From the IMG/VR virus record IMGVR_UViG_3300009537_000043, positions 1-42,981 of that record: a stretch of DNA of 42,981 bases. One strand, 5' to 3'. This document shows positions 1-42,981 of the stretch, in pieces. The notes beneath the pieces were generated by a model. That model did not search any database. It was not told where the DNA came from and was given only the letters and a program-made list of their open reading frames with translations. The translations under genes and the position numbers were made by a program. Each line of letters begins with the position of its first letter. Positions within the stretch are counted from its first letter, which is position 1. The DNA is from a virus.

Positions 1-99
1 ATGAATTGCAAACCTTTACTGAAGGCGTTTGAACTAAACAAACTGAAAGAACCGAAATGAACTACGAATACGAATGCACCAACTGTGGAGAGGAGATAA
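1..99. repeat. Terminal overlap, copy 1 (identical to 42883-42981). Positions 1-60 are the 3' end of the CDS 42553..42942
   Basis: Read directly: the first 99 nt (atgaattgcaaaccttt...ggagaggagataa) recur exactly as the last 99 nt of the window. Confidence 0.95.
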
Positions 100-323
100 G
101 CTTCGAGTTTACTCCTGGTCGTTCTGCTCCTGTTTGTTCTAACCATGATTCACCTGCATTCAGTGACCCAGGAGACGGTCCTGAATGTGATGGACCTGAA
201 AATTGCTCTGCATGTGGAGCAGGAATAGACATCGAGAAGGTTATCGAACAAGCGGAACAATACTGTGCAGACAACCAACCAGATGAACCTGATTATGAAG
301 AACGTGACGAAGAGGAAGTGTGA
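57..323 (+). CDS. Small Cys-rich (zinc-ribbon-like) protein with an acidic C-terminus, function unknown
   Basis: The 88-aa ORF has CTNCG...CSNH...CSACG pairs and a C-terminal DEPDYEERDEEEV tail. ATGA overlap with the preceding gene across the circular junction. Confidence 0.5.
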   Translation: MNYEYECTNCGEEISFEFTPGRSAPVCSNHDSPAFSDPGDGPECDGPENCSACGAGIDIEKVIEQAEQYCADNQPDEPDYEERDEEEV

Positions 324-459
324 CCAGTGTTCAGAAGAATTTATTCCCACTTCTGAAGAACAGAAGCAATGTGAAGAATGTGAAGGAGTTTCACCTTGCT
401 GTGGAGTAGAATTTGACGAAGACATTCGCATCTGTCCATCATGCAAAGAACACATTTAA
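265..459 (+). CDS. Small Cys-rich zinc-finger-like protein. The true start is probably internal (ATG 295 or GTG 304)
   Basis: CDQC...CEEC...CCG...CPSC motifs. The 5' end overlaps ORF 57..323, so the start is uncertain. Confidence 0.4.
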   Translation: MQTTNQMNLIMKNVTKRKCDQCSEEFIPTSEEQKQCEECEGVSPCCGVEFDEDIRICPSCKEHI

Positions 460-851
460 TCATCTTAACAGCAATCCTAACATCTTGCTCGACTGGAACA
501 TCGAGCAGGAGTAAGGTGGACGTGGTTGCTCCACCAGTGCCTTCAATGGTTACTGCTACTCCATTGAAGGCACGCTCTTCTTTGAAACAACAAATTCTAG
601 CACCTGCGCCTTTAAATTTAGCGTTGGCATGGGATATTATGGAAGGTCGTGAGAATTGGAGATTGTTCACCATTTATTACAGCACTAATCCGGCAGGCCC
701 ATTTTCATATTACGACCAACTCTACATTGAGTATCCAACTAACATTACTATTCAATACCCTTTCCCTAATACCAATAGTCAGGGATTCTTCCACGTCGAA
801 GCTTATGACGTAATTAACCATCAGACAACACCAGTGACTACTAAGAAATAA
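441..851 (+). CDS. Early-arm lipoprotein with a beta-sandwich (FN3-like) mature domain
   Basis: N-terminus MQRTHLIILTAILTSC has a basic n-region, a hydrophobic core and an L-T-S-C lipobox. The mature part has a W...YY-S-T...FFHVEAYD pattern reminiscent of FN3. Confidence 0.6.
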   Translation: MQRTHLIILTAILTSCSTGTSSRSKVDVVAPPVPSMVTATPLKARSSLKQQILAPAPLNLALAWDIMEGRENWRLFTIYYSTNPAGPFSYYDQLYIEYPTNITIQYPFPNTNSQGFFHVEAYDVINHQTTPVTTKK

Positions 852-854
852 GAT

Positions 855-1802
855 ATGAAAGAACTAAGAAATCAGTTTGTAATGCGTCCAGACTTTCGCC
901 CCATGTTGGCGGCAGGAATCAAGGACATGACAAAACTCACACTACCGAAACTTGCTACACCAAAGCTAGACGGTATTCGATGTGTGACCAGAGAGAAACA
1001 GATACTCGATTTATTCGGCAAGTCAACAGTAGAGGCTGTTTCCAGGTCACTGACTTCCATCCCCAACAGATACGTGCAACAGGTTCTTGGTGAGTATGAC
1101 CTGACAGGTCTTGATGGTGAACTCATTACATACACAGATGGTGTAATGGATGAATACTATCAGGTTGAATCCAAGATTATGTCACGTGACGGGACACCGG
1201 ATTTTAAGTTCCATGTCTTCGACCTTGTTGAACCATTACCCTATTGGGACAGGATGGAGTGGTTGAAGGATAAGCTCGTCTTTCCAGAAACTTCGCGGCT
1301 ACTCAAGGTTCTCCCTGTTCTAATCCAATCCATTGAGCAGTTAAATGCTTATGAAGAAGCTTGTCTCCAACTTGGGTTCGAGGGTGTCATGCTTCGAGAT
1401 ATTGATGGTCCATATAAGTTTGGACGGTCAACATTCAACCAGCAATGGTTACTCAAATTGAAACGGTTTGAAGATGCAGAGGCAACCATCATTGGTTTCG
1501 AGGAACTCATGGTCAATGGGAACGAGGCTGTTACCAATGCTCTTGGTTTGTCGGAACGTTCATCCCATAAAGCCAATTTGATTCCTGGTGGTAAGCTTGG
1601 TGCGCTAATCGTTGTAGGACACAACGGTGTGCAGTTCAATATTGGGACAGGTTTCAATGATGAACAGAGACGGGATATTTGGATGAAACGTGACTCCTAC
1701 AAGTGTAAGCTTGTGAAGTTTAAATACCAACCACATGGACAGAAGGATGCACCGCGGTGTCCGGTATTTCTCGGCTTCCGGGAAGATATGGAGGTAATAT
1801 GA
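855..1802 (+). CDS. ATP-dependent DNA ligase
   Basis: Nucleotidyltransferase motifs: I PKLDGIR (KxDGxR), III FHVFDL, IV EGVMLR, V WLLKLKRF. The 315-aa size is typical of phage ligases. Confidence 0.9.
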   Translation: MKELRNQFVMRPDFRPMLAAGIKDMTKLTLPKLATPKLDGIRCVTREKQILDLFGKSTVEAVSRSLTSIPNRYVQQVLGEYDLTGLDGELITYTDGVMDEYYQVESKIMSRDGTPDFKFHVFDLVEPLPYWDRMEWLKDKLVFPETSRLLKVLPVLIQSIEQLNAYEEACLQLGFEGVMLRDIDGPYKFGRSTFNQQWLLKLKRFEDAEATIIGFEELMVNGNEAVTNALGLSERSSHKANLIPGGKLGALIVVGHNGVQFNIGTGFNDEQRRDIWMKRDSYKCKLVKFKYQPHGQKDAPRCPVFLGFREDMEVI

Positions 1803-2038
1803 ATACACTGCGATTCACTTCAAAGAATCCTATGAGGTGGAGAGAGTGCTGTCCAGATTGTGGATTCTTGTTAACAGAATTGGAATCTGCTATGTTGGAA
1901 AAGGTGAAGACGTTTGATTGTCCACGTTGCAAATCACATTATGCTATTGAAGATTTCAATTATGAGATGAACGAAAAGCATATGGCTCAACATCATAATC
2001 ATGCGAAAGCTGACCTATCACAAGAGGAGCAAGAATGA
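1799..2038 (+). CDS. Small zinc-ribbon protein
   Basis: CPDCGF...CPRCKSHY. ATG 1799 overlaps the ligase stop (ATGA) and follows a GGAGG at 1790-1794. The ORF track also offers an upstream start at 1757. Confidence 0.5.
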   Translation: MNTLRFTSKNPMRWRECCPDCGFLLTELESAMLEKVKTFDCPRCKSHYAIEDFNYEMNEKHMAQHHNHAKADLSQEEQE

Positions 2039-2412
2039 ATGTTAATTACGAAGAACTAATACGTAAGTTCCATGACAAGTTCCAACAGACCTACAAAGGT
2101 CCACCGAGAGTCTTGCCAGAAGAACTACAATGGAGACTCGACTTTATTTATGAGGAATTTACAGAGCTTGAAGAAGCTGTTGACCATGAAGATATTGTTA
2201 AGACCTACGATGCTCTTCTAGACCTGATGGTCGTCTGCATGGGGACAATTGACCTAATGGGACTCTCTATCAATAAGGGATTGTTCGAGGTTATGCGTTC
2301 CAATATGACCAAGGAACTCGGACCTATTGGAACAGGGAAATATGGTCGTGGTCTCCAAAAGGGAAAAGATTATCAACCACCAAACTTGGAGGTATTATGT
2401 CAGGTAGATTAA
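2035..2412 (+). CDS. MazG-like all-alpha nucleoside triphosphate pyrophosphohydrolase
   Basis: 125 aa with acidic helix motifs (EEFTELEEAVDHED ... DALLDL) typical of the MazG/HisE fold. AGGAG lies upstream, with ATGA coupling to the previous gene. Confidence 0.65.
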   Translation: MNVNYEELIRKFHDKFQQTYKGPPRVLPEELQWRLDFIYEEFTELEEAVDHEDIVKTYDALLDLMVVCMGTIDLMGLSINKGLFEVMRSNMTKELGPIGTGKYGRGLQKGKDYQPPNLEVLCQVD

Positions 2413-2963
2413 TCATTGTCGAAGGTCCAGATGAATGCGGAAAGTCAACTCTTGTTAAGGTGTTGACAAAAACTCTTCATCTAGTTCCATTTCATTGCAC
2501 AGCTAGTCGAGCCTTATTCCCTGCTCTACCTGACTACCATAAGAACATCATGTTTAATGTGAAGGAAATGTTGAAAGAAGGACATGATGTAATTCTAGAC
2601 AGGTATTGGCCTAGTGAAGTATGTTATGGGCCTATCATGGGACGAGGAAATCATTACTGGACTACCGCATTGGAGCTTATTAAGGAAATTAAGAAGCTAA
2701 ATCACGTGTATATCTTTTGTAATTCTGAATATGCGTGGTCTAGATATGAACAAGGACACACAGACCCTGCACACTCATTAACAAAAGAACAATACGAACA
2801 AATCGCAAATAACTACTTACAACTAAAATATGAACTCAAAGAATACATCGAATACAACGTCGAAACCCATGGAACAAGAGACAATATTACCGAATTTATT
2901 TCATCCATCGAGAACTTTTTTAAACTTAGACATCAATCAAATATGGTTGAAAGTGTTGGCTGA
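2397..2963 (+). CDS. Thymidylate-kinase-like dNMP kinase
   Basis: P-loop IIVEGPDECGKSTL resembles the Tmk signature (EGxDGxGKST). 188 aa. GGAGG lies 5 nt upstream of the ATG. Confidence 0.7.
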   Translation: MSGRLIIVEGPDECGKSTLVKVLTKTLHLVPFHCTASRALFPALPDYHKNIMFNVKEMLKEGHDVILDRYWPSEVCYGPIMGRGNHYWTTALELIKEIKKLNHVYIFCNSEYAWSRYEQGHTDPAHSLTKEQYEQIANNYLQLKYELKEYIEYNVETHGTRDNITEFISSIENFFKLRHQSNMVESVG

Positions 2964-3723
2964 TATCATTAACTATGGAAACAGTGTCAATCCACGTGGT
3001 CAGGAGACTTTCGAGATTCTGAACTACACTACACGTGTTCCCATGAATCGTGCAGCATTGTCCGTAGTGAACAGAGAGCTTGGATACAAGTTTCTGTTTG
3101 CAGAGGCTTGGTGGATTCTCATGGGTGACAACCGTGTTTCAACTATCGAGCCTTACTCAGGACAAATTGCCTCATTCTCTGACAATGGAATCACCTTTGA
3201 TGGAGCATATGGACCTGAAGTAATTAGTCAATTAGACCACATAGTGGACACACTCCACAAGTCTCCTGACTCTCGACAGGGTGTAATGACTATATGGAAA
3301 AAGAATCCTCGTAAGAGTAAGGATATTCCTTGCACTATCTCTGACCAGTTTCTGATTCGTGACAACAAGCTTCATGTTATCCACAATATGAGAAGCTCAG
3401 ACATCTGGCTTGGTTGGCCCTATGATGTATTTAACTTTTCCATGATTTCACTCTATATTGTGAAGGCATTGAATAAGTGGATGCCAACCCTGGACCTTGG
3501 TGACTTGTATCTTAATGCCGGCAGTCAACATCTGTATCGTAAAAACATTGCAGGAGCGCAACGATGCTTGACTGCTCCTCATTCCTGGGATTATAAACCA
3601 CTTAACGTGAATGAGTTCAGAGATAGTAATGATGTCTTGGCTTACTTGGATTCCATGAAAGACAAGAATATCAAAGCAACAACAGTGAGCTATTTGAAAG
3701 ACTTAGTCAAATCAGCAGGATAA
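2830..3723 (+). CDS. Thymidylate-synthase-superfamily enzyme, probably a dCMP 5-hydroxymethylase or 5-methylase rather than canonical ThyA. The start is uncertain (2830, 2869 or later)
   Basis: ThyA-family motifs AEAWWILMGDN, SPDSRQG, catalytic DIPCT, NMRSSD and GSQHLY. The core FLIRDNKLHVIHNMRSSDIWLGWPYD resembles recalled T4 gp42. The 5' 134 nt overlap the kinase gene. Confidence 0.8.
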   Translation: MNSKNTSNTTSKPMEQETILPNLFHPSRTFLNLDINQIWLKVLADIINYGNSVNPRGQETFEILNYTTRVPMNRAALSVVNRELGYKFLFAEAWWILMGDNRVSTIEPYSGQIASFSDNGITFDGAYGPEVISQLDHIVDTLHKSPDSRQGVMTIWKKNPRKSKDIPCTISDQFLIRDNKLHVIHNMRSSDIWLGWPYDVFNFSMISLYIVKALNKWMPTLDLGDLYLNAGSQHLYRKNIAGAQRCLTAPHSWDYKPLNVNEFRDSNDVLAYLDSMKDKNIKATTVSYLKDLVKSAG

Positions 3724-3724
3724 T

Positions 3725-4135
3725 ATGAACGATAGAATTATAGAATTAATGTATGTAGCCAAAAGTATTGCATCAGGGTCTCTTGACCCGTATAAGCAAG
3801 TAGGATGTCTTATTCTTGATGCTGATGGTGTGGTAATTTCAACAGGTATTAATCACTTAGATAGAACTGCCCCAGTTTCCTTATATAAGGAACGTGAAAA
3901 AAGACGTCCATACATGATTCATGCGGAACTAGCTGCTCTAGGTGACATTAACCGTCACCATGGACGGGGTCATACAGTAATAGTAACTCTACTTCCATGT
4001 GTTCATTGCATGACTGCTCTTGCAGCATTCAAGATTAAGGAAGTATATTATCGAGAAGCCTATGAGAAGGATTTAATGGCATTAGATGTCGCGATTCACC
4101 ATAACATTATCTGTCAACAGGTGACAATTCTATGA
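3725..4135 (+). CDS. dCMP (deoxycytidylate) deaminase
   Basis: Zinc-deaminase motifs HAELAAL (HAE) and LPCVHCMTAL (PCxxC). 136 aa. Confidence 0.85.
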   Translation: MNDRIIELMYVAKSIASGSLDPYKQVGCLILDADGVVISTGINHLDRTAPVSLYKEREKRRPYMIHAELAALGDINRHHGRGHTVIVTLLPCVHCMTALAAFKIKEVYYREAYEKDLMALDVAIHHNIICQQVTIL

Positions 4136-6000
4136 CTGGTATCAATCTAACATTATTTGAACCTGTCTCAGATTGGAAACCTGAGTTGAAGTTTCCAAGT
4201 CTTGAGGGTGTCAGGTCTATGGCCATAGACTTGGAAACAAAAGACCCTAATATTGAAGATAAAGGTCCAGGCAGTATCCGTAAGGATGGATACCCTGTCG
4301 GTGTTTCAATAGCCACTAATACAGGTTTCAAGGCTTACTATCCTTTTGCTCATGAGTTGGGTGGAAACCTGCCAAAAGAGAACGTGCTTAACTTCCTACG
4401 TGAGATAGCAGGAAGAACAGATATAGAGAAGGTAGGCGCGAATTTCGTATATGACCTTGAATGGCTAAGGTTCATGGGCATCACTCTCAAAGGTCAGCTT
4501 CGAGATGTGCAGATTGCTGAGTCTCTGATTGACGAGGAGTCTTTACAGGGTTATAGTCTATCTGCTCTAGGTCTGAAGTATCTTGGACATAAGAAAAATG
4601 AAGAGTTGCTGAACTTGGCTGCCTCTGCTTATGGTGTCCATCCTAAGAACGACATGTGGAGATTGCATTCTAAATATGTAGGTCCATATGCACAGGCTGA
4701 TGCTGCTATGACCTTGGCAATCTATGACAAGCAGCAAGATGTTCTTACATCTGAGGGTATATGGTCTGTCTTTAACATGGAATGTGAATTGATTCCTATT
4801 GTCCTAGAGATGAGGCTGAAAGGTGTGAGGGTTGACCTTGATGCTGCAGAAATTCTCCGTAAGGAATTGAAGAAGGAAGAAGAGAGTGTTCTGCATGCTA
4901 TCTTTGCTGAGACTGGATTCAATGTAAATGTCAGGTCATCAGACCATATTGAACGAGTGTGCAGGAAATTTGGTTATGAATACTCCAGAACAGAAAAGGG
5001 AAACCCTAGCTTCGATAAGAACTTTCTCAAAAATAGCGACAATTCATTTTTCAGGAAAGTTCTTCAAGCTAGAAACCTTAACACGCTTCGCTGCAACTTC
5101 ATCGAAGAAACAATTTTCGGAAATCATGTTAATGGGCGCATACATGCAGAGTTCCATCAAACGAGAAGCGACCAGGATGGAACAAGGACTGGACGATTCG
5201 CTGTCAGTAACCCCAATCTCCAGCAAATACCGTCAAGACATGAAATGGCTCACAAAATCAGAGCCTTGTTCGTGCCTAATCATGGAGAGAAATGGGCCAA
5301 GCTTGACTACTCTCAACAAGAACCTCGTATCTTGACTCACTATGGTGTCTTGATGAAGCTGCTTGGTGCAGATAAAATCAGAGACGCATATCTAGCTGAC
5401 AAGAAAACTGACTTTTATCCTCTGGTTGCGAAAGCAGCAGGTCTTCCCAGGAAACCAGCTAAAGACCTGACACTAGGTATCTGCTACGGTGAGGGTAAGG
5501 ATAAGATTTCACGTGACCTAGGTTTCACGATGGAGAAGTCTATGGAAGTTCTCAAGATTTTCAATGAGGCTAATCCCTTCATTAAACAACTCTCTGACAT
5601 CTGTATGGAATTAGCAGAGAAGAGAGGTTATATCAAGACCCTGCTTGGTCGTAAGAGAAGATTCAACCTATGGGAACTTAAAAGGAAAGATTACCATAGC
5701 TACCCTCTTCCATTGAATAAGGCTAGGGAGAAGTATCCCTCTGCTCCATTAAAACGGGCATACACCTACAAGGCTCTTAATGCCTTGATTCAAGGTTCAG
5801 CTGCAGACATGACTAAGGCAGCAATGATTCAAAATTTCAAACAGCATGGAGAAATTCCCCTGTTAACCGTTCATGATGAACTAGACCACTCTGTCACCTG
5901 CGAGGAACAAGCATTAAAGATACAACATGTAATGGAGAACTGTGTGCAGGTCACAGTTCCGATTTACGCTGAACTAGAACTAGGAGACCACTGGAAATGA
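4132..6000 (+). CDS. Family A DNA polymerase with 3'-5' exonuclease domain
   Basis: Exo I MAIDLETKD. Pol motif A LDYSQQEPRIL, motif B RKPAKDLTLGICYG, motif C LTVHDEL. Confidence 0.95.
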   Translation: MTGINLTLFEPVSDWKPELKFPSLEGVRSMAIDLETKDPNIEDKGPGSIRKDGYPVGVSIATNTGFKAYYPFAHELGGNLPKENVLNFLREIAGRTDIEKVGANFVYDLEWLRFMGITLKGQLRDVQIAESLIDEESLQGYSLSALGLKYLGHKKNEELLNLAASAYGVHPKNDMWRLHSKYVGPYAQADAAMTLAIYDKQQDVLTSEGIWSVFNMECELIPIVLEMRLKGVRVDLDAAEILRKELKKEEESVLHAIFAETGFNVNVRSSDHIERVCRKFGYEYSRTEKGNPSFDKNFLKNSDNSFFRKVLQARNLNTLRCNFIEETIFGNHVNGRIHAEFHQTRSDQDGTRTGRFAVSNPNLQQIPSRHEMAHKIRALFVPNHGEKWAKLDYSQQEPRILTHYGVLMKLLGADKIRDAYLADKKTDFYPLVAKAAGLPRKPAKDLTLGICYGEGKDKISRDLGFTMEKSMEVLKIFNEANPFIKQLSDICMELAEKRGYIKTLLGRKRRFNLWELKRKDYHSYPLPLNKAREKYPSAPLKRAYTYKALNALIQGSAADMTKAAMIQNFKQHGEIPLLTVHDELDHSVTCEEQALKIQHVMENCVQVTVPIYAELELGDHWK

Positions 6001-6377
6001 CACCTGAGAAAAGATTTTGGGTTTATCTTAGAGAGCATGGTTTCGATGGCCATGTAACTCGAATTGAGAATACTGCCGGCATTGGAACACCAGACGTGAA
6101 CCTTGTCCGAAAGGGTTGTGAGATGTGGCTTGAGTTGAAAGTAGCTCCTCCAGGTAAAGTCTTGATTCGTAAGGAACAAAGGGTATGGGGTTATCATCAT
6201 GCCAAAAACGGTGGTAACGTGTATGTGTTATCACTATGGGAGAAAGTTATCAATGTGTATATGTATCCACTTGAAACAGAGAAGCACGATGACAAGTATC
6301 AGAAAATAACATCAGAACCAATTGCAGTATTCCATCAACATGAAGTAGAGAAATTATTGAACTTTATAACTATATGA
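5997..6377 (+). CDS. PD-(D/E)xK nuclease (VRR-NUC-like)
   Basis: GIGTPDVNLV...MWLELKV fits PD...(D/E)xK. 126 aa. ATGA coupling to the polymerase gene. Confidence 0.55.
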   Translation: MTPEKRFWVYLREHGFDGHVTRIENTAGIGTPDVNLVRKGCEMWLELKVAPPGKVLIRKEQRVWGYHHAKNGGNVYVLSLWEKVINVYMYPLETEKHDDKYQKITSEPIAVFHQHEVEKLLNFITI

Positions 6378-6679
6378 AACAAACAGTATTCGTGGTCCAA
6401 GAGACCGAACACAACATTGAACTTGCTAGGGAATATGGAGATTTCCATGTTATCCTAACCTATAAAGACATTGAAAAGGGAACTGAGCACATGCTCGCAA
6501 AGATACAGAGACACCTTGAAGGAGTAGTTAATTGGAAGGACTACATCCTCTGTGTTGGAGACCCTGTTGCAATAGGTCTGACTCTCGTAGTAGCACTTGG
6601 ATACACTAATGGAGTGATTAATGTGCTACGGTGGGACAAGAGAAGTTACAAATACAAAACAGATGAAATCAAACTATGA
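6374..6679 (+). CDS. Hypothetical protein
   Basis: 101-aa ORF, translationally coupled on both sides (ATGA overlaps). No motif recognised. Confidence 0.5.
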   Translation: MKQTVFVVQETEHNIELAREYGDFHVILTYKDIEKGTEHMLAKIQRHLEGVVNWKDYILCVGDPVAIGLTLVVALGYTNGVINVLRWDKRSYKYKTDEIKL

Positions 6680-7197
6680 ACGCAGAACTAAAAGACATCA
6701 AAGAACTCGTTCGCTTTACTCAACAATTGCAGGCTGAGATAGAGCAAGATGAGACCAAGCTCCAGGCAAAGAAAGACAGGCTGGAGTTGTTCATGACAGA
6801 CCTTATACCTGACTTTATTCTAGGTATGGGTTTGTCGGAAGTTAAACTGGATACAGGTGAAACTATATCCGTGGGAACGAAATATTTCGGTAATATTTCA
6901 AAGGACAGAGCGGAAGCTGCTTTCAAGTGGCTTCGAGAACACGAGCATGGTTCGTTAATCAAGACATCTGTTTCTGCTACCTTCGGTGCAGGACTAGACG
7001 AACAGGTTGACTACACATTGCTGAAGCAATTTATCGAAGAGAATGAAATAGGTGCTGAGATGCAGGACAAGGTCCATCCTCAGACACTGAAATCATTCAT
7101 CAAGAACTCCATGGAAAATGGAGTAAAATTTCCCTATGAACTCTTTGGCGTTTATGTGGCCAAGGAATTAGTAGTGGAGAAACCAAAAACAAAGTAA
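6676..7197 (+). CDS. Hypothetical protein with an N-terminal coiled coil
   Basis: 173-aa ORF in the replication block. No motif recognised. Confidence 0.5.
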   Translation: MNAELKDIKELVRFTQQLQAEIEQDETKLQAKKDRLELFMTDLIPDFILGMGLSEVKLDTGETISVGTKYFGNISKDRAEAAFKWLREHEHGSLIKTSVSATFGAGLDEQVDYTLLKQFIEENEIGAEMQDKVHPQTLKSFIKNSMENGVKFPYELFGVYVAKELVVEKPKTK

Positions 7198-7209
7198 TAC
7201 CATAATACA

Positions 7210-8058
7210 ATGAAACAAACAAAGACAAAACAGATGGATACAGCACCCGTTGTGGACGAAACAGAATACAATTGGGGTGAAGAACAGGGAGCAACAGGGT
7301 TTGAGGCAACCCGTCAAGAGGACTTGGGGATTCCGTTCCTGAGCCTGCTCCAGAAAGGTTCACCTGAAGTGGACGAAACACACAAGAACCATGAACTCAA
7401 GAAAATTGAGGGTGCGAAAGGTGGTATGTTGATTAACACCGTCACCCGTGAGATTCTCTACACCCGTGAAGGCGAGCCTCTCAAGTTCGTCCCAGTGTTC
7501 CATGAGAAGCTGTTCCAGGAATGGAAGCCTCGTAACCTGGGAGGAGGGTTTGTTGCTTCTCATAAGAGTCCCATCATTCTGAGCAAGTGCATTCGCAACT
7601 CGGATAACCAGGATATGTTGCCTAACGGTAACGAAATCAAAACCACGTCATACTTCTATGGGTTCGCCTTGATTGAAGGACAAGAGCCTGTTCGTATGAT
7701 TATTGCCTTGACCTCTACTCAGTTGAAGAAAGGTCGTGGTTGGTTGAATATGATGCAGACCATCAAGGTGAACGGTAAGACTCCACCAATGTATAGCCAC
7801 GTGTATAATATCACGTCTGACATTGAGAAGAACAATGACGGTAGTTGGTTTGGTTGGCACTTCGAGATTGACCGCATGTTGAATAAGAACGACATGGCTC
7901 TAATCGAGGTTGCCCGTAACGTTGCTACTGAATGTGCGGCTACCAAACTCGCTGCTCCTGAACCTGTTGAGCAACTTGCTGAACACAATGATGGAGAGCC
8001 TACTGAAGCTGATGAACGTGCAGATGCAGAAGCACGTATGGCAGCACGTCGTCGTTAA
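7210..8058 (+). CDS. Hypothetical replication-module protein (possibly ssDNA-binding or annealing, unproven)
   Basis: 282-aa ORF between replication genes, with a charged C-terminal tail, followed by a strong hairpin terminator. The functional guess rests on position only. Confidence 0.55.
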   Translation: MKQTKTKQMDTAPVVDETEYNWGEEQGATGFEATRQEDLGIPFLSLLQKGSPEVDETHKNHELKKIEGAKGGMLINTVTREILYTREGEPLKFVPVFHEKLFQEWKPRNLGGGFVASHKSPIILSKCIRNSDNQDMLPNGNEIKTTSYFYGFALIEGQEPVRMIIALTSTQLKKGRGWLNMMQTIKVNGKTPPMYSHVYNITSDIEKNNDGSWFGWHFEIDRMLNKNDMALIEVARNVATECAATKLAAPEPVEQLAEHNDGEPTEADERADAEARMAARRR

Positions 8059-8078
8059 TTCCACAAGTTAACCATCAC

Positions 8079-8110
8079 GATTGCCCTACGGTTCATCCCG
8101 TAGGGCAATC
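8079..8110 (+). terminator. Hairpin terminator after 7210..8058
   Basis: 13-bp perfect stem gattgccctacgg / ccgtagggcaatc with a 6-nt loop, followed by cttt. Confidence 0.65.
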
Positions 8111-8119
8111 CTTTAAATA

Positions 8120-9646
8120 ATGACTCATTTAACACCTTTCATGATGCAATTGTTCGACGGGAACAAAGATGCATATGGAACATATCATTTTGGAGATTCA
8201 GTTAGGGCTGATGGTAAAGTGAAAGGTCATGGCATAACGCATAAGAGTCCTGTAACTCCCGCCCTATGGAAGAACCATTTAGATGGAACATCTCAATTAG
8301 GTATCGTTCCTATTACTTCAGATAGCACCGTTAAATTCGGAGCTATAGACATTGATGATTATACAGTAGATGTAGCAGCTATCATTCTGAAAATCATTGA
8401 GAACAATTTACCATTAGTGCCTTGTAGAAGTAAGTCCGGTGGACTTCATCTCTACATGTTTCTTTCAACACACATCCCTGCTATTCTGATGCAGGGAAAG
8501 TTAAAAGAGCTTTCAGCTTTTATTGGATATGGTAATGCTGAGATTTTCCCTAAGCAATCAAAATTACTTAAAGAACGTGGGGATGTTGGTCAATGGATTA
8601 ACATGCCGTATTTTGATGCAGGAAAGACAGATAGATACGCATACGGACTAGACGGAAAACCACTTGGGATAGATGACTTCATTAGGTATGCTCAAAAAAG
8701 AAGGGTCACACCAGACCAGCTTGCTGAGTTTAAAGTCGTTGTAGAAGAGCAACTACCAGAAGGTCCACCGTGTCTGCAACATCTTCTAACCACAGGATTT
8801 CCTGAAGGCACACGCAACAATGGATTGTTTAATCTAGGTGTCTATGCTCAGAAAAGCAATCCAGACAATTGGAAGACTATTATTGAAGGATATAATGAGA
8901 AATATCTATCACCACAACTTCCTCCCAAGGAAGTCCTTCTAGTCATCTCGTCACTAACCAAGAAAGAATACAACTACACATGCCAAAAGCAACCTATATG
9001 TAACTTTTGCAACGCTTCTCTTTGTAGGACAAAGAAATTCGGCGTAGGACTTTCTTCAGGTCTCCCTGTTATGGGGTCACTTACGAAGATAAATACAGAA
9101 CCTCCTAAATGGTTCATAGATGTAGATGGTGGTGGACGATTAGAACTAGAGACAGATGACTTGCAGAATCCAATAAGATTCCAAAAGAAGTGTATGGATA
9201 TTCTTAATATAATGCCACCTATTATTAAACGTGAACAATGGACGATAGTAATAGGTGAATTGCTTAAGAATGTTAATGTTATTGAAGTCCCCAAGGAAGC
9301 TACAACCACAGGTCAGTTAATGGTTCTGCTAGAAGAATTCTGCACAAGCAGGTCACAGGAAGAAAGTGCTGAAGAACTTCTAAGAGGAATGGTTTGGTTA
9401 GCTAATGGTGCGTATCATTTTAGATTGCAGGACTTCTTAAATTATCTAATACGTTCAAAATTCGAACTAACAACCAGAAATACGATAGCCAACATTTTTA
9501 GAGAAGCTAGAATACCAGATAAGAAAATCAACATAGGAAACGTCAATGGACGAGCGAGACACGTATCTGTTTATGTGTTGAGCAATATAGAAGCAGACAT
9601 AGAAAAATACAAACTACCAGAACAAAACGAAATAGACCACATATGA
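8120..9646 (+). CDS. Archaeo-eukaryotic-type primase / prim-pol
   Basis: AEP motifs GAIDIDDY (DxD) and SKSGGLHLYMF (sGxGxH). 508 aa, immediately upstream of a helicase. Confidence 0.75.
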   Translation: MTHLTPFMMQLFDGNKDAYGTYHFGDSVRADGKVKGHGITHKSPVTPALWKNHLDGTSQLGIVPITSDSTVKFGAIDIDDYTVDVAAIILKIIENNLPLVPCRSKSGGLHLYMFLSTHIPAILMQGKLKELSAFIGYGNAEIFPKQSKLLKERGDVGQWINMPYFDAGKTDRYAYGLDGKPLGIDDFIRYAQKRRVTPDQLAEFKVVVEEQLPEGPPCLQHLLTTGFPEGTRNNGLFNLGVYAQKSNPDNWKTIIEGYNEKYLSPQLPPKEVLLVISSLTKKEYNYTCQKQPICNFCNASLCRTKKFGVGLSSGLPVMGSLTKINTEPPKWFIDVDGGGRLELETDDLQNPIRFQKKCMDILNIMPPIIKREQWTIVIGELLKNVNVIEVPKEATTTGQLMVLLEEFCTSRSQEESAEELLRGMVWLANGAYHFRLQDFLNYLIRSKFELTTRNTIANIFREARIPDKKINIGNVNGRARHVSVYVLSNIEADIEKYKLPEQNEIDHI

Positions 9647-11148
9647 GAACTATAGTATTAGGACCACCAGGAACAGGGAAGACAACGAGACTACTAGACA
9701 TCGTTGACAGGGAGTTTACGAATGAGATTATGCCAAATGAAATATGCTATGTCTCATTTACCAAACGTGCAGCAGATGAAGCCAAGGAACGAGCCTCTAA
9801 GAAATTCAGAATTAAAGAAAAGAACTTACTCTATTTTAGAACTCTTCACAGTTTAGCCTTTCAACATTTATGTATATCACCTAGTCAGGTTATGGGTTGG
9901 AATGACTACATGAACTTGTGTAAGATGCTAAATCTAACTATCTCTTCTAAGAAGATTACAGATGAATGGGCCTATTCAGGAACAACCACCAAGGGTGATA
10001 GATTATTCTTTCTTGAGAATCTCTCCAGGACAACCAAGCTTCCACTTAGAAAAACTTGGGAAAGATTTATCAATGATGATATTGATTTCAAAGAACTGGA
10101 GCTAGTGGCAGAGACAATCAGGCAATATAAGGAAGTAAGATTCAAATTAGACTTCACAGACATGCTTCAACGTTTCGTGGACAATGGAACAAGTCCTAGA
10201 TTTAAGATGCTAATTGTTGATGAAGCTCAAGATTTAAGTAAGCTTCAATGGGACATGGTTGACATTCTTGAAAAGAGGTCTGATGAATCATGGATAGCTG
10301 GCGATGATGACCAAGCAATCTACACGTGGGCTGGTGCAGATGTAGAACACTTCATCTCTCTTGAGGGTCAACAGGAAGTATTGAACCACAGTTACAGACT
10401 ACCAGGAGGTGTGAAAACTCTTGCAGACAAGATAGCAGGGAGGGTTAAGAATCGTCTGAAGAAACCTTACAATGCTAAGAACAATGCTAACGGTGTAATT
10501 AGAATTAACGATTTCAATACTCTAAACATGAAAGAAGGAACATGGTTACTTCTTGCCAGAAATCTTTATGCACTGTCTGACTATGTGAAGTATTGTATCA
10601 GAAAAGGTTACTTGTTTGAATCAAAGATTAATCCTGACTTTAACCCTGAAACATGGGATGCTATTCGTTGGTGGGAAGCTCTACGTGCTGGTAAGAGTCT
10701 GCCAGCATCTTGCATTAGAGTCATCTATAACTACATGCAGATAAAAACTAGAGTAGTGTTTGGATGTAAGAAGAAACTGGAACTAATTCCTGAGCATGAG
10801 GAACTCGACCTACTCGCACTGATTCACAAATATGGTTGTCTAACTACTGATGCGTGGGAGTTTGCTTTGAACAAACTCTCTAGGACAGAAGTAAGTTATT
10901 ATCAAGCTGCAATCAGAAATGGAGAGAGCCTGGAAGAATCAGCACGTATTCGTATTAGCACAATCCACTCCATGAAGGGTGCTGAAGCAGATAACGTAGT
11001 GCTTGATTGTGATGTAGCTATTAAGACCTATAAAGAGTATGAGAAAAATCCAGACAGTGAACACAGAGTTTGGTATGTAGGTGTAACTAGAACCAAGACT
11101 AATCTCTATTTAATTAACCCCAAGACACAATACTTCTATAACATTTGA
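9643..11148 (+). CDS. UvrD/Rep-like superfamily 1 DNA helicase
   Basis: Walker A GPPGTGKTT, motif II LIVDEAQD, motif III GDDDQAIYTWAGAD, IV NHSYRLP, V TIHSMKGAEADNVVL, VI YVGVTRTK. Confidence 0.9.
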   Translation: MRTIVLGPPGTGKTTRLLDIVDREFTNEIMPNEICYVSFTKRAADEAKERASKKFRIKEKNLLYFRTLHSLAFQHLCISPSQVMGWNDYMNLCKMLNLTISSKKITDEWAYSGTTTKGDRLFFLENLSRTTKLPLRKTWERFINDDIDFKELELVAETIRQYKEVRFKLDFTDMLQRFVDNGTSPRFKMLIVDEAQDLSKLQWDMVDILEKRSDESWIAGDDDQAIYTWAGADVEHFISLEGQQEVLNHSYRLPGGVKTLADKIAGRVKNRLKKPYNAKNNANGVIRINDFNTLNMKEGTWLLLARNLYALSDYVKYCIRKGYLFESKINPDFNPETWDAIRWWEALRAGKSLPASCIRVIYNYMQIKTRVVFGCKKKLELIPEHEELDLLALIHKYGCLTTDAWEFALNKLSRTEVSYYQAAIRNGESLEESARIRISTIHSMKGAEADNVVLDCDVAIKTYKEYEKNPDSEHRVWYVGVTRTKTNLYLINPKTQYFYNI

Positions 11149-11169
11149 GATATGGCTACAAGTCACGAG

Positions 11170-11267
11170 AAAACAGGCCAAAACGGGCCACCGCAAACGG
11201 GCCAAAAAACCAAGATGATACGGGCGACGGGTCAAACCATAGGGCAAAATTTGGCCTAACTATAGCT
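11170..11267 (+). promoter_or_regulatory. Intergenic control region with four ACGGG(C/T)(C/G)A repeats plus motif copy A (CAAACCATAGGGCAAAATTTGGCCTAACTATAGC)
   Basis: Read directly: ggccaaaacgggcca, caaacgggccaaaaaacc, acgggcgacgggtca, then a block of about 30 nt shared with 25072 and 40137. It ends a few nt before the SNF2 ATG. Confidence 0.45.
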
Positions 11268-11272
11268 TACTT

Positions 11273-12730
11273 ATGTTAATCAATAAATACAAACTTCCAG
11301 CCTTTCAGGAAAAGATGAAAGGGTATAAACATCAAACAGAAGCACTAGAGAAATCGAAAGACTTATCTAGATTTGGACTGTTCATGGAACAGGGAACTGG
11401 CAAGAGCAAGGTGACTATAGACAACTTTATCTACTTATTTCTCAATCAGGAGATAGATGGAGTTCTAATTACAGCACCGAAAGCTTTCTACCTTAACTGG
11501 TTTGTGGACGAGTTACCTGCACACCTTCCAGACTGGCTACCAGTTCGTATTAAGTATTGGGATGCAGACTGGACTAACAAGGAGAAGAAAGATGCAGCTC
11601 AATTACTAACAGCTAAGGACGATGTGTTGGACATATTCCTGGTGAACATCGAGGCATTGGCCACGGATAGAGGGATGCAGTTCACTAAAGCGTTTGTGAG
11701 AAGTCATTACACCTTTATGGTGGTTGATGAATCTACTTGTATCAAGAATCATAAAGCTAAGAGAACTAAAGCTGCTATCGAGTTAGGTAGGTTATGTGAT
11801 TTCAGGAGAATCTTAACTGGAACACCAATGGCCAAAGGACCATTAGACATTTATGCACAGGCAGAGTTCTTAGAGAAAAACCTTTCGGGCCACTCTAGCT
11901 TCCTGTCATTCAAGAACTATTACGCTTCCTGGAGAAGAGTTGAGTTCGGTAACAGGTCATATGAGAAGATTGATGGATATAAGAATATACCTGAACTACA
12001 ACAGAAGATAGCAAGCTTCTCTTGCAGGGTTCTAAAATCAGAGTGTCTCGACCTTCCTGAAAAGACGTTTGTTAACAGATATATCGAACAGACGCCGGAA
12101 CAGAAATTGATATATACTGAACTAAAGGAAGAAGCGATAACCTTCTTGTCTAAAGAATCGGTGGTTTCTTCAACATCAGTTCTTACTACTATGATGAAGC
12201 TCCACCAGGTAAACTGTGGTCACGTTAAGAACGACGATGGTGTCATCTGTCACATACCAAGTAACAGGATTGCAGTCCTGATGGAAACTCTTGAAGTGAT
12301 TGATGATAAGGTTATTATCTGGGCACACTTCCAGGAGGATATAAGACTCATAACCGCGGCTCTCATTGCAGAGTATGGAGTTAATTCTGTAGTATCTTAT
12401 TATGGAGCTACATCTATTGACGACCGTAAGTTGAACCTTGAAAGATTTAAGAATGATAAATCATGTAAGTTCTTTGTAGCTAATGAGACAGGGAGTAAGA
12501 GTCTAACCTTAGTTCAATCTGCCTTGAGTATCTATTATTCATACAGCTATTCCCTTGAGACTTGGCTGCAGTCCCAGGACAGGAATCATCGAATTGGTCA
12601 ATCTAGAAACGTCCTCTACATTTCATTTATTATTCGTAAGACAGTTGATGAATGTATTATGAAGGCATTGAGAACTAAGAAGAACATAGCAGACCAAGTT
12701 CTTGATGACTGGAGAAGTAATCTACAATAA
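11273..12730 (+). CDS. SNF2-family helicase/ATPase
   Basis: Motif I EQGTGKSKV, II VVDESTCIKN, III LTGTPM, VI QSQDRNHRIGQ. Confidence 0.9.
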   Translation: MLINKYKLPAFQEKMKGYKHQTEALEKSKDLSRFGLFMEQGTGKSKVTIDNFIYLFLNQEIDGVLITAPKAFYLNWFVDELPAHLPDWLPVRIKYWDADWTNKEKKDAAQLLTAKDDVLDIFLVNIEALATDRGMQFTKAFVRSHYTFMVVDESTCIKNHKAKRTKAAIELGRLCDFRRILTGTPMAKGPLDIYAQAEFLEKNLSGHSSFLSFKNYYASWRRVEFGNRSYEKIDGYKNIPELQQKIASFSCRVLKSECLDLPEKTFVNRYIEQTPEQKLIYTELKEEAITFLSKESVVSSTSVLTTMMKLHQVNCGHVKNDDGVICHIPSNRIAVLMETLEVIDDKVIIWAHFQEDIRLITAALIAEYGVNSVVSYYGATSIDDRKLNLERFKNDKSCKFFVANETGSKSLTLVQSALSIYYSYSYSLETWLQSQDRNHRIGQSRNVLYISFIIRKTVDECIMKALRTKKNIADQVLDDWRSNLQ

Positions 12731-12735
12731 AGAAG

Positions 12736-12763
12736 CACCCCACTGGTGCGAGCCAGTGGGGTG
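12736..12763. terminator. Bidirectional hairpin between the convergent arms
   Basis: 11-bp stem caccccactgg / ccagtggggtg with a 6-nt loop, between the + gene ending at 12730 and the - gene ending at 12794. Confidence 0.6.
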
Positions 12764-12793
12764 TAAACGTCCCGTGTGAAGTAGTTGTTAGGG

Positions 12794-13381
12794 TTACTGT
12801 TTAGGAGGTACTGTATCACCTGTATATGAATTGATTACAGATGAAACTGTATTCAAGACTCCTGCTAGCTCTTGATGTTTAATTAGTGCATCCTTAATCT
12901 TAGAGTCCACTGCTTGCAACTCTGGTGTGGTTTGAAGAAGTTTTCGACCTTCTTCAATTCCAAGGATTACAGCTTTCAATGCTTGCTTATTTCGAATCAT
13001 TCTATAAATAGAATAAATAAGAGTAAGTAATCCTCCAGCAAACCCGGCAAAAGGAACTGGGAGTGAACCTGTAATAGCCAATCCACTTTCCACCATTGGT
13101 TTATTGACCAAGTTAGTGCTATACGATTCAGGGGTAATTACTATTTCAACAATAGGGGTAATTACCTGAGTAGTTTTCTCAGGAATGATTACACCTACCT
13201 CATTTGTGAACGAAGGAGTTACAATACTATTTGTAATCAACTTCGTATATGAGTTAGTAATTGCCGGTGTATAGGTTACGACATTGTCATAACCCTTGTC
13301 TAAGGTGTCACACCCTGTTACTAAGAAGAGGATGAACATTGCGATGAACATTGCGATGATAAATGTGATGTGTGTTTTCAT
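12794..13381 (-). CDS. Membrane lipoprotein with an additional internal TM helix (spanin-like topology, function unknown)
   Basis: N-terminus MKTHITFIIAMFIAMFILFLVTGC (lipobox V-T-G-C). A second hydrophobic helix is PVPFAGFAGGLLTLIYSIY. It is the last gene of the late arm. Confidence 0.6.
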   Translation of the reverse strand: MKTHITFIIAMFIAMFILFLVTGCDTLDKGYDNVVTYTPAITNSYTKLITNSIVTPSFTNEVGVIIPEKTTQVITPIVEIVITPESYSTNLVNKPMVESGLAITGSLPVPFAGFAGGLLTLIYSIYRMIRNKQALKAVILGIEEGRKLLQTTPELQAVDSKIKDALIKHQELAGVLNTVSSVINSYTGDTVPPKQ

Positions 13382-13417
13382 TGTGTTTGTGTTTGTGTTT
13401 GTGTTTGTGTTTGTGCT
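13382..13417 (-). repeat. Hexanucleotide microsatellite, (TGTGTT)5 plus a partial unit. On the coding strand it is (AACACA)n abutting the ATG of 12794..13381
   Basis: Read directly: tgtgtttgtgtttgtgtttgtgtttgtgtttgtgct. Confidence 0.9.
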
Positions 13418-13431
13418 GACTGTGTTATTAA

Positions 13432-15210
13432 TTATGGAGCTTTAATTAAGTTGGTGGTGAAAACTCCAGCAAGATTGTGAATACTCCATAAATGAGAATT
13501 ACTTACCCACAATGTAACACCATTTACTACAGGAGAAATAATCTTTGACCTATCTACATTTTGCATGTGTGATACTCCATACAAGTAAGAGTTTGTTGCA
13601 TGCAACCACCATGGAGAGGATGGAACTCCTAATCTAGGTGTGTCTAGTGTCCAATTTACTGCAGGGTCAACATAGTAAGTGAATTTACCGGAAGCATTAG
13701 AAGCAATCAAACCAGAAGTCCCAGGCCAATGAGTGGACATCAGATACACAGTTCCAGCATTGGCATAAAGTCTGCCATAATTAGCTTGGTCATCTCTATG
13801 GGCATAATTAAAACCAGATTGGCTTCCGGTGCTACTTAAAACAGTATTTCCAGACCCAACATAAAGATTAGCAAAATAATTATCTCCAGAAAATGTGTTA
13901 CCTCCAACAAGATTAGCTTTACCGGCAATGCTTTGCGCAGCAATAGAGAACAAAAATCGATGGTCTCCACAACCAAGCCAATCAGTGAATGCTGATGTAG
14001 CATAACGAATACCAAGTTTACCAAGATGTGCACCATCAGTCCAAATATTTTCTGCACTATAAGACATAGCAGCATACCATTTATTTGTAGGTAAGAACAA
14101 AGCATACTTATCAAAACACATTAGAGAATTTGTTTTACAAAAATCAATTAATGCTAATCTTGATGTAAGCATTCCTGCATCTGGTAAATTCGGAGAAGAA
14201 GCAATAAAGATACAGTCTCTATTAGTAAGATTGTCTCGTATCCAAGTTGCTGCATTCATTAATGAATTTACAGGGTCTTTAGCTTCAAAGAATAAAACTT
14301 GTGGATTGTAATTAGTAAGCCAAACATAAAAACCTGGATGAGTAACAATTTGCTCAAGTGTCCCACCAGGAATACACATCTGTCTAGAAAATACAACTGA
14401 GTTGGTATTATCACGTGAGTCTATCAGTGCTGCATCATCGAATACATTAGTTCCAGTAGATGTAATTCTCAGTGAATAGTTTGCCAATGGAGCAAGGGTG
14501 TAGTTTGTTGCCCTGAAAATAAATGAACCTTCTGCTGCATTTATTGTAGCTCTTGTTCCCCATCCTGCTCCAGCATTTGTTTCAACTAGTAATGTCCCAA
14601 ATGCTGAATCAGCGTGGTAATAAATAGAAACTTTATCAGCCAAGGGAGCTGTTTCATCAAATACTGAGGTAGAAACTTGTCCGTTTGCCATACCATAAAA
14701 TAGAGATGGTCCTGTTGCGGGATTAACTGTATGTCCACTCATGTAAAATTTTAAGCTACCTGAAGGTAATCCAATGGGATTTTCTGTGTATTGAGAACCC
14801 CATCCACCTCTAGCCATTTTTGCTTCAAAAGCTAGACGAACCCCACGTGTAGTCTCAACAGCACTTGCTACAGAATCTCCAACAATGGCAAACCTAACCT
14901 GTTTGTTACTAGCAACAGTTGACCATAAATTATACGCATCTAAACCTTTAACATGTTGACTTACTCCCTGAGACTCTACAATTGATAAGTCTGAAATTGG
15001 ATAGCTACCTTCAGCTAATCCAGCTTGAGTAACATCATTAACCCCAGGAATATTAATTAACCCTGAACCATCTCCAACAAAAATTCCATTGTTAATGATT
15101 TGACCATTTGCATCGAGTGTTGATTGAAGTTTACCATTTTTGATTGGAAAAGTCTGTGCACAAACTGTGACAGCCAATACAAGTGTGAATAATGTGAGTA
15201 GTTTTTTCAT
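13432..15210 (-). CDS. Fibre/spike-like protein with an SGNH (GDSL) esterase domain and a signal-peptide-like N-terminus
   Basis: N-terminus MKKLLTLFTLVLAVTVCAQ. Fibre-like FVGDGSGLINI. SGNH block I FAIVGDSVAS and block V WTDGAHLG (DxxH). Confidence 0.65.
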   Translation of the reverse strand: MKKLLTLFTLVLAVTVCAQTFPIKNGKLQSTLDANGQIINNGIFVGDGSGLINIPGVNDVTQAGLAEGSYPISDLSIVESQGVSQHVKGLDAYNLWSTVASNKQVRFAIVGDSVASAVETTRGVRLAFEAKMARGGWGSQYTENPIGLPSGSLKFYMSGHTVNPATGPSLFYGMANGQVSTSVFDETAPLADKVSIYYHADSAFGTLLVETNAGAGWGTRATINAAEGSFIFRATNYTLAPLANYSLRITSTGTNVFDDAALIDSRDNTNSVVFSRQMCIPGGTLEQIVTHPGFYVWLTNYNPQVLFFEAKDPVNSLMNAATWIRDNLTNRDCIFIASSPNLPDAGMLTSRLALIDFCKTNSLMCFDKYALFLPTNKWYAAMSYSAENIWTDGAHLGKLGIRYATSAFTDWLGCGDHRFLFSIAAQSIAGKANLVGGNTFSGDNYFANLYVGSGNTVLSSTGSQSGFNYAHRDDQANYGRLYANAGTVYLMSTHWPGTSGLIASNASGKFTYYVDPAVNWTLDTPRLGVPSSPWWLHATNSYLYGVSHMQNVDRSKIISPVVNGVTLWVSNSHLWSIHNLAGVFTTNLIKAP

Positions 15211-15214
15211 ATGT

Positions 15215-16201
15215 TTAATTTGTTACTGCGAGATAGTTAAGGAGACACCCTGTTGATTCAATATCACCAGACATTGAAAAATCAAATCCAGTTGTAGTGA
15301 TATTACTAACTACAACTGCTAACACCATTCCGTCTGTTGTAGAAACAGATGCAACAACTGTGGGTATGGAAGTCATGGGAGTATTAAATATAACACTACC
15401 TGCATTAGTTCCAATAGTAAGTTCTTTGTTTCCACCTTTCACTTTTGTGCCAGCATCATTAACGACAACATAAGACAAGATATAATTATCGTCTTCAGGT
15501 GCAGCAGAAAGATAGAAGTCAAAACCATTAACAGTGACACTTGAAACGATGACAGTTCCAAATATTACGAAGCCACCTGTTGGTGATTGAACTGTAAGAT
15601 TGATTGATTGAGGAACAATAGACAAGGTTTCTGGAAATGTTACACTTCCTGTGATTACATCATGAACCAAGTTTAATGAACCATGAACAATGGATACTTC
15701 ACTTAATGTGCCAACTTCTCGAAGTGTTATATCTCCATTGTTATCAAACCCAAGAATCTTTGACAGACGTTTTTCACGAATTGGAACGGCCATATTAACC
15801 GTAGTCAACTCAGATTCAGGAATCTTGGGAACACGATTAAGAGCCTCATACAATTGTTGAACAACCATTGTGAGTTTATCAATTGCCTTCTCATGAGTCT
15901 CAGCAGGGAAAGCATCATTAGCAACATAGTCCACTAATTGAGTTAGCGACATGTTACGAAGAATTGTAATACGGTCAACAGAGGAAGATGGTGGAGAAAC
16001 AAACACCACATTGCCCCCAGACTCTGAACCGACACCTGTGACAGAATAATGAGTGGTCAAAGTCTTTACTGTGTCAACACCATCCTCAGTAAAGATAACT
16101 TTGATATCTGTATTTAACAGAATAGGAAAATTGTATGCAAAGGTCGTTGACACACCGTTTGGTGTGTATTGAATTTTGGTTGCATTGGCTGATACACTCA
16201 T
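15215..16201 (-). CDS. Tail fibre protein (conserved podovirus fibre N-terminal domain)
   Basis: The N-terminal pattern IQYTPNGVSTTFAYNFPI...HYSVTG...ITILRN...LTQ..DY...F.AE..EKAIDKLTMVVQQL matches the recalled fibre-anchor domain. Its position follows the internal proteins. Confidence 0.6.
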   Translation of the reverse strand: MSVSANATKIQYTPNGVSTTFAYNFPILLNTDIKVIFTEDGVDTVKTLTTHYSVTGVGSESGGNVVFVSPPSSSVDRITILRNMSLTQLVDYVANDAFPAETHEKAIDKLTMVVQQLYEALNRVPKIPESELTTVNMAVPIREKRLSKILGFDNNGDITLREVGTLSEVSIVHGSLNLVHDVITGSVTFPETLSIVPQSINLTVQSPTGGFVIFGTVIVSSVTVNGFDFYLSAAPEDDNYILSYVVVNDAGTKVKGGNKELTIGTNAGSVIFNTPMTSIPTVVASVSTTDGMVLAVVVSNITTTGFDFSMSGDIESTGCLLNYLAVTN

Positions 16202-16204
16202 AAT

Positions 16205-18817
16205 TTAATTCTTTCCACTTGGTGACAACCAATAGTCTTGGTTATATTCTTGTTTTCGTTTATGTTCCATCTCTCTGAGACCTCCTGGTTCTAGCATCTC
16301 AGAGATGTTAAACCAAATAAGATGGTCTAACGCAGGTTTAATATAGAATAAATTAGCAAAAGGAATATTGTCTTTAGCAAATCTGAAGGCATCATTAGCC
16401 TTAGCTTCACCACGGATTCCTTGAGAAGCTAGAGCAACAAGTTTAGTTGCTTCACTTAAAGCAGGTCCACCCATCTTGGCTACGATACTATTATACCCTG
16501 TATCATATTCCTTGAGGAGTAAGTCACCAAGCAATGTTGCTGCATTGCCACGAAGAAATGAATCTTGTATAATTTTAAGACTCGCGTCTGTGTCAATTTC
16601 TCCTCTGCTGTCAGTAAAGCTTCGAGGTTCTTTTCCTGTCAAAGCTTCATCAATCGTTAATGACAGATAGCCTGCAATAGTAGAAAGCGCGATTAACTGA
16701 GTAGTATGGAAGTTTGTATTCTTCTCATTAATCATCCAGTCCTTAAATGTTCTAGCTCCAGAACCATACATCTCTCTACGAAGAATCTTGGTCCATACAG
16801 CAACAGGAAAGGTCTTGAACATCATGAGCAGACGAACCAGAGAACCTGGAACTGTTCCTGCCTGTGTTCCAAAGGTGGCTAGACGATGTTCCTTACTTCC
16901 AGGAACGAGAACACTCTCGTCACGTTGAGCCGTGAGCCATGTGCGATACTTCTCTTCAAGAAGATTGTATCTTCTTTGTCTGTTGTTATTTGTTGTTTGT
17001 AATCCATCAGCCTCTAACATTGCATCAATAGTTTCGATAGGAATGCTTTTGAACTGGTCTGGTGTAATCCAGACTTCGCCATTCTTATGGATACCTTGTT
17101 TAACGTTTCCATCTGGGTCAACTGTGTAGGCTGTTGACCTCCAGGCATCCCATTCAGTTGGAGAGATACCATACATGGTCATCATTCTTTTGAAATCTGG
17201 AATCAAATTGTCAAAAGACTTATCTGCTAATGCACCTGCATGTCGAGATAAAGCTCCAATTACTGAGTCAGTTCCAATGTCATCGAGCTTATTGATACCT
17301 GTCAAATTGAAGAAGTGTCTCTGCATGTTAAGGACACCTGAGTGAATTCCAGCTTCAGCTCCTGCTGAGAATCTACTATGAACAGAACCCAGGAAGGATT
17401 TAAGTTCACCACCTAACATGGTTAGACGCAAACGTTCTTCTGGAGAAGATGGTCTTTTAATTGCTAAGGCTGCTGCTAGAGCATCGAGACCTCGAAGACC
17501 ATTACGTGTTAAAGTGGATTGCATTAACGCACGGTCAGGTAGAGCGAACAGCAGAAGCTTACCAAGCTTTGCTTGCGATAGCAGGGAGATAGTCGTAGCC
17601 GTAACTGTAGCCATCGTAGGGTTCTCTGGAATGGAAGCACTACGGTCTAGAAAACTTAGAGCAGAAAATAGACGATGCTTGTTGTGTTGAAGACTTCTAA
17701 CCTTAGCTTCATCACCCTGACGAGAATATTCATACTCCAGGTTCTTGATAACCTCTTCCAATGTTCCTCTTGGATTAGGTCCAAGTTGTTGCATCAATCC
17801 AATATTGGTAGCTGCATGTTCAATCTCAATTACAAAACCTTTGGAGATTGGTTCATCTGACAAGGCTTGATAAACAGCGAAAGCTGACTCACCATCTTTG
17901 AAATGAATGAGTCGTTGCTGTGAAGCTTTCTTGGCTAATGCACCTGCCTTGAAGTATGAAACATTAATTTCAGCACCTGAAGCTTGTTGAACAGGACCAT
18001 GTTTACCGTCCATGATACCATAGAAAGCTCCTCTCAAAAATTCCATTGGGTCTGAATCTTTGAAAGTCTTTTCATGGTCAACATGTTTCAACATGAACTG
18101 CGCCCACTGTTGGAATGTTGCCTCAGATTCTTCAGTCGTCAAGAATCTTTTCAAGTTAAGTGGATTCTTAAACCGTTCAGGTCCAAACATCTTCTTAATT
18201 AAAGATGGGCTATAGGTCTGACGTTTAACGTGTTCAGGAAGAAAGTGGATATATGAGCCATAAAGATTTTGAAGTCGGACCATGTCCTGCTTTAATGCAG
18301 TCATGATGTCACGAATAGCTTTTGCTTTAGGATTACCTGAGCTTCCAGGTTCATAGAACTCCATGAAGATTTCTTTAGCAAAGTGGTTCTTGTTGAAAGC
18401 TTCAAGCAAACCAGACTCAACTAACCTCGCTTTCAATTCTCCAATATACTTACTCTTGTAACCTTCAACAATGGAATTGATACCACGTCCAGCAGCTTCA
18501 GAAAACTTTCTTGAATCTTCTAAGAAAGCAAGGATTCCTTCAAATGGTGAAGCATAAGACTTGGCCCATTTGGTTAAGTTGCGAACAGACTGAATTGTAA
18601 AAAGAGCGTTTCGTTTATTAATGAGTTTAATTTCATCAATATCAGTTGCCAGTTCTTCCCCTGCTTGAGAAATCTTTTCTTCAATAGAATCAAGACCAGA
18701 CTTGTTCCTAGCTTTCTGCTCAATAGCATCAACGAACTCTTGAGCCTCACCTTCTGACATTGAGTCATCGGCGTTCTCGAGAATACTGACCTTACATTCT
18801 TTAAGGTTTGCTTTCAA
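16205..18817 (-). CDS. Large internal virion (ejection) protein
   Basis: 870 aa. It is the third of three very large consecutive coupled ORFs between the tail and fibre genes, positionally analogous to the T7 gp14-16 block. No catalytic motif recognised. Confidence 0.55.
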   Translation of the reverse strand: MKANLKECKVSILENADDSMSEGEAQEFVDAIEQKARNKSGLDSIEEKISQAGEELATDIDEIKLINKRNALFTIQSVRNLTKWAKSYASPFEGILAFLEDSRKFSEAAGRGINSIVEGYKSKYIGELKARLVESGLLEAFNKNHFAKEIFMEFYEPGSSGNPKAKAIRDIMTALKQDMVRLQNLYGSYIHFLPEHVKRQTYSPSLIKKMFGPERFKNPLNLKRFLTTEESEATFQQWAQFMLKHVDHEKTFKDSDPMEFLRGAFYGIMDGKHGPVQQASGAEINVSYFKAGALAKKASQQRLIHFKDGESAFAVYQALSDEPISKGFVIEIEHAATNIGLMQQLGPNPRGTLEEVIKNLEYEYSRQGDEAKVRSLQHNKHRLFSALSFLDRSASIPENPTMATVTATTISLLSQAKLGKLLLFALPDRALMQSTLTRNGLRGLDALAAALAIKRPSSPEERLRLTMLGGELKSFLGSVHSRFSAGAEAGIHSGVLNMQRHFFNLTGINKLDDIGTDSVIGALSRHAGALADKSFDNLIPDFKRMMTMYGISPTEWDAWRSTAYTVDPDGNVKQGIHKNGEVWITPDQFKSIPIETIDAMLEADGLQTTNNNRQRRYNLLEEKYRTWLTAQRDESVLVPGSKEHRLATFGTQAGTVPGSLVRLLMMFKTFPVAVWTKILRREMYGSGARTFKDWMINEKNTNFHTTQLIALSTIAGYLSLTIDEALTGKEPRSFTDSRGEIDTDASLKIIQDSFLRGNAATLLGDLLLKEYDTGYNSIVAKMGGPALSEATKLVALASQGIRGEAKANDAFRFAKDNIPFANLFYIKPALDHLIWFNISEMLEPGGLREMEHKRKQEYNQDYWLSPSGKN

Positions 18818-21777
18818 ACAATTTTCCTTGTGATACAGTTAATACCAGCTTCAAGACCTTTTTTCATTTTGTCCATGTTCTTTGCTTCAACGTTCTCTGT
18901 TGCAATCTTATGAGCATCTTCAATTTGAGATTTGATTTTCTCAAATAATTGCTTACCTTTCTGGCTTGCAGTTGACCATACTCGTTTGAATGCGTCTGGA
19001 TTCGGTTGTGCTGCATTAACTGCGCCTCTATCAATAAGACGTAAGTTACCATCTTTGTCAAGACCAAAATTACCTGAATGTGGGTCATCTACAAAGAATC
19101 CCATATCATATCCAGCAAGACTTAGTGCTTCTGAAACATGTTCAGGTAAAGCATCATTCTTTCCTAATACTTGAACACGGTCTGTTACTTCAATCTTTAA
19201 ATCTTTAAAGTCTTTCATTAACTCTTGGGTTAATGTGAATCCTTTCAAATCAAAATCTTGATTTGTAATAGAAATCTTGATTGCTTTTTCTTTAGTCAAG
19301 AATACAATTGATTCTGCACCAACTTTAACTTCAACAGAAGGTTCTGTTATGTCATAACCTTTTTCCTGTAAAAGTTTAGTTACTTTTTTGATTTGTTCAT
19401 TTGTAATTACTTTATGAGGTAGATGTGAAACATCTACATCTTCAGGGTCAAGGTCGTCTATATGACCATCGAACTTCTGGTCGTTTTCTTCAACAATTGC
19501 TCTTTCAATATCCCATCCTGCTCTATCAACTTTAGTCTTTAGCTCATTAAACTTCCCTTCATCAAACTTAATTGAAGTTTTCTTTTCAGCCTTAACTTTC
19601 TTTTCAGCCTTAACTTTCTGTTCAGGTTGAGCTTTCTTCACCTTCTTCATTTCCTTCGTCACAAGCTTCAAGGCAGCTTCTTGTGCGACCTCTGGGTCAA
19701 TTTTTTCCCTCATTCTTGATTCAACAGTCTCAAGAGTTGAGCCAACATCTACATAAATTGTGTATGGATTTTTAGGGTCAAGTTTTGTATAAACCTCTTT
19801 AGGAGACCCAGGAATCATCTCTTGGATTCCATCAAAGCGTAAACCAAGTTCTTTGGCAATCTTTTTTCCACCTTTAGTCAAAAGCCTAGCAGTCTTTGCG
19901 CCCAGGAATCCAACACCTGCAGCCACCTGCTCAGGGTCAAGACCCATGTTCGTATGTTTCCGACCTTCCTTGAGCTTCTGTTCTGACCACTTTTCAATGA
20001 CATCAACTACTTCATCAAATGTTCCCTTCTCTTCAGGAGTAAGGTCCATGTCCTGCTCCCAGGAATCAACTTCTTCTTTAATCCTAGCAAGTTCCTGCTT
20101 ACGTTCCTTGTCTGTAAGATTGTTCTTGACAGGCTCAGGAGTCTTGGGAATATCAGTTACAGGTTCAGCAACCTTGGGTTTAGGTTCATTCTTCTTAGCT
20201 GCAATTTCTTTTACCTTCTTGACCGTTGCTTCACGGACCTGGGCTGGTGTGACTGTGGGAGCAGATTCAGAAGGTTTAGGATAATAAACAAAATCAAAAT
20301 TACCTTCAGGTACAAACCCTAGATTCTTATAAAATTTTTCTAATCTTGGTTGCTCTTCTCTAGACAACGCTTCTGGAATCAAAGATAATTTCTTATTTAG
20401 AGAATTAGAAAGTTGCTTAAGTTTATTAAGCATTTCTGTTCCAGTTCCTTTACCTTGCTCTGTAACCTCAATATTGAGAAGAGTGATACCTGATTCCTCA
20501 ATCTGAACAGAAAGACCAATGAACCTTGAGTCATTAGTTGTATAGTAACCTTTCTTACCAAGAGAACCTTTCTGTGGAACAAGACCAATTGACTCAGGCG
20601 TCGTTGCTCCTGGCTGAGAGCCTCGGTCAGCATCAACTAAATCTTGAACTTCTTTAGGAAGAGTTTTGTAAGTCTCAGGGTCAACATGCCGAAAGATTTC
20701 CGGCATGGCTGAAGCAGCCTCATCTAAACGAAGATTAAACAATGCTGCCATGTTATGAATGGTAGCTGAAGTAGGATTGCGAAGCATAGCTCCAAGAAGC
20801 TTTCTACGCACATCCATTTCAGGAGTCAATCTCCCTTGAAAAGCAAGTTGCTCCAACCTATTCAAATGTTCTTCAGCAATGGAAAGAATATTTCTACCAT
20901 TAGCTGCTTGCAATTCTTGCGTTACAACAGTGTTATCAACAGAGATAACATCTGATGGAGAAGTCACTGGACGGTCTTCAACAATATCGGCAACAGCTGC
21001 CATGTGAGCAGCCTCATGAGTCTGAGCATCAATCTGAGATAGAGATACCCTGGCTGCCTTAATTCTATCTGAAATATGACCACCAACAGCAGGGATACCA
21101 GCACCTAGGATTGTTGAAAACAACAAATTCATTGCTGATTCAACAGGACCATAATGTGCTTGTTCATCGTAAGCAGCAAGAAGGTTAAATGGCTCAACTA
21201 ATCCAGCACCAACAAAACCAGAGACAGCTCCCTTTGCCGCGCGATATGCAAAACGATTGTTCCCAGTAAACCCTACAACAGTTTTTGGAGAAATGAGACC
21301 TTTTGCAAAGTAGGAAGAAGCTCTGGCTGTTCCTGTTAAGAGACGTTCTTCACCTACAATAGGAATGAACATTGAAGCCAGGTTGACAGGGTCTAGTGCT
21401 TGAGATACCAGAGAAACACCAAAACCTGTAATCCCTCGACTCCAATGTTTTTCAGACCTTGACTGAATTTCGAATTCCCTACGATGTTCAGCCAATTTCC
21501 TATCATGTAATAGTTGAGCATAAGATTCATAAACAGGGGAGTCAAACTTCAATTCACCATTCAAACCATAAGTCTCACTAGCCTCTTCAGGAGAAATCAT
21601 TCTACCTTCTCCAAACTTTCTTTCAATGAAGGACTCTGATAGGCGATGGACAGCAGACACAGGACTATGATAAAGATTGTCATAGACTAAGCTTGCTGCA
21701 TAATCCACAAACCCTGAATCTGCTCTGTCAGCAGATTCGAAAGATGTATCTCTTGGTGCTGGTCGTATTGCTGGCAT
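18814..21777 (-). CDS. Large internal virion protein with an embedded GNAT acetyltransferase domain and a possible C-terminal kinase-like domain
   Basis: GNAT motif A LNIEVTEQGKGTGTEML...FYKNLGF. C-terminal VGAESIVFL..KAIKIS ... DDPHSGNFGLDKDGNLRLIDRG. ATG 21777 overlaps the upstream stop (TAATG); the ORF track start is 21816. Confidence 0.65.
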   Translation of the reverse strand: MPAIRPAPRDTSFESADRADSGFVDYAASLVYDNLYHSPVSAVHRLSESFIERKFGEGRMISPEEASETYGLNGELKFDSPVYESYAQLLHDRKLAEHRREFEIQSRSEKHWSRGITGFGVSLVSQALDPVNLASMFIPIVGEERLLTGTARASSYFAKGLISPKTVVGFTGNNRFAYRAAKGAVSGFVGAGLVEPFNLLAAYDEQAHYGPVESAMNLLFSTILGAGIPAVGGHISDRIKAARVSLSQIDAQTHEAAHMAAVADIVEDRPVTSPSDVISVDNTVVTQELQAANGRNILSIAEEHLNRLEQLAFQGRLTPEMDVRRKLLGAMLRNPTSATIHNMAALFNLRLDEAASAMPEIFRHVDPETYKTLPKEVQDLVDADRGSQPGATTPESIGLVPQKGSLGKKGYYTTNDSRFIGLSVQIEESGITLLNIEVTEQGKGTGTEMLNKLKQLSNSLNKKLSLIPEALSREEQPRLEKFYKNLGFVPEGNFDFVYYPKPSESAPTVTPAQVREATVKKVKEIAAKKNEPKPKVAEPVTDIPKTPEPVKNNLTDKERKQELARIKEEVDSWEQDMDLTPEEKGTFDEVVDVIEKWSEQKLKEGRKHTNMGLDPEQVAAGVGFLGAKTARLLTKGGKKIAKELGLRFDGIQEMIPGSPKEVYTKLDPKNPYTIYVDVGSTLETVESRMREKIDPEVAQEAALKLVTKEMKKVKKAQPEQKVKAEKKVKAEKKTSIKFDEGKFNELKTKVDRAGWDIERAIVEENDQKFDGHIDDLDPEDVDVSHLPHKVITNEQIKKVTKLLQEKGYDITEPSVEVKVGAESIVFLTKEKAIKISITNQDFDLKGFTLTQELMKDFKDLKIEVTDRVQVLGKNDALPEHVSEALSLAGYDMGFFVDDPHSGNFGLDKDGNLRLIDRGAVNAAQPNPDAFKRVWSTASQKGKQLFEKIKSQIEDAHKIATENVEAKNMDKMKKGLEAGINCITRKIV

Positions 21778-24056
21778 TATCCTGATGATAGTAAAGCGTT
21801 GGCTAATCTGTCCCAAATTGAATCTGTTGTTTTATTTTGGTATCTATGTTTAACACCCCTACCTGCTTCTGGAATTGGAACTAAAGTTTCTGAGAACATA
21901 ACCTTGACAGGAGTTCCATCTTTATAGAACACTTGTTTAGAAGTTCCAAGAATAGAACCTTTAGTATAAAGATACACACCCTGTTCATCTTCCGTGGTTG
22001 CCCAGAAAGTGTTGTAGTTCAATGAATTTTCAATATCTTTCTTAATTTCTTCAGGTTTAAAACCTGTCTCATTTAAGATAGACTCAGGTTCAATTTGGTC
22101 AGCATCAAGTCGTCTAGGAAAGACCCTCAAGAAGTTTGAACTTGCTGTTTGTTGGTCAGGAGACATCCTATGTTCTTTACCTAAACTGTCCTTATATGTC
22201 AAAGGACGAGCATAAGAGACTCCATTTAATTCACCCCAGGAGTAGTTACCAAAGAACATGGAAGAAGCATCTTCAATCTTGCCTCCATTAAGAACATAAT
22301 CTCTAGTGAAGTCTCTAAATGTTTTTCGAACTCCATCAACAATTTTGTGAGTTTCAGAACTGTTGTTGGATGCAACCATGGAACTCTCATAAGCCAACAG
22401 ATTGTTATCCAATCTCACATCAGTCAGAAAATTGTTCTTAACTTTATCACTTTCAAATTTCTGATAAACTTCTTGAGGGTCTTTTCGAATAGCATCTACA
22501 ATCAATCTGAATGTAGATGGATTATTCAAATGCCACATCAAAGGATTAAGACTGCTTGAAACCTCTTCTCCACCTTTAATCTGTTGAAGTTGAGACAATG
22601 CGATAGTGATGTGGTCTTTATATTCATCATTAAAGTTAACCAACATTTCTCGAACACCAGCACCATCAGTCTTATTCCCAACTTCAACAAGTTTGTTAAA
22701 AGATGTAATAAACTTTTCAGCTTCTCCTTTTGGCATCACACGATACTCATAAGGTCTCATGGTAGTGTCTGCTTTCTGAAGAGAAAGCACAGCTTCTTGT
22801 AGTTCCTTACGATTCTCAGGAGTAGGGTCTTCACTTAACTTTTGTGCATAAGACCTAACAGAAGGATGTTGAGAGAAATAAGTAAAAGCATCTTCTTTCC
22901 TGTCATCATTTGCCATCGAGATGATTTTCTGAGCAGCCATGTATAGAGCTTGCTGTTCACCATATAAAGGTGAGCTTTCATCTTCTTTAGGTTTATGATT
23001 CTCAAGAATGAAATTAAGCTCTTCCTGGGAAGCTCCTTTAGACATTTCAACAACTTCATGAAGTTGTGTTGCCATGTTGAGTTCTCTTTCAGCAGATTCA
23101 CGAGCAGCTTTACCATAAGCAGCTTCATACTCATTTAAATCAAGACTTTCACCTTGACCTGTCTGCATTCTTTGAATCTTATCAGATTCAAGAGCTTCTT
23201 TCAAGAGAAGCTTATTTTGGTTGTCCTTGGCTCTAATAGATTCCTCTGATTTCGCGGCAAGCAAGGCTCTTGTCCTAGCAGGAACACCGTCCATAATACC
23301 TTTGAAATCTCCTTCTCCAAGAGCAACAGATTTCACAAGTTCAGGGTTGTCTGACAACATGGATTCAGCCCAGGCAACAGGAAGCAAGTTAACCTTCTCC
23401 TTCAAATTTTGAATAATTATTGGGTCTTGAATCTGACCATTAGTTTTAGCATCTTCAATAGTTCCATGAAGAAGGTCTCGTTGAACTGCAAGCTCTCCAA
23501 GAGATTTTGTGTTGAAGATAGATGATTCTGCGTTAACCATCATCTCGTCAAATGAAGCTCCAAACTGAGCTAATTGCTGACGGCTCTGAAGTTTAAAAGA
23601 CTCATTTACCAATCCAATACGATAGTCAGCAGACAGGAGTGACAGATTCTCTCTAACCTTTGTTGAATCTGTTCCATTCAGCATCTTGGTAACATAATCA
23701 TCATATTCAGCGGTAGCTGTTTCCATCAGATTGTCTGTTGGGTTCTTAGACAATTCGATTAGACGATTATTCCAATCAGTCCTTAGCTGAGAGTATTTCT
23801 TTTTCTCTTCAAGGTCTTCAATTTGACGTGTTTTCCTCTCAACCAAATCAGCAATAATATTTTGTTGATGAAGTTTGATACTCCTCATCCTGTCTTCATG
23901 TTGCTCTCTGCTCTGGCCAATATTGGAAATATTTGCTGCAGCACGTGAAATACCAGCACCCAGGAGAGATGTGCCACGACCCTTTCCAGAATCAGAAGCA
24001 CCTGCTCCTGATTGAGCTTGAGGTATTAAACTTTGTGAATATGTGGGAATTTCCAT
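21777..24056 (-). CDS. Large internal virion protein
   Basis: 759 aa, helical and charged composition, in the internal-protein block. No motif recognised. Confidence 0.55.
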   Translation of the reverse strand: MEIPTYSQSLIPQAQSGAGASDSGKGRGTSLLGAGISRAAANISNIGQSREQHEDRMRSIKLHQQNIIADLVERKTRQIEDLEEKKKYSQLRTDWNNRLIELSKNPTDNLMETATAEYDDYVTKMLNGTDSTKVRENLSLLSADYRIGLVNESFKLQSRQQLAQFGASFDEMMVNAESSIFNTKSLGELAVQRDLLHGTIEDAKTNGQIQDPIIIQNLKEKVNLLPVAWAESMLSDNPELVKSVALGEGDFKGIMDGVPARTRALLAAKSEESIRAKDNQNKLLLKEALESDKIQRMQTGQGESLDLNEYEAAYGKAARESAERELNMATQLHEVVEMSKGASQEELNFILENHKPKEDESSPLYGEQQALYMAAQKIISMANDDRKEDAFTYFSQHPSVRSYAQKLSEDPTPENRKELQEAVLSLQKADTTMRPYEYRVMPKGEAEKFITSFNKLVEVGNKTDGAGVREMLVNFNDEYKDHITIALSQLQQIKGGEEVSSSLNPLMWHLNNPSTFRLIVDAIRKDPQEVYQKFESDKVKNNFLTDVRLDNNLLAYESSMVASNNSSETHKIVDGVRKTFRDFTRDYVLNGGKIEDASSMFFGNYSWGELNGVSYARPLTYKDSLGKEHRMSPDQQTASSNFLRVFPRRLDADQIEPESILNETGFKPEEIKKDIENSLNYNTFWATTEDEQGVYLYTKGSILGTSKQVFYKDGTPVKVMFSETLVPIPEAGRGVKHRYQNKTTDSIWDRLANALLSSG

Positions 24057-24571
24057 TATGCTATCTTTGGTTGAGCAGAAGCTTTTTGTTTGGCTTGACT
24101 GTAATCATTCGCGTATCCAGCGCTTTCAGTAACTCCAGATAGAATTGTAGAAGATATTCCATAATATGAATTACTTCTAGCTTGATTTCCTTCAAACCTG
24201 GCTAACGAAGCTTGAGCCATTGAACTATCTGCTCCAGTCTTCCCTTGATACAAAGAAGTCAATACATCGTTCTCAGCAGCTAAAGCCGAGTCATACATAA
24301 CATCATTTGCTGAACCTGAAAGAGTAATACCTGATTTAGAGGCACTTGAAATCTGTGCTCCTTTAAGTCTTTTTGCTCTATCACGTATCCTGGAAGCTTG
24401 AGCCTCAGCTTGATACCGTTGTGAGATGGCTGCATTCTCAGCAATTTTAGCATTGTAATTGGCTACTTTCTCCTGTGCCTTTCCTTGCTGATACATACCA
24501 ACAGCAGAGACAGCTGTTCCTACAACTGCTACTACTGCTGCTACTATTGCTGCTGCTGTTGCTACTGCCAT
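24056..24571 (-). CDS. Small internal virion protein with an N-terminal TM helix
   Basis: MAVATAAAIVAAVVAVVGTAVSAVG hydrophobic N-terminus, then an Ala/Gln/Ser-rich region. It is the first of the internal-protein block. Confidence 0.5.
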   Translation of the reverse strand: MAVATAAAIVAAVVAVVGTAVSAVGMYQQGKAQEKVANYNAKIAENAAISQRYQAEAQASRIRDRAKRLKGAQISSASKSGITLSGSANDVMYDSALAAENDVLTSLYQGKTGADSSMAQASLARFEGNQARSNSYYGISSTILSGVTESAGYANDYSQAKQKASAQPKIA

Positions 24572-25086
24572 AATTCTTTAGAGTAAAAGATTTCTATTGG
24601 TTTAAAACCACGACGTTCATACAACTTTTTGAGAGTTTCGGAATTGTGTTCAACCAAATGAGCCATCATAATTCTATTAGCACCTATCTCAACAGCCCAT
24701 TTTTCAAATGTTAAGAGAAGTTCTAAACCTCCCCTACCAGTTCTATGTTCAGGATGAACATACCAAAAAGTCTCAGTAGCAGTTAAAGAACCATCAAGAA
24801 TATCTGGGGACAAAATACCACCAAGCATTCCAACTATCTGGTCATTCTTAACATACTTCCACATTACCCCCATGTTGTTTTCTAACAATACTGTCCAGTT
24901 CTTCAAAAACACATCTAAATTGAACTTGACAGGTAAACCGCACTCATTAAGAAATGAAAGAGCTAACGAGGTTACTCGCAATTCTTTCAATCCCTCTAGT
25001 GTTATCGGTTTTATCACGTTTTGTGTGTGGTCTAAAATTAGTTGAGCGGCGTTTTGATTGGCCCATTGGCCCAAACCATAGGGCAA
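24562..25086 (-). CDS. GNAT-family N-acetyltransferase. The track start is a TTG and the true start is uncertain
   Basis: The core HPEHRTGRGGLELLLTFEKWA...LYERRGF fits GNAT motif A (R-x-x-G-x-G) and beta-4/alpha-3. It lies inside the structural operon. Confidence 0.75.
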   Translation of the reverse strand: MPYGLGQWANQNAAQLILDHTQNVIKPITLEGLKELRVTSLALSFLNECGLPVKFNLDVFLKNWTVLLENNMGVMWKYVKNDQIVGMLGGILSPDILDGSLTATETFWYVHPEHRTGRGGLELLLTFEKWAVEIGANRIMMAHLVEHNSETLKKLYERRGFKPIEIFYSKELWQ

Positions 25087-25105
25087 AATTTGCCTTAATT
25101 ATATT
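25043..25105 (+). promoter_or_regulatory. Motif copy B (GGCCCATTGGCCCAAACCATAGGGCAAAATTTGCCTTAATTATATT), spanning the GNAT 5' end and the 22-nt intergenic gap
   Basis: 21-nt exact identity (caaaccatagggcaaaatttg, 25072-25092) with 11233-11253. Flanking similarity continues for about 12 nt. Confidence 0.4.
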
Positions 25106-25108
25106 TCA

Positions 25109-27760
25109 TTATTTAGTTGTTTGTAATTGTGGCATCAAAGATAGAATATTTAGTGGATAAGGTTGGTCTTGAACTATGTAATATGAACCATCCGTATCAT
25201 AATCTGATGGCATATCAAACGATTTATCCCCAGTAAATAAATCAGGTGACATATCCATCTCACTTGTAGTCTTTCTAAAAGAAAGAAAACTTAATTTATC
25301 TTCACTAGGTCCATATTTGAGACCAAGAGAGCTAAGGATACGAAGATTAACTTTGTGTAGTCTCTTCATTTTACCCTGAGCAGTCCCAGATTCAGAACCA
25401 GCTTCAATTGGCAAAGTCTTTAACAGGGAACGATAAGGAAGTCCCGCGTGTATTACGGAAGCTGCCGCACCACTAATTGTGACTTCACCACCAACTACTA
25501 GTGAAAGATTATCTCTAATAGAACCATCAGCAACAACTTGGACTAATTGTCCTTCAAGATGGTCTAGACCAGAAACTGTGTTAACAGGAGAGCCATTGTA
25601 TGTCAATCCAGAATCAACAAAGAACATGTTGTCTTTATCTTGAACTTCTAATGAAAGAAATTCTTCTTCTAAGTATTCAATGTATCTCTTAGTCTGACCG
25701 TTAATAGTTCTTTTAACAATGATGTAAACTTGGTCAATAGACCCGACACCACCAGGAACACTAGTAACACTTTCTACAACAGCATTACCACCATTAAATA
25801 TTCCTCCAATAATATGGTTGTGCCAGGCAAAGACTTCTTGGTCCTTCTCATATGTAAAAGCAGCTAATTGACCCTTACCTGTTGAAATCCAAAAAATTGA
25901 GCTTGGTTCTTTCTGATAAGCTGTTGAAACTGCTCCACCATTCTGTCTTAAGATATGCTCTGAAATAACAGTTAAATCAGATGCTTTATACGCATCAGTC
26001 TGAAATTCATAAAACAACTCTCTCAGTTTGTGAGATGAACGTTGAATAAAGAAAACAGATGAACCTACCTTAGTAGGACGCAAGTTCTTTGCAGACCCAT
26101 AAGAAGTTTGTTCAACAACAGCAAGATTAGTTGGAGTTATTGGTTGATTGATGGTGGAAGCTTTAGTCTGCCATTCAGAACCAATAGTCCCAATAATCAA
26201 AACTGAAGATGACATCATCCATACAATAGAATTGATTCTGCTTGAAGAGATAGTATATGTAATGGCTGAATCATCAGCAACAGAAGAATCCTGATTAGTA
26301 GGTGCAAAATTGTTATAGTCTGAAGACTTACTACTCCATACAGTTTGAGGTTGTAATGGAGAACCTCCAAACCATAAACGCTCTTCATGAAAAGTAGAGC
26401 ATTGAGGATAATTATTTGTGAACCATGCACCAAATCTCCAATTCAAAGTTTTGGCATTGTCTAAATAAGAGTCAAGTCTTTCTTTTGCTGGAGGCATCAT
26501 TCGACCTAAAGAAACTTGAACTGTTTTTGCATCATTATAGGTTGCAACAGTTCCCCACACTTGTTCAGAACTAAACTCTAACCTAAATTGACGTCCTACA
26601 TCAGTAGATGCAAAAACATTATCAGAACTGTTTAATTGTGCAGTAATGTTATGATTGGAAAATGACAAGATACCTGTCGTTGACTTCATTGTCAAAATAG
26701 AAGAAACTTCTATAACATCTGCTGATACAGTTCCACCACCAATTGGTGCTGTATAGTTTTCAGGTTCACCTATATGTTTACCTGTTTTATACCACACCCC
26801 ATCAACACGAATGAAAGCATTTTCTGAAGAAAGTGTCCAAATAGACAGAGTTGACCTAATTCGATTGGTATATGATGTTGGGTTAGAAACTGAAGTAAAA
26901 CCAACAGGTAAATTCATCCACCCAGTGTTAGGAGATTCATTAAAGGTTAATACATTAGAAACTAGAGTAGTGCTTGCTGGAACAGTCCAAGAACCACCAT
27001 TGTTAATAAGTAACTGATAACCACCACCTGCACCAGCTTGATAGGTTAGAACTGCTTGATTATCGAGTCCTGCTACATCAATAATGTTCTCATAAGGTTC
27101 AATTACAACCTCAGTTCCACTAACATAGGTTATGATTTTACCTACAACGAGTTTGGTTTTGTAAGGATATTCAACATATTTACCTACATCACCAACAACA
27201 AATTCAGAAACTGTTGACTTCAATGTGGCTCTGTTTACAATAGACGTTAATGTCATTGTAATACCTCTAATATCCACATCTAAATATGGACCATCTTTAG
27301 TCACATAATCTTCAAGAACCCAATTAATGTCTGAATATCTAGACAAAGTTTTAGGTTTATATAGTGGATGTGTAATATACACAACATCAGCAGATTGCGT
27401 AAAACTTAAATCTTTAAGATGAGCTTCAAGATATGGAGTAACTACTTCTACTGGAATCCCTCCATCAAGAATTTGTGCACCATCTTTAATGAACCTGATG
27501 TATTGGTCTCCAAATTCTAATACAAAAGCTTGGGTAGCAGAGAATTCAAACCTTACTAAAATTGAAGTCTTGCTTGAATCTTTAGTCTCTTCAACAAATC
27601 TTGTTCCAGACCTACGTGAAATTCCACCTTGAGGTTTGACCAGGAAATTTTGAAGCTTCTCAACTCCATTAAAATACTTCGTGATATCTACTCGACCACG
27701 AATATATGGAGACACTTCACCAGCAGTGAAGTTAGTTTGAATTGGATAAGCTTCAGGCAT
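25109..27760 (-). CDS. Large tail protein (tail tubular protein B / nozzle-like)
   Basis: 883 aa. The N-terminus IQTNFTAGEVSPYIRGRVDITKYFNGVEKLQNFLVKPQGGISRRSGTRFV matches a recalled conserved podovirus nozzle N-terminus. It follows the adaptor-like gene. Confidence 0.55.
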   Translation of the reverse strand: MPEAYPIQTNFTAGEVSPYIRGRVDITKYFNGVEKLQNFLVKPQGGISRRSGTRFVEETKDSSKTSILVRFEFSATQAFVLEFGDQYIRFIKDGAQILDGGIPVEVVTPYLEAHLKDLSFTQSADVVYITHPLYKPKTLSRYSDINWVLEDYVTKDGPYLDVDIRGITMTLTSIVNRATLKSTVSEFVVGDVGKYVEYPYKTKLVVGKIITYVSGTEVVIEPYENIIDVAGLDNQAVLTYQAGAGGGYQLLINNGGSWTVPASTTLVSNVLTFNESPNTGWMNLPVGFTSVSNPTSYTNRIRSTLSIWTLSSENAFIRVDGVWYKTGKHIGEPENYTAPIGGGTVSADVIEVSSILTMKSTTGILSFSNHNITAQLNSSDNVFASTDVGRQFRLEFSSEQVWGTVATYNDAKTVQVSLGRMMPPAKERLDSYLDNAKTLNWRFGAWFTNNYPQCSTFHEERLWFGGSPLQPQTVWSSKSSDYNNFAPTNQDSSVADDSAITYTISSSRINSIVWMMSSSVLIIGTIGSEWQTKASTINQPITPTNLAVVEQTSYGSAKNLRPTKVGSSVFFIQRSSHKLRELFYEFQTDAYKASDLTVISEHILRQNGGAVSTAYQKEPSSIFWISTGKGQLAAFTYEKDQEVFAWHNHIIGGIFNGGNAVVESVTSVPGGVGSIDQVYIIVKRTINGQTKRYIEYLEEEFLSLEVQDKDNMFFVDSGLTYNGSPVNTVSGLDHLEGQLVQVVADGSIRDNLSLVVGGEVTISGAAASVIHAGLPYRSLLKTLPIEAGSESGTAQGKMKRLHKVNLRILSSLGLKYGPSEDKLSFLSFRKTTSEMDMSPDLFTGDKSFDMPSDYDTDGSYYIVQDQPYPLNILSLMPQLQTTK

Positions 27761-27989
27761 CTGTGTTATCTATTTTACATTCTCCCCTTCTGCACATCTC
27801 TCTCATTTCTTTCATTTTGATATTAAGATTTATTTGACCATCTTCCAAAGATTGCAATTTTCGACCAAGCCACCATATACCTCCTCCAATGACTCCAATA
27901 GTCCCAAGAGGAACTAAACTATTTTCATCAAAAACAACAGCAGCTAAATACAGTCCAGATGCTAATAAACCGTTTAAAAAATTTTCCAT
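27753..27989 (-). CDS. Small two-TM membrane protein (holin-like topology)
   Basis: 78 aa with LLASGLYLAAVVF and LGTIGVIGGGIWWLG hydrophobic segments and a charged C-terminus. Confidence 0.45.
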   Translation of the reverse strand: MENFLNGLLASGLYLAAVVFDENSLVPLGTIGVIGGGIWWLGRKLQSLEDGQINLNIKMKEMREMCRRGECKIDNTDA

Positions 27990-27990
27990 G

Positions 27991-28593
27991 TTATTGACCT
28001 ATCCATTTTCGTTTTGGTAAAGCTGAATTTCCAACATCTCTAGAATCAAGGTAAAAGTTTGCTTCAATTTCTTGAGGAAAACTCTCTTGAGCATCTGGAG
28101 TCTTAGCTTTCTTTAGTGCTAAAGTGAAATCTTGGCGTAAAGATTCTCTAAGAGTATTAGATTGAGTTATCTTGTAACTAATATCCCAAGCAAGATAAGT
28201 TGCAATTGCTTCATCTAATGTTGAATCAAACAATTTAGGGTCATTAACATCCCAAATATATTTTAATTCAATAGCATCAGAATCAATCAAAATGTTTCTT
28301 CCTTCAATTGTGAAGTCGTCTTGAGAATCATTAACACTAAGAACTCTTAGACAATCTACAGGAAGTTGAAATGAGTAAGTAAAACCAAAAGCAGGAGTTC
28401 CAACCAAAGGAGAAAGTATGCTTCTTTTGATAGCACAATTCCATGGGTGTCGGCGAAGAACATATTTCTTACAAGCCTCATATCTCTCTTTACAAGTTGT
28501 AGCAGTTTTACTTCCATCAGATAATGACAGAATTGACTCTGAACCAATTTTGGTCAGAGCCGAGTTGCAAATTTCTATGATTGATTGTGCCAT
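27991..28593 (-). CDS. Tail tubular protein A / head-tail adaptor-like
   Basis: The N-terminus IIEICNSALTKIGSESILSLSDGSKTATTCKERYEACKKYVLRRHPWNCA matches a recalled gp11-like adaptor pattern. 200 aa, upstream of the nozzle gene. Confidence 0.5.
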   Translation of the reverse strand: MAQSIIEICNSALTKIGSESILSLSDGSKTATTCKERYEACKKYVLRRHPWNCAIKRSILSPLVGTPAFGFTYSFQLPVDCLRVLSVNDSQDDFTIEGRNILIDSDAIELKYIWDVNDPKLFDSTLDEAIATYLAWDISYKITQSNTLRESLRQDFTLALKKAKTPDAQESFPQEIEANFYLDSRDVGNSALPKRKWIGQ

Positions 28594-28895
28594 TATAGTA
28601 ATGGGTAATACATGGACTTATAATCTGCTATGATAGAATTCTTTAGTCCAGTGTTAATATAACTAGGGTCATTCACCAGCTTCAAAAACATCTTCACTAC
28701 ATCAATAGGTAGGTATTCTTCAACAATTACTGTTGTTGGTAGTTCTGATAATGGAGGTTGCACATTCCCAACTGAAGGGTAGTTGACTACACTTGAAGAA
28801 ATTTTGAGTTCACCAGTTTGAATACTAGCACCTTCAACTTTTGAAATTGTAAATTTATACATACTATTGAGGAGTTTCTGCCCAATACATGTCAA
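28593..28895 (-). CDS. Hypothetical structural-module protein
   Basis: 100-aa ORF in an operon position between the capsid and tail genes. Confidence 0.4.
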   Translation of the reverse strand: MTCIGQKLLNSMYKFTISKVEGASIQTGELKISSSVVNYPSVGNVQPPLSELPTTVIVEEYLPIDVVKMFLKLVNDPSYINTGLKNSIIADYKSMYYPLL

Positions 28896-29091
28896 TAAAC
28901 TGCACTAAATTCATTGAATCAATACTGTAAGCAGTCATGTAACCTTTTTCTGCCATTGTGAGAAATTTATCTAGTGTATCAGAAGTGATGTTACTTTCTT
29001 TAATTACAACTACAGCATGGAGATTATTTGTCTTGGCTATTTCAGCATTATGTCCTTCATCTACTTTCTGAATCGTAATCTTAAATGCCAT
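28864..29091 (-). CDS. Hypothetical structural-module protein
   Basis: The track ORF starts at a GTG (29106) inside a hairpin. The first ATG (MAFKITIQ) is at 29091. Confidence 0.4.
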   Translation of the reverse strand: MAFKITIQKVDEGHNAEIAKTNNLHAVVVIKESNITSDTLDKFLTMAEKGYMTAYSIDSMNLVQFIDMYWAETPQ

Positions 29092-29100
29092 AAGAAAGTT

Positions 29101-29148
29101 GGCCACACCTAGGATTAGGCTTGGAAAGCCATCTTCCTAGATGTGGCC
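29101..29148 (-). terminator. Long interrupted hairpin downstream of the capsid genes (attenuator or RNA-stabilising element)
   Basis: ggccaca/tgtggcc (7 bp), cctagga/tcctag (6 bp after one mismatch) and ggctt/aagcc (5 bp) stacked in 48 nt. Confidence 0.45.
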
Positions 29149-29154
29149 AGTTGA

Positions 29155-29661
29155 TTAATCTACAACGTAGTAGATAGCACCTTTGAGAACTTGCGTTCCC
29201 ATGGCAGCGGCAGCGGTAGTCAGGGTGACATACGTAGGTTTCTCGCACTCATAGTAGCGATACAACGCTTGAGTAGCAAAGATTTCAACCAACGCAGTCG
29301 TAGTGACAGCCGCAGCAGCAAAACCAAGTGCTACTGCATCAGAAACAGAGTTCGCCGCATCAATGAATCCACTACCGTCTTTAGCAGCTAGGCCAATAGA
29401 CAGAGTAGCAGAACCAGTTGAGGCAGAAACACTGATTTCTCCACGAAGGATTCGAGCTCCTTTAGGGAGTTCGACCAACGCCAAGTCAAGACCAGCCGCT
29501 TCAGAGGCAAAGGTTTTCGTAAAGTGTGCAACACGAATACGACCTTCTTTCTGATTAGGTTTGAGCGGTGAATAAGCGGGAGGTTGGATTTGACCCAATT
29601 CCCCACTGTATCCATCAATGACTGTGGCTGCGAGCAACAGACGATTCAGTTTAGTAATCAT
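29155..29661 (-). CDS. Putative capsid-associated (decoration or minor capsid) protein
   Basis: 168 aa, Ala/Gly/Thr-rich beta-type composition, directly after the major capsid gene. It shares that gene's elevated GC and is followed by the long hairpin. Confidence 0.45.
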   Translation of the reverse strand: MITKLNRLLLAATVIDGYSGELGQIQPPAYSPLKPNQKEGRIRVAHFTKTFASEAAGLDLALVELPKGARILRGEISVSASTGSATLSIGLAAKDGSGFIDAANSVSDAVALGFAAAAVTTTALVEIFATQALYRYYECEKPTYVTLTTAAAAMGTQVLKGAIYYVVD

Positions 29662-29696
29662 AATTTATTCAGTTATGGTTATTGTCGGTTTTTGGA

Positions 29697-30587
29697 TTAC
29701 AGAACGGTTTCGTCGCACTTACAACGAAGAACTTTCTCCTCCCACATACGGCTTGCACCGAATTGACCACAGACGTAAACCTGAGTGGAATAACGTTTGC
29801 CAGGCAACTGGTCAACCTGAACATTCAACTCTTGACCCATAGCAAGAGTGATACCGGACTGAGGATAGAACAGACATTCACGAATGTTTCCAACCTTAGT
29901 CAACAACTCAGTTTGGATGAACTTGAAACCCATAAAGGTGTCAATCTGTCCAGCAACCAAGGCTTTGACTGTGTTGTAATCCGAACTCGTAACTTCCGTA
30001 GTCCGCAGCAACGATTGAATCTGAGATTCGGTGAGAATGCAATACAGCATTTCACCTTCTTCAACAGCTTCAGTCGAACGCAACAGGAACTTAGCACGAC
30101 GAAGTTTACCAATCGTCATGTTAGAGTTCGCTGGAGTCACTTCGTGATAGTTGACTGCAATCTCCGATGCCGCAGGAAACGACACTTGAGTTGCACCTGT
30201 TTTTCCAGTGTATGCTGTTGCGGTGGCAGCAGCAATGATAGCCCGGTCAACTGCTCGACCCATTGCAAACACAGCATTCTGTGTGTAAGCTGAAGTTGGG
30301 TCAGCAATCATCCGGAGCTTATCCTTCTTGTCAATGAGGTCAGCCCAATCATAATCCTCCAGCGAAATACGCCGGCGGTCATGAGGGGTCTCATTCAACG
30401 GTGTGTCACCATGTCGAGTAGTAACCTTTTGGGCTTCGACAGGTCCAATACGGTCATAGAAGTCAAATTCTGCATTTTGAGACTCAACCCGAACTGTGCT
30501 TCGGAGTCGAGACCCTTTCTGCTGGAACTGAACCTCAATGTTAGACCGGTAGGTCTGAACTAGAGCTTTGTCAATTTGTTGACTCAT
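29697..30587 (-). CDS. Major capsid protein
   Basis: 296 aa, positioned after portal and scaffold, with its own 193-nt leader. Its GC is higher than that of its neighbours. The N-terminus MSQQIDKALVQTYRSNIEVQFQQKGSRL resembles recalled podovirus capsid proteins. Confidence 0.7.
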   Translation of the reverse strand: MSQQIDKALVQTYRSNIEVQFQQKGSRLRSTVRVESQNAEFDFYDRIGPVEAQKVTTRHGDTPLNETPHDRRRISLEDYDWADLIDKKDKLRMIADPTSAYTQNAVFAMGRAVDRAIIAAATATAYTGKTGATQVSFPAASEIAVNYHEVTPANSNMTIGKLRRAKFLLRSTEAVEEGEMLYCILTESQIQSLLRTTEVTSSDYNTVKALVAGQIDTFMGFKFIQTELLTKVGNIRECLFYPQSGITLAMGQELNVQVDQLPGKRYSTQVYVCGQFGASRMWEEKVLRCKCDETVL

Positions 30588-30780
30588 AGAGTTTCAATTT
30601 GTTAAACCGAATTTTCGATTAAGTTCTCCTTATGGGCTTAATCTTGCGGTTTCTGCCGCCAGCAGACAGGAAAGTTATCCTGTGTCACAACGGGCCACGA
30701 ACGGTTATCCGTTGAACAAAATTTCTTTTGACATATCCTGTATTGGAAGTCAAGAGATATTTTCATATTTTTCGAGTGAA

Positions 30781-31626
30781 TTAACCTCCATATGCTTTCT
30801 CATGAAGCATACTCCAACGTTCCACCGCTCCAGCATGACCTGGATTACTACGGTCTCCAAGAGCAGCTAGGAACTCTTTATCACCTTTAAGAGCATTAAT
30901 CTCTTGAACAGCTTTGGTGGAATCAAGAACAAACAGGTCTCCAGCACCAGAACCACCTGCTTTATCTTCCATCATGGTTTCACCAATCTGTGCAAACAGT
31001 TTAATGAATCCTGGATTATTACCATTCTGTTCAATCAGTTTGGCAATGTGAGGGTCTTCACCACCAAACTTCTTCACAACAGCTTGAGCAACATTGAGTT
31101 TGGTGTCAAAGTCATGACCCCAATCAGTCTTAAGCTGAGTAAGAGCAGCTTGCTTTTCAGTTTCAGACTTTTGTGACAGTTCTGCGGTAGAACGACCAAT
31201 AGATTCCAGGTAGTAATTCAATGCACCTGAAGCCTGTTTATCAGTGAGTCCCAGGCTGTGAAGATGCTTTTTCACTTCGCCAAGTTTGGCATCATCAATC
31301 TGAACACCTTCTGGAAGTTTCTCAGGTTTGAATGTATACTCTTCAGGTTTGGAAGGACGACCCAAAGCATTGAAGAACTCGTCATATTGTTCAGGTTTCC
31401 AATTTGCTTGAGGCTTTGGAAGCTTCTCAGTGCCAATCAATTTCTGAGCATGAATGTAGGATTGAGCAAGGTCTCCAACTGTCTTGAAGTCCTTAAGATT
31501 AACCTCACCCCTAATAGCTTCAGGGATTGATTGACGCCAATCTTGAACTTGGTCTGCTCCACCTCCACCACCTGTTCCACTTCCGTTACCCTCTCCACCG
31601 AGGACGTTATGTAGTATTTTATTCAT
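30781..31626 (-). CDS. Scaffolding protein
   Basis: 281 aa with a Gly-rich N-terminus, then a helical charged sequence, between the portal and capsid genes. Confidence 0.55.
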   Translation of the reverse strand: MNKILHNVLGGEGNGSGTGGGGGADQVQDWRQSIPEAIRGEVNLKDFKTVGDLAQSYIHAQKLIGTEKLPKPQANWKPEQYDEFFNALGRPSKPEEYTFKPEKLPEGVQIDDAKLGEVKKHLHSLGLTDKQASGALNYYLESIGRSTAELSQKSETEKQAALTQLKTDWGHDFDTKLNVAQAVVKKFGGEDPHIAKLIEQNGNNPGFIKLFAQIGETMMEDKAGGSGAGDLFVLDSTKAVQEINALKGDKEFLAALGDRSNPGHAGAVERWSMLHEKAYGG

Positions 31627-31879
31627 GTTTCATGCTTTCTTTGATTTGTTCTGTTATTTCCATCGGGTCTTTACCAATAATCCGCAGTATTGATAGAACT
31701 ATGTGCTGCTGACCTTGTCTTACAAGACACATATTAGGGTCAGCAATTATTTGCGGTTTTGTAATTCCGCTTACTTTCATCAAGTAAGCAAGAACTTCCT
31801 CACCGTCTTTATTATCAAAGACGGCTCGAAATTTTGATTGGAGATAAAGTCTCTCCTTAATCTTGTCGGTGATGCTCAT
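31619..31879 (-). CDS. Hypothetical protein
   Basis: 86-aa ORF coupled to the portal stop (ATGA-type overlap). Confidence 0.45.
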   Translation of the reverse strand: MSITDKIKERLYLQSKFRAVFDNKDGEEVLAYLMKVSGITKPQIIADPNMCLVRQGQQHIVLSILRIIGKDPMEITEQIKESMKHE

Positions 31880-33495
31880 TATAGGCTAAGTCCCTTCTCC
31901 TGAGCAGTAGCTACATCTTTCATAGCTGCAGCAGCTGGTTGCATTGTTTGAGCCATTTGCTGCATTTGTTGAGCTTCATTACGTTTCTGACGAATTTCGT
32001 TGACAGCTTCAGGACTGCGAAGAATGAATCGAGATACATTCTGCAATTGAGCCATCTCACGTGCAAATGCGTCTGTATCAATAGTATCAAGAATAGTTGG
32101 GTCAATTTGAGCAAATGGAACAAGCTCTTCGAGATACCGGCGAATATTGATACTCTTCCTGGCCAACTGTGCTTTTGCTGCTGGAGATACATATTCAATT
32201 GACATCCTTGTTCCAGAAATACTGGCTGGTGCTGGAGGGATTCGGCCAAGACGACTAAGGATATTGTAAGTCCTAGTCAACCGCGGTCCTAACAATTCAG
32301 ATTGAAGACGACCAAGAATAGGAGACATCATCTGCATCATCTCTTCTCGGTCATCCTGAATCTCAGTTGCTGTCTGACGTTCCTTTTTCTTGATACGTGA
32401 AACCCAATCTGCATAGAAACAACGCAGAATATGGTCACGCTTCTGTTGAAGCTTTTCTTCACCAATTTCAACACGTCCACGTGTTTCCAAAGGTTTAATC
32501 AAGTTTTCACCAGGCATACCAGACTCATAAAAAATGAGAGAAGAAGGACTGGTCTGAATAGGAAGAATAAATCCATCATCAGGAACTAGCAATGGAGGGT
32601 CAACAATCTTCTGAACTGCTTTGAGTTGAACCTTCTCCATGGCATTAACCATCTTGATATCTGGAAGACAGGTCATTCCAGGAGAACGACCATAGATTTC
32701 TCCAGACCGTTTCACCCAACGAGGACAATGGTAAGGGAATTCATCATATCCAGATTCCTTGAAAACCGCATCAGCTTCCTTGGAAAACCAAAAAGAAGCG
32801 AAAGGTTTGTTCTGTGAGTTCAATTTGGATGTATCCCTGTCACTCCTAGGAAACACAGCATGGACCACAATCCATTCCCGATTAGCATTCTTCTCCTCTT
32901 TAATTTTTTTGGCTGTGGTATCAGGAAACTCTTGAAGAATTTGACGAGTGGTCATCACAACCTCACGATACAGGGTGTCAATTTCCCCTTTCGAATTTTC
33001 CAACACACGACAATCTGCCAACGGAATAGACCTGAACATCGCAAGCTTTTCGCCCATGTTGACATCCTGGTATTCAATAGCAGTTCCAAACGCACCAAGA
33101 TTCATGTAAGTCTCATGAAGAGAATTATCATTATTAGACTTGGGATTCGAATAATTCTTGTAGATGATATCAGCAACTTGTTCGAGCCAGATTAAGACAG
33201 CAGGGTCTTTATCATACTCGTAATTGTTGATACAAAGATTGAACCACCGGTCTTGAGGAGATGTTAAGAACGAATGAAGACCTGCAGACAATTGTTCCAA
33301 TGCCCATGGAGCAGTGCCGTCAAGTATCAAATCCTGAGTTCGATTCCCAGGAGATGTCTTTCGGTTAAAGTCTGCTGCGGAAGTATAGACAAGGCTTTTA
33401 ATTTCTTGCCATTGAGCTTCCCAAGGACGACGAGCATTTGACAACTCGTCATTCTTTCTCACCAGTGTTTCAAGTTTTGTAGTCATATTAACCAC
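31879..33495 (-). CDS. Portal (head-to-tail connector) protein
   Basis: 538 aa in the terminase-portal-scaffold-capsid order. The N-terminal RRPWEAQWQEIKSLV pattern is recalled from podovirus connector proteins. Confidence 0.75.
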   Translation of the reverse strand: MVNMTTKLETLVRKNDELSNARRPWEAQWQEIKSLVYTSAADFNRKTSPGNRTQDLILDGTAPWALEQLSAGLHSFLTSPQDRWFNLCINNYEYDKDPAVLIWLEQVADIIYKNYSNPKSNNDNSLHETYMNLGAFGTAIEYQDVNMGEKLAMFRSIPLADCRVLENSKGEIDTLYREVVMTTRQILQEFPDTTAKKIKEEKNANREWIVVHAVFPRSDRDTSKLNSQNKPFASFWFSKEADAVFKESGYDEFPYHCPRWVKRSGEIYGRSPGMTCLPDIKMVNAMEKVQLKAVQKIVDPPLLVPDDGFILPIQTSPSSLIFYESGMPGENLIKPLETRGRVEIGEEKLQQKRDHILRCFYADWVSRIKKKERQTATEIQDDREEMMQMMSPILGRLQSELLGPRLTRTYNILSRLGRIPPAPASISGTRMSIEYVSPAAKAQLARKSINIRRYLEELVPFAQIDPTILDTIDTDAFAREMAQLQNVSRFILRSPEAVNEIRQKRNEAQQMQQMAQTMQPAAAAMKDVATAQEKGLSL

Positions 33496-33721
33496 CTAAG
33501 AGAGTTTTCTTCTTTTGTTCAAAATTCAGATTAGGCTCTGAACCAGACAAGATAGTAGAAGCCCTGCCTTGCTTTCCAAAACTTTGATTCCTTTCAGACG
33601 TAAGCCTAGCAGCATCTCCCCTTTCAGGGGGACGTGGGGGAGGAGGTGGAGCTTTCGCTTTACCACCACCAAAATAGCAACGTGTTACAGCTGTGATATT
33701 TTTATTCAATGATTCAATCAT
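33488..33721 (-). CDS. Small Pro-rich hypothetical protein
   Basis: 77-aa ORF with a PPPPPRPP tract, coupled to its neighbours. Confidence 0.35.
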   Translation of the reverse strand: MIESLNKNITAVTRCYFGGGKAKAPPPPPRPPERGDAARLTSERNQSFGKQGRASTILSGSEPNLNFEQKKKTLLGG

Positions 33722-34014
33722 AATAGTAGTTTGATTAATTTGTCTGTTTGGTAATGTTTTACTCTATCATTTCTGAGACCACGACACCATGCAACAAATG
33801 GTTTCCATACAGGCATAATATGAAGAAAATAACTAAGACAACCATCACCAACAGCAAGATGAATAAACCATCTTGTTTCTTCACATCGAGCCATGATGAT
33901 ACAGCTTGGTGAACTAAAGATATAATGTTCCTTTGCATACAATAGAACATCTTCTTCAAAATTTCCTTCGCCTTTTCTTTCATAAAGGCTTTTTGCTATT
34001 TCAACAACGCTCAT
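33718..34014 (-). CDS. Hypothetical protein
   Basis: 98-aa ORF, ATGA-coupled to the terminase stop. Confidence 0.4.
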   Translation of the reverse strand: MSVVEIAKSLYERKGEGNFEEDVLLYAKEHYIFSSPSCIIMARCEETRWFIHLAVGDGCLSYFLHIMPVWKPFVAWCRGLRNDRVKHYQTDKLIKLLL

Positions 34015-35318
34015 ACAGCTAACAAATCATAGTCACTTTCTGCTTTGTCTTGAGGTTTCTTGTTGTGTTTAGACCTTTCTTTAATTGACATCGCTAATTC
34101 TCTAAAAGCATCAGCGCAATGTGAAGCCCAATCATGACAAGGTTTGTCCTTAAAAAGCATTTTGTCTTCATCATACTCCTTATGATACATCTTAAGAGCT
34201 TCAATACCATTTTCACATTTTGCCTTATCAAAGTAGCAACGAGGTAATAAAGCCCTAACAGCTTCGATTCCTTCATCAATGGGTAACTGTTTGCCGATTT
34301 CGAACTTAATTCCCAAGTCTTTTGCAGTTTGCCACCTGGTTTTGGCTGTCGAGATTTCACGAACATCAATGTCGTGTGGTGCATAGTGACGCCCGTAAAC
34401 GTAATTTCGTTCTCGTAGGATTTTCGCATAATGTGCAAACCCTTCTCCATTGTTTTCGTAGTGGTCAATGACTCGAACCTCGAACCCATAGACCTGGTAG
34501 AACCAAATATTACATGTGTCACCTACACCCAAGTCCCATGCTGTATGGACAGGAAGTTTCGACTCATATGGAACATTACAGATGCGTCCTTCTTTCTCTG
34601 CTTTATCCATCAACTTCCCATAATAACTTCCCTGGAGCGGAGCATCAAAGGAGCAATATACTTCCTGTTGAAGCATCTCTTCTGACATACCTGAGTCCCG
34701 CATTTCTTTTACTGCTTCATCGTCCAGAACTTTGGTGTAGTCATTCCCCATTACAGCACCATACCATCGAGGATTGTTCAATGCCATCTGCAACATCTTC
34801 CATCCATGGTTTCTTCCACGTGGAGTGTAAATGAAAAGTGCCCATCCATCATTTTCTGCCAGAATCGGCTGCAAAAACTCCCAAATCTTGGGGTTCATGA
34901 TGCTCCATTCAGAGAAGATGATGCCTTTCGGGTTTGGACCTACTAGAGAATCTGGTTTATCTGCCCCAACTACCTGATAAATTGAATTATTATTCAATGT
35001 TATCTTCATTTCTGTATTATTCTTACTTTTCACCAGTGCTTCGGGAAAAGCAGAGAGAAATGAACGGCCCGTCTTCGTTTTTCCATCCCACGCAATCTTC
35101 TTCCCTTGCGCATACGTAGGAAACAAGTGCCAATACAGTCCTGGTTCATCCATCGTGGCTGTTGCAATCAAGTTAATTGCATTAAGGTCCTTTCCACCAC
35201 GGCGGTGTAGCACCAGGACAGCACGTTTCTTTTTGAATCCTCCTTTTTGAAAGTAAGCCCACAGCGGTCGTTGATACCACCGTGGTTCAAAATCGTAAGG
35301 TATGGAGATTTCAGGCAT
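34011..35318 (-). CDS. Terminase large subunit
   Basis: The ATPase region has LVLHRRGGKD. The nuclease-domain pattern is VHTAWDLGVGDTCNIWFYQ. ATG 35318 overlaps the upstream stop; the ORF track start is 35366. Confidence 0.8.
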   Translation of the reverse strand: MPEISIPYDFEPRWYQRPLWAYFQKGGFKKKRAVLVLHRRGGKDLNAINLIATATMDEPGLYWHLFPTYAQGKKIAWDGKTKTGRSFLSAFPEALVKSKNNTEMKITLNNNSIYQVVGADKPDSLVGPNPKGIIFSEWSIMNPKIWEFLQPILAENDGWALFIYTPRGRNHGWKMLQMALNNPRWYGAVMGNDYTKVLDDEAVKEMRDSGMSEEMLQQEVYCSFDAPLQGSYYGKLMDKAEKEGRICNVPYESKLPVHTAWDLGVGDTCNIWFYQVYGFEVRVIDHYENNGEGFAHYAKILRERNYVYGRHYAPHDIDVREISTAKTRWQTAKDLGIKFEIGKQLPIDEGIEAVRALLPRCYFDKAKCENGIEALKMYHKEYDEDKMLFKDKPCHDWASHCADAFRELAMSIKERSKHNKKPQDKAESDYDLLAV

Positions 35319-35769
35319 CAGTTTCTCCTTCAATCTCTTCTCTGAGTGCTTCCTCCACCGGGGCAACCAGAGATTGAGGGATTCTGGGAATATTGATTAC
35401 TCCAGGTTTAACCTCATTTCCTAATTCATCAAAATGTTTCACCTTGAAAGTGAAGTCACCATCAATATGGGCATCTACCTCGATGGATTTCAACTTCGGA
35501 GCAAGGTAGGAAGCAATTTCTTTAGCGATTGCAATTTTCTGGTCCGTGGTGCAGATTGGAAGCCTTAATACTTTGCCGTCAACAATGGTTTCTTCGGTCT
35601 CTGAGGCAAGTCTAATTAACTCTTCAAACGGGTTGTAGTTGTTTTTTAAGCATAACTCATTTATCCTGCTTCTCACTTCAGCAGGAGTTAACGCACCGCG
35701 AATAGATTTAGTCTCGGAAGGCATACTACGCTCCAAAGAATCGTATGAATGGACCAATTTGTCAAGCAT
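35311..35769 (-). CDS. Putative terminase small subunit
   Basis: 152 aa, the first late gene, translationally coupled to the large terminase. The call is by position only. Confidence 0.45.
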   Translation of the reverse strand: MLDKLVHSYDSLERSMPSETKSIRGALTPAEVRSRINELCLKNNYNPFEELIRLASETEETIVDGKVLRLPICTTDQKIAIAKEIASYLAPKLKSIEVDAHIDGDFTFKVKHFDELGNEVKPGVINIPRIPQSLVAPVEEALREEIEGETDA

Positions 35770-35843
35770 TATTTTGAGTGAACCATAGAATTCGATACAT
35801 TAACCAAAAATCATTCCTAATTTTTTAGGAAATCACGTGTCAT

Positions 35844-36080
35844 GGATAATGGGTAGATGGCACTAGGTTCGTGGAAGATGGCAGAAATGCTCATGCACGA
35901 TGGCGCGACCTCCCTATCATTCACGGTCCACGGTTCAGTTTCCCCATCCCACCCCACCATGGACCAAAAAGAATTCTTCCCTGACCCTGGGAGTCTAGGT
36001 CCATCTAACATGTAGTGCCTGGCCTATGACTCTTAGTCCCATCGAACAATGTTAGGTGCGTCTAACATTATGAGTCATGG
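35844..36080 (-). other. ORF-poor, GC-elevated structured segment between the predicted late promoter and the first late gene (candidate leader RNA or sRNA)
   Basis: Two-tier hairpin 36024-36080 (9-bp outer and 8-bp inner stems). Blocks homologous to 36943-37027 lie in inverted orientation. A 7-bp hairpin plus T-run on the minus sense lies at 35814-35831. Confidence 0.3.
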
Positions 36081-36138
36081 CTAACAAAATTAGACTGCAC
36101 GGCACACGGGCCACGGGCCAGGAAATCGTCATCTATAT

Positions 36139-36167
36139 TTGATACTGGTTGCTACGACTTGTGACAA
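36139..36167 (-). promoter_or_regulatory. Candidate sigma70-type late-arm promoter
   Basis: On the minus strand: TTGTCA (36167-36162), 17 nt, TATCAA (36144-36139). Tandem ACGGGCC ACGGGCC (36106-36120) lies just downstream. Confidence 0.3.
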
Positions 36168-36182
36168 ACTTGCGGAAACCAC

Positions 36183-36211
36183 TTGACAAAATCCATAGAC
36201 CGTGCAACTAT
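36183..36211 (+). promoter_or_regulatory. Candidate sigma70-type early promoter
   Basis: TTGACA (36183-36188), 17 nt, AACTAT (36206-36211). It lies about 60 nt upstream of ATG 36272 and back-to-back with the minus-strand candidate. Confidence 0.35.
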
Positions 36212-36271
36212 CTACTCGTGGACAGGGACGTGGATGAACCCGTCTCAAACCCCACAGAACTAAGAACTAGT

Positions 36272-36733
36272 ATGAAAAACAAGACACAAGCACCTGTAAC
36301 TCCTAGCACTAACGTCATCTCCCTGGAGCAACTCACACCAGAGCAACTAGTTGCGTTGAAAAACCAGCTCAAAGCGCAAAAGAAGGCAAGGTCTAGCAAC
36401 CGTGAGGTTTGGGTCGAAACCGTGGATAAGATGTTGCAAGAGAAGGAGAACGGCCAATTCAAGAATACCACGGCAGATATCCTTGACGCGCTACAGGTTG
36501 CGAAGGCATGGGACGGTCAGGAACGTGAGGTCGAACTCAAGAAGGTCCAGACCCGCAAGCAGTTACACGTCAAGAAGGATGCCTCCAACAAGGACAAGTA
36601 TGGATACAAGGCCAGTGAACATGGATTCCAACTTACTGAAGCCAAGGTAGTTGCATGGTTCACTAGTCAGGACAAGGTTACGCTGGAACGTGTAGCAACT
36701 GCAGTGATTACCGCCGCGAACATGGCCAAGTAA
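36272..36733 (+). CDS. Early protein, paralogue A of 38112..38648, function unknown (basic, Lys-rich)
   Basis: Start taken at ATG 36272 (the track start, TTG 36149, is unlikely). It shares LTPEQL..L..QLKA.KK, EKE.G..FK.TT.DI..AL, KK.Q.RKQ, GYKAS..GF and WF blocks with paralogue B. Confidence 0.7.
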   Translation: MKNKTQAPVTPSTNVISLEQLTPEQLVALKNQLKAQKKARSSNREVWVETVDKMLQEKENGQFKNTTADILDALQVAKAWDGQEREVELKKVQTRKQLHVKKDASNKDKYGYKASEHGFQLTEAKVVAWFTSQDKVTLERVATAVITAANMAK

Positions 36734-36750
36734 CCAGGTATCACCTAGCA

Positions 36751-36781
36751 ACCCGTATGGGAAACACCCATACGGGTTTTT
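36751..36781 (+). terminator. Canonical intrinsic terminator
   Basis: 11-bp stem acccgtatggg / cccatacgggt with a 5-nt loop, followed by TTTTT. Confidence 0.8.
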
Positions 36782-36789
36782 CGTGCCCA

Positions 36790-37320
36790 GACGGTCCAAG
36801 GACGCGTCGGACTCGCTGGCCTATACCTACACCTAGGGACACCAGGAACACGTGCCTTGGTCCATCCCTGCGCGATTGCGGGGCACATTGGGCCGTGACC
36901 CTAGTGTCGAGAGTCATTTTGGCTCTCGATGCTATGGTTCATGGTCCATGGACGGATATTTGGAGTGGACAGGGAGAGAACGCCACTAGCACTCCCTATG
37001 AACGATTAGTGAATCACCCTATTATGCAACATCGAATATTCAAATCAGGCACAATAGGGGTTCAAACTAACCACCTAGCAAACCAACGACTTCCGTTTTC
37101 AGGAATTTGACTATGCAAGTGCGAACAAATCGCAGCTTCATCTTTGACAATACAAAACCACCAGGTTTCCTAGGTTTCATCGTAATCCCTATCACCGCAC
37201 TTGGGTATACGTGCCAACTAGCTTGTTCCCCTACAACTTACGCCGATTTCGAGCCAAAACGGCCCGAAAATCATATTGTTCCAAGTATCGGGCAAGGGAT
37301 ACCTAATAACTAAAGGGGTT
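36790..37320 (+). other. GC-elevated ORF-poor segment with local helices (candidate structured RNA or regulatory DNA)
   Basis: Track ORFs here have implausible composition. Helices include tcgagag/ctctcga (36907-36929) and agggag/ctccct (36971-36997). A block homologous to 35844-35965 lies on the opposite strand. Confidence 0.3.
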
Positions 37321-37445
37321 TTCTTTACATTTAATATAGTTCGTGTTTTTTCACTCCGCTTTTCCGTGTATTTGGCGCGTAAAATCACACACACGTTTAT
37401 TATCAAAAATCCGTCTAAGTAGCAAGCAGCATTCAGTGCCATTGC

Positions 37446-37459
37446 ATAGCAATTGCTAT
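37446..37459. promoter_or_regulatory. 14-bp perfect palindrome ATAGCAATTGCTAT (operator-like)
   Basis: Read directly. It lies 26 nt upstream of the third CCTAGCAA copy. Confidence 0.35.
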
Positions 37460-37511
37460 CACTTACAACGGCCAGTTGTAACCACCTAGCAAATCTAGGG
37501 GTGTTTTGCCT

Positions 37512-37542
37512 AAACCCTAGCAAATCAACCTACTTGGCACGT
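37512..37542 (+). repeat. 31-nt exact direct repeat, copy 1 (AAACCCTAGCAAATCAACCTACTTGGCACGT)
   Basis: Identical to 37617-37647. The start-to-start spacing is 105 bp. Confidence 0.9.
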
Positions 37543-37616
37543 AGCCACGACACTGCTTCCATGTCGTTTTTTCGTCGTTCAATTTTAACACCTATAAACA
37601 CTAGGTGTGTGCCCGC

Positions 37617-37647
37617 AAACCCTAGCAAATCAACCTACTTGGCACGT
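37617..37647 (+). repeat. 31-nt exact direct repeat, copy 2
   Basis: Identical to 37512-37542. Confidence 0.9.
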
Positions 37648-37655
37648 TACGTCAT

Positions 37656-37685
37656 TTCAAAATGAACCAAGCTGTTTGCTATATT
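37656..37685 (+). promoter_or_regulatory. Candidate extended -10 sigma70-type promoter just downstream of repeat copy 2
   Basis: TTCAAA (37656-37661), 18 nt, TGcTATATT (37677-37685). Confidence 0.3.
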
Positions 37686-37722
37686 GAGTTTGCCTTTCTC
37701 CTCTACTCAAACATACGTTAAA

Positions 37723-37843
37723 ACAGGGAGGCTTCAAGTCTATTTGTCCTAATCTTAATCCCATAAAAGCAATATCTATTTCTATTTATGACCTAAGAAA
37801 ATCTACTTTTAATTAAAGCAGAATTTACTCGTAGCCTCCCTGT
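37723..37843. repeat. 11-bp perfect inverted repeat (ACAGGGAGGCT / AGCCTCCCTGT) enclosing a 99-nt AT-rich tract
   Basis: The arms are 37723-37733 and 37833-37843. The interior is visibly AT-rich (ttaatcccataaaagcaatatctatttctatttatg...). Confidence 0.7.
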
Positions 37844-37858
37844 CCCAAGGTCCATGTT

Positions 37859-37893
37859 CCACATACCACATACCACAATCCCACAATCCCACA
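37859..37893 (+). repeat. CA-rich tandem tract (CCACATA x2, CCACAATC x2)
   Basis: Read directly: ccacataccacataccacaatcccacaatcccaca. Confidence 0.8.
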
Positions 37894-38111
37894 TAGAATA
37901 GAACCATACATCCATTCCACATGAGACATGGAGCATCAAATCACTCGTACAAACCCTAGCAGGTCAAAGGTTTGTAACTATTTTCGTAAAATTTTACGAT
38001 TTCGCTTGACGCCATACTAAAAAAAGGCGAGGATACGCCTGTTGACGGAACTAGTAGCATGAAGCGGAGTTCCAAGTCAAGACAGAAAACATAGAAACAT
38101 AGAACAAACAT

Positions 38112-38648
38112 ATGGCAGACAATAAACCTACGAAACCCGGTGCTCAAAAATCGGCTGCACCGAAAACCGCAACTCCTGAAAATGTCGTCCCCTCTGGCAT
38201 TGACCTGTCCAAGCTGACTCCTGAGCAGTTGGCGTCCCTGCAGAAACAGCTGAAGGCTAAGAAGAAGGAGAAGTCCGGCAAGAAGGAAGAGCGGTTTCAC
38301 ATCATTGACACCATGCTCGCTGAGAAGGAAGAGGGCAGTGATGAGTTCAAGCACACCACGCGGGACATCATGAACGCGTTGGTCAAGAATGACCTTGTTG
38401 ACACCACCGAACCCGATTTTGACACGGTGGAAATCAAGAAAATTCAGGCACGCAAGCAGTTCCTGGAGAAAAAGACCGATGAGAAGGGTAACTTGGTCCA
38501 TCCGAAAGGCTCGTTCGGTTACAAGGCGTCTGGTGGTGGCTTCGGTGTCCTGACAGCCTCTCGCATTGCTACATGGTTCTCCGTTCCGGCGAACGTGGCA
38601 CAACTCACTCCTACTCAGACTGCCGCTATCCTGGCGGTGCTGAAGTAA
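38112..38648 (+). CDS. Early protein, paralogue B of 36272..36733, function unknown
   Basis: 178 aa with the conserved blocks listed under paralogue A. It is preceded by an ATAGAA(A/C) leader and followed by a 13-bp hairpin. Confidence 0.75.
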   Translation: MADNKPTKPGAQKSAAPKTATPENVVPSGIDLSKLTPEQLASLQKQLKAKKKEKSGKKEERFHIIDTMLAEKEEGSDEFKHTTRDIMNALVKNDLVDTTEPDFDTVEIKKIQARKQFLEKKTDEKGNLVHPKGSFGYKASGGGFGVLTASRIATWFSVPANVAQLTPTQTAAILAVLK

Positions 38649-38658
38649 GAATGCACAT

Positions 38659-38689
38659 GAGCCTCCCTGTCACACCGACAGGGAGGCTC
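38659..38689 (+). terminator. 13-bp hairpin after paralogue B (no T-tract)
   Basis: gagcctccctgtc / gacagggaggctc with a 5-nt loop. The stem uses the same AGCCTCCCTGT 11-mer as the 37723/37833 inverted repeat. Confidence 0.5.
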
Positions 38690-38723
38690 TCTCACAAATA
38701 AGAACATAGAACTATAGAACAAT

Positions 38724-38978
38724 ATGAAAGTAACATACGAACAGCAACTGGTCCAAGGTCTAATCAATCTTGGTTACACTGAAGATAAATCCTATAAAGG
38801 GAAGTATCGGAAGTTTCGCAAAGAGCCACATGTAGCCTCCCTGTTTGTTGGTAGCCGTGGTGCATTGCGTATTGGTCGAACAGCTTCTGACTCCCACAGT
38901 GTAGGCGACCCAGGAAACAAGACTCCTTCATACATGAAATTTGTCGCATCTGGAGCGTTAACTCTAACCAACCAGTAA
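38724..38978 (+). CDS. Hypothetical early protein
   Basis: 84-aa ORF preceded by three AGAAC units. Confidence 0.5.
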   Translation: MKVTYEQQLVQGLINLGYTEDKSYKGKYRKFRKEPHVASLFVGSRGALRIGRTASDSHSVGDPGNKTPSYMKFVASGALTLTNQ

Positions 38979-38979
38979 T

Positions 38980-39207
38980 ATGACAACTATTTCTACCTTC
39001 CGCACATGTCATGTGACTCCACGTGTTCACAGAGATAACCCACAAGGCCAGGTTACAGGCTTCCATTTTGCATTCTATGAGAATTGCGAATTGTTTGCCG
39101 TAGGTGACATTGACAACGTGGACGTCGAACTGGAGCGTATCCTCAAGGAGTGGATGTATGAGGGTTCGATTCCATCCTGGGCCAACATCAACGAAGTGAA
39201 AGATTAA
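38980..39207 (+). CDS. Hypothetical early protein
   Basis: 75-aa ORF starting 1 nt after the previous stop. Confidence 0.45.
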   Translation: MTTISTFRTCHVTPRVHRDNPQGQVTGFHFAFYENCELFAVGDIDNVDVELERILKEWMYEGSIPSWANINEVKD

Positions 39208-39250
39208 TGGTATGTATAAATACACGTTCGTAGATAATGTAGGTGTAGTC

Positions 39251-39391
39251 ATGACTGTCACTGCCAAGACCTTGACAGAAGCAGCTGAGATAGCTAATGT
39301 TGCCATTGTGGAGTCTTATTACTCGACAGCAATTGTTGTTACCGCAATGGGTTATCGGTTAGGTGTTCACTGGAGCAGAGTGACAGAGTGA
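39251..39391 (+). CDS. Possible small ORF (46 aa, MTVTAKTLTEAAEIANVAIVESYY...)
   Basis: Translated by hand; it is below the track's length cutoff. A 10-bp hairpin follows it. Confidence 0.25.
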   Translation: MTVTAKTLTEAAEIANVAIVESYYSTAIVVTAMGYRLGVHWSRVTE

Positions 39392-39396
39392 TACGG

Positions 39397-39424
39397 TTAC
39401 CTCTCTGCTACGGTAGAGAGGTAA
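39397..39424 (+). terminator. 10-bp hairpin (ttacctctct / agagaggtaa), followed by a second 5-bp hairpin
   Basis: Read directly. There is no clear T-tract. Confidence 0.4.
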
Positions 39425-39460
39425 GCGTAGCAATCACGCTACATATAGAAAGATAGAACT

Positions 39461-39844
39461 ATGAAAACACATCAATGGGTGAATGTAAGATACAAACAAT
39501 ACCTTGTTCGGTCTATTGAGGCTGACACGTATGAAGAGGCTGTTACAAAACTCAAGGCTATGAATCCTAACGACAGACTTGGTGTAGGTCCAATATCTCA
39601 TTCCTGGGAGTATACGCCGTTTAAAGCTGAAGATTCAGGTCCTACACCTAAGACCCTCACAGCAGAAGTAATTATATCCTTCTTCAAGGCGTTCACAGAA
39701 CTGAATAAAATTAAAAAAGGTAGTAAGAAGGAATATGAAGCACAATACTGGTTTCTTGCCGGTATTCGCTCAAGCAGTCCACAGCAACAGTTACCTCCTA
39801 TTATTGAGATTCTACACTCATCTGGCCGTTCAATCCTTAAATAA
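39461..39844 (+). CDS. Hypothetical early protein
   Basis: 127-aa ORF preceded by an ATAGAA..ATAGAAC leader. Confidence 0.5.
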   Translation: MKTHQWVNVRYKQYLVRSIEADTYEEAVTKLKAMNPNDRLGVGPISHSWEYTPFKAEDSGPTPKTLTAEVIISFFKAFTELNKIKKGSKKEYEAQYWFLAGIRSSSPQQQLPPIIEILHSSGRSILK

Positions 39845-39845
39845 T

Positions 39846-40010
39846 ATGAGCAAAGATTACAACCCAATACCCGTGTTCTACAAGAACGTAGATATTACCA
39901 TTGGAGCAGGACCTACACCAGACTGGCGGGATGTGCCAGTAACCTGCTACATCATGTATTGGCCGAACTTGTATGCGTATGGAATAACCTTAACCGTGGG
40001 AGATAACTAA
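39846..40010 (+). CDS. Small hypothetical protein (54 aa)
   Basis: ATG 39846 lies 1 nt after the previous stop. The longer track ORF (39735) overlaps the upstream gene. Confidence 0.4.
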   Translation: MSKDYNPIPVFYKNVDITIGAGPTPDWRDVPVTCYIMYWPNLYAYGITLTVGDN

Positions 40011-40082
40011 TGAACATCTTCATTCACCATCACACGATTCACTCGTTTGGCGTGCCTGTGACCACAGGTCCGAGAAAACACC

Positions 40083-40160
40083 GGCCAAGGGACGCGCAAG
40101 GATTGGTTTTGGCGCGTTTTTATTGCGGCCAAGGGACAAACCCTAGGGTAAAAATCTGGC
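40083..40160 (+). promoter_or_regulatory. Intergenic control region: two GGCCAAGGGAC repeats, a hairpin with T-run, and motif copy C (CAAACCCTAGGGTAAAAATCTGGC)
   Basis: cggccaagggacg (40082) and cggccaagggaca (40127). Stem acgcgc/gcgcgt (40092-40117) is followed by ttttatt. Motif C at 40137-40160 resembles copies A and B. Confidence 0.4.
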
Positions 40161-40188
40161 GAAACGTAGATGCCGGCGCAGTCCAGCT

Positions 40189-40464
40189 ATGGAGGTTATC
40201 ATGATTATCCTAAAAGCTGACGAGGAGCTCAAAGTGGGTCAAACCATTATGAGACGCATCTATGAGGGTATAGTAGCCTATACTCATGAAACAGGGAGAC
40301 ACCCTACGTATGTTATTATTCCTATAGCTCGAAAAGAGGAACTACTTACACCCTGGAATAGCACAACCTGGTTGAACACTAACGAGCCATTTGATAAGCA
40401 CGTCTCCACATGTCTTGGATTAGAAGTTCTCTGGACAGTGAATGAGAATATGATAATAGCATGA
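40189..40464 (+). CDS. Hypothetical protein (the likelier start is ATG 40201, after GGAGG)
   Basis: ORF with GGAGG at 40191-40195. Confidence 0.5.
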   Translation: MEVIMIILKADEELKVGQTIMRRIYEGIVAYTHETGRHPTYVIIPIARKEELLTPWNSTTWLNTNEPFDKHVSTCLGLEVLWTVNENMIIA

Positions 40465-40514
40465 TAACATGAAACGCGAAGAACAAATCATGTAATTGAA
40501 AGATACAAATCAAA

Positions 40515-40811
40515 ATGACAACCAACATCATAACTGCAGTCATCACCGCTTACTGTGCATGTAAGCTGTGCTGCGGACCAAACGCGAAAGGAATTTGTGC
40601 TAACAATAAACCACCAATTGCCGGAGTCACAGTGGCTGCCAGTCGCAATATACCACTCGGTAGTAAAGTTATCATTGGAGGTAACACCTATACCGTCCAT
40701 GACAGGTTGGCTCAACGATACGACTCCCGATTCGACATCTATTTCAACAAACACTCCGACGCAAAAAAGTTCGGAATCAGAACAAACAAAGTGACTATTA
40801 TCACCAAATGA
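40515..40811 (+). CDS. 3D-domain (MltA/RlpA-like double-psi beta-barrel) peptidoglycan-acting protein, candidate lysin
   Basis: TAYCACKLCCGPNAKGICANN...GVTVAASRNIPLGSKVII.GNTYTVHDRLAQRYDSRFDIYF...DAKKFG fits the recalled 3D-domain pattern with three Asp. Confidence 0.65.
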   Translation: MTTNIITAVITAYCACKLCCGPNAKGICANNKPPIAGVTVAASRNIPLGSKVIIGGNTYTVHDRLAQRYDSRFDIYFNKHSDAKKFGIRTNKVTIITK

Positions 40812-40990
40812 GACACAAAGCAAATATGAACGAACACTGGAATGGATATCAACCGATGTGTAAGTGCAAAATGTGCAGCAGCATTCGTCGAGGAAGATTA
40901 CTGAACAAAGACCAAAAGTGGACGCAAGATGATGTTATCTCAACGGTGATATTCTTCGTGATAGCTACGGCTATTTGCGTCTTCGCATAA
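40808..40990 (+). CDS. Small protein with a C-terminal TM helix
   Basis: 60 aa with a Cys pair (CKCKMC) and C-terminal VISTVIFFVIATAICVFA. ATGA-coupled to the 3D-domain gene. Confidence 0.45.
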   Translation: MRHKANMNEHWNGYQPMCKCKMCSSIRRGRLLNKDQKWTQDDVISTVIFFVIATAICVFA

Positions 40991-41005
40991 CGAGAAAGGC
41001 CAGCG

Positions 41006-41311
41006 ATGAGCGTCGAATATCTAAAGATTCACGGCCAACCATGTGACTGTCCTTTTTGCGGGGCGGAGCGGAAGCTGGCGGCGGAAGCTGCACCGGCGGG
41101 CTCTGATGCGGCGTGTGCGTCCTGCAAATACTTCGTGCCTAGCAAAGAGAACGAATTTAATGGAATCTGTCGCCGTAACCCACCCAGCGTCAAAGACCGC
41201 TTCGGCGTGGACTATTGGCCGACCGTCGGACGCGGAGCGTGGTGTGGTGAATACAAGCCTCAGAACGGCCCGGATCAGGGACGCCGGGCCAGCGACTCTA
41301 AAACTTTATGA
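41006..41311 (+). CDS. Cys-rich hypothetical protein (GC-rich island)
   Basis: CDCPFCG...CASCKYF...GICRR...WCGEY. It is preceded by the duplicated AACGAGAAAGG(C/T)CAGCG leader. An alternative-frame ORF (41043..41330) is judged less likely. Confidence 0.5.
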   Translation: MSVEYLKIHGQPCDCPFCGAERKLAAEAAPAGSDAACASCKYFVPSKENEFNGICRRNPPSVKDRFGVDYWPTVGRGAWCGEYKPQNGPDQGRRASDSKTL

Positions 41312-41517
41312 AACCTTCTCGAAAAACTGAAATCGCCAACCGGCGTTCGGTGCAGCCGGATTGTTCTACGGCGTCGAACTGCTTCACGCGAGACTGGCAC
41401 TGGACGCTTCGGAGCATGGAAATCTACGCCGGGCCGCTGTGCCGCCGATGTGGTGAGAGTGTCCCAAGTACCGATGGCCTCTGCGAAGAATGCGAGGTCG
41501 AAAGGCTGTATGACTAA
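41308..41517 (+). CDS. Small zinc-ribbon protein (GC-rich island)
   Basis: CRRCGE...CEECE. ATGA-coupled to the previous gene. Confidence 0.45.
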   Translation: MKPSRKTEIANRRSVQPDCSTASNCFTRDWHWTLRSMEIYAGPLCRRCGESVPSTDGLCEECEVERLYD

Positions 41518-41541
41518 GCCGCAGAACGAGAAAGGTCAGCG

Positions 41542-41850
41542 ATGAGACACAAAACAAATCGAGAACTATATGAACAGCTTGAGGCAATGAGTCCTGACCG
41601 AACTGCCAAGACCCAGCCGGGTTCTGGTGCAGCAAGTGGTTCGGAAGCACATCGCAAGGAAATGCTCAATGCTGCCCTGGACGATATAGGTCTGGCACTG
41701 GAGAAATTTGGGAAGACTTTCGGAACAGGAACAGGCGCGAAATACCTGGCGCGTGAAGAACTCAAGGACGCTCGGGACTTCCTAAAGGCCGTGCTTCCGA
41801 ACGATGGAACTCAGCGGCCCGGCACACCGGTAACTAAAATAACAAAATGA
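41542..41850 (+). CDS. Hypothetical protein (GC-rich island)
   Basis: 102-aa ORF preceded by the second copy of the duplicated leader. Confidence 0.5.
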   Translation: MRHKTNRELYEQLEAMSPDRTAKTQPGSGAASGSEAHRKEMLNAALDDIGLALEKFGKTFGTGTGAKYLAREELKDARDFLKAVLPNDGTQRPGTPVTKITK

Positions 41851-42185
41851 AATACTCGTCACATGAAGAACTAATGAAGAAATTGGAGAGCAAACCTATT
41901 GCTGAAGTAAGAGTATGCAAGGAGGGTGTAGAGAAGGAGGTAAAGGTTAAGATTCTCAATCCCAGGGAGTTCACACGTGATGAAGCTATACTTCACATAT
42001 TAGCATGCAACCGCAACTTGAAGCATCTTCTCCATTGGCAGATGACTTCGCGGGCAGTCCTTGTCTCCCTGTATTTGCAGGACAATATTACTGATGAGAT
42101 TTATGACTTCATAGACCAGATTATTGCAGATGGGGTTCTGATAAATCTTGATTGGAAACTTGATGCACCTGCAGTGGAGAACTGA
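41847..42185 (+). CDS. Hypothetical protein
   Basis: 112-aa ORF, ATGA-coupled. Confidence 0.5.
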   Translation: MKYSSHEELMKKLESKPIAEVRVCKEGVEKEVKVKILNPREFTRDEAILHILACNRNLKHLLHWQMTSRAVLVSLYLQDNITDEIYDFIDQIIADGVLINLDWKLDAPAVEN

Positions 42186-42258
42186 TTGCAGTCAAAAAAT
42201 TTTAACTTTATCCTTGATTCCAACGACGTTGTAAGTCATAGTAATCGTAGAATTTAAT

Positions 42259-42540
42259 ATGAATGTATTCAAACCTGATTCAAAAGTCAACAGGAGAGTG
42301 TTCACCTATCTTGGTGAACCCACTTTTGACCTTGAGCCACAAGGTCGAATCATCCTCAACACTATCCGGGAACTGAGTCCTGTTACACGGTATGAGCTAG
42401 TCATGGAACTCACCAAGAGACTTTCATCCGTGAGACCAGTTACCCAATCACTTTCCTATCATCAGAGATTATTAGAGCGATATCAATGTATCCTCGTCCA
42501 GGAATGGTGGGAAGCAAAGAAACTGCGGTATGCAGTTTAG
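42259..42540 (+). CDS. Hypothetical protein (possibly winged-helix-like, weak)
   Basis: 93-aa ORF. No firm motif. Confidence 0.45.
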   Translation: MNVFKPDSKVNRRVFTYLGEPTFDLEPQGRIILNTIRELSPVTRYELVMELTKRLSSVRPVTQSLSYHQRLLERYQCILVQEWWEAKKLRYAV

Positions 42541-42552
42541 AAAGAAGAACTA

Positions 42553-42942
42553 ATGACAACACCAGCAGCAGCAAACTTCTATCTCGCACAACATCTACTC
42601 GAACAAGAGGGCAAACCTTATGCCGTCTTTAATCCTCATAATAAACATGTTGAAACATTACCTGTTATCTTCGGATTTAATAACGGTGGGTCTAATGGTT
42701 GGTATAGGGCGTGCTTACTTGCAGAAGATGGCACACATCTAGGTGGCCACATCTGTTCGCACGAAGGTTACATGCGACACGACCTTGGTATCCTTGAAGG
42801 AACTCGTCCAGACAGGCACGAAGATTTTAAGAAACACTATCCGAATGGGTATCGTATGGCGTTTGTCTCGTTACACGAAGTGATGAATTGCAAACCTTTA
42901 CTGAAGGCGTTTGAACTAAACAAACTGAAAGAACCGAAATGA
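42553..42942 (+). CDS. Hypothetical protein. Its 3' end lies in the terminal overlap
   Basis: 129-aa ORF. The last 60 nt are duplicated at 1-60. Confidence 0.5.
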   Translation: MTTPAAANFYLAQHLLEQEGKPYAVFNPHNKHVETLPVIFGFNNGGSNGWYRACLLAEDGTHLGGHICSHEGYMRHDLGILEGTRPDRHEDFKKHYPNGYRMAFVSLHEVMNCKPLLKAFELNKLKEPK

Positions 42943-42981
42943 ACTACGAATACGAATGCACCAACTGTGGAGAGGAGATAA
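42883..42981. repeat. Terminal overlap, copy 2. It indicates circular closure or a short direct terminal repeat
   Basis: Exact 99-nt identity with 1-99. ORF 57..323 restarts at 42939. Confidence 0.95.

Follow-up and report, generated by a model that had tools for sequence, protein, structure and literature searches.

We describe a four-gene cassette, carried by the complete genome of an uncultured podovirus, with which the phage probably replaces the cytosine of its DNA with 5-hydroxymethylcytosine. The window analysed here is the whole 42,981-nucleotide stretch of DNA. The third gene of the cassette encodes a homologue of thymidylate synthase (ThyA) whose active-site signature is, judged by alignment, of the cytosine hydroxymethylase type. 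We read the cassette as a pre-replicative cytosine-replacement pathway and consider 5hmdC its most likely product, with reasonable though incomplete confidence. Such a phage would add an example to an anti-restriction strategy that is already known, and would not reveal a new one.

Layout of the cassette

A preliminary description of this locus had proposed four coupled genes, encoding a MazG-like pyrophosphohydrolase, a Tmk-like kinase, a ThyA-superfamily enzyme and a zinc deaminase. Family matches agree with all four assignments (Table 1), and the genes overlap or abut at their junctions (2397/2412, 2869-2953/2963, 3723/3725 and 4132/4135). The last of these is an ATGA overlap that translationally couples the cassette to the DNA polymerase A gene directly 3' of it. 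For the ThyA-like gene, ATG 2869 is the most probable start: the ATG at 2830, the first one, adds only unconserved N-terminal residues, and with the GTG selected by the gene caller (2953) an almost invariant Trp and a portion of helix 1 would be lost.

Besides the ThyA-like homologue, no ThyA or ThyX of the phage's own was found in the window, and the genome has no DHFR gene. The preliminary description had recognized no glycosyltransferase, and our search of the complete genome likewise yielded no recognizable downstream transferase for a modified base and no glucosyltransferase. A GNAT acetyltransferase gene lies at 24562-25086.

Table 1. Genes and motifs of the cassette and its flanks in the window
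Feature	Coordinates	Strand	Basis
ATP-dependent DNA ligase, a short way upstream of the cassette	855..1802	+	PF01068, PF14743
MazG/PRA-PH-type all-alpha NTP pyrophosphohydrolase, 125 aa	2035..2412	+	PF01503, phrog_671
Tmk-like P-loop nucleoside-monophosphate kinase, 188 aa	2397..2963	+	phrog_761, P-loop GPDECGKST
ThyA-superfamily enzyme, 284 aa from ATG 2869; predicted dCMP C5-hydroxymethylase (5hmdCMP synthase)	2869..3723	+	PF00303
DIPC (Asp at Cys-3 and catalytic Cys)	3322..3333	+	translation, alignments
RSSDIWLGWPYD (Arg166, Ser167, Asp169, final Asp at the Asn177 position)	3391..3426	+	translation, alignments
Zinc-dependent dCMP-family deaminase, 136 aa	3725..4135	+	PF00383; HAE, PCxxC (PCVHC)
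Family A DNA polymerase with 3'-5' exonuclease	4132..6000	+	PF00476 9e-58, PF01612 6e-9

Active site of the ThyA homologue

The ThyA homologue belongs to the thymidylate synthase superfamily. It matches PF00303 (7e-21, 75 bits against a cut-off of 24.3), and its AF2 model (pLDDT 92.9) returned 396 PDB matches at E<=0.001 in Foldseek, the best 50 of which are all MilA or thymidylate synthases, with MilA at the top (6e-22, TM 0.77). MilA is also its best PDB match by sequence (3e-21). The window protein and 120 of 120 homologues all carry the superfamily residues Cys146, Glu58, Tyr94, Arg166, His207 and Tyr209, and the motifs named in the preliminary description (DIPC, DSRQ, QHLY and the core FLIRDNKLHVIHNMRSSDIWLGWPYD) all occur in the translation.

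Residue 177 is an established switch between uracil, selected by Asn, and cytosine, selected by Asp (PMC13326640, PMC5175136, PMC8670742), and Asp177 alone turns E. coli thymidylate synthase into a dCMP methylase (PMC8670742). The preliminary description had placed Asp here, corresponding to T4 Asp179, and had named Asn as the residue that would speak against its reading. Four independent alignments of the window protein (HMMER pairwise to solved thymidylate synthases and MilA, MAFFT with n=10, MAFFT with n=130, and L-INS-i) all set Asp opposite ThyA Asn177. Because this Asp recurs in the four alignments and in 120/120 homologues, we predict that the enzyme is specific for cytosine. The surrounding site is equally conserved: E58, Y94, R126, Q127, D143, C146, T147, S167, D169, D177, H207 and Y209 are invariant across the 120 homologues, except that T147 is Ser in 6.

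A second Asp stands at Cys-3, counted back from the catalytic Cys (E. coli Cys146); this is the position of E. coli Leu143 and T4 Asp145. In T4 dCMP hydroxymethylase the substrate water is activated by D145, and the D145N enzyme no longer makes 5hm-dCMP (PMC6400193); Asp at Cys-3 is the rule for dCMP hydroxymethylases (PMC6400193, PMC13326640). Trp80 is deleted in the window protein and absent from all 120 homologues in the alignment, and the C-terminal Y-[DN]-P-x-P tail motif, present in E. coli ThyA and the Xp12 methylase, was found in 0/120 family members. Leu143, Trp80 and the C-terminal tail of ThyA shield the methylene intermediate for hydride transfer. Given the Asp at Cys-3 and the loss of both Trp80 and the tail, hydroxymethylation is favoured over methylation. 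The preliminary description had called a 5-methyl-dC outcome equally possible; 5-methyl-dC is a genuine rival, but these residues tip the balance away from it. One element of the proposed dCH signature counts against 5hmdC, namely a Ser or Thr two residues before Tyr94/96 (PMC6400193; Ser94-x-Tyr96 in T4), for which the window protein and its whole family have Gly-Ala-Tyr. SPO1 gp29, a proven hydroxymethylase, likewise has no Ser or Thr there (Ala-Pro-Tyr).

The methyl alternative would follow Xanthomonas phage Xp12. The ThyA homologue would then be a dCMP methylase making 5-methyl-dCMP, the kinase and host NDK would raise this to 5mdCTP, and a 5mdCTP-selective deaminase would convert part of it to dTTP, such that 5mC and T both came from one cassette without a thymidylate synthase. 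We regard this as unlikely, if worth serious attention. It neatly explains a window without its own ThyA or ThyX, and it is in keeping with the effect of Asp177 on the E. coli enzyme, the missing Ser94 element and the kinship of the deaminase with that of Xp12. In an NEB screen, moreover, 5 of 7 deaminase-linked thymidylate synthase (TS) homologues from cytosine-modified contigs made 5mdCMP, which counts against 5hmdC, and more than 60% of the active linked deaminases preferred 5mdCTP/5hmdCTP (10.1101/2024.12.05.627091). The window protein nevertheless has only Asp177 of the Xp12 signature: Asp replaces the Xp12 Asn at Cys-3 (position 143) and Thr its Pro at 147, the Trp of the W80 loop and the ThyA-type tail retained by Xp12 are missing, and the genome lacks the DHFR of Xp12, the discriminators here (Cys-3 residue, Trp, tail, DHFR) being inferred from one characterised methylase. 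With 28 bits Xp12 also ranks with the remotest references, and a split of 90% bootstrap support places it with ThyA.

Two other activities were considered and rejected. D169N is the mark of the 5-hydroxy-dCMP synthase of the RB69 gp48 type (PMC13326640); since the window protein, like 120/120 homologues, keeps Asp169 and has no Asn there, it is not predicted to be such an enzyme. In MilA and BcmA a preference for ribose goes with Ala in place of Ser167 and Lys in place of Arg126 (PMC5175136), whereas the window protein and all 120 homologues have the deoxyribose-type Ser167 and Arg126.

Nearest characterised relatives

Among characterised enzymes, the window protein scores highest with MilA (78.9 bits), followed by SPO1 gp29 (56.9), E. 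coli ThyA (43.2), T4 gp42 (37.6) and Xp12 (28.4). By sequence, its nearest characterised relatives appear to be hydroxymethylases: MilA, a CMP hydroxymethylase, and then SPO1 gp29. The preliminary description had called the core much closer to gp42 than to E. coli ThyA, quoting both core strings. The strings match the real sequences and the 26-residue core is closer to gp42 (12/26 identical, against 10/26), but the difference is modest, and over the whole protein gp42 scores below E. coli ThyA.

In a neighbour-joining (NJ) tree, the only tree method used, with a small reference set of six characterised enzymes, bootstrap values are 93 for the family with MilA and SPO1 gp29 and 90 for its split from E. 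coli ThyA and Xp12. The gp42 and RB69 gp48 proteins form a separate branch, with which the family does not group. The protein does not cluster with canonical ThyA, and it also fails all NCBIfam ThyA equivalog cut-offs (60 bits at best, against a cut-off of 174). All the checks put forward in the preliminary description that lend themselves to computation went its way. The nearest relatives, the top Foldseek match, the tree split and the absence of DHFR are further points for hydroxymethylation.

SPO1 gp29 also has Gln127 and Asp143 in common with the window protein, which speaks for a reading in which thymine is replaced instead of, or besides, cytosine. Here dUMP from the deaminase would be hydroxymethylated as by gp29, or 5hmdC nucleotides would be deaminated to 5hmdU. 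A dCMP deaminase is a natural supplier of dUMP, mSCD-B5 turns 5hmdCTP into 5hmdUTP in vitro (10.1101/2024.12.05.627091), and the homologue in Pseudoxanthomonas phage PW916 is annotated as a deoxyuridylate hydroxymethyltransferase. That annotation is automatic, however, and we find the 5-hydroxymethyluracil route decidedly improbable: residue 177 is Asp in 120/120 family members but Asn in gp29 and ThyA, libraries selected for modified cytosine show enrichment of the family-level neighbourhood (PMC8670742, 10.1101/2024.12.05.627091), and the DNA of the related Stenotrophomonas phage AXL3 yields to AATT and TTAA enzymes while GGCC, CCGG and GCGC enzymes fail to cut it.

Accompanying enzymes

The pyrophosphohydrolase matches the Pfam PRA-PH family PF01503 (6e-10) and phrog_671, 'nucleotide pyrophosphohydrolase' (3e-21), and its EExxE...DxxxD...NMxK motifs are conserved in 58 cassette homologues. 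Its best PDB match by sequence is the MazG-like dUTPase DR2231 (1e-4). We propose that it acts as a dCTPase/dUTPase, returning dCTP to dCMP and excluding dC from phage DNA, a substrate assignment that we infer. The preliminary description had drawn an analogy with T4, which stands for the functional roles but not for kinship: the nearest relative of the ThyA homologue is MilA and not gp42, and a profile of the 58-member pyrophosphohydrolase family has no detectable relation to T4 gp56 (hhalign probability 0.3%). Both are nevertheless assigned to the all-alpha NTP pyrophosphatases, the window protein through its PRA-PH match and the dCTPases of RB69 and DLP3 through a DCTPP1-like fold. We treat the MazG-like protein, by analogy of role, as only a functional analogue of gp56. 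The lack of a detectable gp56 relation and a dUTPase as nearest solved relative are points against 5hmdC.

The kinase matches phrog_761, 'thymidylate kinase' (3e-16), and falls below the cut-offs of Pfam Thymidylate_kin (22.9 bits) and TIGR00041 (2e-9). Its P-loop and a DRxWxSExxY motif are conserved, and hhalign relates it with 96% probability to RB69p045, the Tmk-like kinase of the RB69 5-hydroxy-C cluster. In related loci the kinase usually has about 330 aa, with an extra C-terminal domain absent here. We propose that it is a kinase for 5-modified dCMP (and dTMP).

The deaminase matches PF00383 (3e-15), MafB19-deam (3.5e-5) and phrog_174 (1.5e-26), and in the PDB human dCMP deaminase (1e-7), the PBCV-1 dCMP/dCTP deaminase (1e-5) and T4 cd (5e-5); hhalign gives a probability of 99% to the Xp12 deaminase. 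Its earlier description as a dCMP deaminase is sound at the level of family. As to substrate, it may convert dCMP to dUMP as T4 cd does, or may instead act on 5-modified dCTP.

DNA polymerase A is the presumed user of the modified dNTP, and in cytosine-modified viromes DNA_pol_A ranks in the top five of the domains that co-localise with deaminases of this type (10.1101/2024.12.05.627091). The DNA ligase occupies an equal position in MW202510 and L009, and one of the three co-occurrence cores described for cytosine-modified contigs consists of DNA ligases (PMC8670742); we treat the ligase as genomic context and not as a demonstrated part of the pathway.

Proposed pathway

In the pathway that we favour, the MazG-like pyrophosphohydrolase would take dCTP, and probably also dUTP, to the monophosphate. 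The ThyA homologue would then transfer a one-carbon unit from methylene-tetrahydrofolate to C5 of dCMP, and water rather than hydride would resolve the exocyclic methylene intermediate, giving 5-hydroxymethyl-dCMP and tetrahydrofolate. The Tmk-like kinase would phosphorylate this modified monophosphate, which host kinases would refuse, and host NDP kinase would complete the triphosphate for insertion by the adjacent DNA polymerase A, giving virion DNA with 5hmC for C. The deaminase would shunt some of the cytosine nucleotides into the uracil/thymine branch, where host ThyA would have to finish dTMP synthesis for a phage that lacks its own thymidylate synthase. Substrate specificities, product and extent of DNA replacement are all predictions from sequence.

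A hydroxymethylase paired with a deaminase that prefers 5mdCTP/5hmdCTP would yield 5hmdUTP. In an elaboration that we think improbable, a true hydroxymethylase and a modified-dCTP-selective deaminase would supply 5hmdCTP and 5hmdUTP from a single one-carbon transfer, with both DNA pyrimidines hydroxymethylated (5hmC and 5hmU), a combination so far unreported; or the hydroxymethyl group would be derivatised further by an unrecognised enzyme, such as the GNAT acetyltransferase (24562-25086) or, in relatives, a cassette-linked SAM methyltransferase.

Conservation and cultured carriers

We scored 67 related loci that have 3 kb or more of flanking sequence: 59 contain the kinase, 53 the PRA-PH gene and 44 the deaminase, and in 57 PolA lies immediately 3' of the cassette. 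Dozens of unrelated contigs and uncultured phage genomes repeat this gene order, which makes it more than chance. The TS clade numbers 838 database proteins (E<=1e-10) and 416 IMG/VR loci, from aquatic, soil and SAR11-infecting phages; its members are named 'thymidylate synthase' by their sources, with one 'hypothetical protein'. At one locus (L091) the PRA-PH, TS and deaminase genes adjoin a homologue of the 5hmC carbamoyltransferase.

The closest cultured carriers are AXL3 (and with it PW916) and the Pelagibacter phages HTVC119P/HTVC200P, with TS identities of 46% and 54%, respectively. The pelagiphages, described as temperate in a preprint (10.1101/410191), carry the kinase-TS pair only. 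AXL3 has an NTP-PPase, kinase, TS and deaminase cassette and, like PW916, a separate ThyX. Of 37 enzymes tested on AXL3 DNA, only those recognizing AATT or TTAA cut, with resistance wherever the site contains G/C. The conservation of the cassette, locus L091 and this resistance pattern all speak for the proposed cytosine-replacement pathway. The AXL3 phenotype may not transfer to the window phage, because the SAM methyltransferase and the longer, 327-aa kinase of AXL3, a siphovirus with 63% G+C and ThyX, are missing from the window.

Ordinary thymidylate supply without DNA modification, in which a dCMP deaminase makes dUMP, the ThyA homologue dTMP and Tmk dTDP, is what database annotations presuppose, as do the papers on AXL3 and PW916. 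The names given by Pfam, PHROGs and the sources ('thymidylate synthase', 'thymidylate kinase', 'dCMP deaminase') agree with it. We consider it highly improbable, and reject a canonical dUMP-to-dTMP enzyme here: Asn177, Leu143, His147 and Trp80 of ThyA are all replaced, the tail motif is absent, and the protein lies far under every ThyA equivalog cut-off. In addition, AXL3 and PW916 have their separate ThyX, and AXL3 DNA is restriction-resistant.

Implications

The cassette reveals no new principle. If the signature is read correctly, hundreds of uncultured phage genomes would have C-modified DNA, in a clade whose cultured carriers have so far been interpreted in terms of thymidylate supply. 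Modified DNA can be under-recovered in some library preparations, which bears on the interpretation of virome data, and it bears on restriction-based and CRISPR-based host defence. The clade would also be a compact source of candidate dCMP-modifying enzymes, dNMP kinases and possibly modification-selective deaminases, a type already exploited in methylome sequencing.

Comparison with known systems

The gene set fits the known logic of pre-replicative cytosine modification, as the preliminary description had held. In the T4 5hmC pathway (gp56 dCTPase, gp42 dCMP hydroxymethylase, gp1 dNMP kinase and cd dCMP deaminase), the four functional roles and the predicted chemistry are alike, and gp42 and the window protein have Asp143, Cys146, Thr147, Ser167, Asp169 and Asp177 in common. 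The two proteins are only 22% identical, however, with Gly for Ser94 and Gln for Arg127 in the window protein. The window kinase is Tmk-like and not gp1-like, its pyrophosphatase has no detectable gp56 relation, its genes form one compact cassette beside a family A polymerase, and it has neither a glucosyltransferase nor a phage thymidylate synthase.

No characterised homologue is closer to the window protein than MilA, the CMP 5-hydroxymethylase of mildiomycin biosynthesis (PDB 5jnh, 5b6d), either in sequence (35% across the aligned portion) or in fold. Both proteins have Asp143, Thr147, Asp177, a one-residue deletion removing Trp80 and a long non-ThyA C-terminal region. MilA differs in its ribose-favouring Ala176 and Lys133, at positions where deoxyribose-specific enzymes, and with them the window protein, have Ser and Arg, and belongs to bacterial secondary metabolism, outside any replication cassette.

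In the 5-methylcytosine pathway of Xp12, an Asp177 ThyA homologue likewise adjoins a related deaminase, with complete C replacement as the common purpose. Beyond the residues set out above, Xp12 has DHFR and a HAD hydrolase beside its TS gene, and the window has neither.

The MetaGPA neighbourhood (Yang et al. 2021, PMC8670742; NEB preprint 10.1101/2024.12.05.627091) has an equal domain set: PRA-PH, Thymidylat_synt with N177D, dCMP_cyt_deam_1/MafB19-deam and DNA_pol_A with exonuclease, with a DNA ligase nearby. The TS homologues characterised from it are Xp12-like methylases, and the likeness to the window is one of domain set; the window also lacks the carbamoyltransferase of 5cmdC contigs. 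In the window an N177D TS and a PF00383 deaminase are less than 3 kb apart and are accompanied by PRA-PH and DNA_pol_A, which is the neighbourhood enriched in cytosine-modified metavirome contigs (PMC8670742, 10.1101/2024.12.05.627091).

Active-site residues of the ThyA homologue point to a cytosine substrate

Residue 177 (E. coli ThyA numbering throughout) selects the base, with Asn specifying uracil and Asp cytosine (PMC8670742; PMC13326640; PMC5175136). When the window protein is aligned pairwise by HMMER with MilA or with 6auj, a ThyA of solved structure, Asp falls opposite ThyA Asn177. The same residue appears there in a 130-sequence alignment, in an L-INS-i alignment, and in a 10-sequence MAFFT alignment whose references were T4 gp42, RB69 gp48, Xp12 TS, SPO1 gp29, E. 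coli ThyA and, over its aligned portion, MilA.

Three residues before the catalytic Cys, ThyA has Leu, whereas hydroxymethylases have Asp or Glu, which activates the substrate water; the T4 D145N variant makes no 5hm-dCMP (PMC6400193). D169N is the mark of newly described flavin-dependent 5-hydroxy-dCMP synthases (PMC13326640), and Ser167 with Arg126, as opposed to the Ala and Lys of MilA, distinguishes deoxyribose from ribose (PMC5175136). The window protein has E58, Y94, R126, Q127, D143, C146, T147, R166, S167, D169, D177, H207 and Y209, and these residues recur in all 120 of its best homologues (hereafter the family), the sole variation being Ser for Thr147 in six. T4 gp42 matches the window protein at every diagnostic position except Arg127, where the window has Gln, as does SPO1 gp29.

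Residues at diagnostic positions in the window protein and reference enzymes
Protein	143	147	169	177	Other
Window and family	Asp	Thr	Asp	Asp	Gln127
T4 gp42	Asp	Thr	Asp	Asp	Arg127
Xp12 methylase	Asn	Pro	Asp	Asp	
RB69 5hodCMP synthase	Glu	Thr	Asn	Asp	
SPO1 gp29	Asp	Asn	Asp	Asn	Gln127
MilA	Asp	Thr	Asp	Asp	Ala167, Lys126

In ThyA, hydride transfer is aided by Trp80 and the C-terminal tail, which also keep the methylene intermediate shielded. All 120 family members have a deletion at the Trp80 position, shared with MilA and gp29, and none has the C-terminal tail motif Y-[DN]-P-x-P of E. coli ThyA and the Xp12 methylase. These two features set the family apart from methyl-forming enzymes. The proposed dCH signature also includes Ser or Thr at the second residue ahead of Tyr94/96; the whole family has Gly there, and SPO1 gp29, a proven hydroxymethylase, likewise lacks this Ser or Thr. 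The ThyA homologue very probably acts on cytosine nucleotides.

The family lies close to MilA

The window protein scores under every NCBIfam ThyA equivalog cut-off. Among solved structures its best sequence match is MilA (3e-21), ahead of every ThyA (3e-16) and of T4 dCH (1.5e-8). The references were also scored by phmmer (MilA 78.9 bits, SPO1 gp29 56.9, E. coli ThyA 43.2, T4 gp42 37.6, Xp12 28.4, RB69 gp48 25.8), and the family HMM returns the same top three, with only the three weakest references reordered. An AF2 model built from 61 sequences reached pLDDT 92.9, and a Foldseek search of the PDB with it placed seven MilA chains on top (~6e-22, TM 0.77), with ThyA structures next (~6e-17).

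In a neighbour-joining tree on 237 columns, with bootstrap supports computed as unrooted splits, the family was recovered at 100, the family with MilA and gp29 at 93, and the family with MilA at 60. A further split, at 90, set E. coli ThyA and Xp12 apart from all hydroxymethyl- or hydroxy-forming enzymes. Given how few references there are and how simple the method is, we treat this placement as supportive only. Both the cut-offs and the tree suggest that the protein falls outside canonical ThyA, as the preliminary description had expected. The window strings quoted there are all present, and the T4 and E. coli strings given for comparison agree with the fetched sequences. The core was said to be much closer to gp42 than to ThyA; closer it is, but not by much, with 12/26 identities against 10/26. 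Our literature search found no paper characterizing this clade or its pelagiphage homologues.

The cassette lies in a complete phage genome

The four cassette genes overlap or abut. The start of the ThyA-like gene is ambiguous (within 2830-2963). The gene caller placed it at GTG 2953, which would cost the protein a Trp that is almost invariant and a stretch of helix 1 in the confident model; the resulting 256-aa product had no exact match on looking it up. The closest canonical start to preserve both is ATG 2869, which also fits the family alignment and the model better and makes the gene overlap the kinase gene by 95 nt. In the model, the residues N-terminal to the ThyA fold are disordered. 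A single-sequence AF2 model of the MazG-like pyrophosphohydrolase reached a pLDDT of 53 and was set aside.

Features of the window and of loci from relatives (L-numbers)
Source	Feature	Coordinates	Strand	Details
Window	Exact direct repeat	1-99 = 42883-42981		99 bp
Window	Small Cys-rich zinc-ribbon ORF	57-459		
Window	ATP-dependent ligase	855-1802	+	Just upstream of cassette
Window	Small Cys-rich zinc-ribbon ORF	1757-2038		93 aa
Window	PRA-PH/MazG-type NTP pyrophosphohydrolase	2035-2412	+	125 aa; PF01503 6e-10; phrog_671 3e-21
Window	Tmk-like P-loop kinase, GPDECGKST	2397-2963	+	188 aa; phrog_761 3e-16; Pfam and TIGR matches below cut-offs
Window	ThyA-superfamily protein	Ends 3723	+	284 aa from ATG 2869; PF00303 7e-21
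Window	Zinc deaminase with HAE and PCVHC	3725-4135	+	136 aa; PF00383 3e-15; phrog_174 1.5e-26
Window	DNA polymerase A	Starts 4132	+	Start within deaminase stop codon
Window	Three consecutive genes matching Pam3 gp32-, gp33- and gp34-like Pfam families	6374-8058		5e-19, 1e-28, 1.5e-50
Window	Internal-virion-like protein	18814-21816	-	1000 aa; weak GNAT and ABC1-kinase-like matches
Window	GNAT acetyltransferase	24562-25086	-	PF00583 3.7e-10; phrog_1249 2e-19
Window	Small Cys-rich zinc-ribbon ORF	41006-41311		
L010	SAM methyltransferase	3488-4333		
L003	SAM methyltransferase	2990-3886		
L002	SAM methyltransferase	2641-3465		
L076	~330-aa kinase	8980-9972		
L009	NT5C-type 5'(3')-deoxyribonucleotidase	4503-5090		Between ligase and PRA-PH
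L001	Kinase-TS pair	4490-5774		

The exact end repeat shows that the window is a complete phage genome, with 42,882 unique bases and either terminal redundancy or an overlap from circular assembly. Its genes include those for a T7-like portal and capsid, nozzle protein and terminase, and for a DNA polymerase of family A, AEP primase and UvrD-like and SNF2-like helicases; no tRNA was found in it. A blastn search of 2035-6000 against 50,697 phage records gave no match, and the phage is without a close cultured relative.

Several other genes were noted. The Pam3-like block, separated from the upstream polymerase by a small VRR-NUC-like gene, accompanies the cassette in 38 to 47 of 86 compared loci. 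One of the small zinc-ribbon ORFs has a very weak match to Lar (restriction alleviation; E 0.007, below cut-off). The GNAT acetyltransferase lies amid tail and internal-virion genes, and it and the adjoining 1000-aa protein may be ejected effectors.

The cassette is conserved, with variations, among relatives

Scanning IMG/VR with the family alignment recovered 416 relatives, from which we fetched 80 loci and clustered their ORFs together with those of five earlier-fetched loci and the window. The conserved order is SAM methyltransferase, PRA-PH, kinase, ThyA homologue (TS), deaminase and PolA. Of the 67 loci flanked by 3 kb or more in each direction, 59 had the kinase, 57 PolA, 53 PRA-PH, 49 the methyltransferase and 44 the deaminase. 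Catalytic motifs are conserved in the pyrophosphatase (EExxE...DxxxD...NMxK), the deaminase (HAE and PCxxC) and the kinase (P-loop and DRxWxSE). Profile comparison relates the kinase family to RB69p045, the Tmk-like kinase of the RB69 5-hydroxycytosine cluster (probability 96%), and the deaminase family to the Xp12 deaminase (99%). The pyrophosphatase family showed no relation to T4 gp56 (hhalign probability 0.3%), and the parallel with T4 is therefore functional only.

The methyltransferase, a class-I SAM enzyme (Methyltransf_23, ~280 aa), sits directly upstream of PRA-PH in most relatives, including Stenotrophomonas phage AXL3 and Pseudoxanthomonas phage PW916, and is missing from the window and its two closest relatives (TS identity 73-75%). 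Where present, it could further methylate a hydroxymethyl base or act on another base. The window kinase, at ~190 aa, is short compared with the usual ~330 aa; the kinases of most relatives carry an extra C-terminal domain of ~140 aa, for which Pfam, PHROGs and PDB sequences gave no match. Motifs such as FVGD...HPSY in this domain had raised the suspicion of a UDG-like fold, an assignment we dropped for want of any PDB or PHROG match. The closest relative (L009, TS 73% identical) encodes a nucleotidase that could help to exclude a canonical nucleotide; the window has only a zinc-ribbon ORF at that position.

Votkovvirus-type SAR11 podoviruses have the kinase-TS pair only, without PRA-PH or deaminase (L001, L078, L080, L084, L086 and L087). 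L001 is Pelagibacter phage HTVC119P; its gp15, a 157-aa 'hypothetical' protein, is homologous to the cassette kinase (tblastn 2.6e-10). Host-genome integration is reported for these pelagiphages (10.1101/410191), and a temperate phage would somehow have to cope with C-modified DNA.

A predicted route to 5-hydroxymethylcytosine

In the pathway we propose, the MazG-like enzyme would convert dCTP to dCMP, and the ThyA homologue would hydroxymethylate dCMP at C5, yielding THF. The Tmk-like kinase and host NDK would raise the product to the triphosphate, which the coupled polymerase would incorporate. As such a reaction yields THF, no DHFR would be needed, and none is present in the window, unlike Xp12. 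Since the genome is complete, the absence of other modification genes is meaningful: Pfam and/or PHROGs scans of ORFs unassigned by the non-overlapping ORF set, and tblastn with relatives' methyltransferase and NT5C, the Xp12 DHFR and HAD as queries, found no glycosyltransferase, carbamoyltransferase, SAM methyltransferase, DHFR, ThyX or NT5C. The preliminary description had recognized no glycosyltransferase either. With no glycosyl-, carbamoyl- or methyl-transferase found in the complete genome, the predicted end product is plain 5hmC. We favour 5hmdCMP as the enzyme's product, with 5hmC probably ending up in virion DNA.

We also considered the 5hmC-specific carbamoyltransferase as a marker of 5hmdCMP synthases. 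A homologue adjoins a PRA-PH, TS and deaminase set at a single recovered IMG/VR locus (L091), whose TS belongs to a different, T4-like clade; this locus therefore supports the logic of the cassette and not the product of the window clade.

The deaminase is the least certain part of the pathway. Its T4 equivalent supplies dUMP to thymidylate synthase. The window genome encodes neither ThyA nor ThyX, so host ThyA would have to complete the supply of dTMP. In a preprint, many deaminases from just such a neighbourhood favoured 5mdCTP or 5hmdCTP and did not act on dCMP, and 5mdCMP was the product of five of the seven linked TS homologues assayed (10.1101/2024.12.05.627091). These results are the basis of the main rival reading, in which an Xp12-like methylase would work with a 5mdCTP deaminase that supplies dTTP, elegantly accounting for the missing thymidylate synthase. 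We consider it unlikely: the Asp three residues before the Cys, the loss of both Trp80 and the C-terminal tail, and the protein's placement in the tree all contradict it. Were the favoured hydroxymethylase paired with a deaminase selective for modified nucleotides, the phage would also make 5hmdUTP.

Comparison with cytosine-modified viromes and phages

In MetaGPA, no domain was more strongly associated with cytosine-modified virome contigs than Thymidylat_synt, in which position 177 discriminated best; PRA-PH, dCMP_cyt_deam_1 and MafB19-deam co-occurred with this domain, ligases being a further core (PMC8670742). A later preprint found that 70% of the deaminase genes on modified contigs, against 6% of those on unmodified contigs, were within 3 kb of a TS gene, with TS, MafB19-deam, PRA-PH and DNA_pol_A with its exonuclease as the top co-localized domains (10.1101/2024.12.05.627091), which is exactly the window arrangement. 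This match and the Asp at 177 in four alignments support the cytosine-modifying interpretation first offered in the preliminary description. Among cultured phages, AXL3 combines a TS of the window clade (46% identity) with the cassette and a separate ThyX, and its DNA was left uncut by 35 of 37 restriction enzymes, the only two that cut having A/T-only sites (PMC7504290). The clade is widespread, and every source that names it calls it 'thymidylate synthase'. The system introduces no new principle; the evidence supports assigning the window system to a compact, MilA-like clade of predicted cytosine C5-modifying ThyA homologues, in a cassette already tied to cytosine-modified viromes.

Follow-up and report, generated by a model that had tools for sequence, protein, structure and literature searches.

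Mini-GNAT and Kinase-like Domains as Putative Cargo of an Internal-Virion-Protein Homologue from a Marine-Type Podovirus

Introduction

Internal virion proteins (IVPs) can carry passenger domains bound for the cytoplasm, such as the gp50 vRNAP of phage N4 and the gp60 methylase of Pseudomonas phage H66, and the lysozyme domains of T7 gp16 and phiKMV are other IVP passengers (Hardies 2016, PMC4819975). The polyvalent proteins found in phages and conjugative elements carry C-lobe-less kinases and RimI-like GNATs (Iyer, Burroughs, Anand, de Souza, and Aravind 2017, PMC5512222). Passenger enzymes in IVPs and these kinases and GNATs in polyvalent proteins have already been described computationally. 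A literature search for kinases in the ejection proteins of podoviruses returned no experimental case. Kinases of the T7 gp0.7 type are made from early genes and act on host proteins as infection begins; their kinase domain is fuller than the one described below.

The gene described here lies in a 42,981-nt stretch of DNA (the window; IMG/VR record IMGVR_UViG_3300009537_000043), of which positions 16,205–21,777 are shown. The new feature of its product is a GNAT and kinase-like pair in a single IVP, located in a slot between a constant N-terminal domain and a C-terminal motif. As in the IVPs analyzed by Hardies (2016), the protein is large, its gene follows tail tube B, IVP-A, and IVP-B, the auxiliary enzyme would need the cytoplasm in order to work, and related phages differ in their cargo. 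The protein differs from those IVPs in the nature of the cargo (a GNAT and a kinase-like domain, neither reported in PMC4819975), in the presence of two enzymes in one IVP, and in the insertion of the cargo between the N-terminal domain and the C-terminal Cys motif, where the cargo of the others is appended.

The likeness to the polyvalent proteins is that of a multienzyme polypeptide predicted to accompany the DNA into the host, with modules that are shuffled and accreted. At least two conflict-type effector domains, here the GNAT and the kinase, are present in one polypeptide, which in this case would be delivered as an IVP. The GNAT is RimI-like, and the kinase has lost the whole C-terminal subdomain and kept the active-site residues. 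Unlike the polyvalent proteins, the anchor is an IVP N-terminal domain and not MuF or a similar domain.

Results and Discussion

Gene and Operon

18814..21777, minus strand: whole gene, encoding an internal-virion-protein homologue with two passenger enzyme domains (987 aa plus stop)

The ORF extends on the minus strand from the ATG at 21777 to the TGA at 18816–18814. A plus-strand reading of 18814–21777 was rejected because of stops throughout. The preliminary description had proposed an ORF of ~990 aa and had omitted the strand; the ORF is real, contains 987 codons before the stop, and runs from 21777 down to 18814. The sequence strings quoted in that description are all present in the minus-strand translation, where RFIGLSVQ... 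begins at aa 418 and EQGKGTG, VGAES, KAIKIS, VDDPHSGNFG, and LIDRGA are found at aa 440–446, 819–823, 831–836, 896–905, and 914–919, respectively. The start of the gene overlaps the stop of the upstream gene (TAATG) with AGGA 5 nt upstream of the start, and at the other end its stop shares bases with the TTG start of the following gene. These overlaps and the AGGA indicate that the gene is translationally coupled within its operon. No match was obtained for the gene by megablast against 50,697 phage genomes, phmmer with the whole protein against the PDB gave noise only, and a whole-protein search for related IMG/VR loci found no relative.

The neighboring genes are as follows.

24562..25086, minus strand: stand-alone GNAT at the IVP-A (T7 gp13) position (PF00583, 40.5 bits; phrog_1249)
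24056..24571, minus strand: IVP-B-like internal virion protein of 171 aa (phrog_418, E 1e-23)
21777..24056, minus strand: 759-aa protein at the IVP-C position (by synteny)
16205..18817, minus strand: 870-aa virion structural protein, IVP-D-like (phrog_684, E 8e-120)

The order of genes is tail tube A, tail tube B, IVP-A-like GNAT, IVP-B, the 759-aa protein, the gene under study, the 870-aa protein, and tail fibre. Pelagiphage HTVC100P, Pseudomonas phage Ab31, MW202510, and one metagenomic relative share this order. The gene sits in a T7-type internal-virion-protein operon at the IVP-C/D position, between IVP-B and the tail fibre. In HTVC100P the syntenic gene of the stand-alone GNAT is annotated as a "putative acetyltransferase", and IVP-A of T7 is a nonstructural assembly factor with an acetyltransferase fold (Hardies 2016, PMC4819975). 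The 759-aa neighbor has no family match among the PHROG, Pfam, and TIGR profiles, and the C-terminal part of the 870-aa neighbor has a weak match to phrog_342. Orthology of the gene under study to T7 gp15/gp16 is suggested only by synteny and one weak PHROG match (phrog_342), with no homologue in the PDB.

Constant Parts of the Protein

20653..21777, minus strand: constant N-terminal domain, aa 1–375, common to all relatives (phrog_3003, phrog_342, identity to relatives)
18817..18870, minus strand: constant C-terminal tail, aa 970–987, ending ...GLEAGINCITRKIV (GINC motif; conserved Cys)

The N-terminal domain matches phrog_3003 at E 4e-25, and at E 1e-6 it also matches phrog_342, "internal virion protein". 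The latter profile carries the full label "internal virion protein with endolysin domain" and aligns at E 1.3e-6 over aa 115–437 with profile positions 311–429. Identity over the domain is 77% to P0001, 50–57% to P0002–P0009, and 39% to P0010. With the same domain as the query, tblastn matched "internal virion protein" genes of pelagiphages and Pseudomonas phages. Three moderately hydrophobic, Gly-rich segments appear in the hydropathy profile at aa 119–142, 183–203, and 210–237. A profile of the domain found no solved homologue in the PDB, where designed coiled coils appeared at E about 0.1 only. The Cys of the C-terminal tail is kept in nearly all relatives and is missing from the three most distant IMG/VR loci.

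The placement of the gene in the block of podovirus internal core and ejection proteins, made earlier from the sequence alone, is borne out by synteny, by the PHROG matches, and by the homologues annotated as internal virion proteins. The protein could instead be an external tail component, or a nonstructural protein merely encoded in a structural operon, since the IVP assignment is built on synteny, weak PHROG similarity, and annotations that are themselves predicted. This is considered highly improbable. The position between IVP-B and a large IVP-D-like protein is kept in four independent phage lineages, and the amphipathic, Gly-rich N-terminal segments would be typical of ejection proteins that span the envelope. 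In addition, the phiRIO-1 proteins proposed as IVP-B, IVP-C, and IVP-D, which are encoded at equivalent operon positions, were detected in virions by mass spectrometry (PMC4819975). The constant N-terminal domain and C-terminal tail would give a packaging, channel, or membrane function that is common to the relatives.

Relatives and the Cargo Slot

19573..20256, minus strand: highly charged linker/helical region, aa 508–735 (39% charged)
19579..19637, minus strand: tandem repeat of an 18-bp unit (about 3 copies) at the junction immediately before the kinase-like module, translated as KVKAEK repeats

IMG/VR relatives were gathered by a search with the alignment of the N-terminal domain. About 35 of the 45 obtained are 400–506 aa in length and have the same C-terminal motif without cargo; in the same way, cargo-free relatives of 430–530 aa end in this motif. 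The kinase module was found in only 4 of the 45 loci (3 distinct proteins) and the GNAT in none. Among the relatives in general (pelagiphages, IMG/VR), most are cargo-free and 400–500 aa in length, and a minority have cargo, which is variable and shuffled. The order of domains is swapped in P0002 and P0003, and the linker region includes a module common to P0002–P0004. Pfam searches of the other cargo regions (P0004, P0008, P0009, P0015, P0016, L011, L045, and L048) gave nothing credible. In P0021, a distant relative of the kinase module adjoins an ART-PolyVal domain, and this fusion is a further likeness to the polyvalent proteins.

Judged from these relatives, the cargo is accessory and consists of two putative passenger enzymes inserted between the constant parts, the N-terminal domain and the C-terminal tail. 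The family offers a natural "cargo slot", which the relatives fill with different modules, mostly of no recognized kind.

Mini-GNAT Domain

20257..20595, minus strand: mini-GNAT acetyltransferase domain, aa 395–507 (Pfam, AF2, Foldseek, hhalign, TIGR)
20440..20460, minus strand: E-Q-G-K-G-T-G, aa 440–446, predicted Q/R-x-x-G-x-G/A motif for binding of the acetyl-CoA pyrophosphate (alignments)

The domain matches Pfam Acetyltransf_10 with an E of 1.3e-4 and 22.4 bits, below the gathering score of 23.6. The cut-off of 27 for Acetyltransf_7 was not reached (18.0), and TIGR01575 rimI matched with an E of 0.005. The shortfall at the Pfam gathering score is a near miss that is consistent with truncation. 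An AF2 model of moderate confidence (pLDDT 71.6) was obtained from an input alignment of 4 sequences. The model contains four strands, a helix, a strand, a helix, and two strands, and the GNAT core fold (beta4-alpha3-beta5-alpha4-beta6) is present. The helices that precede alpha3 are absent, and with them the full N-terminal arm (beta1-alpha1-alpha2). The domain is ~100 aa in length, compared with ~160 for canonical GNATs.

Essentially all Foldseek matches to the model are GNATs, with AcrVA5 the best and then GCN5, SSAT, YhhK, and RimI. AcrVA5 (PDB 6iuf), an anti-CRISPR mini-GNAT of about 92 aa that acetylates Cas12a, was matched with an E of 9e-5, a TMq of 0.59, and a TMt of 0.69–0.70. The two proteins are alike in size (about 95–110 aa), in topology, and in the conserved acetyl-CoA loop. 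Pairwise comparison by hhalign gave a probability of 90.3%, an E of 1.5e-6, and 25% identity over 65 columns. In an HMM search against the PDB, an E of 0.026 was obtained for AcrVA5 versus 0.009 for the generic GNAT 8osp, so that AcrVA5 is no closer in sequence. The difference is that AcrVA5 is free and early-expressed, whereas the GNAT described here is a domain inside a putative virion protein.

The E, G, K, G, and G residues of EQGKGTG are invariant in the four GNAT-bearing relatives, as is an FY..GF motif, and EQGKGTG, at the place of the GNAT loop that joins beta4 to alpha3, aligns with RQGIGS of AcrVA5 and with the same loop of 8osp. Searches for homologous proteins with the GNAT segment and the GNAT alignment were empty; they missed the known relatives P0001–P0003 as well and are uninformative. 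BLASTP comparison of the internal GNAT with the neighboring stand-alone GNAT found nothing alike beyond the FY..GF motif, from which it follows that the internal GNAT is not a recent duplicate. The GNAT signature reported in the preliminary description was confirmed with respect to fold by structure prediction and Foldseek, with the qualification that the domain is truncated and scores below the Pfam gathering threshold. On the basis of the model, the domain is a real, truncated, AcrVA5-like GNAT that would use acetyl-CoA.

Kinase-like Module

18898..19572, minus strand: kinase-like module, aa 736–960 (AF2, Foldseek against PDB and BFVD, Pfam ABC1, family profile)
19276..19278, minus strand: Lys834, predicted ATP-anchoring lysine of beta3, in AIKIS (position occupied by K or R in 26 of the 28 relatives aligned)
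19024..19086, minus strand: predicted catalytic and metal-binding loops, aa 898–918, D898-x4-N903 ... D916-R-G (alignment of 28 relatives)

The AF2 model of the module (pLDDT 94.1, pTM 0.87) begins with N-terminal helices, continues with a five-stranded N-lobe without alphaC and with the catalytic segment, and ends in two helices where a C-lobe would be expected. In the PDB, all of the best 50 Foldseek matches listed are kinase-fold proteins with a probability of 1.00 or close to it. The best of these are Kin28, the WbdD kinase, APH(2''), PDK1, RSK, and TkArkI (E 4e-5 to 1e-3). In BFVD, most of the top 50 matches have the kinase fold, again with a probability at or near 1.00, the rest being unnamed or uncharacterized entries and nidovirus replicase polyproteins; the named matches are mostly protein kinases of phages and giant viruses. 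The TM-scores are low (about 0.3–0.4) because the query has long extra helices and the targets have C-lobes.

A profile search against the PDB aligned the module with the catalytic loop and DFG of AKT1, MKK7, and PLK4, the catalytic segment being matched to RDLKxxN...DFG of AKT1 and others. The spacings in the module are D+5=N and N+13=D. Identical spacings are found in PKA. D898, N903, G910, and D916 are invariant in all 28 relatives of the alignment, which share 15–30% overall identity, and G820 is found in 27 of the 28. The "Gly loop" has this single conserved Gly, in G-x-E-S, and GxGxxG is without a match. E822, a Glu just before strand 2, is found in many members. No helix is present in the model between beta3 (aa 831–836) and beta4 (aa 851–857), and alphaC and its Glu are thus missing. 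After DxG, the model has two helices only (aa 927–936 and 939–972), with neither an alphaF–alphaI C-lobe nor an APE activation segment.

The kinase assignment had been offered tentatively and with attention to a short spacing of about 65 aa between the Lys and the catalytic loop. It is now supported by AF2 and Foldseek, and the kinase is the better supported of the two domains. The distance from K834 to D898 is 64 aa and is explained by the model, in which beta3 leads to beta4 without an alphaC and the hinge is minimal. The module is modeled as a protein-kinase-like phosphotransferase with a core of ~160 aa that would use ATP and that has lost alphaC and the whole C-lobe and kept the Lys/Asp/Asn/Asp residues. 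With no alphaC Glu and one Gly in the loop, it could be a pseudokinase or could catalyze another ATP-dependent reaction.

Membership in three established families was rejected. For ABC1/UbiB (PF03109), the Pfam match has an E of 1e-4 on the whole protein and 24.7–25.4 bits on the isolated module (cut-off 22.9; E 9e-6 to 1.5e-5), and matches at E up to 0.1 were obtained for 15 of the 28 relatives. No other Pfam family reaches its cut-off, and ABC1 does so on the isolated module, with a match over the catalytic loop and DxG. This match is limited to a third of the profile (positions 146–220 of 244) and leaves out the ABC1-specific elements at the N-terminus, and TIGR01982 UbiB scored 14.6 against a cut-off of 487.55. 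Pkinase (PF00069) was matched weakly, by 3 of the 28 relatives only, and the C-lobe and APE are missing. With E values up to 1 considered, Kinase-PolyVal (PF18762) gave no match to the target, and it matched none of at least 27 of the 28 relatives; a weak match was found in the distant P0027, outside the alignment. The conserved Gln of the last N-lobe strand (here beta5), a His upstream of D898, and the His...Asp insert are all missing from the module. Kinase-PolyVal is moreover reported mainly from (pro)phages of Verrucomicrobia-Chlamydia and Bacteroidetes, not from podovirus IVPs (PMC5512222). The family profile detected only 52 relatives among 1.84 billion representative proteins. The module defines a rare family of predicted C-lobe-less kinases for which no Pfam model covers the full length.

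The substrate class suggested by the structural neighbors is spread, with sugar, aminoglycoside, and tRNA kinases in addition to protein kinases. Action on a nonprotein substrate (a nucleotide or signaling nucleotide, tRNA or other RNA, a small molecule or sugar), or other ATP chemistry such as AMPylation, is unlikely and still deserves appreciable weight. The best PDB TM-score belongs to the 216-aa archaeal RNA kinase TkArkI (0.38/0.43), the polysaccharide kinase WbdD and APH(2'') are among the best matches, and the closest Pfam family, ABC1/UbiB, comprises atypical, small-molecule-associated kinases; the domain is also without the activation segment and the C-lobe platform for peptide binding. 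However, the PDB and Pfam profile matches include classical Ser/Thr kinases, the named BFVD neighbors are mostly annotated as protein kinases, and analogous C-lobe-less kinases were judged closest to protein kinases by Iyer et al. (PMC5512222).

It is very unlikely that one or both domains are dead remnants that serve as structural spacers or binding modules in the ejection apparatus. Both are heavily truncated relative to canonical family members, the GNAT is below the Pfam threshold, and the kinase has no alphaC, alphaC Glu, or GxGxxG loop. Yet the conserved residues are exactly those of the chemistry: D898/N903/D916 in 28 of 28 and K/R834 in 26 of 28 at the low identity given above, and E-x-G-K-G-x-G and FY..GF invariant in the GNATs. 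AcrVA5, which is equally mini, is an active acetyltransferase (bioRxiv 10.1101/2021.11.16.468554; PMC10799925).

Proposed Delivery

Both enzyme domains probably enter the host along with the phage DNA. With moderate confidence, the best explanation as a whole is that a marine-type podovirus of ~43 kb encodes here an internal virion (ejection) protein with a cargo of two enzymes; it would be packaged and ejected into the cytoplasm, where catalysis on protein substrates would serve anti-defence or takeover. A few copies of the protein would be packaged in the capsid core and would leave through the tail, either before the DNA or together with it. The N-terminal part would engage the envelope, and the enzyme domains, once refolded in the cytoplasm, would covalently modify host targets, probably protein, before any phage gene expression. 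The purpose would be to blunt defence or to redirect the host machinery. A few enzyme copies per virion would suffice, and an internal protein would thus be an efficient vehicle.

Acetyl-CoA and ATP are found only in the cytoplasm, and action of the enzymes in the periplasm was rejected on this ground. Since the cofactors are cytoplasmic and the protein is made late, action in the cytoplasm after ejection would be the most likely mode. Late synthesis also bears on a rather improbable alternative, in which the enzymes act in the producing cell before packaging, on phage structural proteins or on host factors (for example, sensors of late proteins), and their presence in virions is incidental. 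The product of a gene in a late structural operon is in the cytoplasm before packaging, and the operon already has a stand-alone GNAT at the T7 IVP-A position. Against this, the relatives of the protein are internal virion proteins and the cargo is fused in between its two constant parts, an enzyme on its own would serve a late job equally well, and the fusion to IVPs of enzymes destined for the cytoplasm has precedents in delivery, for example the N4 vRNAP (PMC4819975).

In the ejection model, the kinase-like module resembles the T7 gp0.7-type and other phage Ser/Thr kinases, which are among its BFVD neighbors, in being a phage-encoded kinase-fold enzyme. It differs from them in that it would be pre-made and virion-borne and in having neither alphaC nor a C-lobe. 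A bolder and distinctly improbable extension is that the mini-GNAT is a true AcrVA5-type anti-defence enzyme, preloaded in the capsid, injected with the genome, and accompanied by a minimal kinase whose role is to disable another host system. Anti-defence would then be enzymatic and multitarget before phage transcription, and the expression lag would be removed. This lag makes phages with ordinary anti-CRISPRs cooperate. The extreme truncation would in that case be an adaptation to unfolding and refolding in the tail channel; minimal kinases are known among type III secretion effectors and parallel the truncation seen here.

Conclusions

If the two domains are active and delivered, host proteins would be acetylated and phosphorylated at time zero, independent of gene expression. 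The cargo slot of this family could be mined for new anti-defence enzymes and may perhaps be used for the delivery of engineered cargo.

Gene, Operon, and Genomic Context

Computational analysis of the 987-aa target protein shows two enzyme folds in which the catalytic motifs are conserved, set in a homologue of the internal virion (DNA-injection) proteins (IVPs); this cargo is accessory and modular. The minus strand of 18814-21777 is a single ORF with its first ATG at 21777, and an open frame is absent from the plus strand of this interval. All of the peptide strings quoted in the preliminary description were found in the minus-strand translation. The target ATG is preceded by AGGA and shares bases with the upstream gene's stop codon (TAATG); the target stop, in turn, shares bases with the TTG at which the downstream gene starts. 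The target is thus embedded in a tightly coupled operon.

Features of the operon and of the target protein
24562-25086, minus strand: stand-alone GNAT, 174 aa (PF00583, 40.5 bits; phrog_1249)
21777-24056, minus strand: 759-aa protein at the IVP-C position (synteny)
Target aa ~395-507, minus strand: GNAT module (Pfam, TIGR, profile searches, AF2, Foldseek, hhalign)
19579-19637, minus strand: 18-bp tandem repeat, ~3 copies, coding for KVKAEK repeats
Target aa ~736-960, minus strand: kinase-like module (Pfam, profile searches, AlphaFold2, Foldseek)
18817-18870, minus strand: C-terminal motif A-I-x-[DE]-G-I-N-C-x-x-G-[KR], also in the IMG/VR loci L001 (6944-8413), L002 (6920-8512), and L005-L047

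An exact 99-bp direct repeat (1-99 and 42883-42981) is most simply explained by a contig that is circular or terminally redundant and whose ends overlap in the assembly. This puts the true genome length at ~42,882 bp and makes the window a complete podovirus-type genome. No tRNA genes were detected in it, and none of the larger ORFs scanned looked like an RNA polymerase gene. The plus-strand arm codes for ligase, thymidylate kinase and synthase, dCMP deaminase, DNA polymerase, primase, and helicases. The thymidylate kinase-like (2397-2963, plus strand) and thymidylate synthase-like (2830-3723, plus strand) ORFs, as listed, overlap by ~130 nt; the real start of the latter probably lies further downstream.

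The minus arm is arranged in the order terminase, portal, scaffold/protease, major capsid, tail tube A, tail tube B, stand-alone GNAT, 171-aa IVP-B-like protein, 759-aa protein, target, 870-aa virion structural protein, and tail fibre. This structural-gene order recurs in Pelagibacter phage HTVC100P, whose homologue of the target, gp45, bears the annotation "putative internal virion protein", in a Manatee Spring podovirus, in Pseudomonas phage Ab31, and on the contig carrying the database relative P0003. The placement of the target in an ejection block, proposed initially from the sequence, is upheld by this IVP operon order; the alternative is that the target is not a virion protein at all. 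This block is the ancestral IVP operon of the T7 type, and IVPs variably host cytoplasm-destined domains (Hardies et al., PMC4819975).

The stand-alone GNAT sits between tail tube B and IVP-B, which is the position of T7 IVP-A (gp13), reported to be non-structural, to act in assembly, and to have an acetyltransferase fold (Hardies et al., PMC4819975). Together with the internal GNAT of the target, the operon thus holds two unrelated GNATs; derivation of the internal domain as a recent copy of the adjoining one was rejected by comparison of the two. The 759-aa protein has no match in PHROG, Pfam, or NCBIfam. A protein of identical length occupies the corresponding position on the P0003 contig, and in Ab31 the gene at the syntenic place is labelled "structural lysozyme".

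Family Architecture and Cargo Slot

To obtain the family architecture, the target was compared with ten database relatives (P0001-P0010) by BLASTP and alignment. The N-terminal domain (~375 aa, 39-77% identity) is constant, as is the C-terminal tail, which ends in ...G-I-N-C-x-x-x-K-x-x; the region between them varies. P0001-P0007 and P0010 have the kinase-like module, and only P0001-P0003 have the GNAT. The kinase precedes the GNAT in P0002 and P0003, opposite to the order in the window. The N-terminal profile matched 45 loci in IMG/VR, and at about 35 of these the protein is cargo-free, 400-506 aa in length, and carries the same C-terminal motif. The kinase module appears at four of the 45 loci (three distinct proteins) and the GNAT at none. 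The mostly cargo-free relatives, the variable middle, and the swapped order identify the cargo as accessory, and its shuffled occurrence in a minority of relatives speaks against a core role in ejection. The cargo is inserted in a slot flanked by the two constant parts and has been shuffled from one lineage to another.

The N-terminal domain contains three moderately hydrophobic, Gly-rich segments, and a profile search against the PDB found no solved homologue. The C-terminal motif is kept from 430-aa cargo-free pelagiphage proteins up to 1156-aa cargo-bearing ones, with the Cys in nearly all; possible roles are those of packaging signal, partner contact, or disulfide/metal site. The 18-bp repeat coincides exactly with the junction on the upstream side of the kinase module; it may provide a flexible linker or be a scar left by recombination during cargo insertion.

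No Pfam family matched the other cargo-slot modules (P0001, P0004, P0009, P0016, P0008, and L011), which are candidate effectors. They include an extra insert of ~210 aa in P0001 (aa 640-850), a cargo region of ~550 aa in P0004 (aa 600-1130), three copies of a "...GF.T.KGR[YF]ISREEA" unit in P0009, an insert in P0016 with the first residues WFHGRAGAEVEF, and a small domain with "SEDAIKMWK.IG" common to P0008 and P0002.

Kinase-like Module

With Pfam ABC1 the whole protein scores 22.0 bits and the isolated module 24.7-25.4 bits (cut-off 22.9). A 9-sequence profile of the module matched mostly eukaryotic protein kinases among PDB sequences (E about 0.1), and its consensus dDlhagNlGldsdGklviiDeg aligns with a 22-residue segment of AKT1. 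AlphaFold2 on a 28-sequence alignment gave a model with a pLDDT of 94.1 and a pTM of 0.87. The best 50 Foldseek matches listed from the PDB are kinase-fold proteins only, including Kin28, WbdD, APH(2''), PDK1, RSK, ERK2, and CDK2; the best TM-score among them belongs to the 216-aa RNA kinase TkArkI. The named top matches listed from BFVD are mainly phage and giant-virus protein kinases. Since RNA, sugar, and aminoglycoside kinases are among the structural neighbors, the domain may have a non-protein substrate.

D898, N903, G910, and D916 are invariant in the 28-sequence alignment, G820 is present in 27 of the sequences, and 26 have K or R at position 834. The domains might be pseudo-enzymes, but exactly the catalytic residues are conserved at 15-30% overall identity, which argues against dead domains. 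With this conservation and the predicted fold, the kinase-like call, at first tentative, is substantiated. The model runs β1-β3, no αC, β4-β5, one helix, and the catalytic and DxG strands, followed by only two helices, and is thus a kinase without a C-lobe. The short K-to-D distance (64 residues), the initial cause for doubt, results from the absence of αC and a full hinge in the model.

An exhaustive search of 1.84 billion representatives with the kinase-module profile yielded no more than 52 proteins with an E below 1e-3; the family is rare, and no Pfam model spans its length. The close members belong to the same IVP family. The distant members are small (150-280 aa) or multi-copy, carry G-loop, V-x-K, D-x4-N, and D-x-G motifs, and in some cases weakly match Pkinase, APH, or Kinase-PolyVal. 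One distant relative, P0021 (682 aa), has two kinase-related modules flanking an ART-PolyVal ADP-ribosyltransferase domain (PF18760, 38.8 bits), which ties the family to the polyvalent proteins. An analogous C-lobe-less kinase occurs in those proteins (Iyer et al., PMC5512222). However, the Kinase-PolyVal profile (PF18762) does not match the target and two diagnostic features of that family are absent from its module; the target's kinase forms a separate or sister family.

GNAT Module

Pfam Acetyltransf_10 scores 22.4 bits on the target, below the cut-off of 23.6, and TIGR rimI gives an E of 0.005. E-x-G-K-G-x-G and FY..GF are invariant in a four-sequence alignment. The profile matched an N-acetyltransferase (8osp, E 0.009), AcrVA5 (6iuf, E 0.026), and GCN5 entries (about 0.5) in the PDB. 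The AF2 model, built from 4 sequences, is of moderate confidence (pLDDT 71.6). The best Foldseek matches are AcrVA5 chains (E 9e-5 and 1.7e-4, TMq 0.59-0.60, TMt 0.69-0.70), followed by GCN5, spermidine acetyltransferase, YhhK, and RimI. With hhalign, the four-sequence alignment matches AcrVA5 residues 16-82 at a probability of 90%, an E of 1.5e-6, and 25% identity. The originally proposed GNAT fold and motif are thus supported by AF2, Foldseek, and the conserved motif, for a domain that is truncated, of the AcrVA5 size class, and below the Pfam cut-off. It may be a specific AcrVA5 relative or another minimal GNAT. AcrVA5 acetylates and thereby inactivates Cas12a (bioRxiv 10.1101/2021.11.16.468554; PMC10799925).

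Proposed Mode of Action

Enzymatic passengers on IVPs (PMC4819975) and polyvalent proteins delivered with the DNA (PMC5512222) are already known from comparative genomics. The literature search turned up no experiment in which a podovirus ejection protein delivers a kinase. New here are the GNAT-plus-kinase pair inside a podovirus IVP of a pelagiphage/Ab31-type operon, a cargo slot with constant elements on its N- and C-terminal sides, the kinase family itself, for which there is no full-length Pfam model, and the AcrVA5-like character predicted for the GNAT.

A few copies of the target would be packed in the capsid core and would leave through the tail. The N-terminal domain would engage the envelope, and the GNAT and kinase would refold in the cytoplasm, the sole compartment holding both acetyl-CoA and ATP. 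The refolded enzymes would modify host targets ahead of phage transcription. Alternatively, the enzyme domains may act in the producer cell, prior to packaging. In a further reading, of low probability, the target would be a pre-packaged enzymatic anti-defence device.

Follow-up and report, generated by a model that had tools for sequence, protein, structure and literature searches.

In iteron-plus-initiator origins, such as lambda O with ori-lambda, plasmid Rep_3, RepA and pi, and the alpha/ori/crr system of P4, the gene of a small DNA-binding protein lies beside repeated short sites, an AT-rich stretch is found near those sites, and the module is placed where transcription arms diverge. The array consists of 3-6 phased iterons and belongs to a single gene, which contains or adjoins it; the P4 initiator gene has a repeat cluster on either side. 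The small, abundant early DNA-binding proteins p6 and p4 of phi29 form multimeric complexes on non-coding DNA, and these complexes link the initiation of replication to the switch between early and late transcription. Phi29 starts protein-primed replication from its genome ends, and p6 for the most part binds without sequence specificity. [quoted passage not shown]

The locus described here belongs to an uncultured podovirus whose 42,981-nt sequence was analyzed in full (the window) and assembles into a circle through an overlap of 99 nt. Two related genes, A and B, are the first two plus-strand genes past the point where the late (minus) arm and the plus arm diverge, as a preliminary description had stated, and the non-coding region of 1.4 kb that it placed between them measures 1378 bp and shows no conservation at the protein level, under the standard code or with TAG or TGA reassigned, other than what follows from the nucleotide similarity of close relatives. 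The features of the locus are as follows.

36183..36211, plus strand: sigma-70-like promoter of A as read from the sequence, with -35 TTGACA (36183-36188), a 17-nt spacer ending TGc and -10 AACTAT (36206-36211)
36272..36733, plus strand: gene A, the short paralog, 153 aa, pI 9.55
36734..38111: non-coding gap between the paralogs, 1378 bp, G-poor on the plus strand and CTAG-rich, with an array of repeats and palindromes
36750..36783, plus strand: intrinsic terminator of A, with a 12-bp perfect stem (36750-36778), a 5-nt loop and T5
37485..37499, plus strand: 15-bp pseudo-palindrome CCTAGCAAATCTAGG, with inverted CCTAG/CTAGG half-sites 10 bp apart, center to center
37512..37542, plus strand: 31-nt exact direct repeat AAACCCTAGCAAATCAACCTACTTGGCACGT, first copy
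37591..37605, plus strand: second pseudo-palindrome CCTATAAACACTAGG
37617..37647, plus strand: second copy of the 31-nt exact direct repeat
37723..37843: inverted repeat ACAGGGAGGC.../...GCCTCCCTGT around 77 nt of AT-rich DNA
37950..37967, plus strand: half-site copy CAAACCCTAGCAGGTCAA, with the B promoter's -35 box starting ~45 nt further downstream
38006..38034, plus strand: sigma-70-like promoter of B as read from the sequence, with -35 TTGACG (38006-38011), a 17-nt spacer and -10 GAGGAT (38029-38034)
38112..38648, plus strand: gene B, the long paralog, 178 aa, pI 9.38, with a disordered 27-residue N-terminal tail
38660..38688, plus strand: strong, conserved GC-rich hairpin 3' of B, 11-13 bp, no U-run

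This layout resembles in part that of the iteron-plus-initiator origins in that genes of small, putatively DNA-binding proteins adjoin repeated short sites, an AT-rich segment (the 77 nt within the inverted repeat) lies nearby, and the whole is located at the divergence of the arms. It differs in that the array spans ~1.3 kb, is irregular and of mixed orientation, is flanked by two paralogous genes and lacks DnaA boxes; searches of Pfam, PHROG and NCBIfam gave no homology of A or B to Phage_rep_O, Rep_3, TrfA or other initiators. The succession of an early gene and a large untranslated region dense in repeats and palindromes, conserved across the group, is shared with T5, although the present phage is a podovirus with no sequence relationship to T5, no DnaA boxes and no evident long terminal repeat. 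Complexes on non-coding DNA, as formed by p6 and p4, are also what we propose for A and B; there is no homology between them, and the present genome, unlike phi29, has defined 15-bp pseudo-palindromes and a family A polymerase.

Likeness to H-NS, Lsr2 and HU extends to small size, a lysine-rich and basic composition, and an N-terminal helix that could mediate oligomerization. Pfam contained no match to Histone_HNS, Lsr2 or Bac_DNA_binding (A and B at E<=10, 52 family members at E<=1), the Q/RGR AT-hook-like motif of H-NS, MvaT and Lsr2 is absent from the family alignment, and no HU/IHF fold was matched in Pfam, PDB sequence or Foldseek searches, all of which agrees with the earlier remark that the proteins bear no H-NS, HU or Lsr2 signature. 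The nucleoid-associated or histone-like resemblance suggested at the same time was not borne out, as the N-terminal tails are Pro/Ala/Ser/Thr-rich linkers with a net charge of only ~+2, not strongly basic tails of the H1 type, and show no specific likeness.

The preliminary description had regarded A and B as diverged paralogs and had proposed a pairwise alignment, Foldseek searches with AlphaFold models and a survey of related phages. BLASTP aligned the two proteins with 43% identity over 160 columns (E=4e-21), and the shared blocks listed there (LTPEQL.., EKE.G..FK.TT.DI..AL, [LI]KK[VI]Q[TA]RKQ, [YF]GYKAS..GF and [AT]WF[TS]) are all present and colinear. Exactly two copies of the family were recovered from the window by tblastn and the family HMM in six frames, searches that found no third paralog and no relation of A or B to TerS. 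The survey compared this genome with 11 relatives, all metagenomic podovirus genomes, and the paired arrangement held throughout: the order TerS (minus), A (plus), a gap of 1.2-1.8 kb and B (plus) was found in 12 of 12, each with an A ortholog, and A and B formed separate clades with the exception of one divergent A. Judged by their sequences, A and B are true paralogs, an old duplicate pair. Purifying selection acts on both (dN/dS 0.18-0.23 for A and 0.06-0.15 for B; 0.06-0.23 overall). Gene order is generally kept across the clade and not just in this segment, and the adjacency of A and B to the gap is thus weak evidence for a functional link.

An exhaustive HMM search of 1.84 billion representative proteins yielded only 45 clusters of the A/B family, together with two marginal matches beyond the family itself. 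P0099 is a marginal distant homolog (E=1.6e-4); its early gene is present in one copy and is not followed by a large array. GenBank phages gave no match by DNA or by tblastn (B against 50,697 phage records), and the family was not found in 185,579 prokaryotic species genomes, so that nothing indicates a prophage origin. In keeping with the earlier statement that the pair matches no annotated module, there was no significant match in Pfam, PHROG, NCBIfam or PADLOC, nothing significant in a profile search of PDB sequences, and no significant fold match by Foldseek (best E-values 2.2, 0.63 and 1.9; PDB for both models, BFVD for B), by which no known family was found. Profile searches of this genome also recognized no origin-binding initiator or regulator. 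The IMG/VR locus L006, which has the LTPEQL motif alone in common, was rejected as an unrelated sequence. An identity of A or B as TerS was also rejected; no TerS match was obtained in Pfam or PHROG, the sole BFVD match to a TerS had E=2.8, and the slot beside TerL is already filled by 35311..35769 on the opposite strand. On the evidence of these searches, A and B are a new family restricted to one podovirus clade, which is probably freshwater.

The proteins are lysine-rich, as described before (13.7% in A, 14.0% in B), and basic in 15 of the 16 tested, with pI values of 8.7-10.1 (about 9.4-10 for nearly all family members) and net charges of +2 to +13. AlphaFold2 models of A and B were confident overall (pLDDT 82-86) and showed in both a poorly ordered N-terminus followed by a helix of 19-20 residues, consistent with the tail and helical segment predicted earlier; residues 1-27 of B have pLDDT <50, and residues 1-17 of A are unstructured with pLDDT of about 56-72. 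Across the two paralog types (35-45% identity), K109, Q112, R114, K115 and Q116 are invariant, as are T83 and G136, and K110, K120, T82, Y137 and K138 are nearly so. These residues cluster on one K/Q/R-rich helix (IKKIQARKQ) and the GYK loop that follows it, and their types are typical of nucleic-acid contacts.

In the B model, a helix at 58-70, bridges at 72, 79 and 82, a helix at 83-92, a 10-residue loop, a helix at 103-120 and bridges at 122, 128 and 138 follow one another, an order of helix, beta, helix, loop, long helix and beta-beta that loosely recalls a winged helix. The A model comprises helices and a hairpin at 58-63, and wing strands are absent from it. A variable stretch of ~10 residues joins the two candidate HTH helices, which argues against a canonical HTH. 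Sub-threshold Pfam matches to wHTH or HTH families were seen among 52 members (wHTH-Calcineurin_assc in 5, and DUF6293_C, RovC_DNA-bd and HTH_32 in 3 each); none of the profile matches to such domains was significant, and Foldseek against PDB and BFVD listed no wHTH protein (best E=0.63). In neither protein did the searches reveal an RNA-binding domain, and the best, insignificant, fold matches of the A model are small ribosomal proteins.

The gap itself has more C than G on the plus strand in 12 of 12 genomes, and under the standard code contains no ORF conserved across genomes. Matches between the gaps of the window and the relative L002 are present in all six frames, which indicates conservation at the DNA rather than the protein level. 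Since CTAG contains TAG, recoding of TAG to Gln and of TGA to Trp was also tried; a hidden recoded gene was rejected, as neither a long ORF nor cross-genome similarity resulted. The gap contains no tRNA or tmRNA and no Rfam family, the lone match, to BTnc201, scoring 22.7 bits where the gathering score is 105. A host DnaA-dependent origin was rejected on the absence of DnaA boxes from the gap. The inverted repeat at 37723..37843 is conserved in L002 and L011, the AT-rich feature being confirmed in close relatives only. The plus-strand segment after the A terminator is structured (z=-4.4), with negligible covariation among only three alignable sequences.

CTAG occurs at 10.2 per kb in the gap and at 2.4 per kb elsewhere, and was 2-8 times denser in the gap in all 11 genomes counted. 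Six of the genome's 13 copies of CCTAGCA lie in the gap, all on the plus strand. The 15-bp consensus C[CA]TAG-YAAAY-[CA]TAGG was found 19 times in 12.5 kb of gaps and 10 times in 118 kb outside (18 times denser), and sites of this type are present in the gaps of 10 of 12 genomes; the gaps of L005 and L010 are without them, and their B proteins retain the conserved helix unchanged. With half-sites one helical turn apart, the element has the classic geometry for a dimeric binder. Sites in the array are irregularly spaced and of mixed orientation. In L001, L010 and L017 the sequence AAACCCTAGCA likewise precedes the start codon of B, by ~110-180 nt, and the 9-mer AAACCCTAG is common to five of seven otherwise unalignable gaps, a level reached in 0 of 300 dinucleotide-preserving shuffles.

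The predicted A promoter scores under the threshold of a generic promoter scan; its CTTGACA box and spacing are kept in most relatives (TTGACA-17-TATAGT in L001), and the GCTTGAC...GCGAnGAT of the B promoter is kept across relatives. Each gene had been assigned its own terminator. This holds for A, whose hairpin is preserved through compensatory changes in L011, L001, L009 and L010 and is found with a T-run 3' of the gene in 9 of 12 genomes, but not for B, whose downstream hairpin lacks a U-run in this genome and in the majority of relatives and is therefore not a classical terminator. The TerS-A intergenic region contains a non-coding element, ..TTCCCCATCC..CCATAAAGAATTCTT, that is highly conserved. 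No Shine-Dalgarno sequences precede the early genes, which have a common ATAGAAC(T/A)A leader. The terms "early" and "regulatory hub", applied to the locus in the preliminary description, are predictions from position and the sigma-70-like promoters.

Our preferred reading, held tentatively, is that A and B may be site-specific DNA-binding proteins of a new family that act on the CTAG array between their genes. Host RNA polymerase would transcribe both genes from their own sigma-70-like promoters once the DNA is available, A as a monocistronic unit ended by its strong terminator. The products would dimerize, as homodimers or an A:B heterodimer, and the K/Q/R-rich helix (B residues 107-120) with the GYK loop would read the inverted half-sites of the 15-bp element as well as the related half-sites AAC[CA]CCTAG[CT]A. 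Occupation of 6-16 sites over about 1.3 kb would then assemble an extensive nucleoprotein complex where the two transcription arms meet. Its role would be, in descending order of preference, that of a replication origin or replication-transcription switch, of a regulatory roadblock that governs the B promoter as well as read-through to the early arm, or of a DNA-entry checkpoint.

Binding of DNA is suggested by the basic charge, the invariant helix and the conserved pseudo-palindrome concentrated in the gap. An action on the array is further supported by the CTAG enrichment, the 9-mer common to unalignable gaps, the A-gap-B layout in 12 of 12 genomes and the site that several of them carry at comparable distances 5' of the B promoter. 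The nearest GenBank relative lacks both proteins and also the CTAG-rich gap, and the sub-threshold wHTH/HTH hints, the loose winged-helix order in B and the L005 case described last point the same way. Against it stand the lack of a recognized DNA-binding fold, the A model without wing strands, the gaps of L005 and L010 lacking the 15-bp site beside an unchanged B helix, the P0099 homolog without an array, and the conserved gene order generally. An origin role is opposed by the missing DnaA boxes, and gene orientation together with gap composition can account for the cumulative GC-skew minimum near 38-39 kb. The sites could also be read by a host factor or by a different conserved phage protein. 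In a more far-reaching form, which we consider improbable, A and B would have an unseen nucleic-acid-binding fold and form a heterodimeric or hierarchical pair on the ~1.3 kb CTAG array, a phage-specific organizing center with the flanking genes as a co-evolving part of the cis element; this center could be an initiator-independent origin or, in a podovirus whose structural genes are T7-like, a T5-like checkpoint for DNA entry.

The alternative that A and B are host-takeover, anti-defense or general nucleic-acid-binding early proteins unrelated to the gap is somewhat unlikely. Non-specific coating of DNA or RNA would be one possibility, binding of a conserved host protein such as RNA polymerase, a helicase or a nucleoid protein another, and the position of A and B beside the gap would only reflect the gene order conserved where the early arm begins. 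Podovirus early regions commonly open with genes of the host-takeover or anti-defense type, T7 gene 0.3 being an example, and the lack of a detected DNA-binding fold, the unchanged B helix where gaps have no palindrome, and the marginal distant homolog without an array all fit this account; an invariant helix surface is equally compatible with an invariant host target. DNA-mimic anti-restriction proteins, however, are strongly acidic whereas A and B are basic, PADLOC gave no match, no anti-defense family was recognizable, and neither the retention of both paralogs around the array in 12 of 12 genomes nor the reader of the conserved 15-bp sites is explained. RNA-binding regulators of early-arm transcripts, acting in antitermination, transcript stability or translation on such targets as the post-B hairpin and the ATAGAAC leaders, would suit the basic, largely helical proteins, the ribosomal-protein matches of A, the leadered early genes without Shine-Dalgarno sequences, the conserved hairpins lacking a U-run and the structured segment after the A terminator. 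We judge this quite improbable, given that no RNA-binding domain was detected, transcription of the gap is unsupported, covariation in the structured segment is negligible, and inverted sites in both orientations with a 10-bp half-site spacing point to duplex DNA rather than RNA.

By analogy with T5, the locus might instead be a two-step DNA-entry module with the genome end in the conserved TerS-A intergenic region, where A would enter and be expressed first, its terminator would halt transcription-driven DNA pulling, the gene-free, repeat-rich gap would serve as the injection stop, and A and later B would bring in or release the remaining genome. The near-consensus -35 box and strong terminator of A, the 1.2-1.8 kb of gene-free DNA rich in repeats and palindromes after A in all 12 genomes, and the TerS-A element, which could mark a terminus or packaging site, would accord with such a module, as does the precedent of a T5 injection stop in DNA of this kind and of the A1/A2 requirement. 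We nevertheless hold it to be very unlikely: the assembly is circular, the contig break points of relatives show no consistent position, tblastn against GenBank phages and PHROG revealed no A1/A2 homology, and DnaA boxes are absent from the gap. To our knowledge, two-step entry has no example among podoviruses with T7-like structural genes.

If A and B read the CTAG array, as in the preferred reading, they would represent a new DNA-binding family, possibly with a new fold, and a compact protein-plus-site module, and the principal cis-acting control region in these genomes would have been identified, be it an origin, a switch or an entry checkpoint. If they do not, they would be a strongly conserved, presumably highly expressed, predicted-early orphan family and host-takeover candidates, and the array would need another reader. 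In either case a family of 45 clusters has been delimited, two confident models without a fold match are available, and a 15-bp site is defined.

The L005 genome, whose gap is devoid of the 15-bp site, carries R114F in the helix of its A protein, and its gap contains GTATCCA-AAAAC-TGGATAC twice, with the same A-rich spacer. The changed residue and the altered palindrome may represent a possible co-variation of protein and site, seen in this single case.

A conserved pair of orphan proteins, together with a defined cis array, was found at the start of the plus-strand arm of this podovirus genome. The genes of the short paralog A (36272..36733, +, 153 aa) and the long paralog B (38112..38648, +, 178 aa) enclose a CTAG-rich non-coding gap of 1378 bp (36734..38111), here also called the array. 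The pairwise alignment proposed in the preliminary description gave 43% identity over the full length (E=4e-21), and every colinear block listed there was present, confirming that the two are paralogs; a family HMM and tblastn found exactly two copies in the genome. Both proteins contain ~14% Lys, with pI values of 9.55 (A) and 9.38 (B). The histone-like resemblance suggested earlier is an analogy without support, and the accompanying idea of DNA binding is reasonable but unproven.

No significant match to A or B was obtained among Pfam, PHROG, NCBIfam and PADLOC families or PDB sequences, in agreement with the initial view that the pair is novel and belongs to no annotated family. Word-indexed searches returned 51 proteins of type B and 15 of type A, every one from metagenomes and either unnamed or spuriously named. 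When 1.84 billion cluster representatives were searched exhaustively with a profile, no more than 45 clusters emerged, of which two were marginal. The family was not found in 50,697 GenBank phage records or in 185,579 species genomes. P0099, a marginal relative, comes from another phage contig that encodes PolA; there it is an early gene present once, and no large array lies downstream.

Related podoviruses were surveyed for the paired arrangement, as had been proposed, and 11 further genomes or large contigs with a B homolog were recovered (L001, L002, L005, L007-L011 and L016-L018). All 11 share one order, namely a minus-strand gene in the small-terminase (TerS) position, 240-580 bp, an A-type gene (134-170 aa), 1.2-1.8 kb in which no conserved gene was called, and a B-type gene; the paired observation is real and robust. 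In a neighbor-joining tree of the first eight genomes, A and B fell into separate clades with the exception of the L005 A protein, the most divergent A. Mean identity, 54.5% within B, 41.5% within A and 39% across the two types, indicates that the duplication is older than the clade and that A is evolving faster. Purifying selection acts on each of the two genes, with dN/dS values of 0.18-0.23 (A) and 0.06-0.15 (B). The nearest outgroup genome has neither the A/B proteins nor any CTAG-rich gap.

AlphaFold2 models built from the family alignment are confident, with a pLDDT of 85.8 for A and a mean of 81.7 for B, whose core is >90. Both predictions run through the same elements: a tail with little order, a helix of 19-20 residues with LTPEQL..L..QLK, another helix, a short beta element (FK.TT) and a short helix, then a long, variable loop, an 18-residue helix bearing the invariant IKKIQARKQ.LEKK, a GYK-containing loop, and C-terminal helices. 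The order in the B model loosely recalls a winged helix; the A model has no wing strands. Foldseek searches of the PDB with both models, and of BFVD with the B model, gave no match (best E-values 2.2, 0.63 and 1.9), so the fold is either new or too divergent for recognition.

Candidate signals in the A-gap-B region are as follows.

36183-36211, +, putative A promoter, sigma-70-like, TTGACA-17-AACTAT with a TGn extension; box conserved in relatives
36750-36783, +, canonical terminator of A; stem kept in relatives through compensatory changes
37485, window gap, pseudo-palindrome CCTAGCAAATCTAGG
38006-38034, +, putative B promoter, TTGACG-17-GAGGAT; conserved across relatives
38660-38688, +, strong, conserved hairpin after B; without a U-run here and in most relatives
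36254-36262, 38099-38107, 38706-38722 and 39453-39461, +, ATAGAAC(T/A)A leaders upstream of ATG

The counterpart of the A promoter in L001 reads TTGACA-17-TATAGT. Each gene had been described as having its own terminator, which holds for A; for B it is only half right because the hairpin lacks a U-run. Early plus-strand genes have no Shine-Dalgarno sequence; ATAGAAC(T/A)A, single or doubled, stands right before the ATG instead, also in L001 (about 10636-10652), L007 and L011, and may serve the clade as its own translation-initiation or leader signal.

The gap sequence can be aligned among close relatives only (74-76% column identity). In every genome, nevertheless, it measures 1.2-1.8 kb, has more C than G on the plus strand, and is dense in CTAG (3.4-10.7 per kb, against 1.2-2.9 outside). 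Six of the 13 genomic copies of CCTAGCA lie inside the window gap, all on the plus strand, and the 9-mer AAACCCTAG is common to five of seven mutually unalignable gaps, a level reached in 0 of 300 shuffles. The half-site takes the form AAC[CA]CCTAG[CT]A, and inverted half-sites, 10 bp centre to centre, make up a pseudo-palindrome of 15-16 bp, C[CA]TAG-YAAAY-[CA]TAGG, which appears as CATAGTAAACATAGG in L001, L007 and L017. Its density is 1.51 per kb in gaps and 0.08 per kb outside. It is present in 10 of the 12 genomes and absent from the L005 and L010 gaps, the former having two copies of GTATCCA-AAAAC-TGGATAC instead. In the window, L001, L010 and L017, a half-site copy precedes the start codon of B by ~110-180 nt.

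A short pseudo-palindrome with helical-turn spacing, kept across otherwise unalignable gaps, points to a DNA-binding protein that is dimeric and itself conserved. The obvious candidates are A and B, since they are clade-specific and basic, carry invariant K/Q/R/T/Y/G residues on one helix and the adjacent loop, and are encoded by genes that bracket the array in every genome. This tie is a correlation, not a demonstration; moreover, no known DNA-binding fold was detected, the palindrome is missing from two genomes in which the B helix is unchanged, and the gene order is conserved clade-wide anyway. With these counter-arguments in view, the reading we favour, though only tentatively, is that A and B are site-specific DNA binders acting on the array. 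General host takeover or non-specific nucleic-acid binding, with no link to the array, is a serious rival, if a somewhat less likely one.

A complex on the array might act as an origin or a replication-transcription switch: its site at the divergence of two transcription arms, the inverted repeat that encloses an AT-rich segment (37723-37843) and a cumulative GC-skew minimum near 38-39 kb would fit, but the gap contains no DnaA boxes and the skew can be explained otherwise. A possible T5-like DNA-entry checkpoint is hinted at by A standing between a strong promoter and terminator, with a large untranslated region rich in repeats beyond it (compare bioRxiv 10.1101/866236). It is improbable that the pair has a new fold and makes up, with the array, an organising centre of a kind new to phages.

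Within 36734..38111, neither a tRNA or Rfam family nor an ORF conserved across genomes was found, and a TAG- or TGA-recoded gene was rejected after both reassignments were tested. The ~120 nt that directly follow the A terminator (36782-36900, +) are conserved between the window, L002 and L011 and fold stably into several stems (z=-4.4), with negligible covariation among these three sequences; the motif TTTTCGTGCC, also after the terminator, recurs in most genomes. The 10-11-mers ACAGGGAGGC and GCCTCCCTGT form a long-range inverted repeat (37723-37744 / 37822-37843) around 77 nt of AT-rich DNA and, in opposite order, the hairpin after B (38660-38688), both kept in L002 and L011. On the plus strand, 37855-37895 is a run rich in C and A and free of G, CCACATACCACATACCACAATCCCACAATCCCACA. 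All gaps are G-poor on the plus strand, for which strand bias, a rut-like RNA or a binding motif might account, and TCCCACA occurs in six of eight.

The genome is a complete, circular assembly whose 99-nt terminal overlap implies a length of ~42.9 kb. Its minus strand (12794..35769) carries T7-like podovirus structural and packaging genes (portal, scaffold- or protease-like protein, major head protein, tail tube proteins, large terminase and positional small terminase). The plus-strand arm, running from 36149 to the window end and then 1..12730, encodes DNA ligase, thymidylate synthase, a family A polymerase, Pam3 gp33/gp34-like proteins, an AEP primase, and UvrD- and SNF2-type helicases. No tRNA genes were found in the window, and no RNA polymerase family match among the larger proteins scanned. 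The nearest GenBank records are distant, the portal being 43.5% identical to that of an uncultured 'Manatee Spring' podovirus and ~37% to those of HTVC010P-type pelagiphages. Accessory early genes vary among relatives: L002 encodes a 249-aa pentapeptide-repeat protein (6240-6989), and L001 (13113-13958) and L010 (7673-8575) encode Gad2-family (anti-Gabija) proteins, neither type being present at the matching position in the window. The start of the plus-strand arm, including A and B (36001-37000, 38001-39000, 41001-42000), has 49-53% G+C against ~35-45% for most of the genome.

The gene at 35311-35769 (-) was assigned as TerS by position only, its product having no PHROG or NCBIfam match. Between it and A lies a strongly conserved non-coding element (window ~35905-35975), GACCTCCCTA..TTCCCCATCC..CCATAAAGAATTCTT, in which AAGAAT.CTT is invariant in eight of eight genomes and AAGAATTCTT is kept in seven. 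It could hold the late promoter or leader, or else mark a packaging site or a terminus, and its conservation far exceeds that of the A-B gap.

Follow-up and report, generated by a model that had tools for sequence, protein, structure and literature searches.

A clade-wide family of recognition-like sites in a gene-free tract of T7-like podophages and its possible role in replication or packaging

Protein-binding repeat arrays in the control regions of phages are a familiar idea, and we know of no origins, packaging signals or early regulators for environmental podophages that lack an RNA polymerase of their own. The window, i.e. the whole stretch of 42,981 nucleotides analysed here, is the complete ~42.9 kb genome of such a T7-like podophage, and it raises the question of what a series of short same-strand repeats might do in a long stretch of its DNA devoid of genes. 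The virion genes of this phage are of the T7 type and no RNA polymerase gene is found among its large proteins. Its lifestyle looks lytic, with no integrase or partition gene among the ORFs scanned. A scan of genome contigs for a host gave no match, and the closest phage in GenBank (MW202510) has neither the tract nor the two genes, P1 and P2, that flank it.

Repeats in a gene-free tract

The tract is 1,378 nt long and lies ~1 kb from the terminase genes, of which that for the small subunit occupies 35311-35769. Twelve genomes have in common the layout terL(-)/terS(-)/P1(+)/gene-free tract of 1.2-1.6 kb/P2(+), and their P2 proteins show 47-80% identity to that of the window; scans of metagenomes and viral contigs contributed only a few extra loci. 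The absence of genes from these 1.4 kb, as claimed in an earlier note on this DNA, is borne out under every reading of the stop codons: no long ORF is present in any frame of the window tract even when TAG, TGA or TAA is read through, and the tracts of the 11 relatives likewise lack one upon such readthrough, which rules out a hidden gene with a reassigned stop codon. A known RNA or tRNA in the tract was ruled out by searches including Rfam. Homology between the tract and the region upstream of P1 was not seen, the words that they share being short and at chance level. The genes, their signals and the other elements of the tract are as follows:

36182..36216, + strand: P1 promoter-like element (CTTGAC at 36182-36187, 17-18 nt spacer, CAACTA/AACTAT)
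36272..36733, + strand: P1, a basic protein of 153 aa (pI 9.55) with no PHROG or Pfam match
36750..36785, + strand: intrinsic terminator of P1, a 12-bp stem AACCCGTATGGG/CCCATACGGGTT followed by a T-run
36786..36935, unstranded: Block A, a G+C-rich (60%) non-coding block kept in relatives
36888..36947, unstranded: long imperfect hairpin or inverted repeat within the strongly structured stretch 36735-37010
37723..37843, unstranded: 11-bp inverted repeat ACAGGGAGGCT / AGCCTCCCTGT, enclosing ~77 nt of 75% A+T
37859..37895, + strand: CCACATA-type tandem array, C/A-rich, 5 copies with a period of 8
38005..38034, + strand: P2 promoter (cTTGACG with 38006-38011, 17-nt spacer, GAGGAT at 38029-38034)
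38043..38081, + strand: conserved P2 leader hairpin, TTGAC-GGAAC ... GTTCC-aa-GTCAA
38112..38648, + strand: P2, 178 aa (pI 9.38), its N-terminus disordered and rich in A/P/T/K
38659..38689, + strand: P2 terminator hairpin GAGCCTCCCTGTC / GACAGGGAGGCTC

The start of P1 is most likely the ATG at 36272, replacing a TTG at 36149, because the resulting 153 aa suit the 141-164 aa of most homologues. P1 and P2 have a separate promoter and terminator each. The P1 promoter-like element carries a -35 of the CTTGAC type, as does the clade-wide P2 promoter; the latter is preceded by an A/T-rich stretch, lies ~100 nt before the P2 ATG and is the sole TTGAC-type promoter kept across the tracts. Direct reading of the sequence indicates that the pairing of the P2 leader hairpin is maintained in L001 via a G-U change. 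At the other end of the tract, the P1 terminator is kept in L001 and L004, the two closest relatives, and is followed by Block A (...GGCCTATACCyACACCTAGG...ACACGTGCCTTGG.CCATCCyTGCGCGATTGCGGGG..CATTGGGC), which includes a site-like pair, CCTAT..CCTAGG, and is kept in L001, L004 and L008 and partly in L026. The long hairpin at 36888-36947 is specific to the window phage, being absent from L001 and L004, and the CCACATA-type array is not kept as an array in relatives. The AT-rich tract reported to adjoin the repeats is confirmed at 37745-37825, with 75% A+T as against 59% for the genome; enclosed by an inverted repeat whose arms are kept in L004 and partly in L001, it constitutes a candidate unwinding element. 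In each of the 12 tracts the + strand is rich in C and poor in G.

Six + strand copies of CCTAGCA(A/G), or CCTAGCAA-type repeats, had been reported at 36744, 37074, 37485, 37516, 37621 and 37955, and all are found there. Together with two dyads they are listed below with their scores under a weight matrix derived from the relatives only:

36736..36757, + strand: site copy 1, core CCTAGCAA at 36744-36751; score 14.5, the lowest of the six
37066..37087, + strand: site copy 2, ACTAACCACCTAGCAAACCAAC; score 18.9
37446..37459, unstranded: 14-bp perfect palindrome ATAGCAATTGCTAT, two TAGCAA half-sites head to head
37477..37499, + strand: site copy 3, with a full dyad CCTAGCAAATCTAGG at 37485-37499; score 16.6
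37512..37542, + strand: site copy 4, the first 31-nt repeat, core at 37516; score 19.4
37588..37608, unstranded: dyad ACACCTATAAACACTAGGTGT
37617..37647, + strand: site copy 5, the second 31-nt repeat, core at 37621; score 20.7
37947..37968, + strand: site copy 6, CAAACCCTAGCAGGTCAAA, which begins 50 bp before the P2 -35; score 15.4

Copy 1 and the base of the P1 terminator overlap; TAACCACCTAGCAAA is present twice, at 37068 and 37479. The palindrome, the six copies and the exact 31-nt repeat AAACCCTAGCAAATCAACCTACTTGGCACGT at 37512-37542 and 37617-37647 (offset 105 bp) are thus all as first described. The claim that the clustering is not due to chance also holds: at the rate seen in shuffled sequence, 0.03 copies of CCTAGCAR would be expected on the + strand of the tract, as against the six found (P(>=6) ~1e-12). 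The genome-wide count that the earlier note had proposed as a check gave 12 matches on both strands of the window, as against 1.95 +/- 1.26 in shuffles, none of 100 of which reached 12. With the matrix derived from relatives, the six copies occupy ranks 1-6 on both strands of the 43-kb window.

Attempts to explain parts of the tract as promoters of other kinds were negative. A promoter-like site (TTCAAA-18-TATATT with a TG) is indeed present at 37656-37685, as noted before, but is not kept in relatives. The TGGCACG of the 31-mer is not part of a sigma-54 promoter, there being no TTGC at -12; tandem sigma-70 promoters inside the 31-mer were rejected as well, in that it offers a -35-like CTTGGC and yet no -10 after either copy, and the sequence downstream differs between the two copies. 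Missing Shine-Dalgarno sequences prompted a search for Bacteroidota-type promoters, which were rejected because P1 and P2 have conserved CTTGAC-type promoters and TAnnTTTG does not mark gene starts. A T7-like set of phage-polymerase promoters was ruled out by the absence of an RNA polymerase among the large proteins and the restriction of the motif to one tract. A candidate IHF site in CAAATCAACCTACTTG has its spacing one off upon direct reading, and DnaA boxes in the tract were dropped as not conserved.

A site family confined to one locus

Judged by sequence, the six copies are the window phage's members of a clade-wide family of DNA sites of 16-25 bp with the core cAAAC-C[C/A]TAG-[C/T]AAA. 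The sites are either single or dyadic, as in CCTAGCAAATCTAGG, ACACCTA-N7-TAGGTGT or ATAGCAATTGCTAT, and the single and inverted-pair forms have one half-site in common. The palindrome at 37446-37459 belongs to the same family, and the corresponding arrangement CATAG(C/T)AATTGCTA is found twice in L008. The most over-represented k-mers of the tracts (AAACCCT, ACCCTAG, CCTAGTA, CTAGTAA and CACCTAG) are 10-30x more frequent there than in flanking genes, and the + strand density of CMTAGYAA is 1.87/kb in the tracts as against 0.11/kb outside. For two relatives, strong matrix matches across 20-kb loci fall almost exclusively in the tract, with one weaker match outside per locus; in the window genome no family site is found at the P1 promoter, at the start of the late operon or elsewhere. 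This confinement to one tract suggests a single cis-element rather than a regulon. Hence, the description of the array as recognition-site-like repeats stands: it is non-random, same-strand-biased, non-coding, kept across the clade and unique to this locus.

Individual sites vary within this frame. The number (2-9 per genome), spacing and orientation of the sites differ among relatives, with a spacing mode of 28-33 bp between neighbours (11 of 36 distances) and otherwise 20-400 bp; phasing at 10.5 bp is weak (Rayleigh p ~0.014, with close relatives that are not independent). Copy 2 is near-identical in L004 and has a variant, CATAGTAAAT, in L001, and copy 4 has a single orthologue in each (CAAACCTTAGCAAATCAACCTG in L001, CAAACCATAGCAAATCAACCTAC in L004). 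The most distant lineage (L003) has kept the tract with drifted variants of the site, CAAACCCTTGGAAATC. Conservation in relatives, which the earlier note had called for, therefore extends to the site family and not to the exact 31-nt duplicate with its 105-bp spacing: the second copy is missing at its position from both L001 and L004, where the first is kept. As the duplication is private to the window phage, the argument that 105 bp, being ten helical turns, places two copies on one face of the DNA loses its support.

Some of the 15-nt units could also form a hairpin whose 5-bp stem closes an A-rich pentaloop (CCUAG-CAAAU-CUAGG), which recalls the lambda nut/boxB elements, the more so as a gene for a small basic protein is adjacent. 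The tract might accordingly act as RNA, being transcribed with boxB-like hairpins, processing sites or a long non-coding RNA, or insulate P1 from P2 by loading Rho. The loop or spacer is strand-asymmetric, with YAAA on the + strand, the C-rich, G-poor + strand of all tracts would suit the Rho-loading variant, and the segment 36735-37010 folds far better than its shuffles (z = -6.1). However, we consider an RNA-level element very improbable. Part of that segment is missing in close relatives, and the array region itself has an ordinary folding energy (z -0.6 to -2.6). Block A was ruled out as a structured RNA by the absence of covariation, and the CATAG and ATAGG variants of the site are uncompensated, leaving 3-bp stems. 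Rfam returned no match in the whole window at its thresholds, and at E <= 5 a single chance-level match (E 0.68) outside the tract. Moreover, no conserved promoter feeds the tract and the P1 terminator before it is strong, unlike lambda nut/boxB, which has an upstream promoter and one copy per operon where many are found here. The missing promoter, the strong terminator, the uncompensated stems and the ordinary folding together argue that the sites act at the level of DNA.

A second alternative, control of transcription alone, is suggested by the surroundings of the P2 promoter. In 5 of the 12 genomes (the window, L006, L010, L011 and L012) a site precedes the P2 -35 by 26-50 bp; the distances of 26, 37, 39, 50 and 50 bp step by ~11 bp like the positions of class I activators. 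The sites might then be operators or activator sites of an early regulator, possibly of P1/P2 acting on themselves, that governs transcription of P2 and of the early operon behind it and takes no part in either replication or packaging. Dimeric regulators typically recognise symmetric dyads, and P1 and P2, as separate promoter-to-terminator units, are likely made very early. Nevertheless, the sole conserved promoter is 350-1,000 bp downstream of most sites, 1.2-1.6 kb is far beyond the needs of one promoter, and the P1 promoter, the late-operon start and the rest of the genome are devoid of sites. L001 and L004 retain merely a decayed copy at the promoter-proximal position. Hence, we regard a purely transcriptional function as rather improbable.

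Flanking paralogues and a proposed origin-like control region

Against this background, the most likely role of the sites is to dock a phage protein with control over DNA replication or packaging. The sites themselves exist as conserved, locus-unique elements in non-coding DNA without a conserved internal promoter. For the protein, P1 and P2 are reasonable candidates, given that they are basic (pI 9.4-9.6), flank the array and have the same clade range as the array. The earlier note had described them as paralogues without a known family, and this is what we observed: they are 43% identical (E 2e-20), and searches of Pfam, PHROGs, PDB sequences and Foldseek (PDB, BFVD) gave no informative match, as did an exhaustive profile search that found just 43 cluster representatives of the family among 1.84 billion proteins. 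P2 has a near-invariant segment, EIKKIQARKQFLEKK...FGYKAS, and a near-invariant K/R-rich helix, and its AlphaFold2 model has a pLDDT of 80; winged-helix matches are weak and occur in just 2-3 of 38 family members. We thus infer DNA binding by P1 and P2 instead of reading it from their fold, which has no known match. Consistent with the earlier reading that no initiator or ParB-type gene is recognisable, Pfam/PHROG-type scans of the early proteins revealed no known initiator, ParB or regulator. The primase has an AEP domain only. The early proteins also include no member of the ParB, ParA or RHH families, which speaks against a centromere of the ParB/parS type.

We favour, tentatively and at a probability of roughly one in three, a reading in which the sites, as double-stranded DNA, would be bound by a phage protein within an origin-like control region, the basic P1/P2 being the candidate binders. 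A sequence-specific phage protein would dock on sites in double-stranded DNA, and the 1.4 kb tract would be the cis-acting replication-control region of the phage. Single and paired sites about three helical turns apart, beside a 75% A+T segment within an 11-bp inverted repeat, might then work together with the one site just upstream of the P2 promoter after the logic of iteron replicons, in which the initiator gene neighbours its iterons and an inverted half-iteron serves to control it. Protein binding, P2 and/or P1 as the binder and replication initiation as the outcome are steps that we infer from this arrangement.

Iteron-type origins with an adjacent autoregulated initiator are found in the plasmids F, pSC101, R6K and pPS10, with counterparts in the lambda ori and the ori/crr of the satellite P4. 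Like these, the tract combines several copies of one short sequence in a non-coding stretch, a half-site common to single sites and inverted pairs, an adjacent A+T-rich segment and a cluster that is unique in the genome, with the gene for a small basic protein (P2) directly downstream and a site near its promoter. The octamers of P4 are spread in either orientation across a few hundred bp, and the sites here are similarly dispersed. Unlike in iteron origins, however, no protein of the Rep_3, lambda-O or P4-alpha type was found encoded nearby, only P1/P2 with their unmatched fold. Its spacing mode is ~30 bp, and otherwise 20-400 bp, as against 20-22 bp in classical iteron arrays, the copies number 2-9 among relatives, and the tract is several times longer. 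There are no conserved DnaA boxes either: TTWTNCACA with <=1 mismatch occurs at 3.8/kb in the tract as against 1.5/kb outside and forms no conserved cluster, the CCACA array being specific to the window. Also counting against an origin are the classical start of replication in T7-type phages from promoters rather than iterons, a GC skew along the window that is confounded by gene orientation, and the restriction of the exact 31-nt repeat, its 105-bp spacing and the 37656 promoter-like site to the window phage.

A still stronger version would make P1/P2 a new-fold family of sequence-specific DNA-binding proteins, acting as an initiator pair on the CMTAGYAA sites of an origin module not described before, carried by lytic T7-like podophages that have no RNA polymerase. 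We consider it quite improbable; if true, the recurrent contigs of ~12.5 kb that run from mid-tract to just past the DNA polymerase gene might represent an over-replicated origin-proximal segment. The analysis defines a recognition sequence, its conserved location and a clade-restricted pair of basic flanking proteins of no known fold. Together these make a protein-DNA pair open to direct testing, and P1/P2 would represent a new DNA-binding family if they do bind the sites.

Possible genome ends and packaging

The ends of partial contigs cluster in the tract, and this hot spot, together with the T7-like composition of the tract, would suit a genome-end or packaging region at least as well as an origin. 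The earlier note had proposed a replication origin, multi-site operator or centromere; the recognition-site array underlying that proposal is supported, whereas it left out this serious rival. Here the genome ends of packaged DNA would lie within the tract, and Block A would mark the position of a short direct terminal repeat. The CCTAG sites would correspond to the same-strand CCTAAAG arrays on either side of the T7 terminal repeat, used for terminase recognition of concatemer junctions or for an end-specific function, while the P2 promoter would be the first early promoter, comparable to T7 A1-A3. In T7 the pac signals at the concatemer junction are read by the small terminase (PMC9860248). 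We rate this main rival as possible, if on balance unlikely.

The locus does resemble the left end of T7 (SRL/SRR, A1-A3) in its gene-free tract of ~1-1.4 kb before the first early gene, with a G+C-rich block followed by a C/A-rich stretch with many same-strand CCTA-containing motifs. T7 has 925 gene-free bp and 11 exact CCTAAAG copies on one strand, within and just past its 160-bp terminal repeat, after which the early promoters come. Its terminal repeat has 52% G+C and no skew, and its repeat array 39% G+C and a GC skew of -0.44; in the window, the 60% G+C of Block A gives way to 38-44% G+C and a skew of -0.19 to -0.23 in the rest of the tract, and the C-rich + strand of all 12 tracts is T7-array-like. 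The nearby terminase genes also fit, as do the starts of four independent partial contigs, each of a different lineage, at 1.0-1.14 kb ahead of P2. One of them, L027, begins precisely where Block A ends, and a contig from the P1 side stops ~50 nt from that point. The T7 tandem promoters A2 and A3 have ~20 nt in common at a 124-bp spacing, so that long exact repeats at ~100-bp spacing do arise in such tracts.

Same-strand bias and C-rich skew are present in the tract, and the density and regularity of the T7 array are not: T7 has heptamers every 12-14 bp in one orientation, whereas the sites of the window are longer, partly dyadic and irregularly dispersed across ~900 bp. The large terminase does not align with T7 gp19 (BLASTP, best E 2.7), the late genes lie on the opposite strand, a single host-type promoter reading into the early genes (that of P2) is conserved in place of a tandem set, and the counterpart of the T7 terminal repeat is a candidate only. 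Three of the four hot-spot contigs share a second end just past the DNA polymerase gene, which modules shared among strains would explain and genome ends would not, and complete contigs break at scattered positions. To our knowledge, the function of the T7 CCTAAAG arrays themselves is not established, which also counts against this rival.

A closer parallel in genome plan is offered by freshwater cyanopodoviruses of the Pf-WMP4 type (Saffermanviridae), which are likewise T7-like phages of two arms, encode no RNA polymerase and depend on transcription by the host enzyme, with early genes rightward and virion and terminase genes leftward. Their terminal repeats are reported to measure 107-234 bp (PMC10140849). 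The linear record of Pf-WMP4 ends at the point where the two arms diverge, the equivalent of which in the window, 35769-36180, falls outside the tract and so argues against genome ends within it. No homologue of P1/P2 is detectable in Pf-WMP4; after its fourth early gene there is a sparsely annotated stretch of ~1.2 kb, which may hold small unannotated ORFs and in which no site of the CCTAG family was seen by eye. The window's own 99-bp overlap sits outside the tract and looks like an assembly overlap.

Conserved sites in a gene-free tract

The earlier note proposed an iteron-like array of six same-strand CCTAGCA(A/G) copies between two genes, here called P1 and P2. The array is genuine: in a group of uncultured podophages, a non-coding control tract that is itself conserved carries recognition sites that are kept in kind across the clade, and these are essentially limited to this one locus. 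This part of the proposal thus stands, while the origin role attached to it is one that sequence does not separate from DNA maturation. The coordinates of the six copies proved exact, the flanking genes are indeed paralogues (43% identical), and no notable ORF lies between these two + strand genes even when any single stop codon is read through.

36272-36733, + strand: P1, probably starting at the ATG at 36272
36744-37962, + strand: six CCTAGCAR copies
36786-36935: Block A, G+C-rich conserved non-coding block
37446-37459: 14-bp palindrome ATAGCAATTGCTAT
37512 and 37617: starts of the 31-nt exact repeat
37656-37685: promoter-like site
37745-37825: A+T-rich stretch (75% A+T)
37859-37895: CCACATA array
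38112-38648, + strand: P2

The window has 12 occurrences of CCTAGCAR, where shuffles predict 1.95; at the shuffle rate the + strand of the tract would hold 0.03 copies rather than six, and the clustering is accordingly beyond chance. TAACCACCTAGCAAA is used twice in the tract. The palindrome consists of two TAGCAA halves placed head to head, an arrangement also seen in one relative (L008), and the window has further dyads of the site family in CCTAGCAAATCTAGG and ACACCTATAAACACTAGGTGT.

We recovered 51 P2 homologues, many of them on 41-45 kb contigs, and fetched the DNA surrounding P2 from eleven further genomes. Each has the gene order terL(-), terS(-), P1(+), a gene-free tract of 1.2-1.6 kb and P2(+). 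In none of the first three relatives examined does the tract contain exact CCTAGCA, but a degenerate form of the word is found everywhere. The k-mers that recur in the largest number of the 12 tracts are AAACCCT, ACCCTAG, CCTAGTA, CTAGTAA, AAACATA, CACCTAG and TAGGTGT, enriched 10-30x relative to the flanking genes. The density of CMTAGYAA is 1.87/kb on the + strand and 0.60/kb on the - strand of the tracts, versus 0.11/kb and 0.02/kb outside them. Alignment of all instances on the core gives the consensus cAAAC-C[C/A]TAG-[C/T]AAA, with no conservation beyond about 12 nt on each side. Many copies are dyads, some of them identical between genomes (CCTAGTAAACATAGG three times in L005 and also in L012; CATAGTAAACATAGG in L005 and L010). 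When a weight matrix trained on the relatives alone was run over both strands of the whole window, the six reported copies took ranks 1-6, and rank 7 was a much weaker match inside a gene. Likewise, when 20-kb loci from two relatives were scanned, almost every strong match fell in the tract, and each locus had one weaker match outside. The genome-wide count and the comparison with relatives thus agree that the sites are conserved in kind and concentrated in the tract. The distance between neighbours that recurs across genomes is 28-33 bp, and 10.5-bp phasing is weak.

Certain elements are particular to this phage. The 31-nt pair is present at its 105-bp spacing, but in the two relatives closest to this phage (P2 77-80% identical) the first copy stands alone, as CAAACCTTAGCAAATCAACCTG and CAAACCATAGCAAATCAACCTAC, and a different unit occupies the place of the second; hence, the exact duplication and its spacing are recent and local. 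The promoter-like site is likewise present but not conserved, falling in an alignment gap. Neither the CCACATA array nor the DnaA-box-like words of the tract are conserved in relatives. Around P2, ACAGGGAGGCT or its complement occurs six times (36975, 37723, 37833, 38660, 38677 and 38834), these words forming the arms of a long A+T-rich hairpin and the P2 terminator; the close relative L001 has a related word, CAGGGAGG, at the equivalent places.

Probable action on DNA and the candidate binding proteins

P1 is followed by a terminator with a 12-bp stem. With both strands of the tracts considered, P2's own promoter is the sole conserved one of the TTGAC type (cTTGAC, 17-18 nt, nAnnnT); it lies about 100 nt upstream of the gene behind A/T-rich DNA, and the P1 promoter at 36182 resembles it. 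Therefore, no conserved promoter feeds the tract. Site variants such as CATAG and ATAGG are frequent and break would-be stems without compensation, folding of the array region is at the level of shuffles (z -0.6 to -2.6), Block A displays no covariation and Rfam has no match for the tract. The 5' third of the tract (36735-37010), within which Block A lies, does fold unusually well (z -6.1), but close relatives lack part of this segment. On these grounds we conclude that the sites work on DNA, and regard roles of the sites or tract at the RNA level as highly improbable.

As the earlier note had it, no initiator or ParB-type gene is recognizable: the early proteins have no match to known DNA-binding, initiator or partition families. 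It is plausible that P1 and P2 bind DNA, given their position, their charge (pI 9.4-9.6) and their shared narrow distribution. Among 1.84 billion proteins their very small family accounts for 43 cluster representatives, which are 80-292 aa long. P2 combines a disordered A/P/T/K-rich N-terminus with a K/R-rich helix that hardly varies, EIKKIQARKQFLEKK. AlphaFold2 models the protein with confidence (pLDDT 80), but searches of PDB and BFVD gave no similar structure, and searches of PDB and Pfam no related sequence.

Possible roles in replication, at genome ends and in transcription

Judging from these patterns, the array most likely binds a phage protein and would serve replication initiation or DNA maturation. 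Our preferred reading, to which we give a probability of about 0.35, is that the tract is an origin-like element, its grammar being similar to that of iteron replicons in which an autoregulated initiator gene lies next to the sites. The putative origin would comprise single half-sites together with inverted pairs of the same half-site, as in iteron replicons, set about three helical turns apart; an adjoining A+T-rich segment within an 11-bp inverted repeat; a unique genomic location for the site cluster; and, in five genomes, a site 26-50 bp upstream of the P2 -35 element. Against it, there is no known initiator, the site layout is irregular and no conserved DnaA boxes were found; further, T7-type phages habitually use promoters as origins. 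A purely transcriptional role is unlikely: the promoter-proximal site fits it, but the many distal sites and the size of the tract do not.

A somewhat doubtful alternative is a T7-style genome-end or packaging region. The gene-free left end of T7 has a G+C-rich terminal repeat, a C/A-rich same-strand CCTAAAG array (GC skew -0.44) and early promoters, two of which have about 20 nt in common at 124 bp. The feature order of the tract is alike, with the conserved Block A (60% G+C, directly after the P1 terminator) preceding C-rich DNA that is found in all 12 tracts. Block A is about as conserved as P2 (DNA identity to L004/L023 of ~80% vs 82% for the P2 gene). Four partial contigs, independent of one another and drawn from four lineages, different samples and different assemblers, start 1,014-1,137 nt before the ATG of P2, a pile-up corresponding to ~36,890-37,100 in the window (equivalents: L006 3918, L018 8929, L003 4986, L026 3439). 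The start of one contig coincides with CATTGGTCC, where Block A ends, and a 1,083-bp P1-side contig ends near the same point, 209 nt past the P1 stop.

However, the large terminase is unrelated to that of T7, and the window sites are dispersed, unlike the T7 repeats. The linear record of Pf-WMP4, which has the same two-arm architecture without its own RNA polymerase, ends where the arms diverge, equivalent to 35.8-36.2 kb in the window and hence outside the tract. Three of the four contigs also end together just past PolA, a pattern more suggestive of strain-shared modules than of termini. These three, the contigs of L002, L007 and L027 (12,319, 12,558 and 12,646 bp), end ~0.5-0.7 kb past the DNA polymerase gene, spanning mid-tract to window ~6.5-6.7 kb, and another (L030; 13,001 bp) starts at P2. 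Possible explanations for this recurring discrete segment of ~12.5 kb are a module shared between strains, over-representation of the segment and an assembly effect.

Just after Block A several lineages have a palindromic GGTCC-N2-4-GGACC motif:

36941-36953, window: GTCCATGGAC
~3443-3456, L026
~4588-4605, L003

GGTCCAT words also occur at window 36856 and 37848 and in the terS-P1 intergenic region. In Pf-WMP4, a sparsely annotated stretch of ~1.2 kb after the fourth early gene (2055-3240) contains inverted repeats, GGGTGTTTA words and possibly small unannotated ORFs.

Genome context and minor observations

The window is a whole genome, with 42,882 bp unique after a 99-bp identical end overlap (1-99 and 42883-42981). 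This overlap falls within coding sequence and arose in the assembly of a circular map; it is not a terminal repeat of the physical genome. The genes form two arms:

36.2 kb through the window end to 12.7 kb, + strand: early and DNA-metabolism genes, including ligase, thymidylate synthase, dCMP deaminase, PolA, AEP primase and two helicases
35.8 kb down to 12.8 kb, - strand: virion genes, including large terminase, T7-type portal, capsid, nozzle, internal virion proteins and fibres

No phage RNA polymerase was found among the large proteins of the window. It has no nucleotide match; the nearest phages in GenBank, a Manatee Spring metagenome phage and HTVC010P-type pelagiphages, reach only 35-50% protein identity, and the nearest one lacks P1, P2 and the tract.

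There are no Shine-Dalgarno sequences anywhere in the genome. A-rich leaders with repeated ACATAGAAC or ATAGAAC words directly precede start codons (38088-38107, 38695-38722 and 39440-39460), a sign that translation may be initiated in an uncommon way or that the host may be an unusual one. Two small genes (41006-41311 and 41542-41850) with no protein similarity to each other have a common leader, ACGAGAAAGG(C/T)CAGCG, immediately 5' of the ATG (40981-41005 and 41517-41541). A perfect (TTGTGT)x5.8 tandem repeat (13381-13415) immediately precedes the gene at 12794-13381, the last of the - strand arm. Finally, the early region of relatives encodes a Gad2-family (anti-Gabija) protein just before the ligase gene, so that from these four genomes the early arm looks like a putative anti-defence cassette:

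6223-7038, L004
7113-7958, L010
6673-7575, L011
8461-9339, L026
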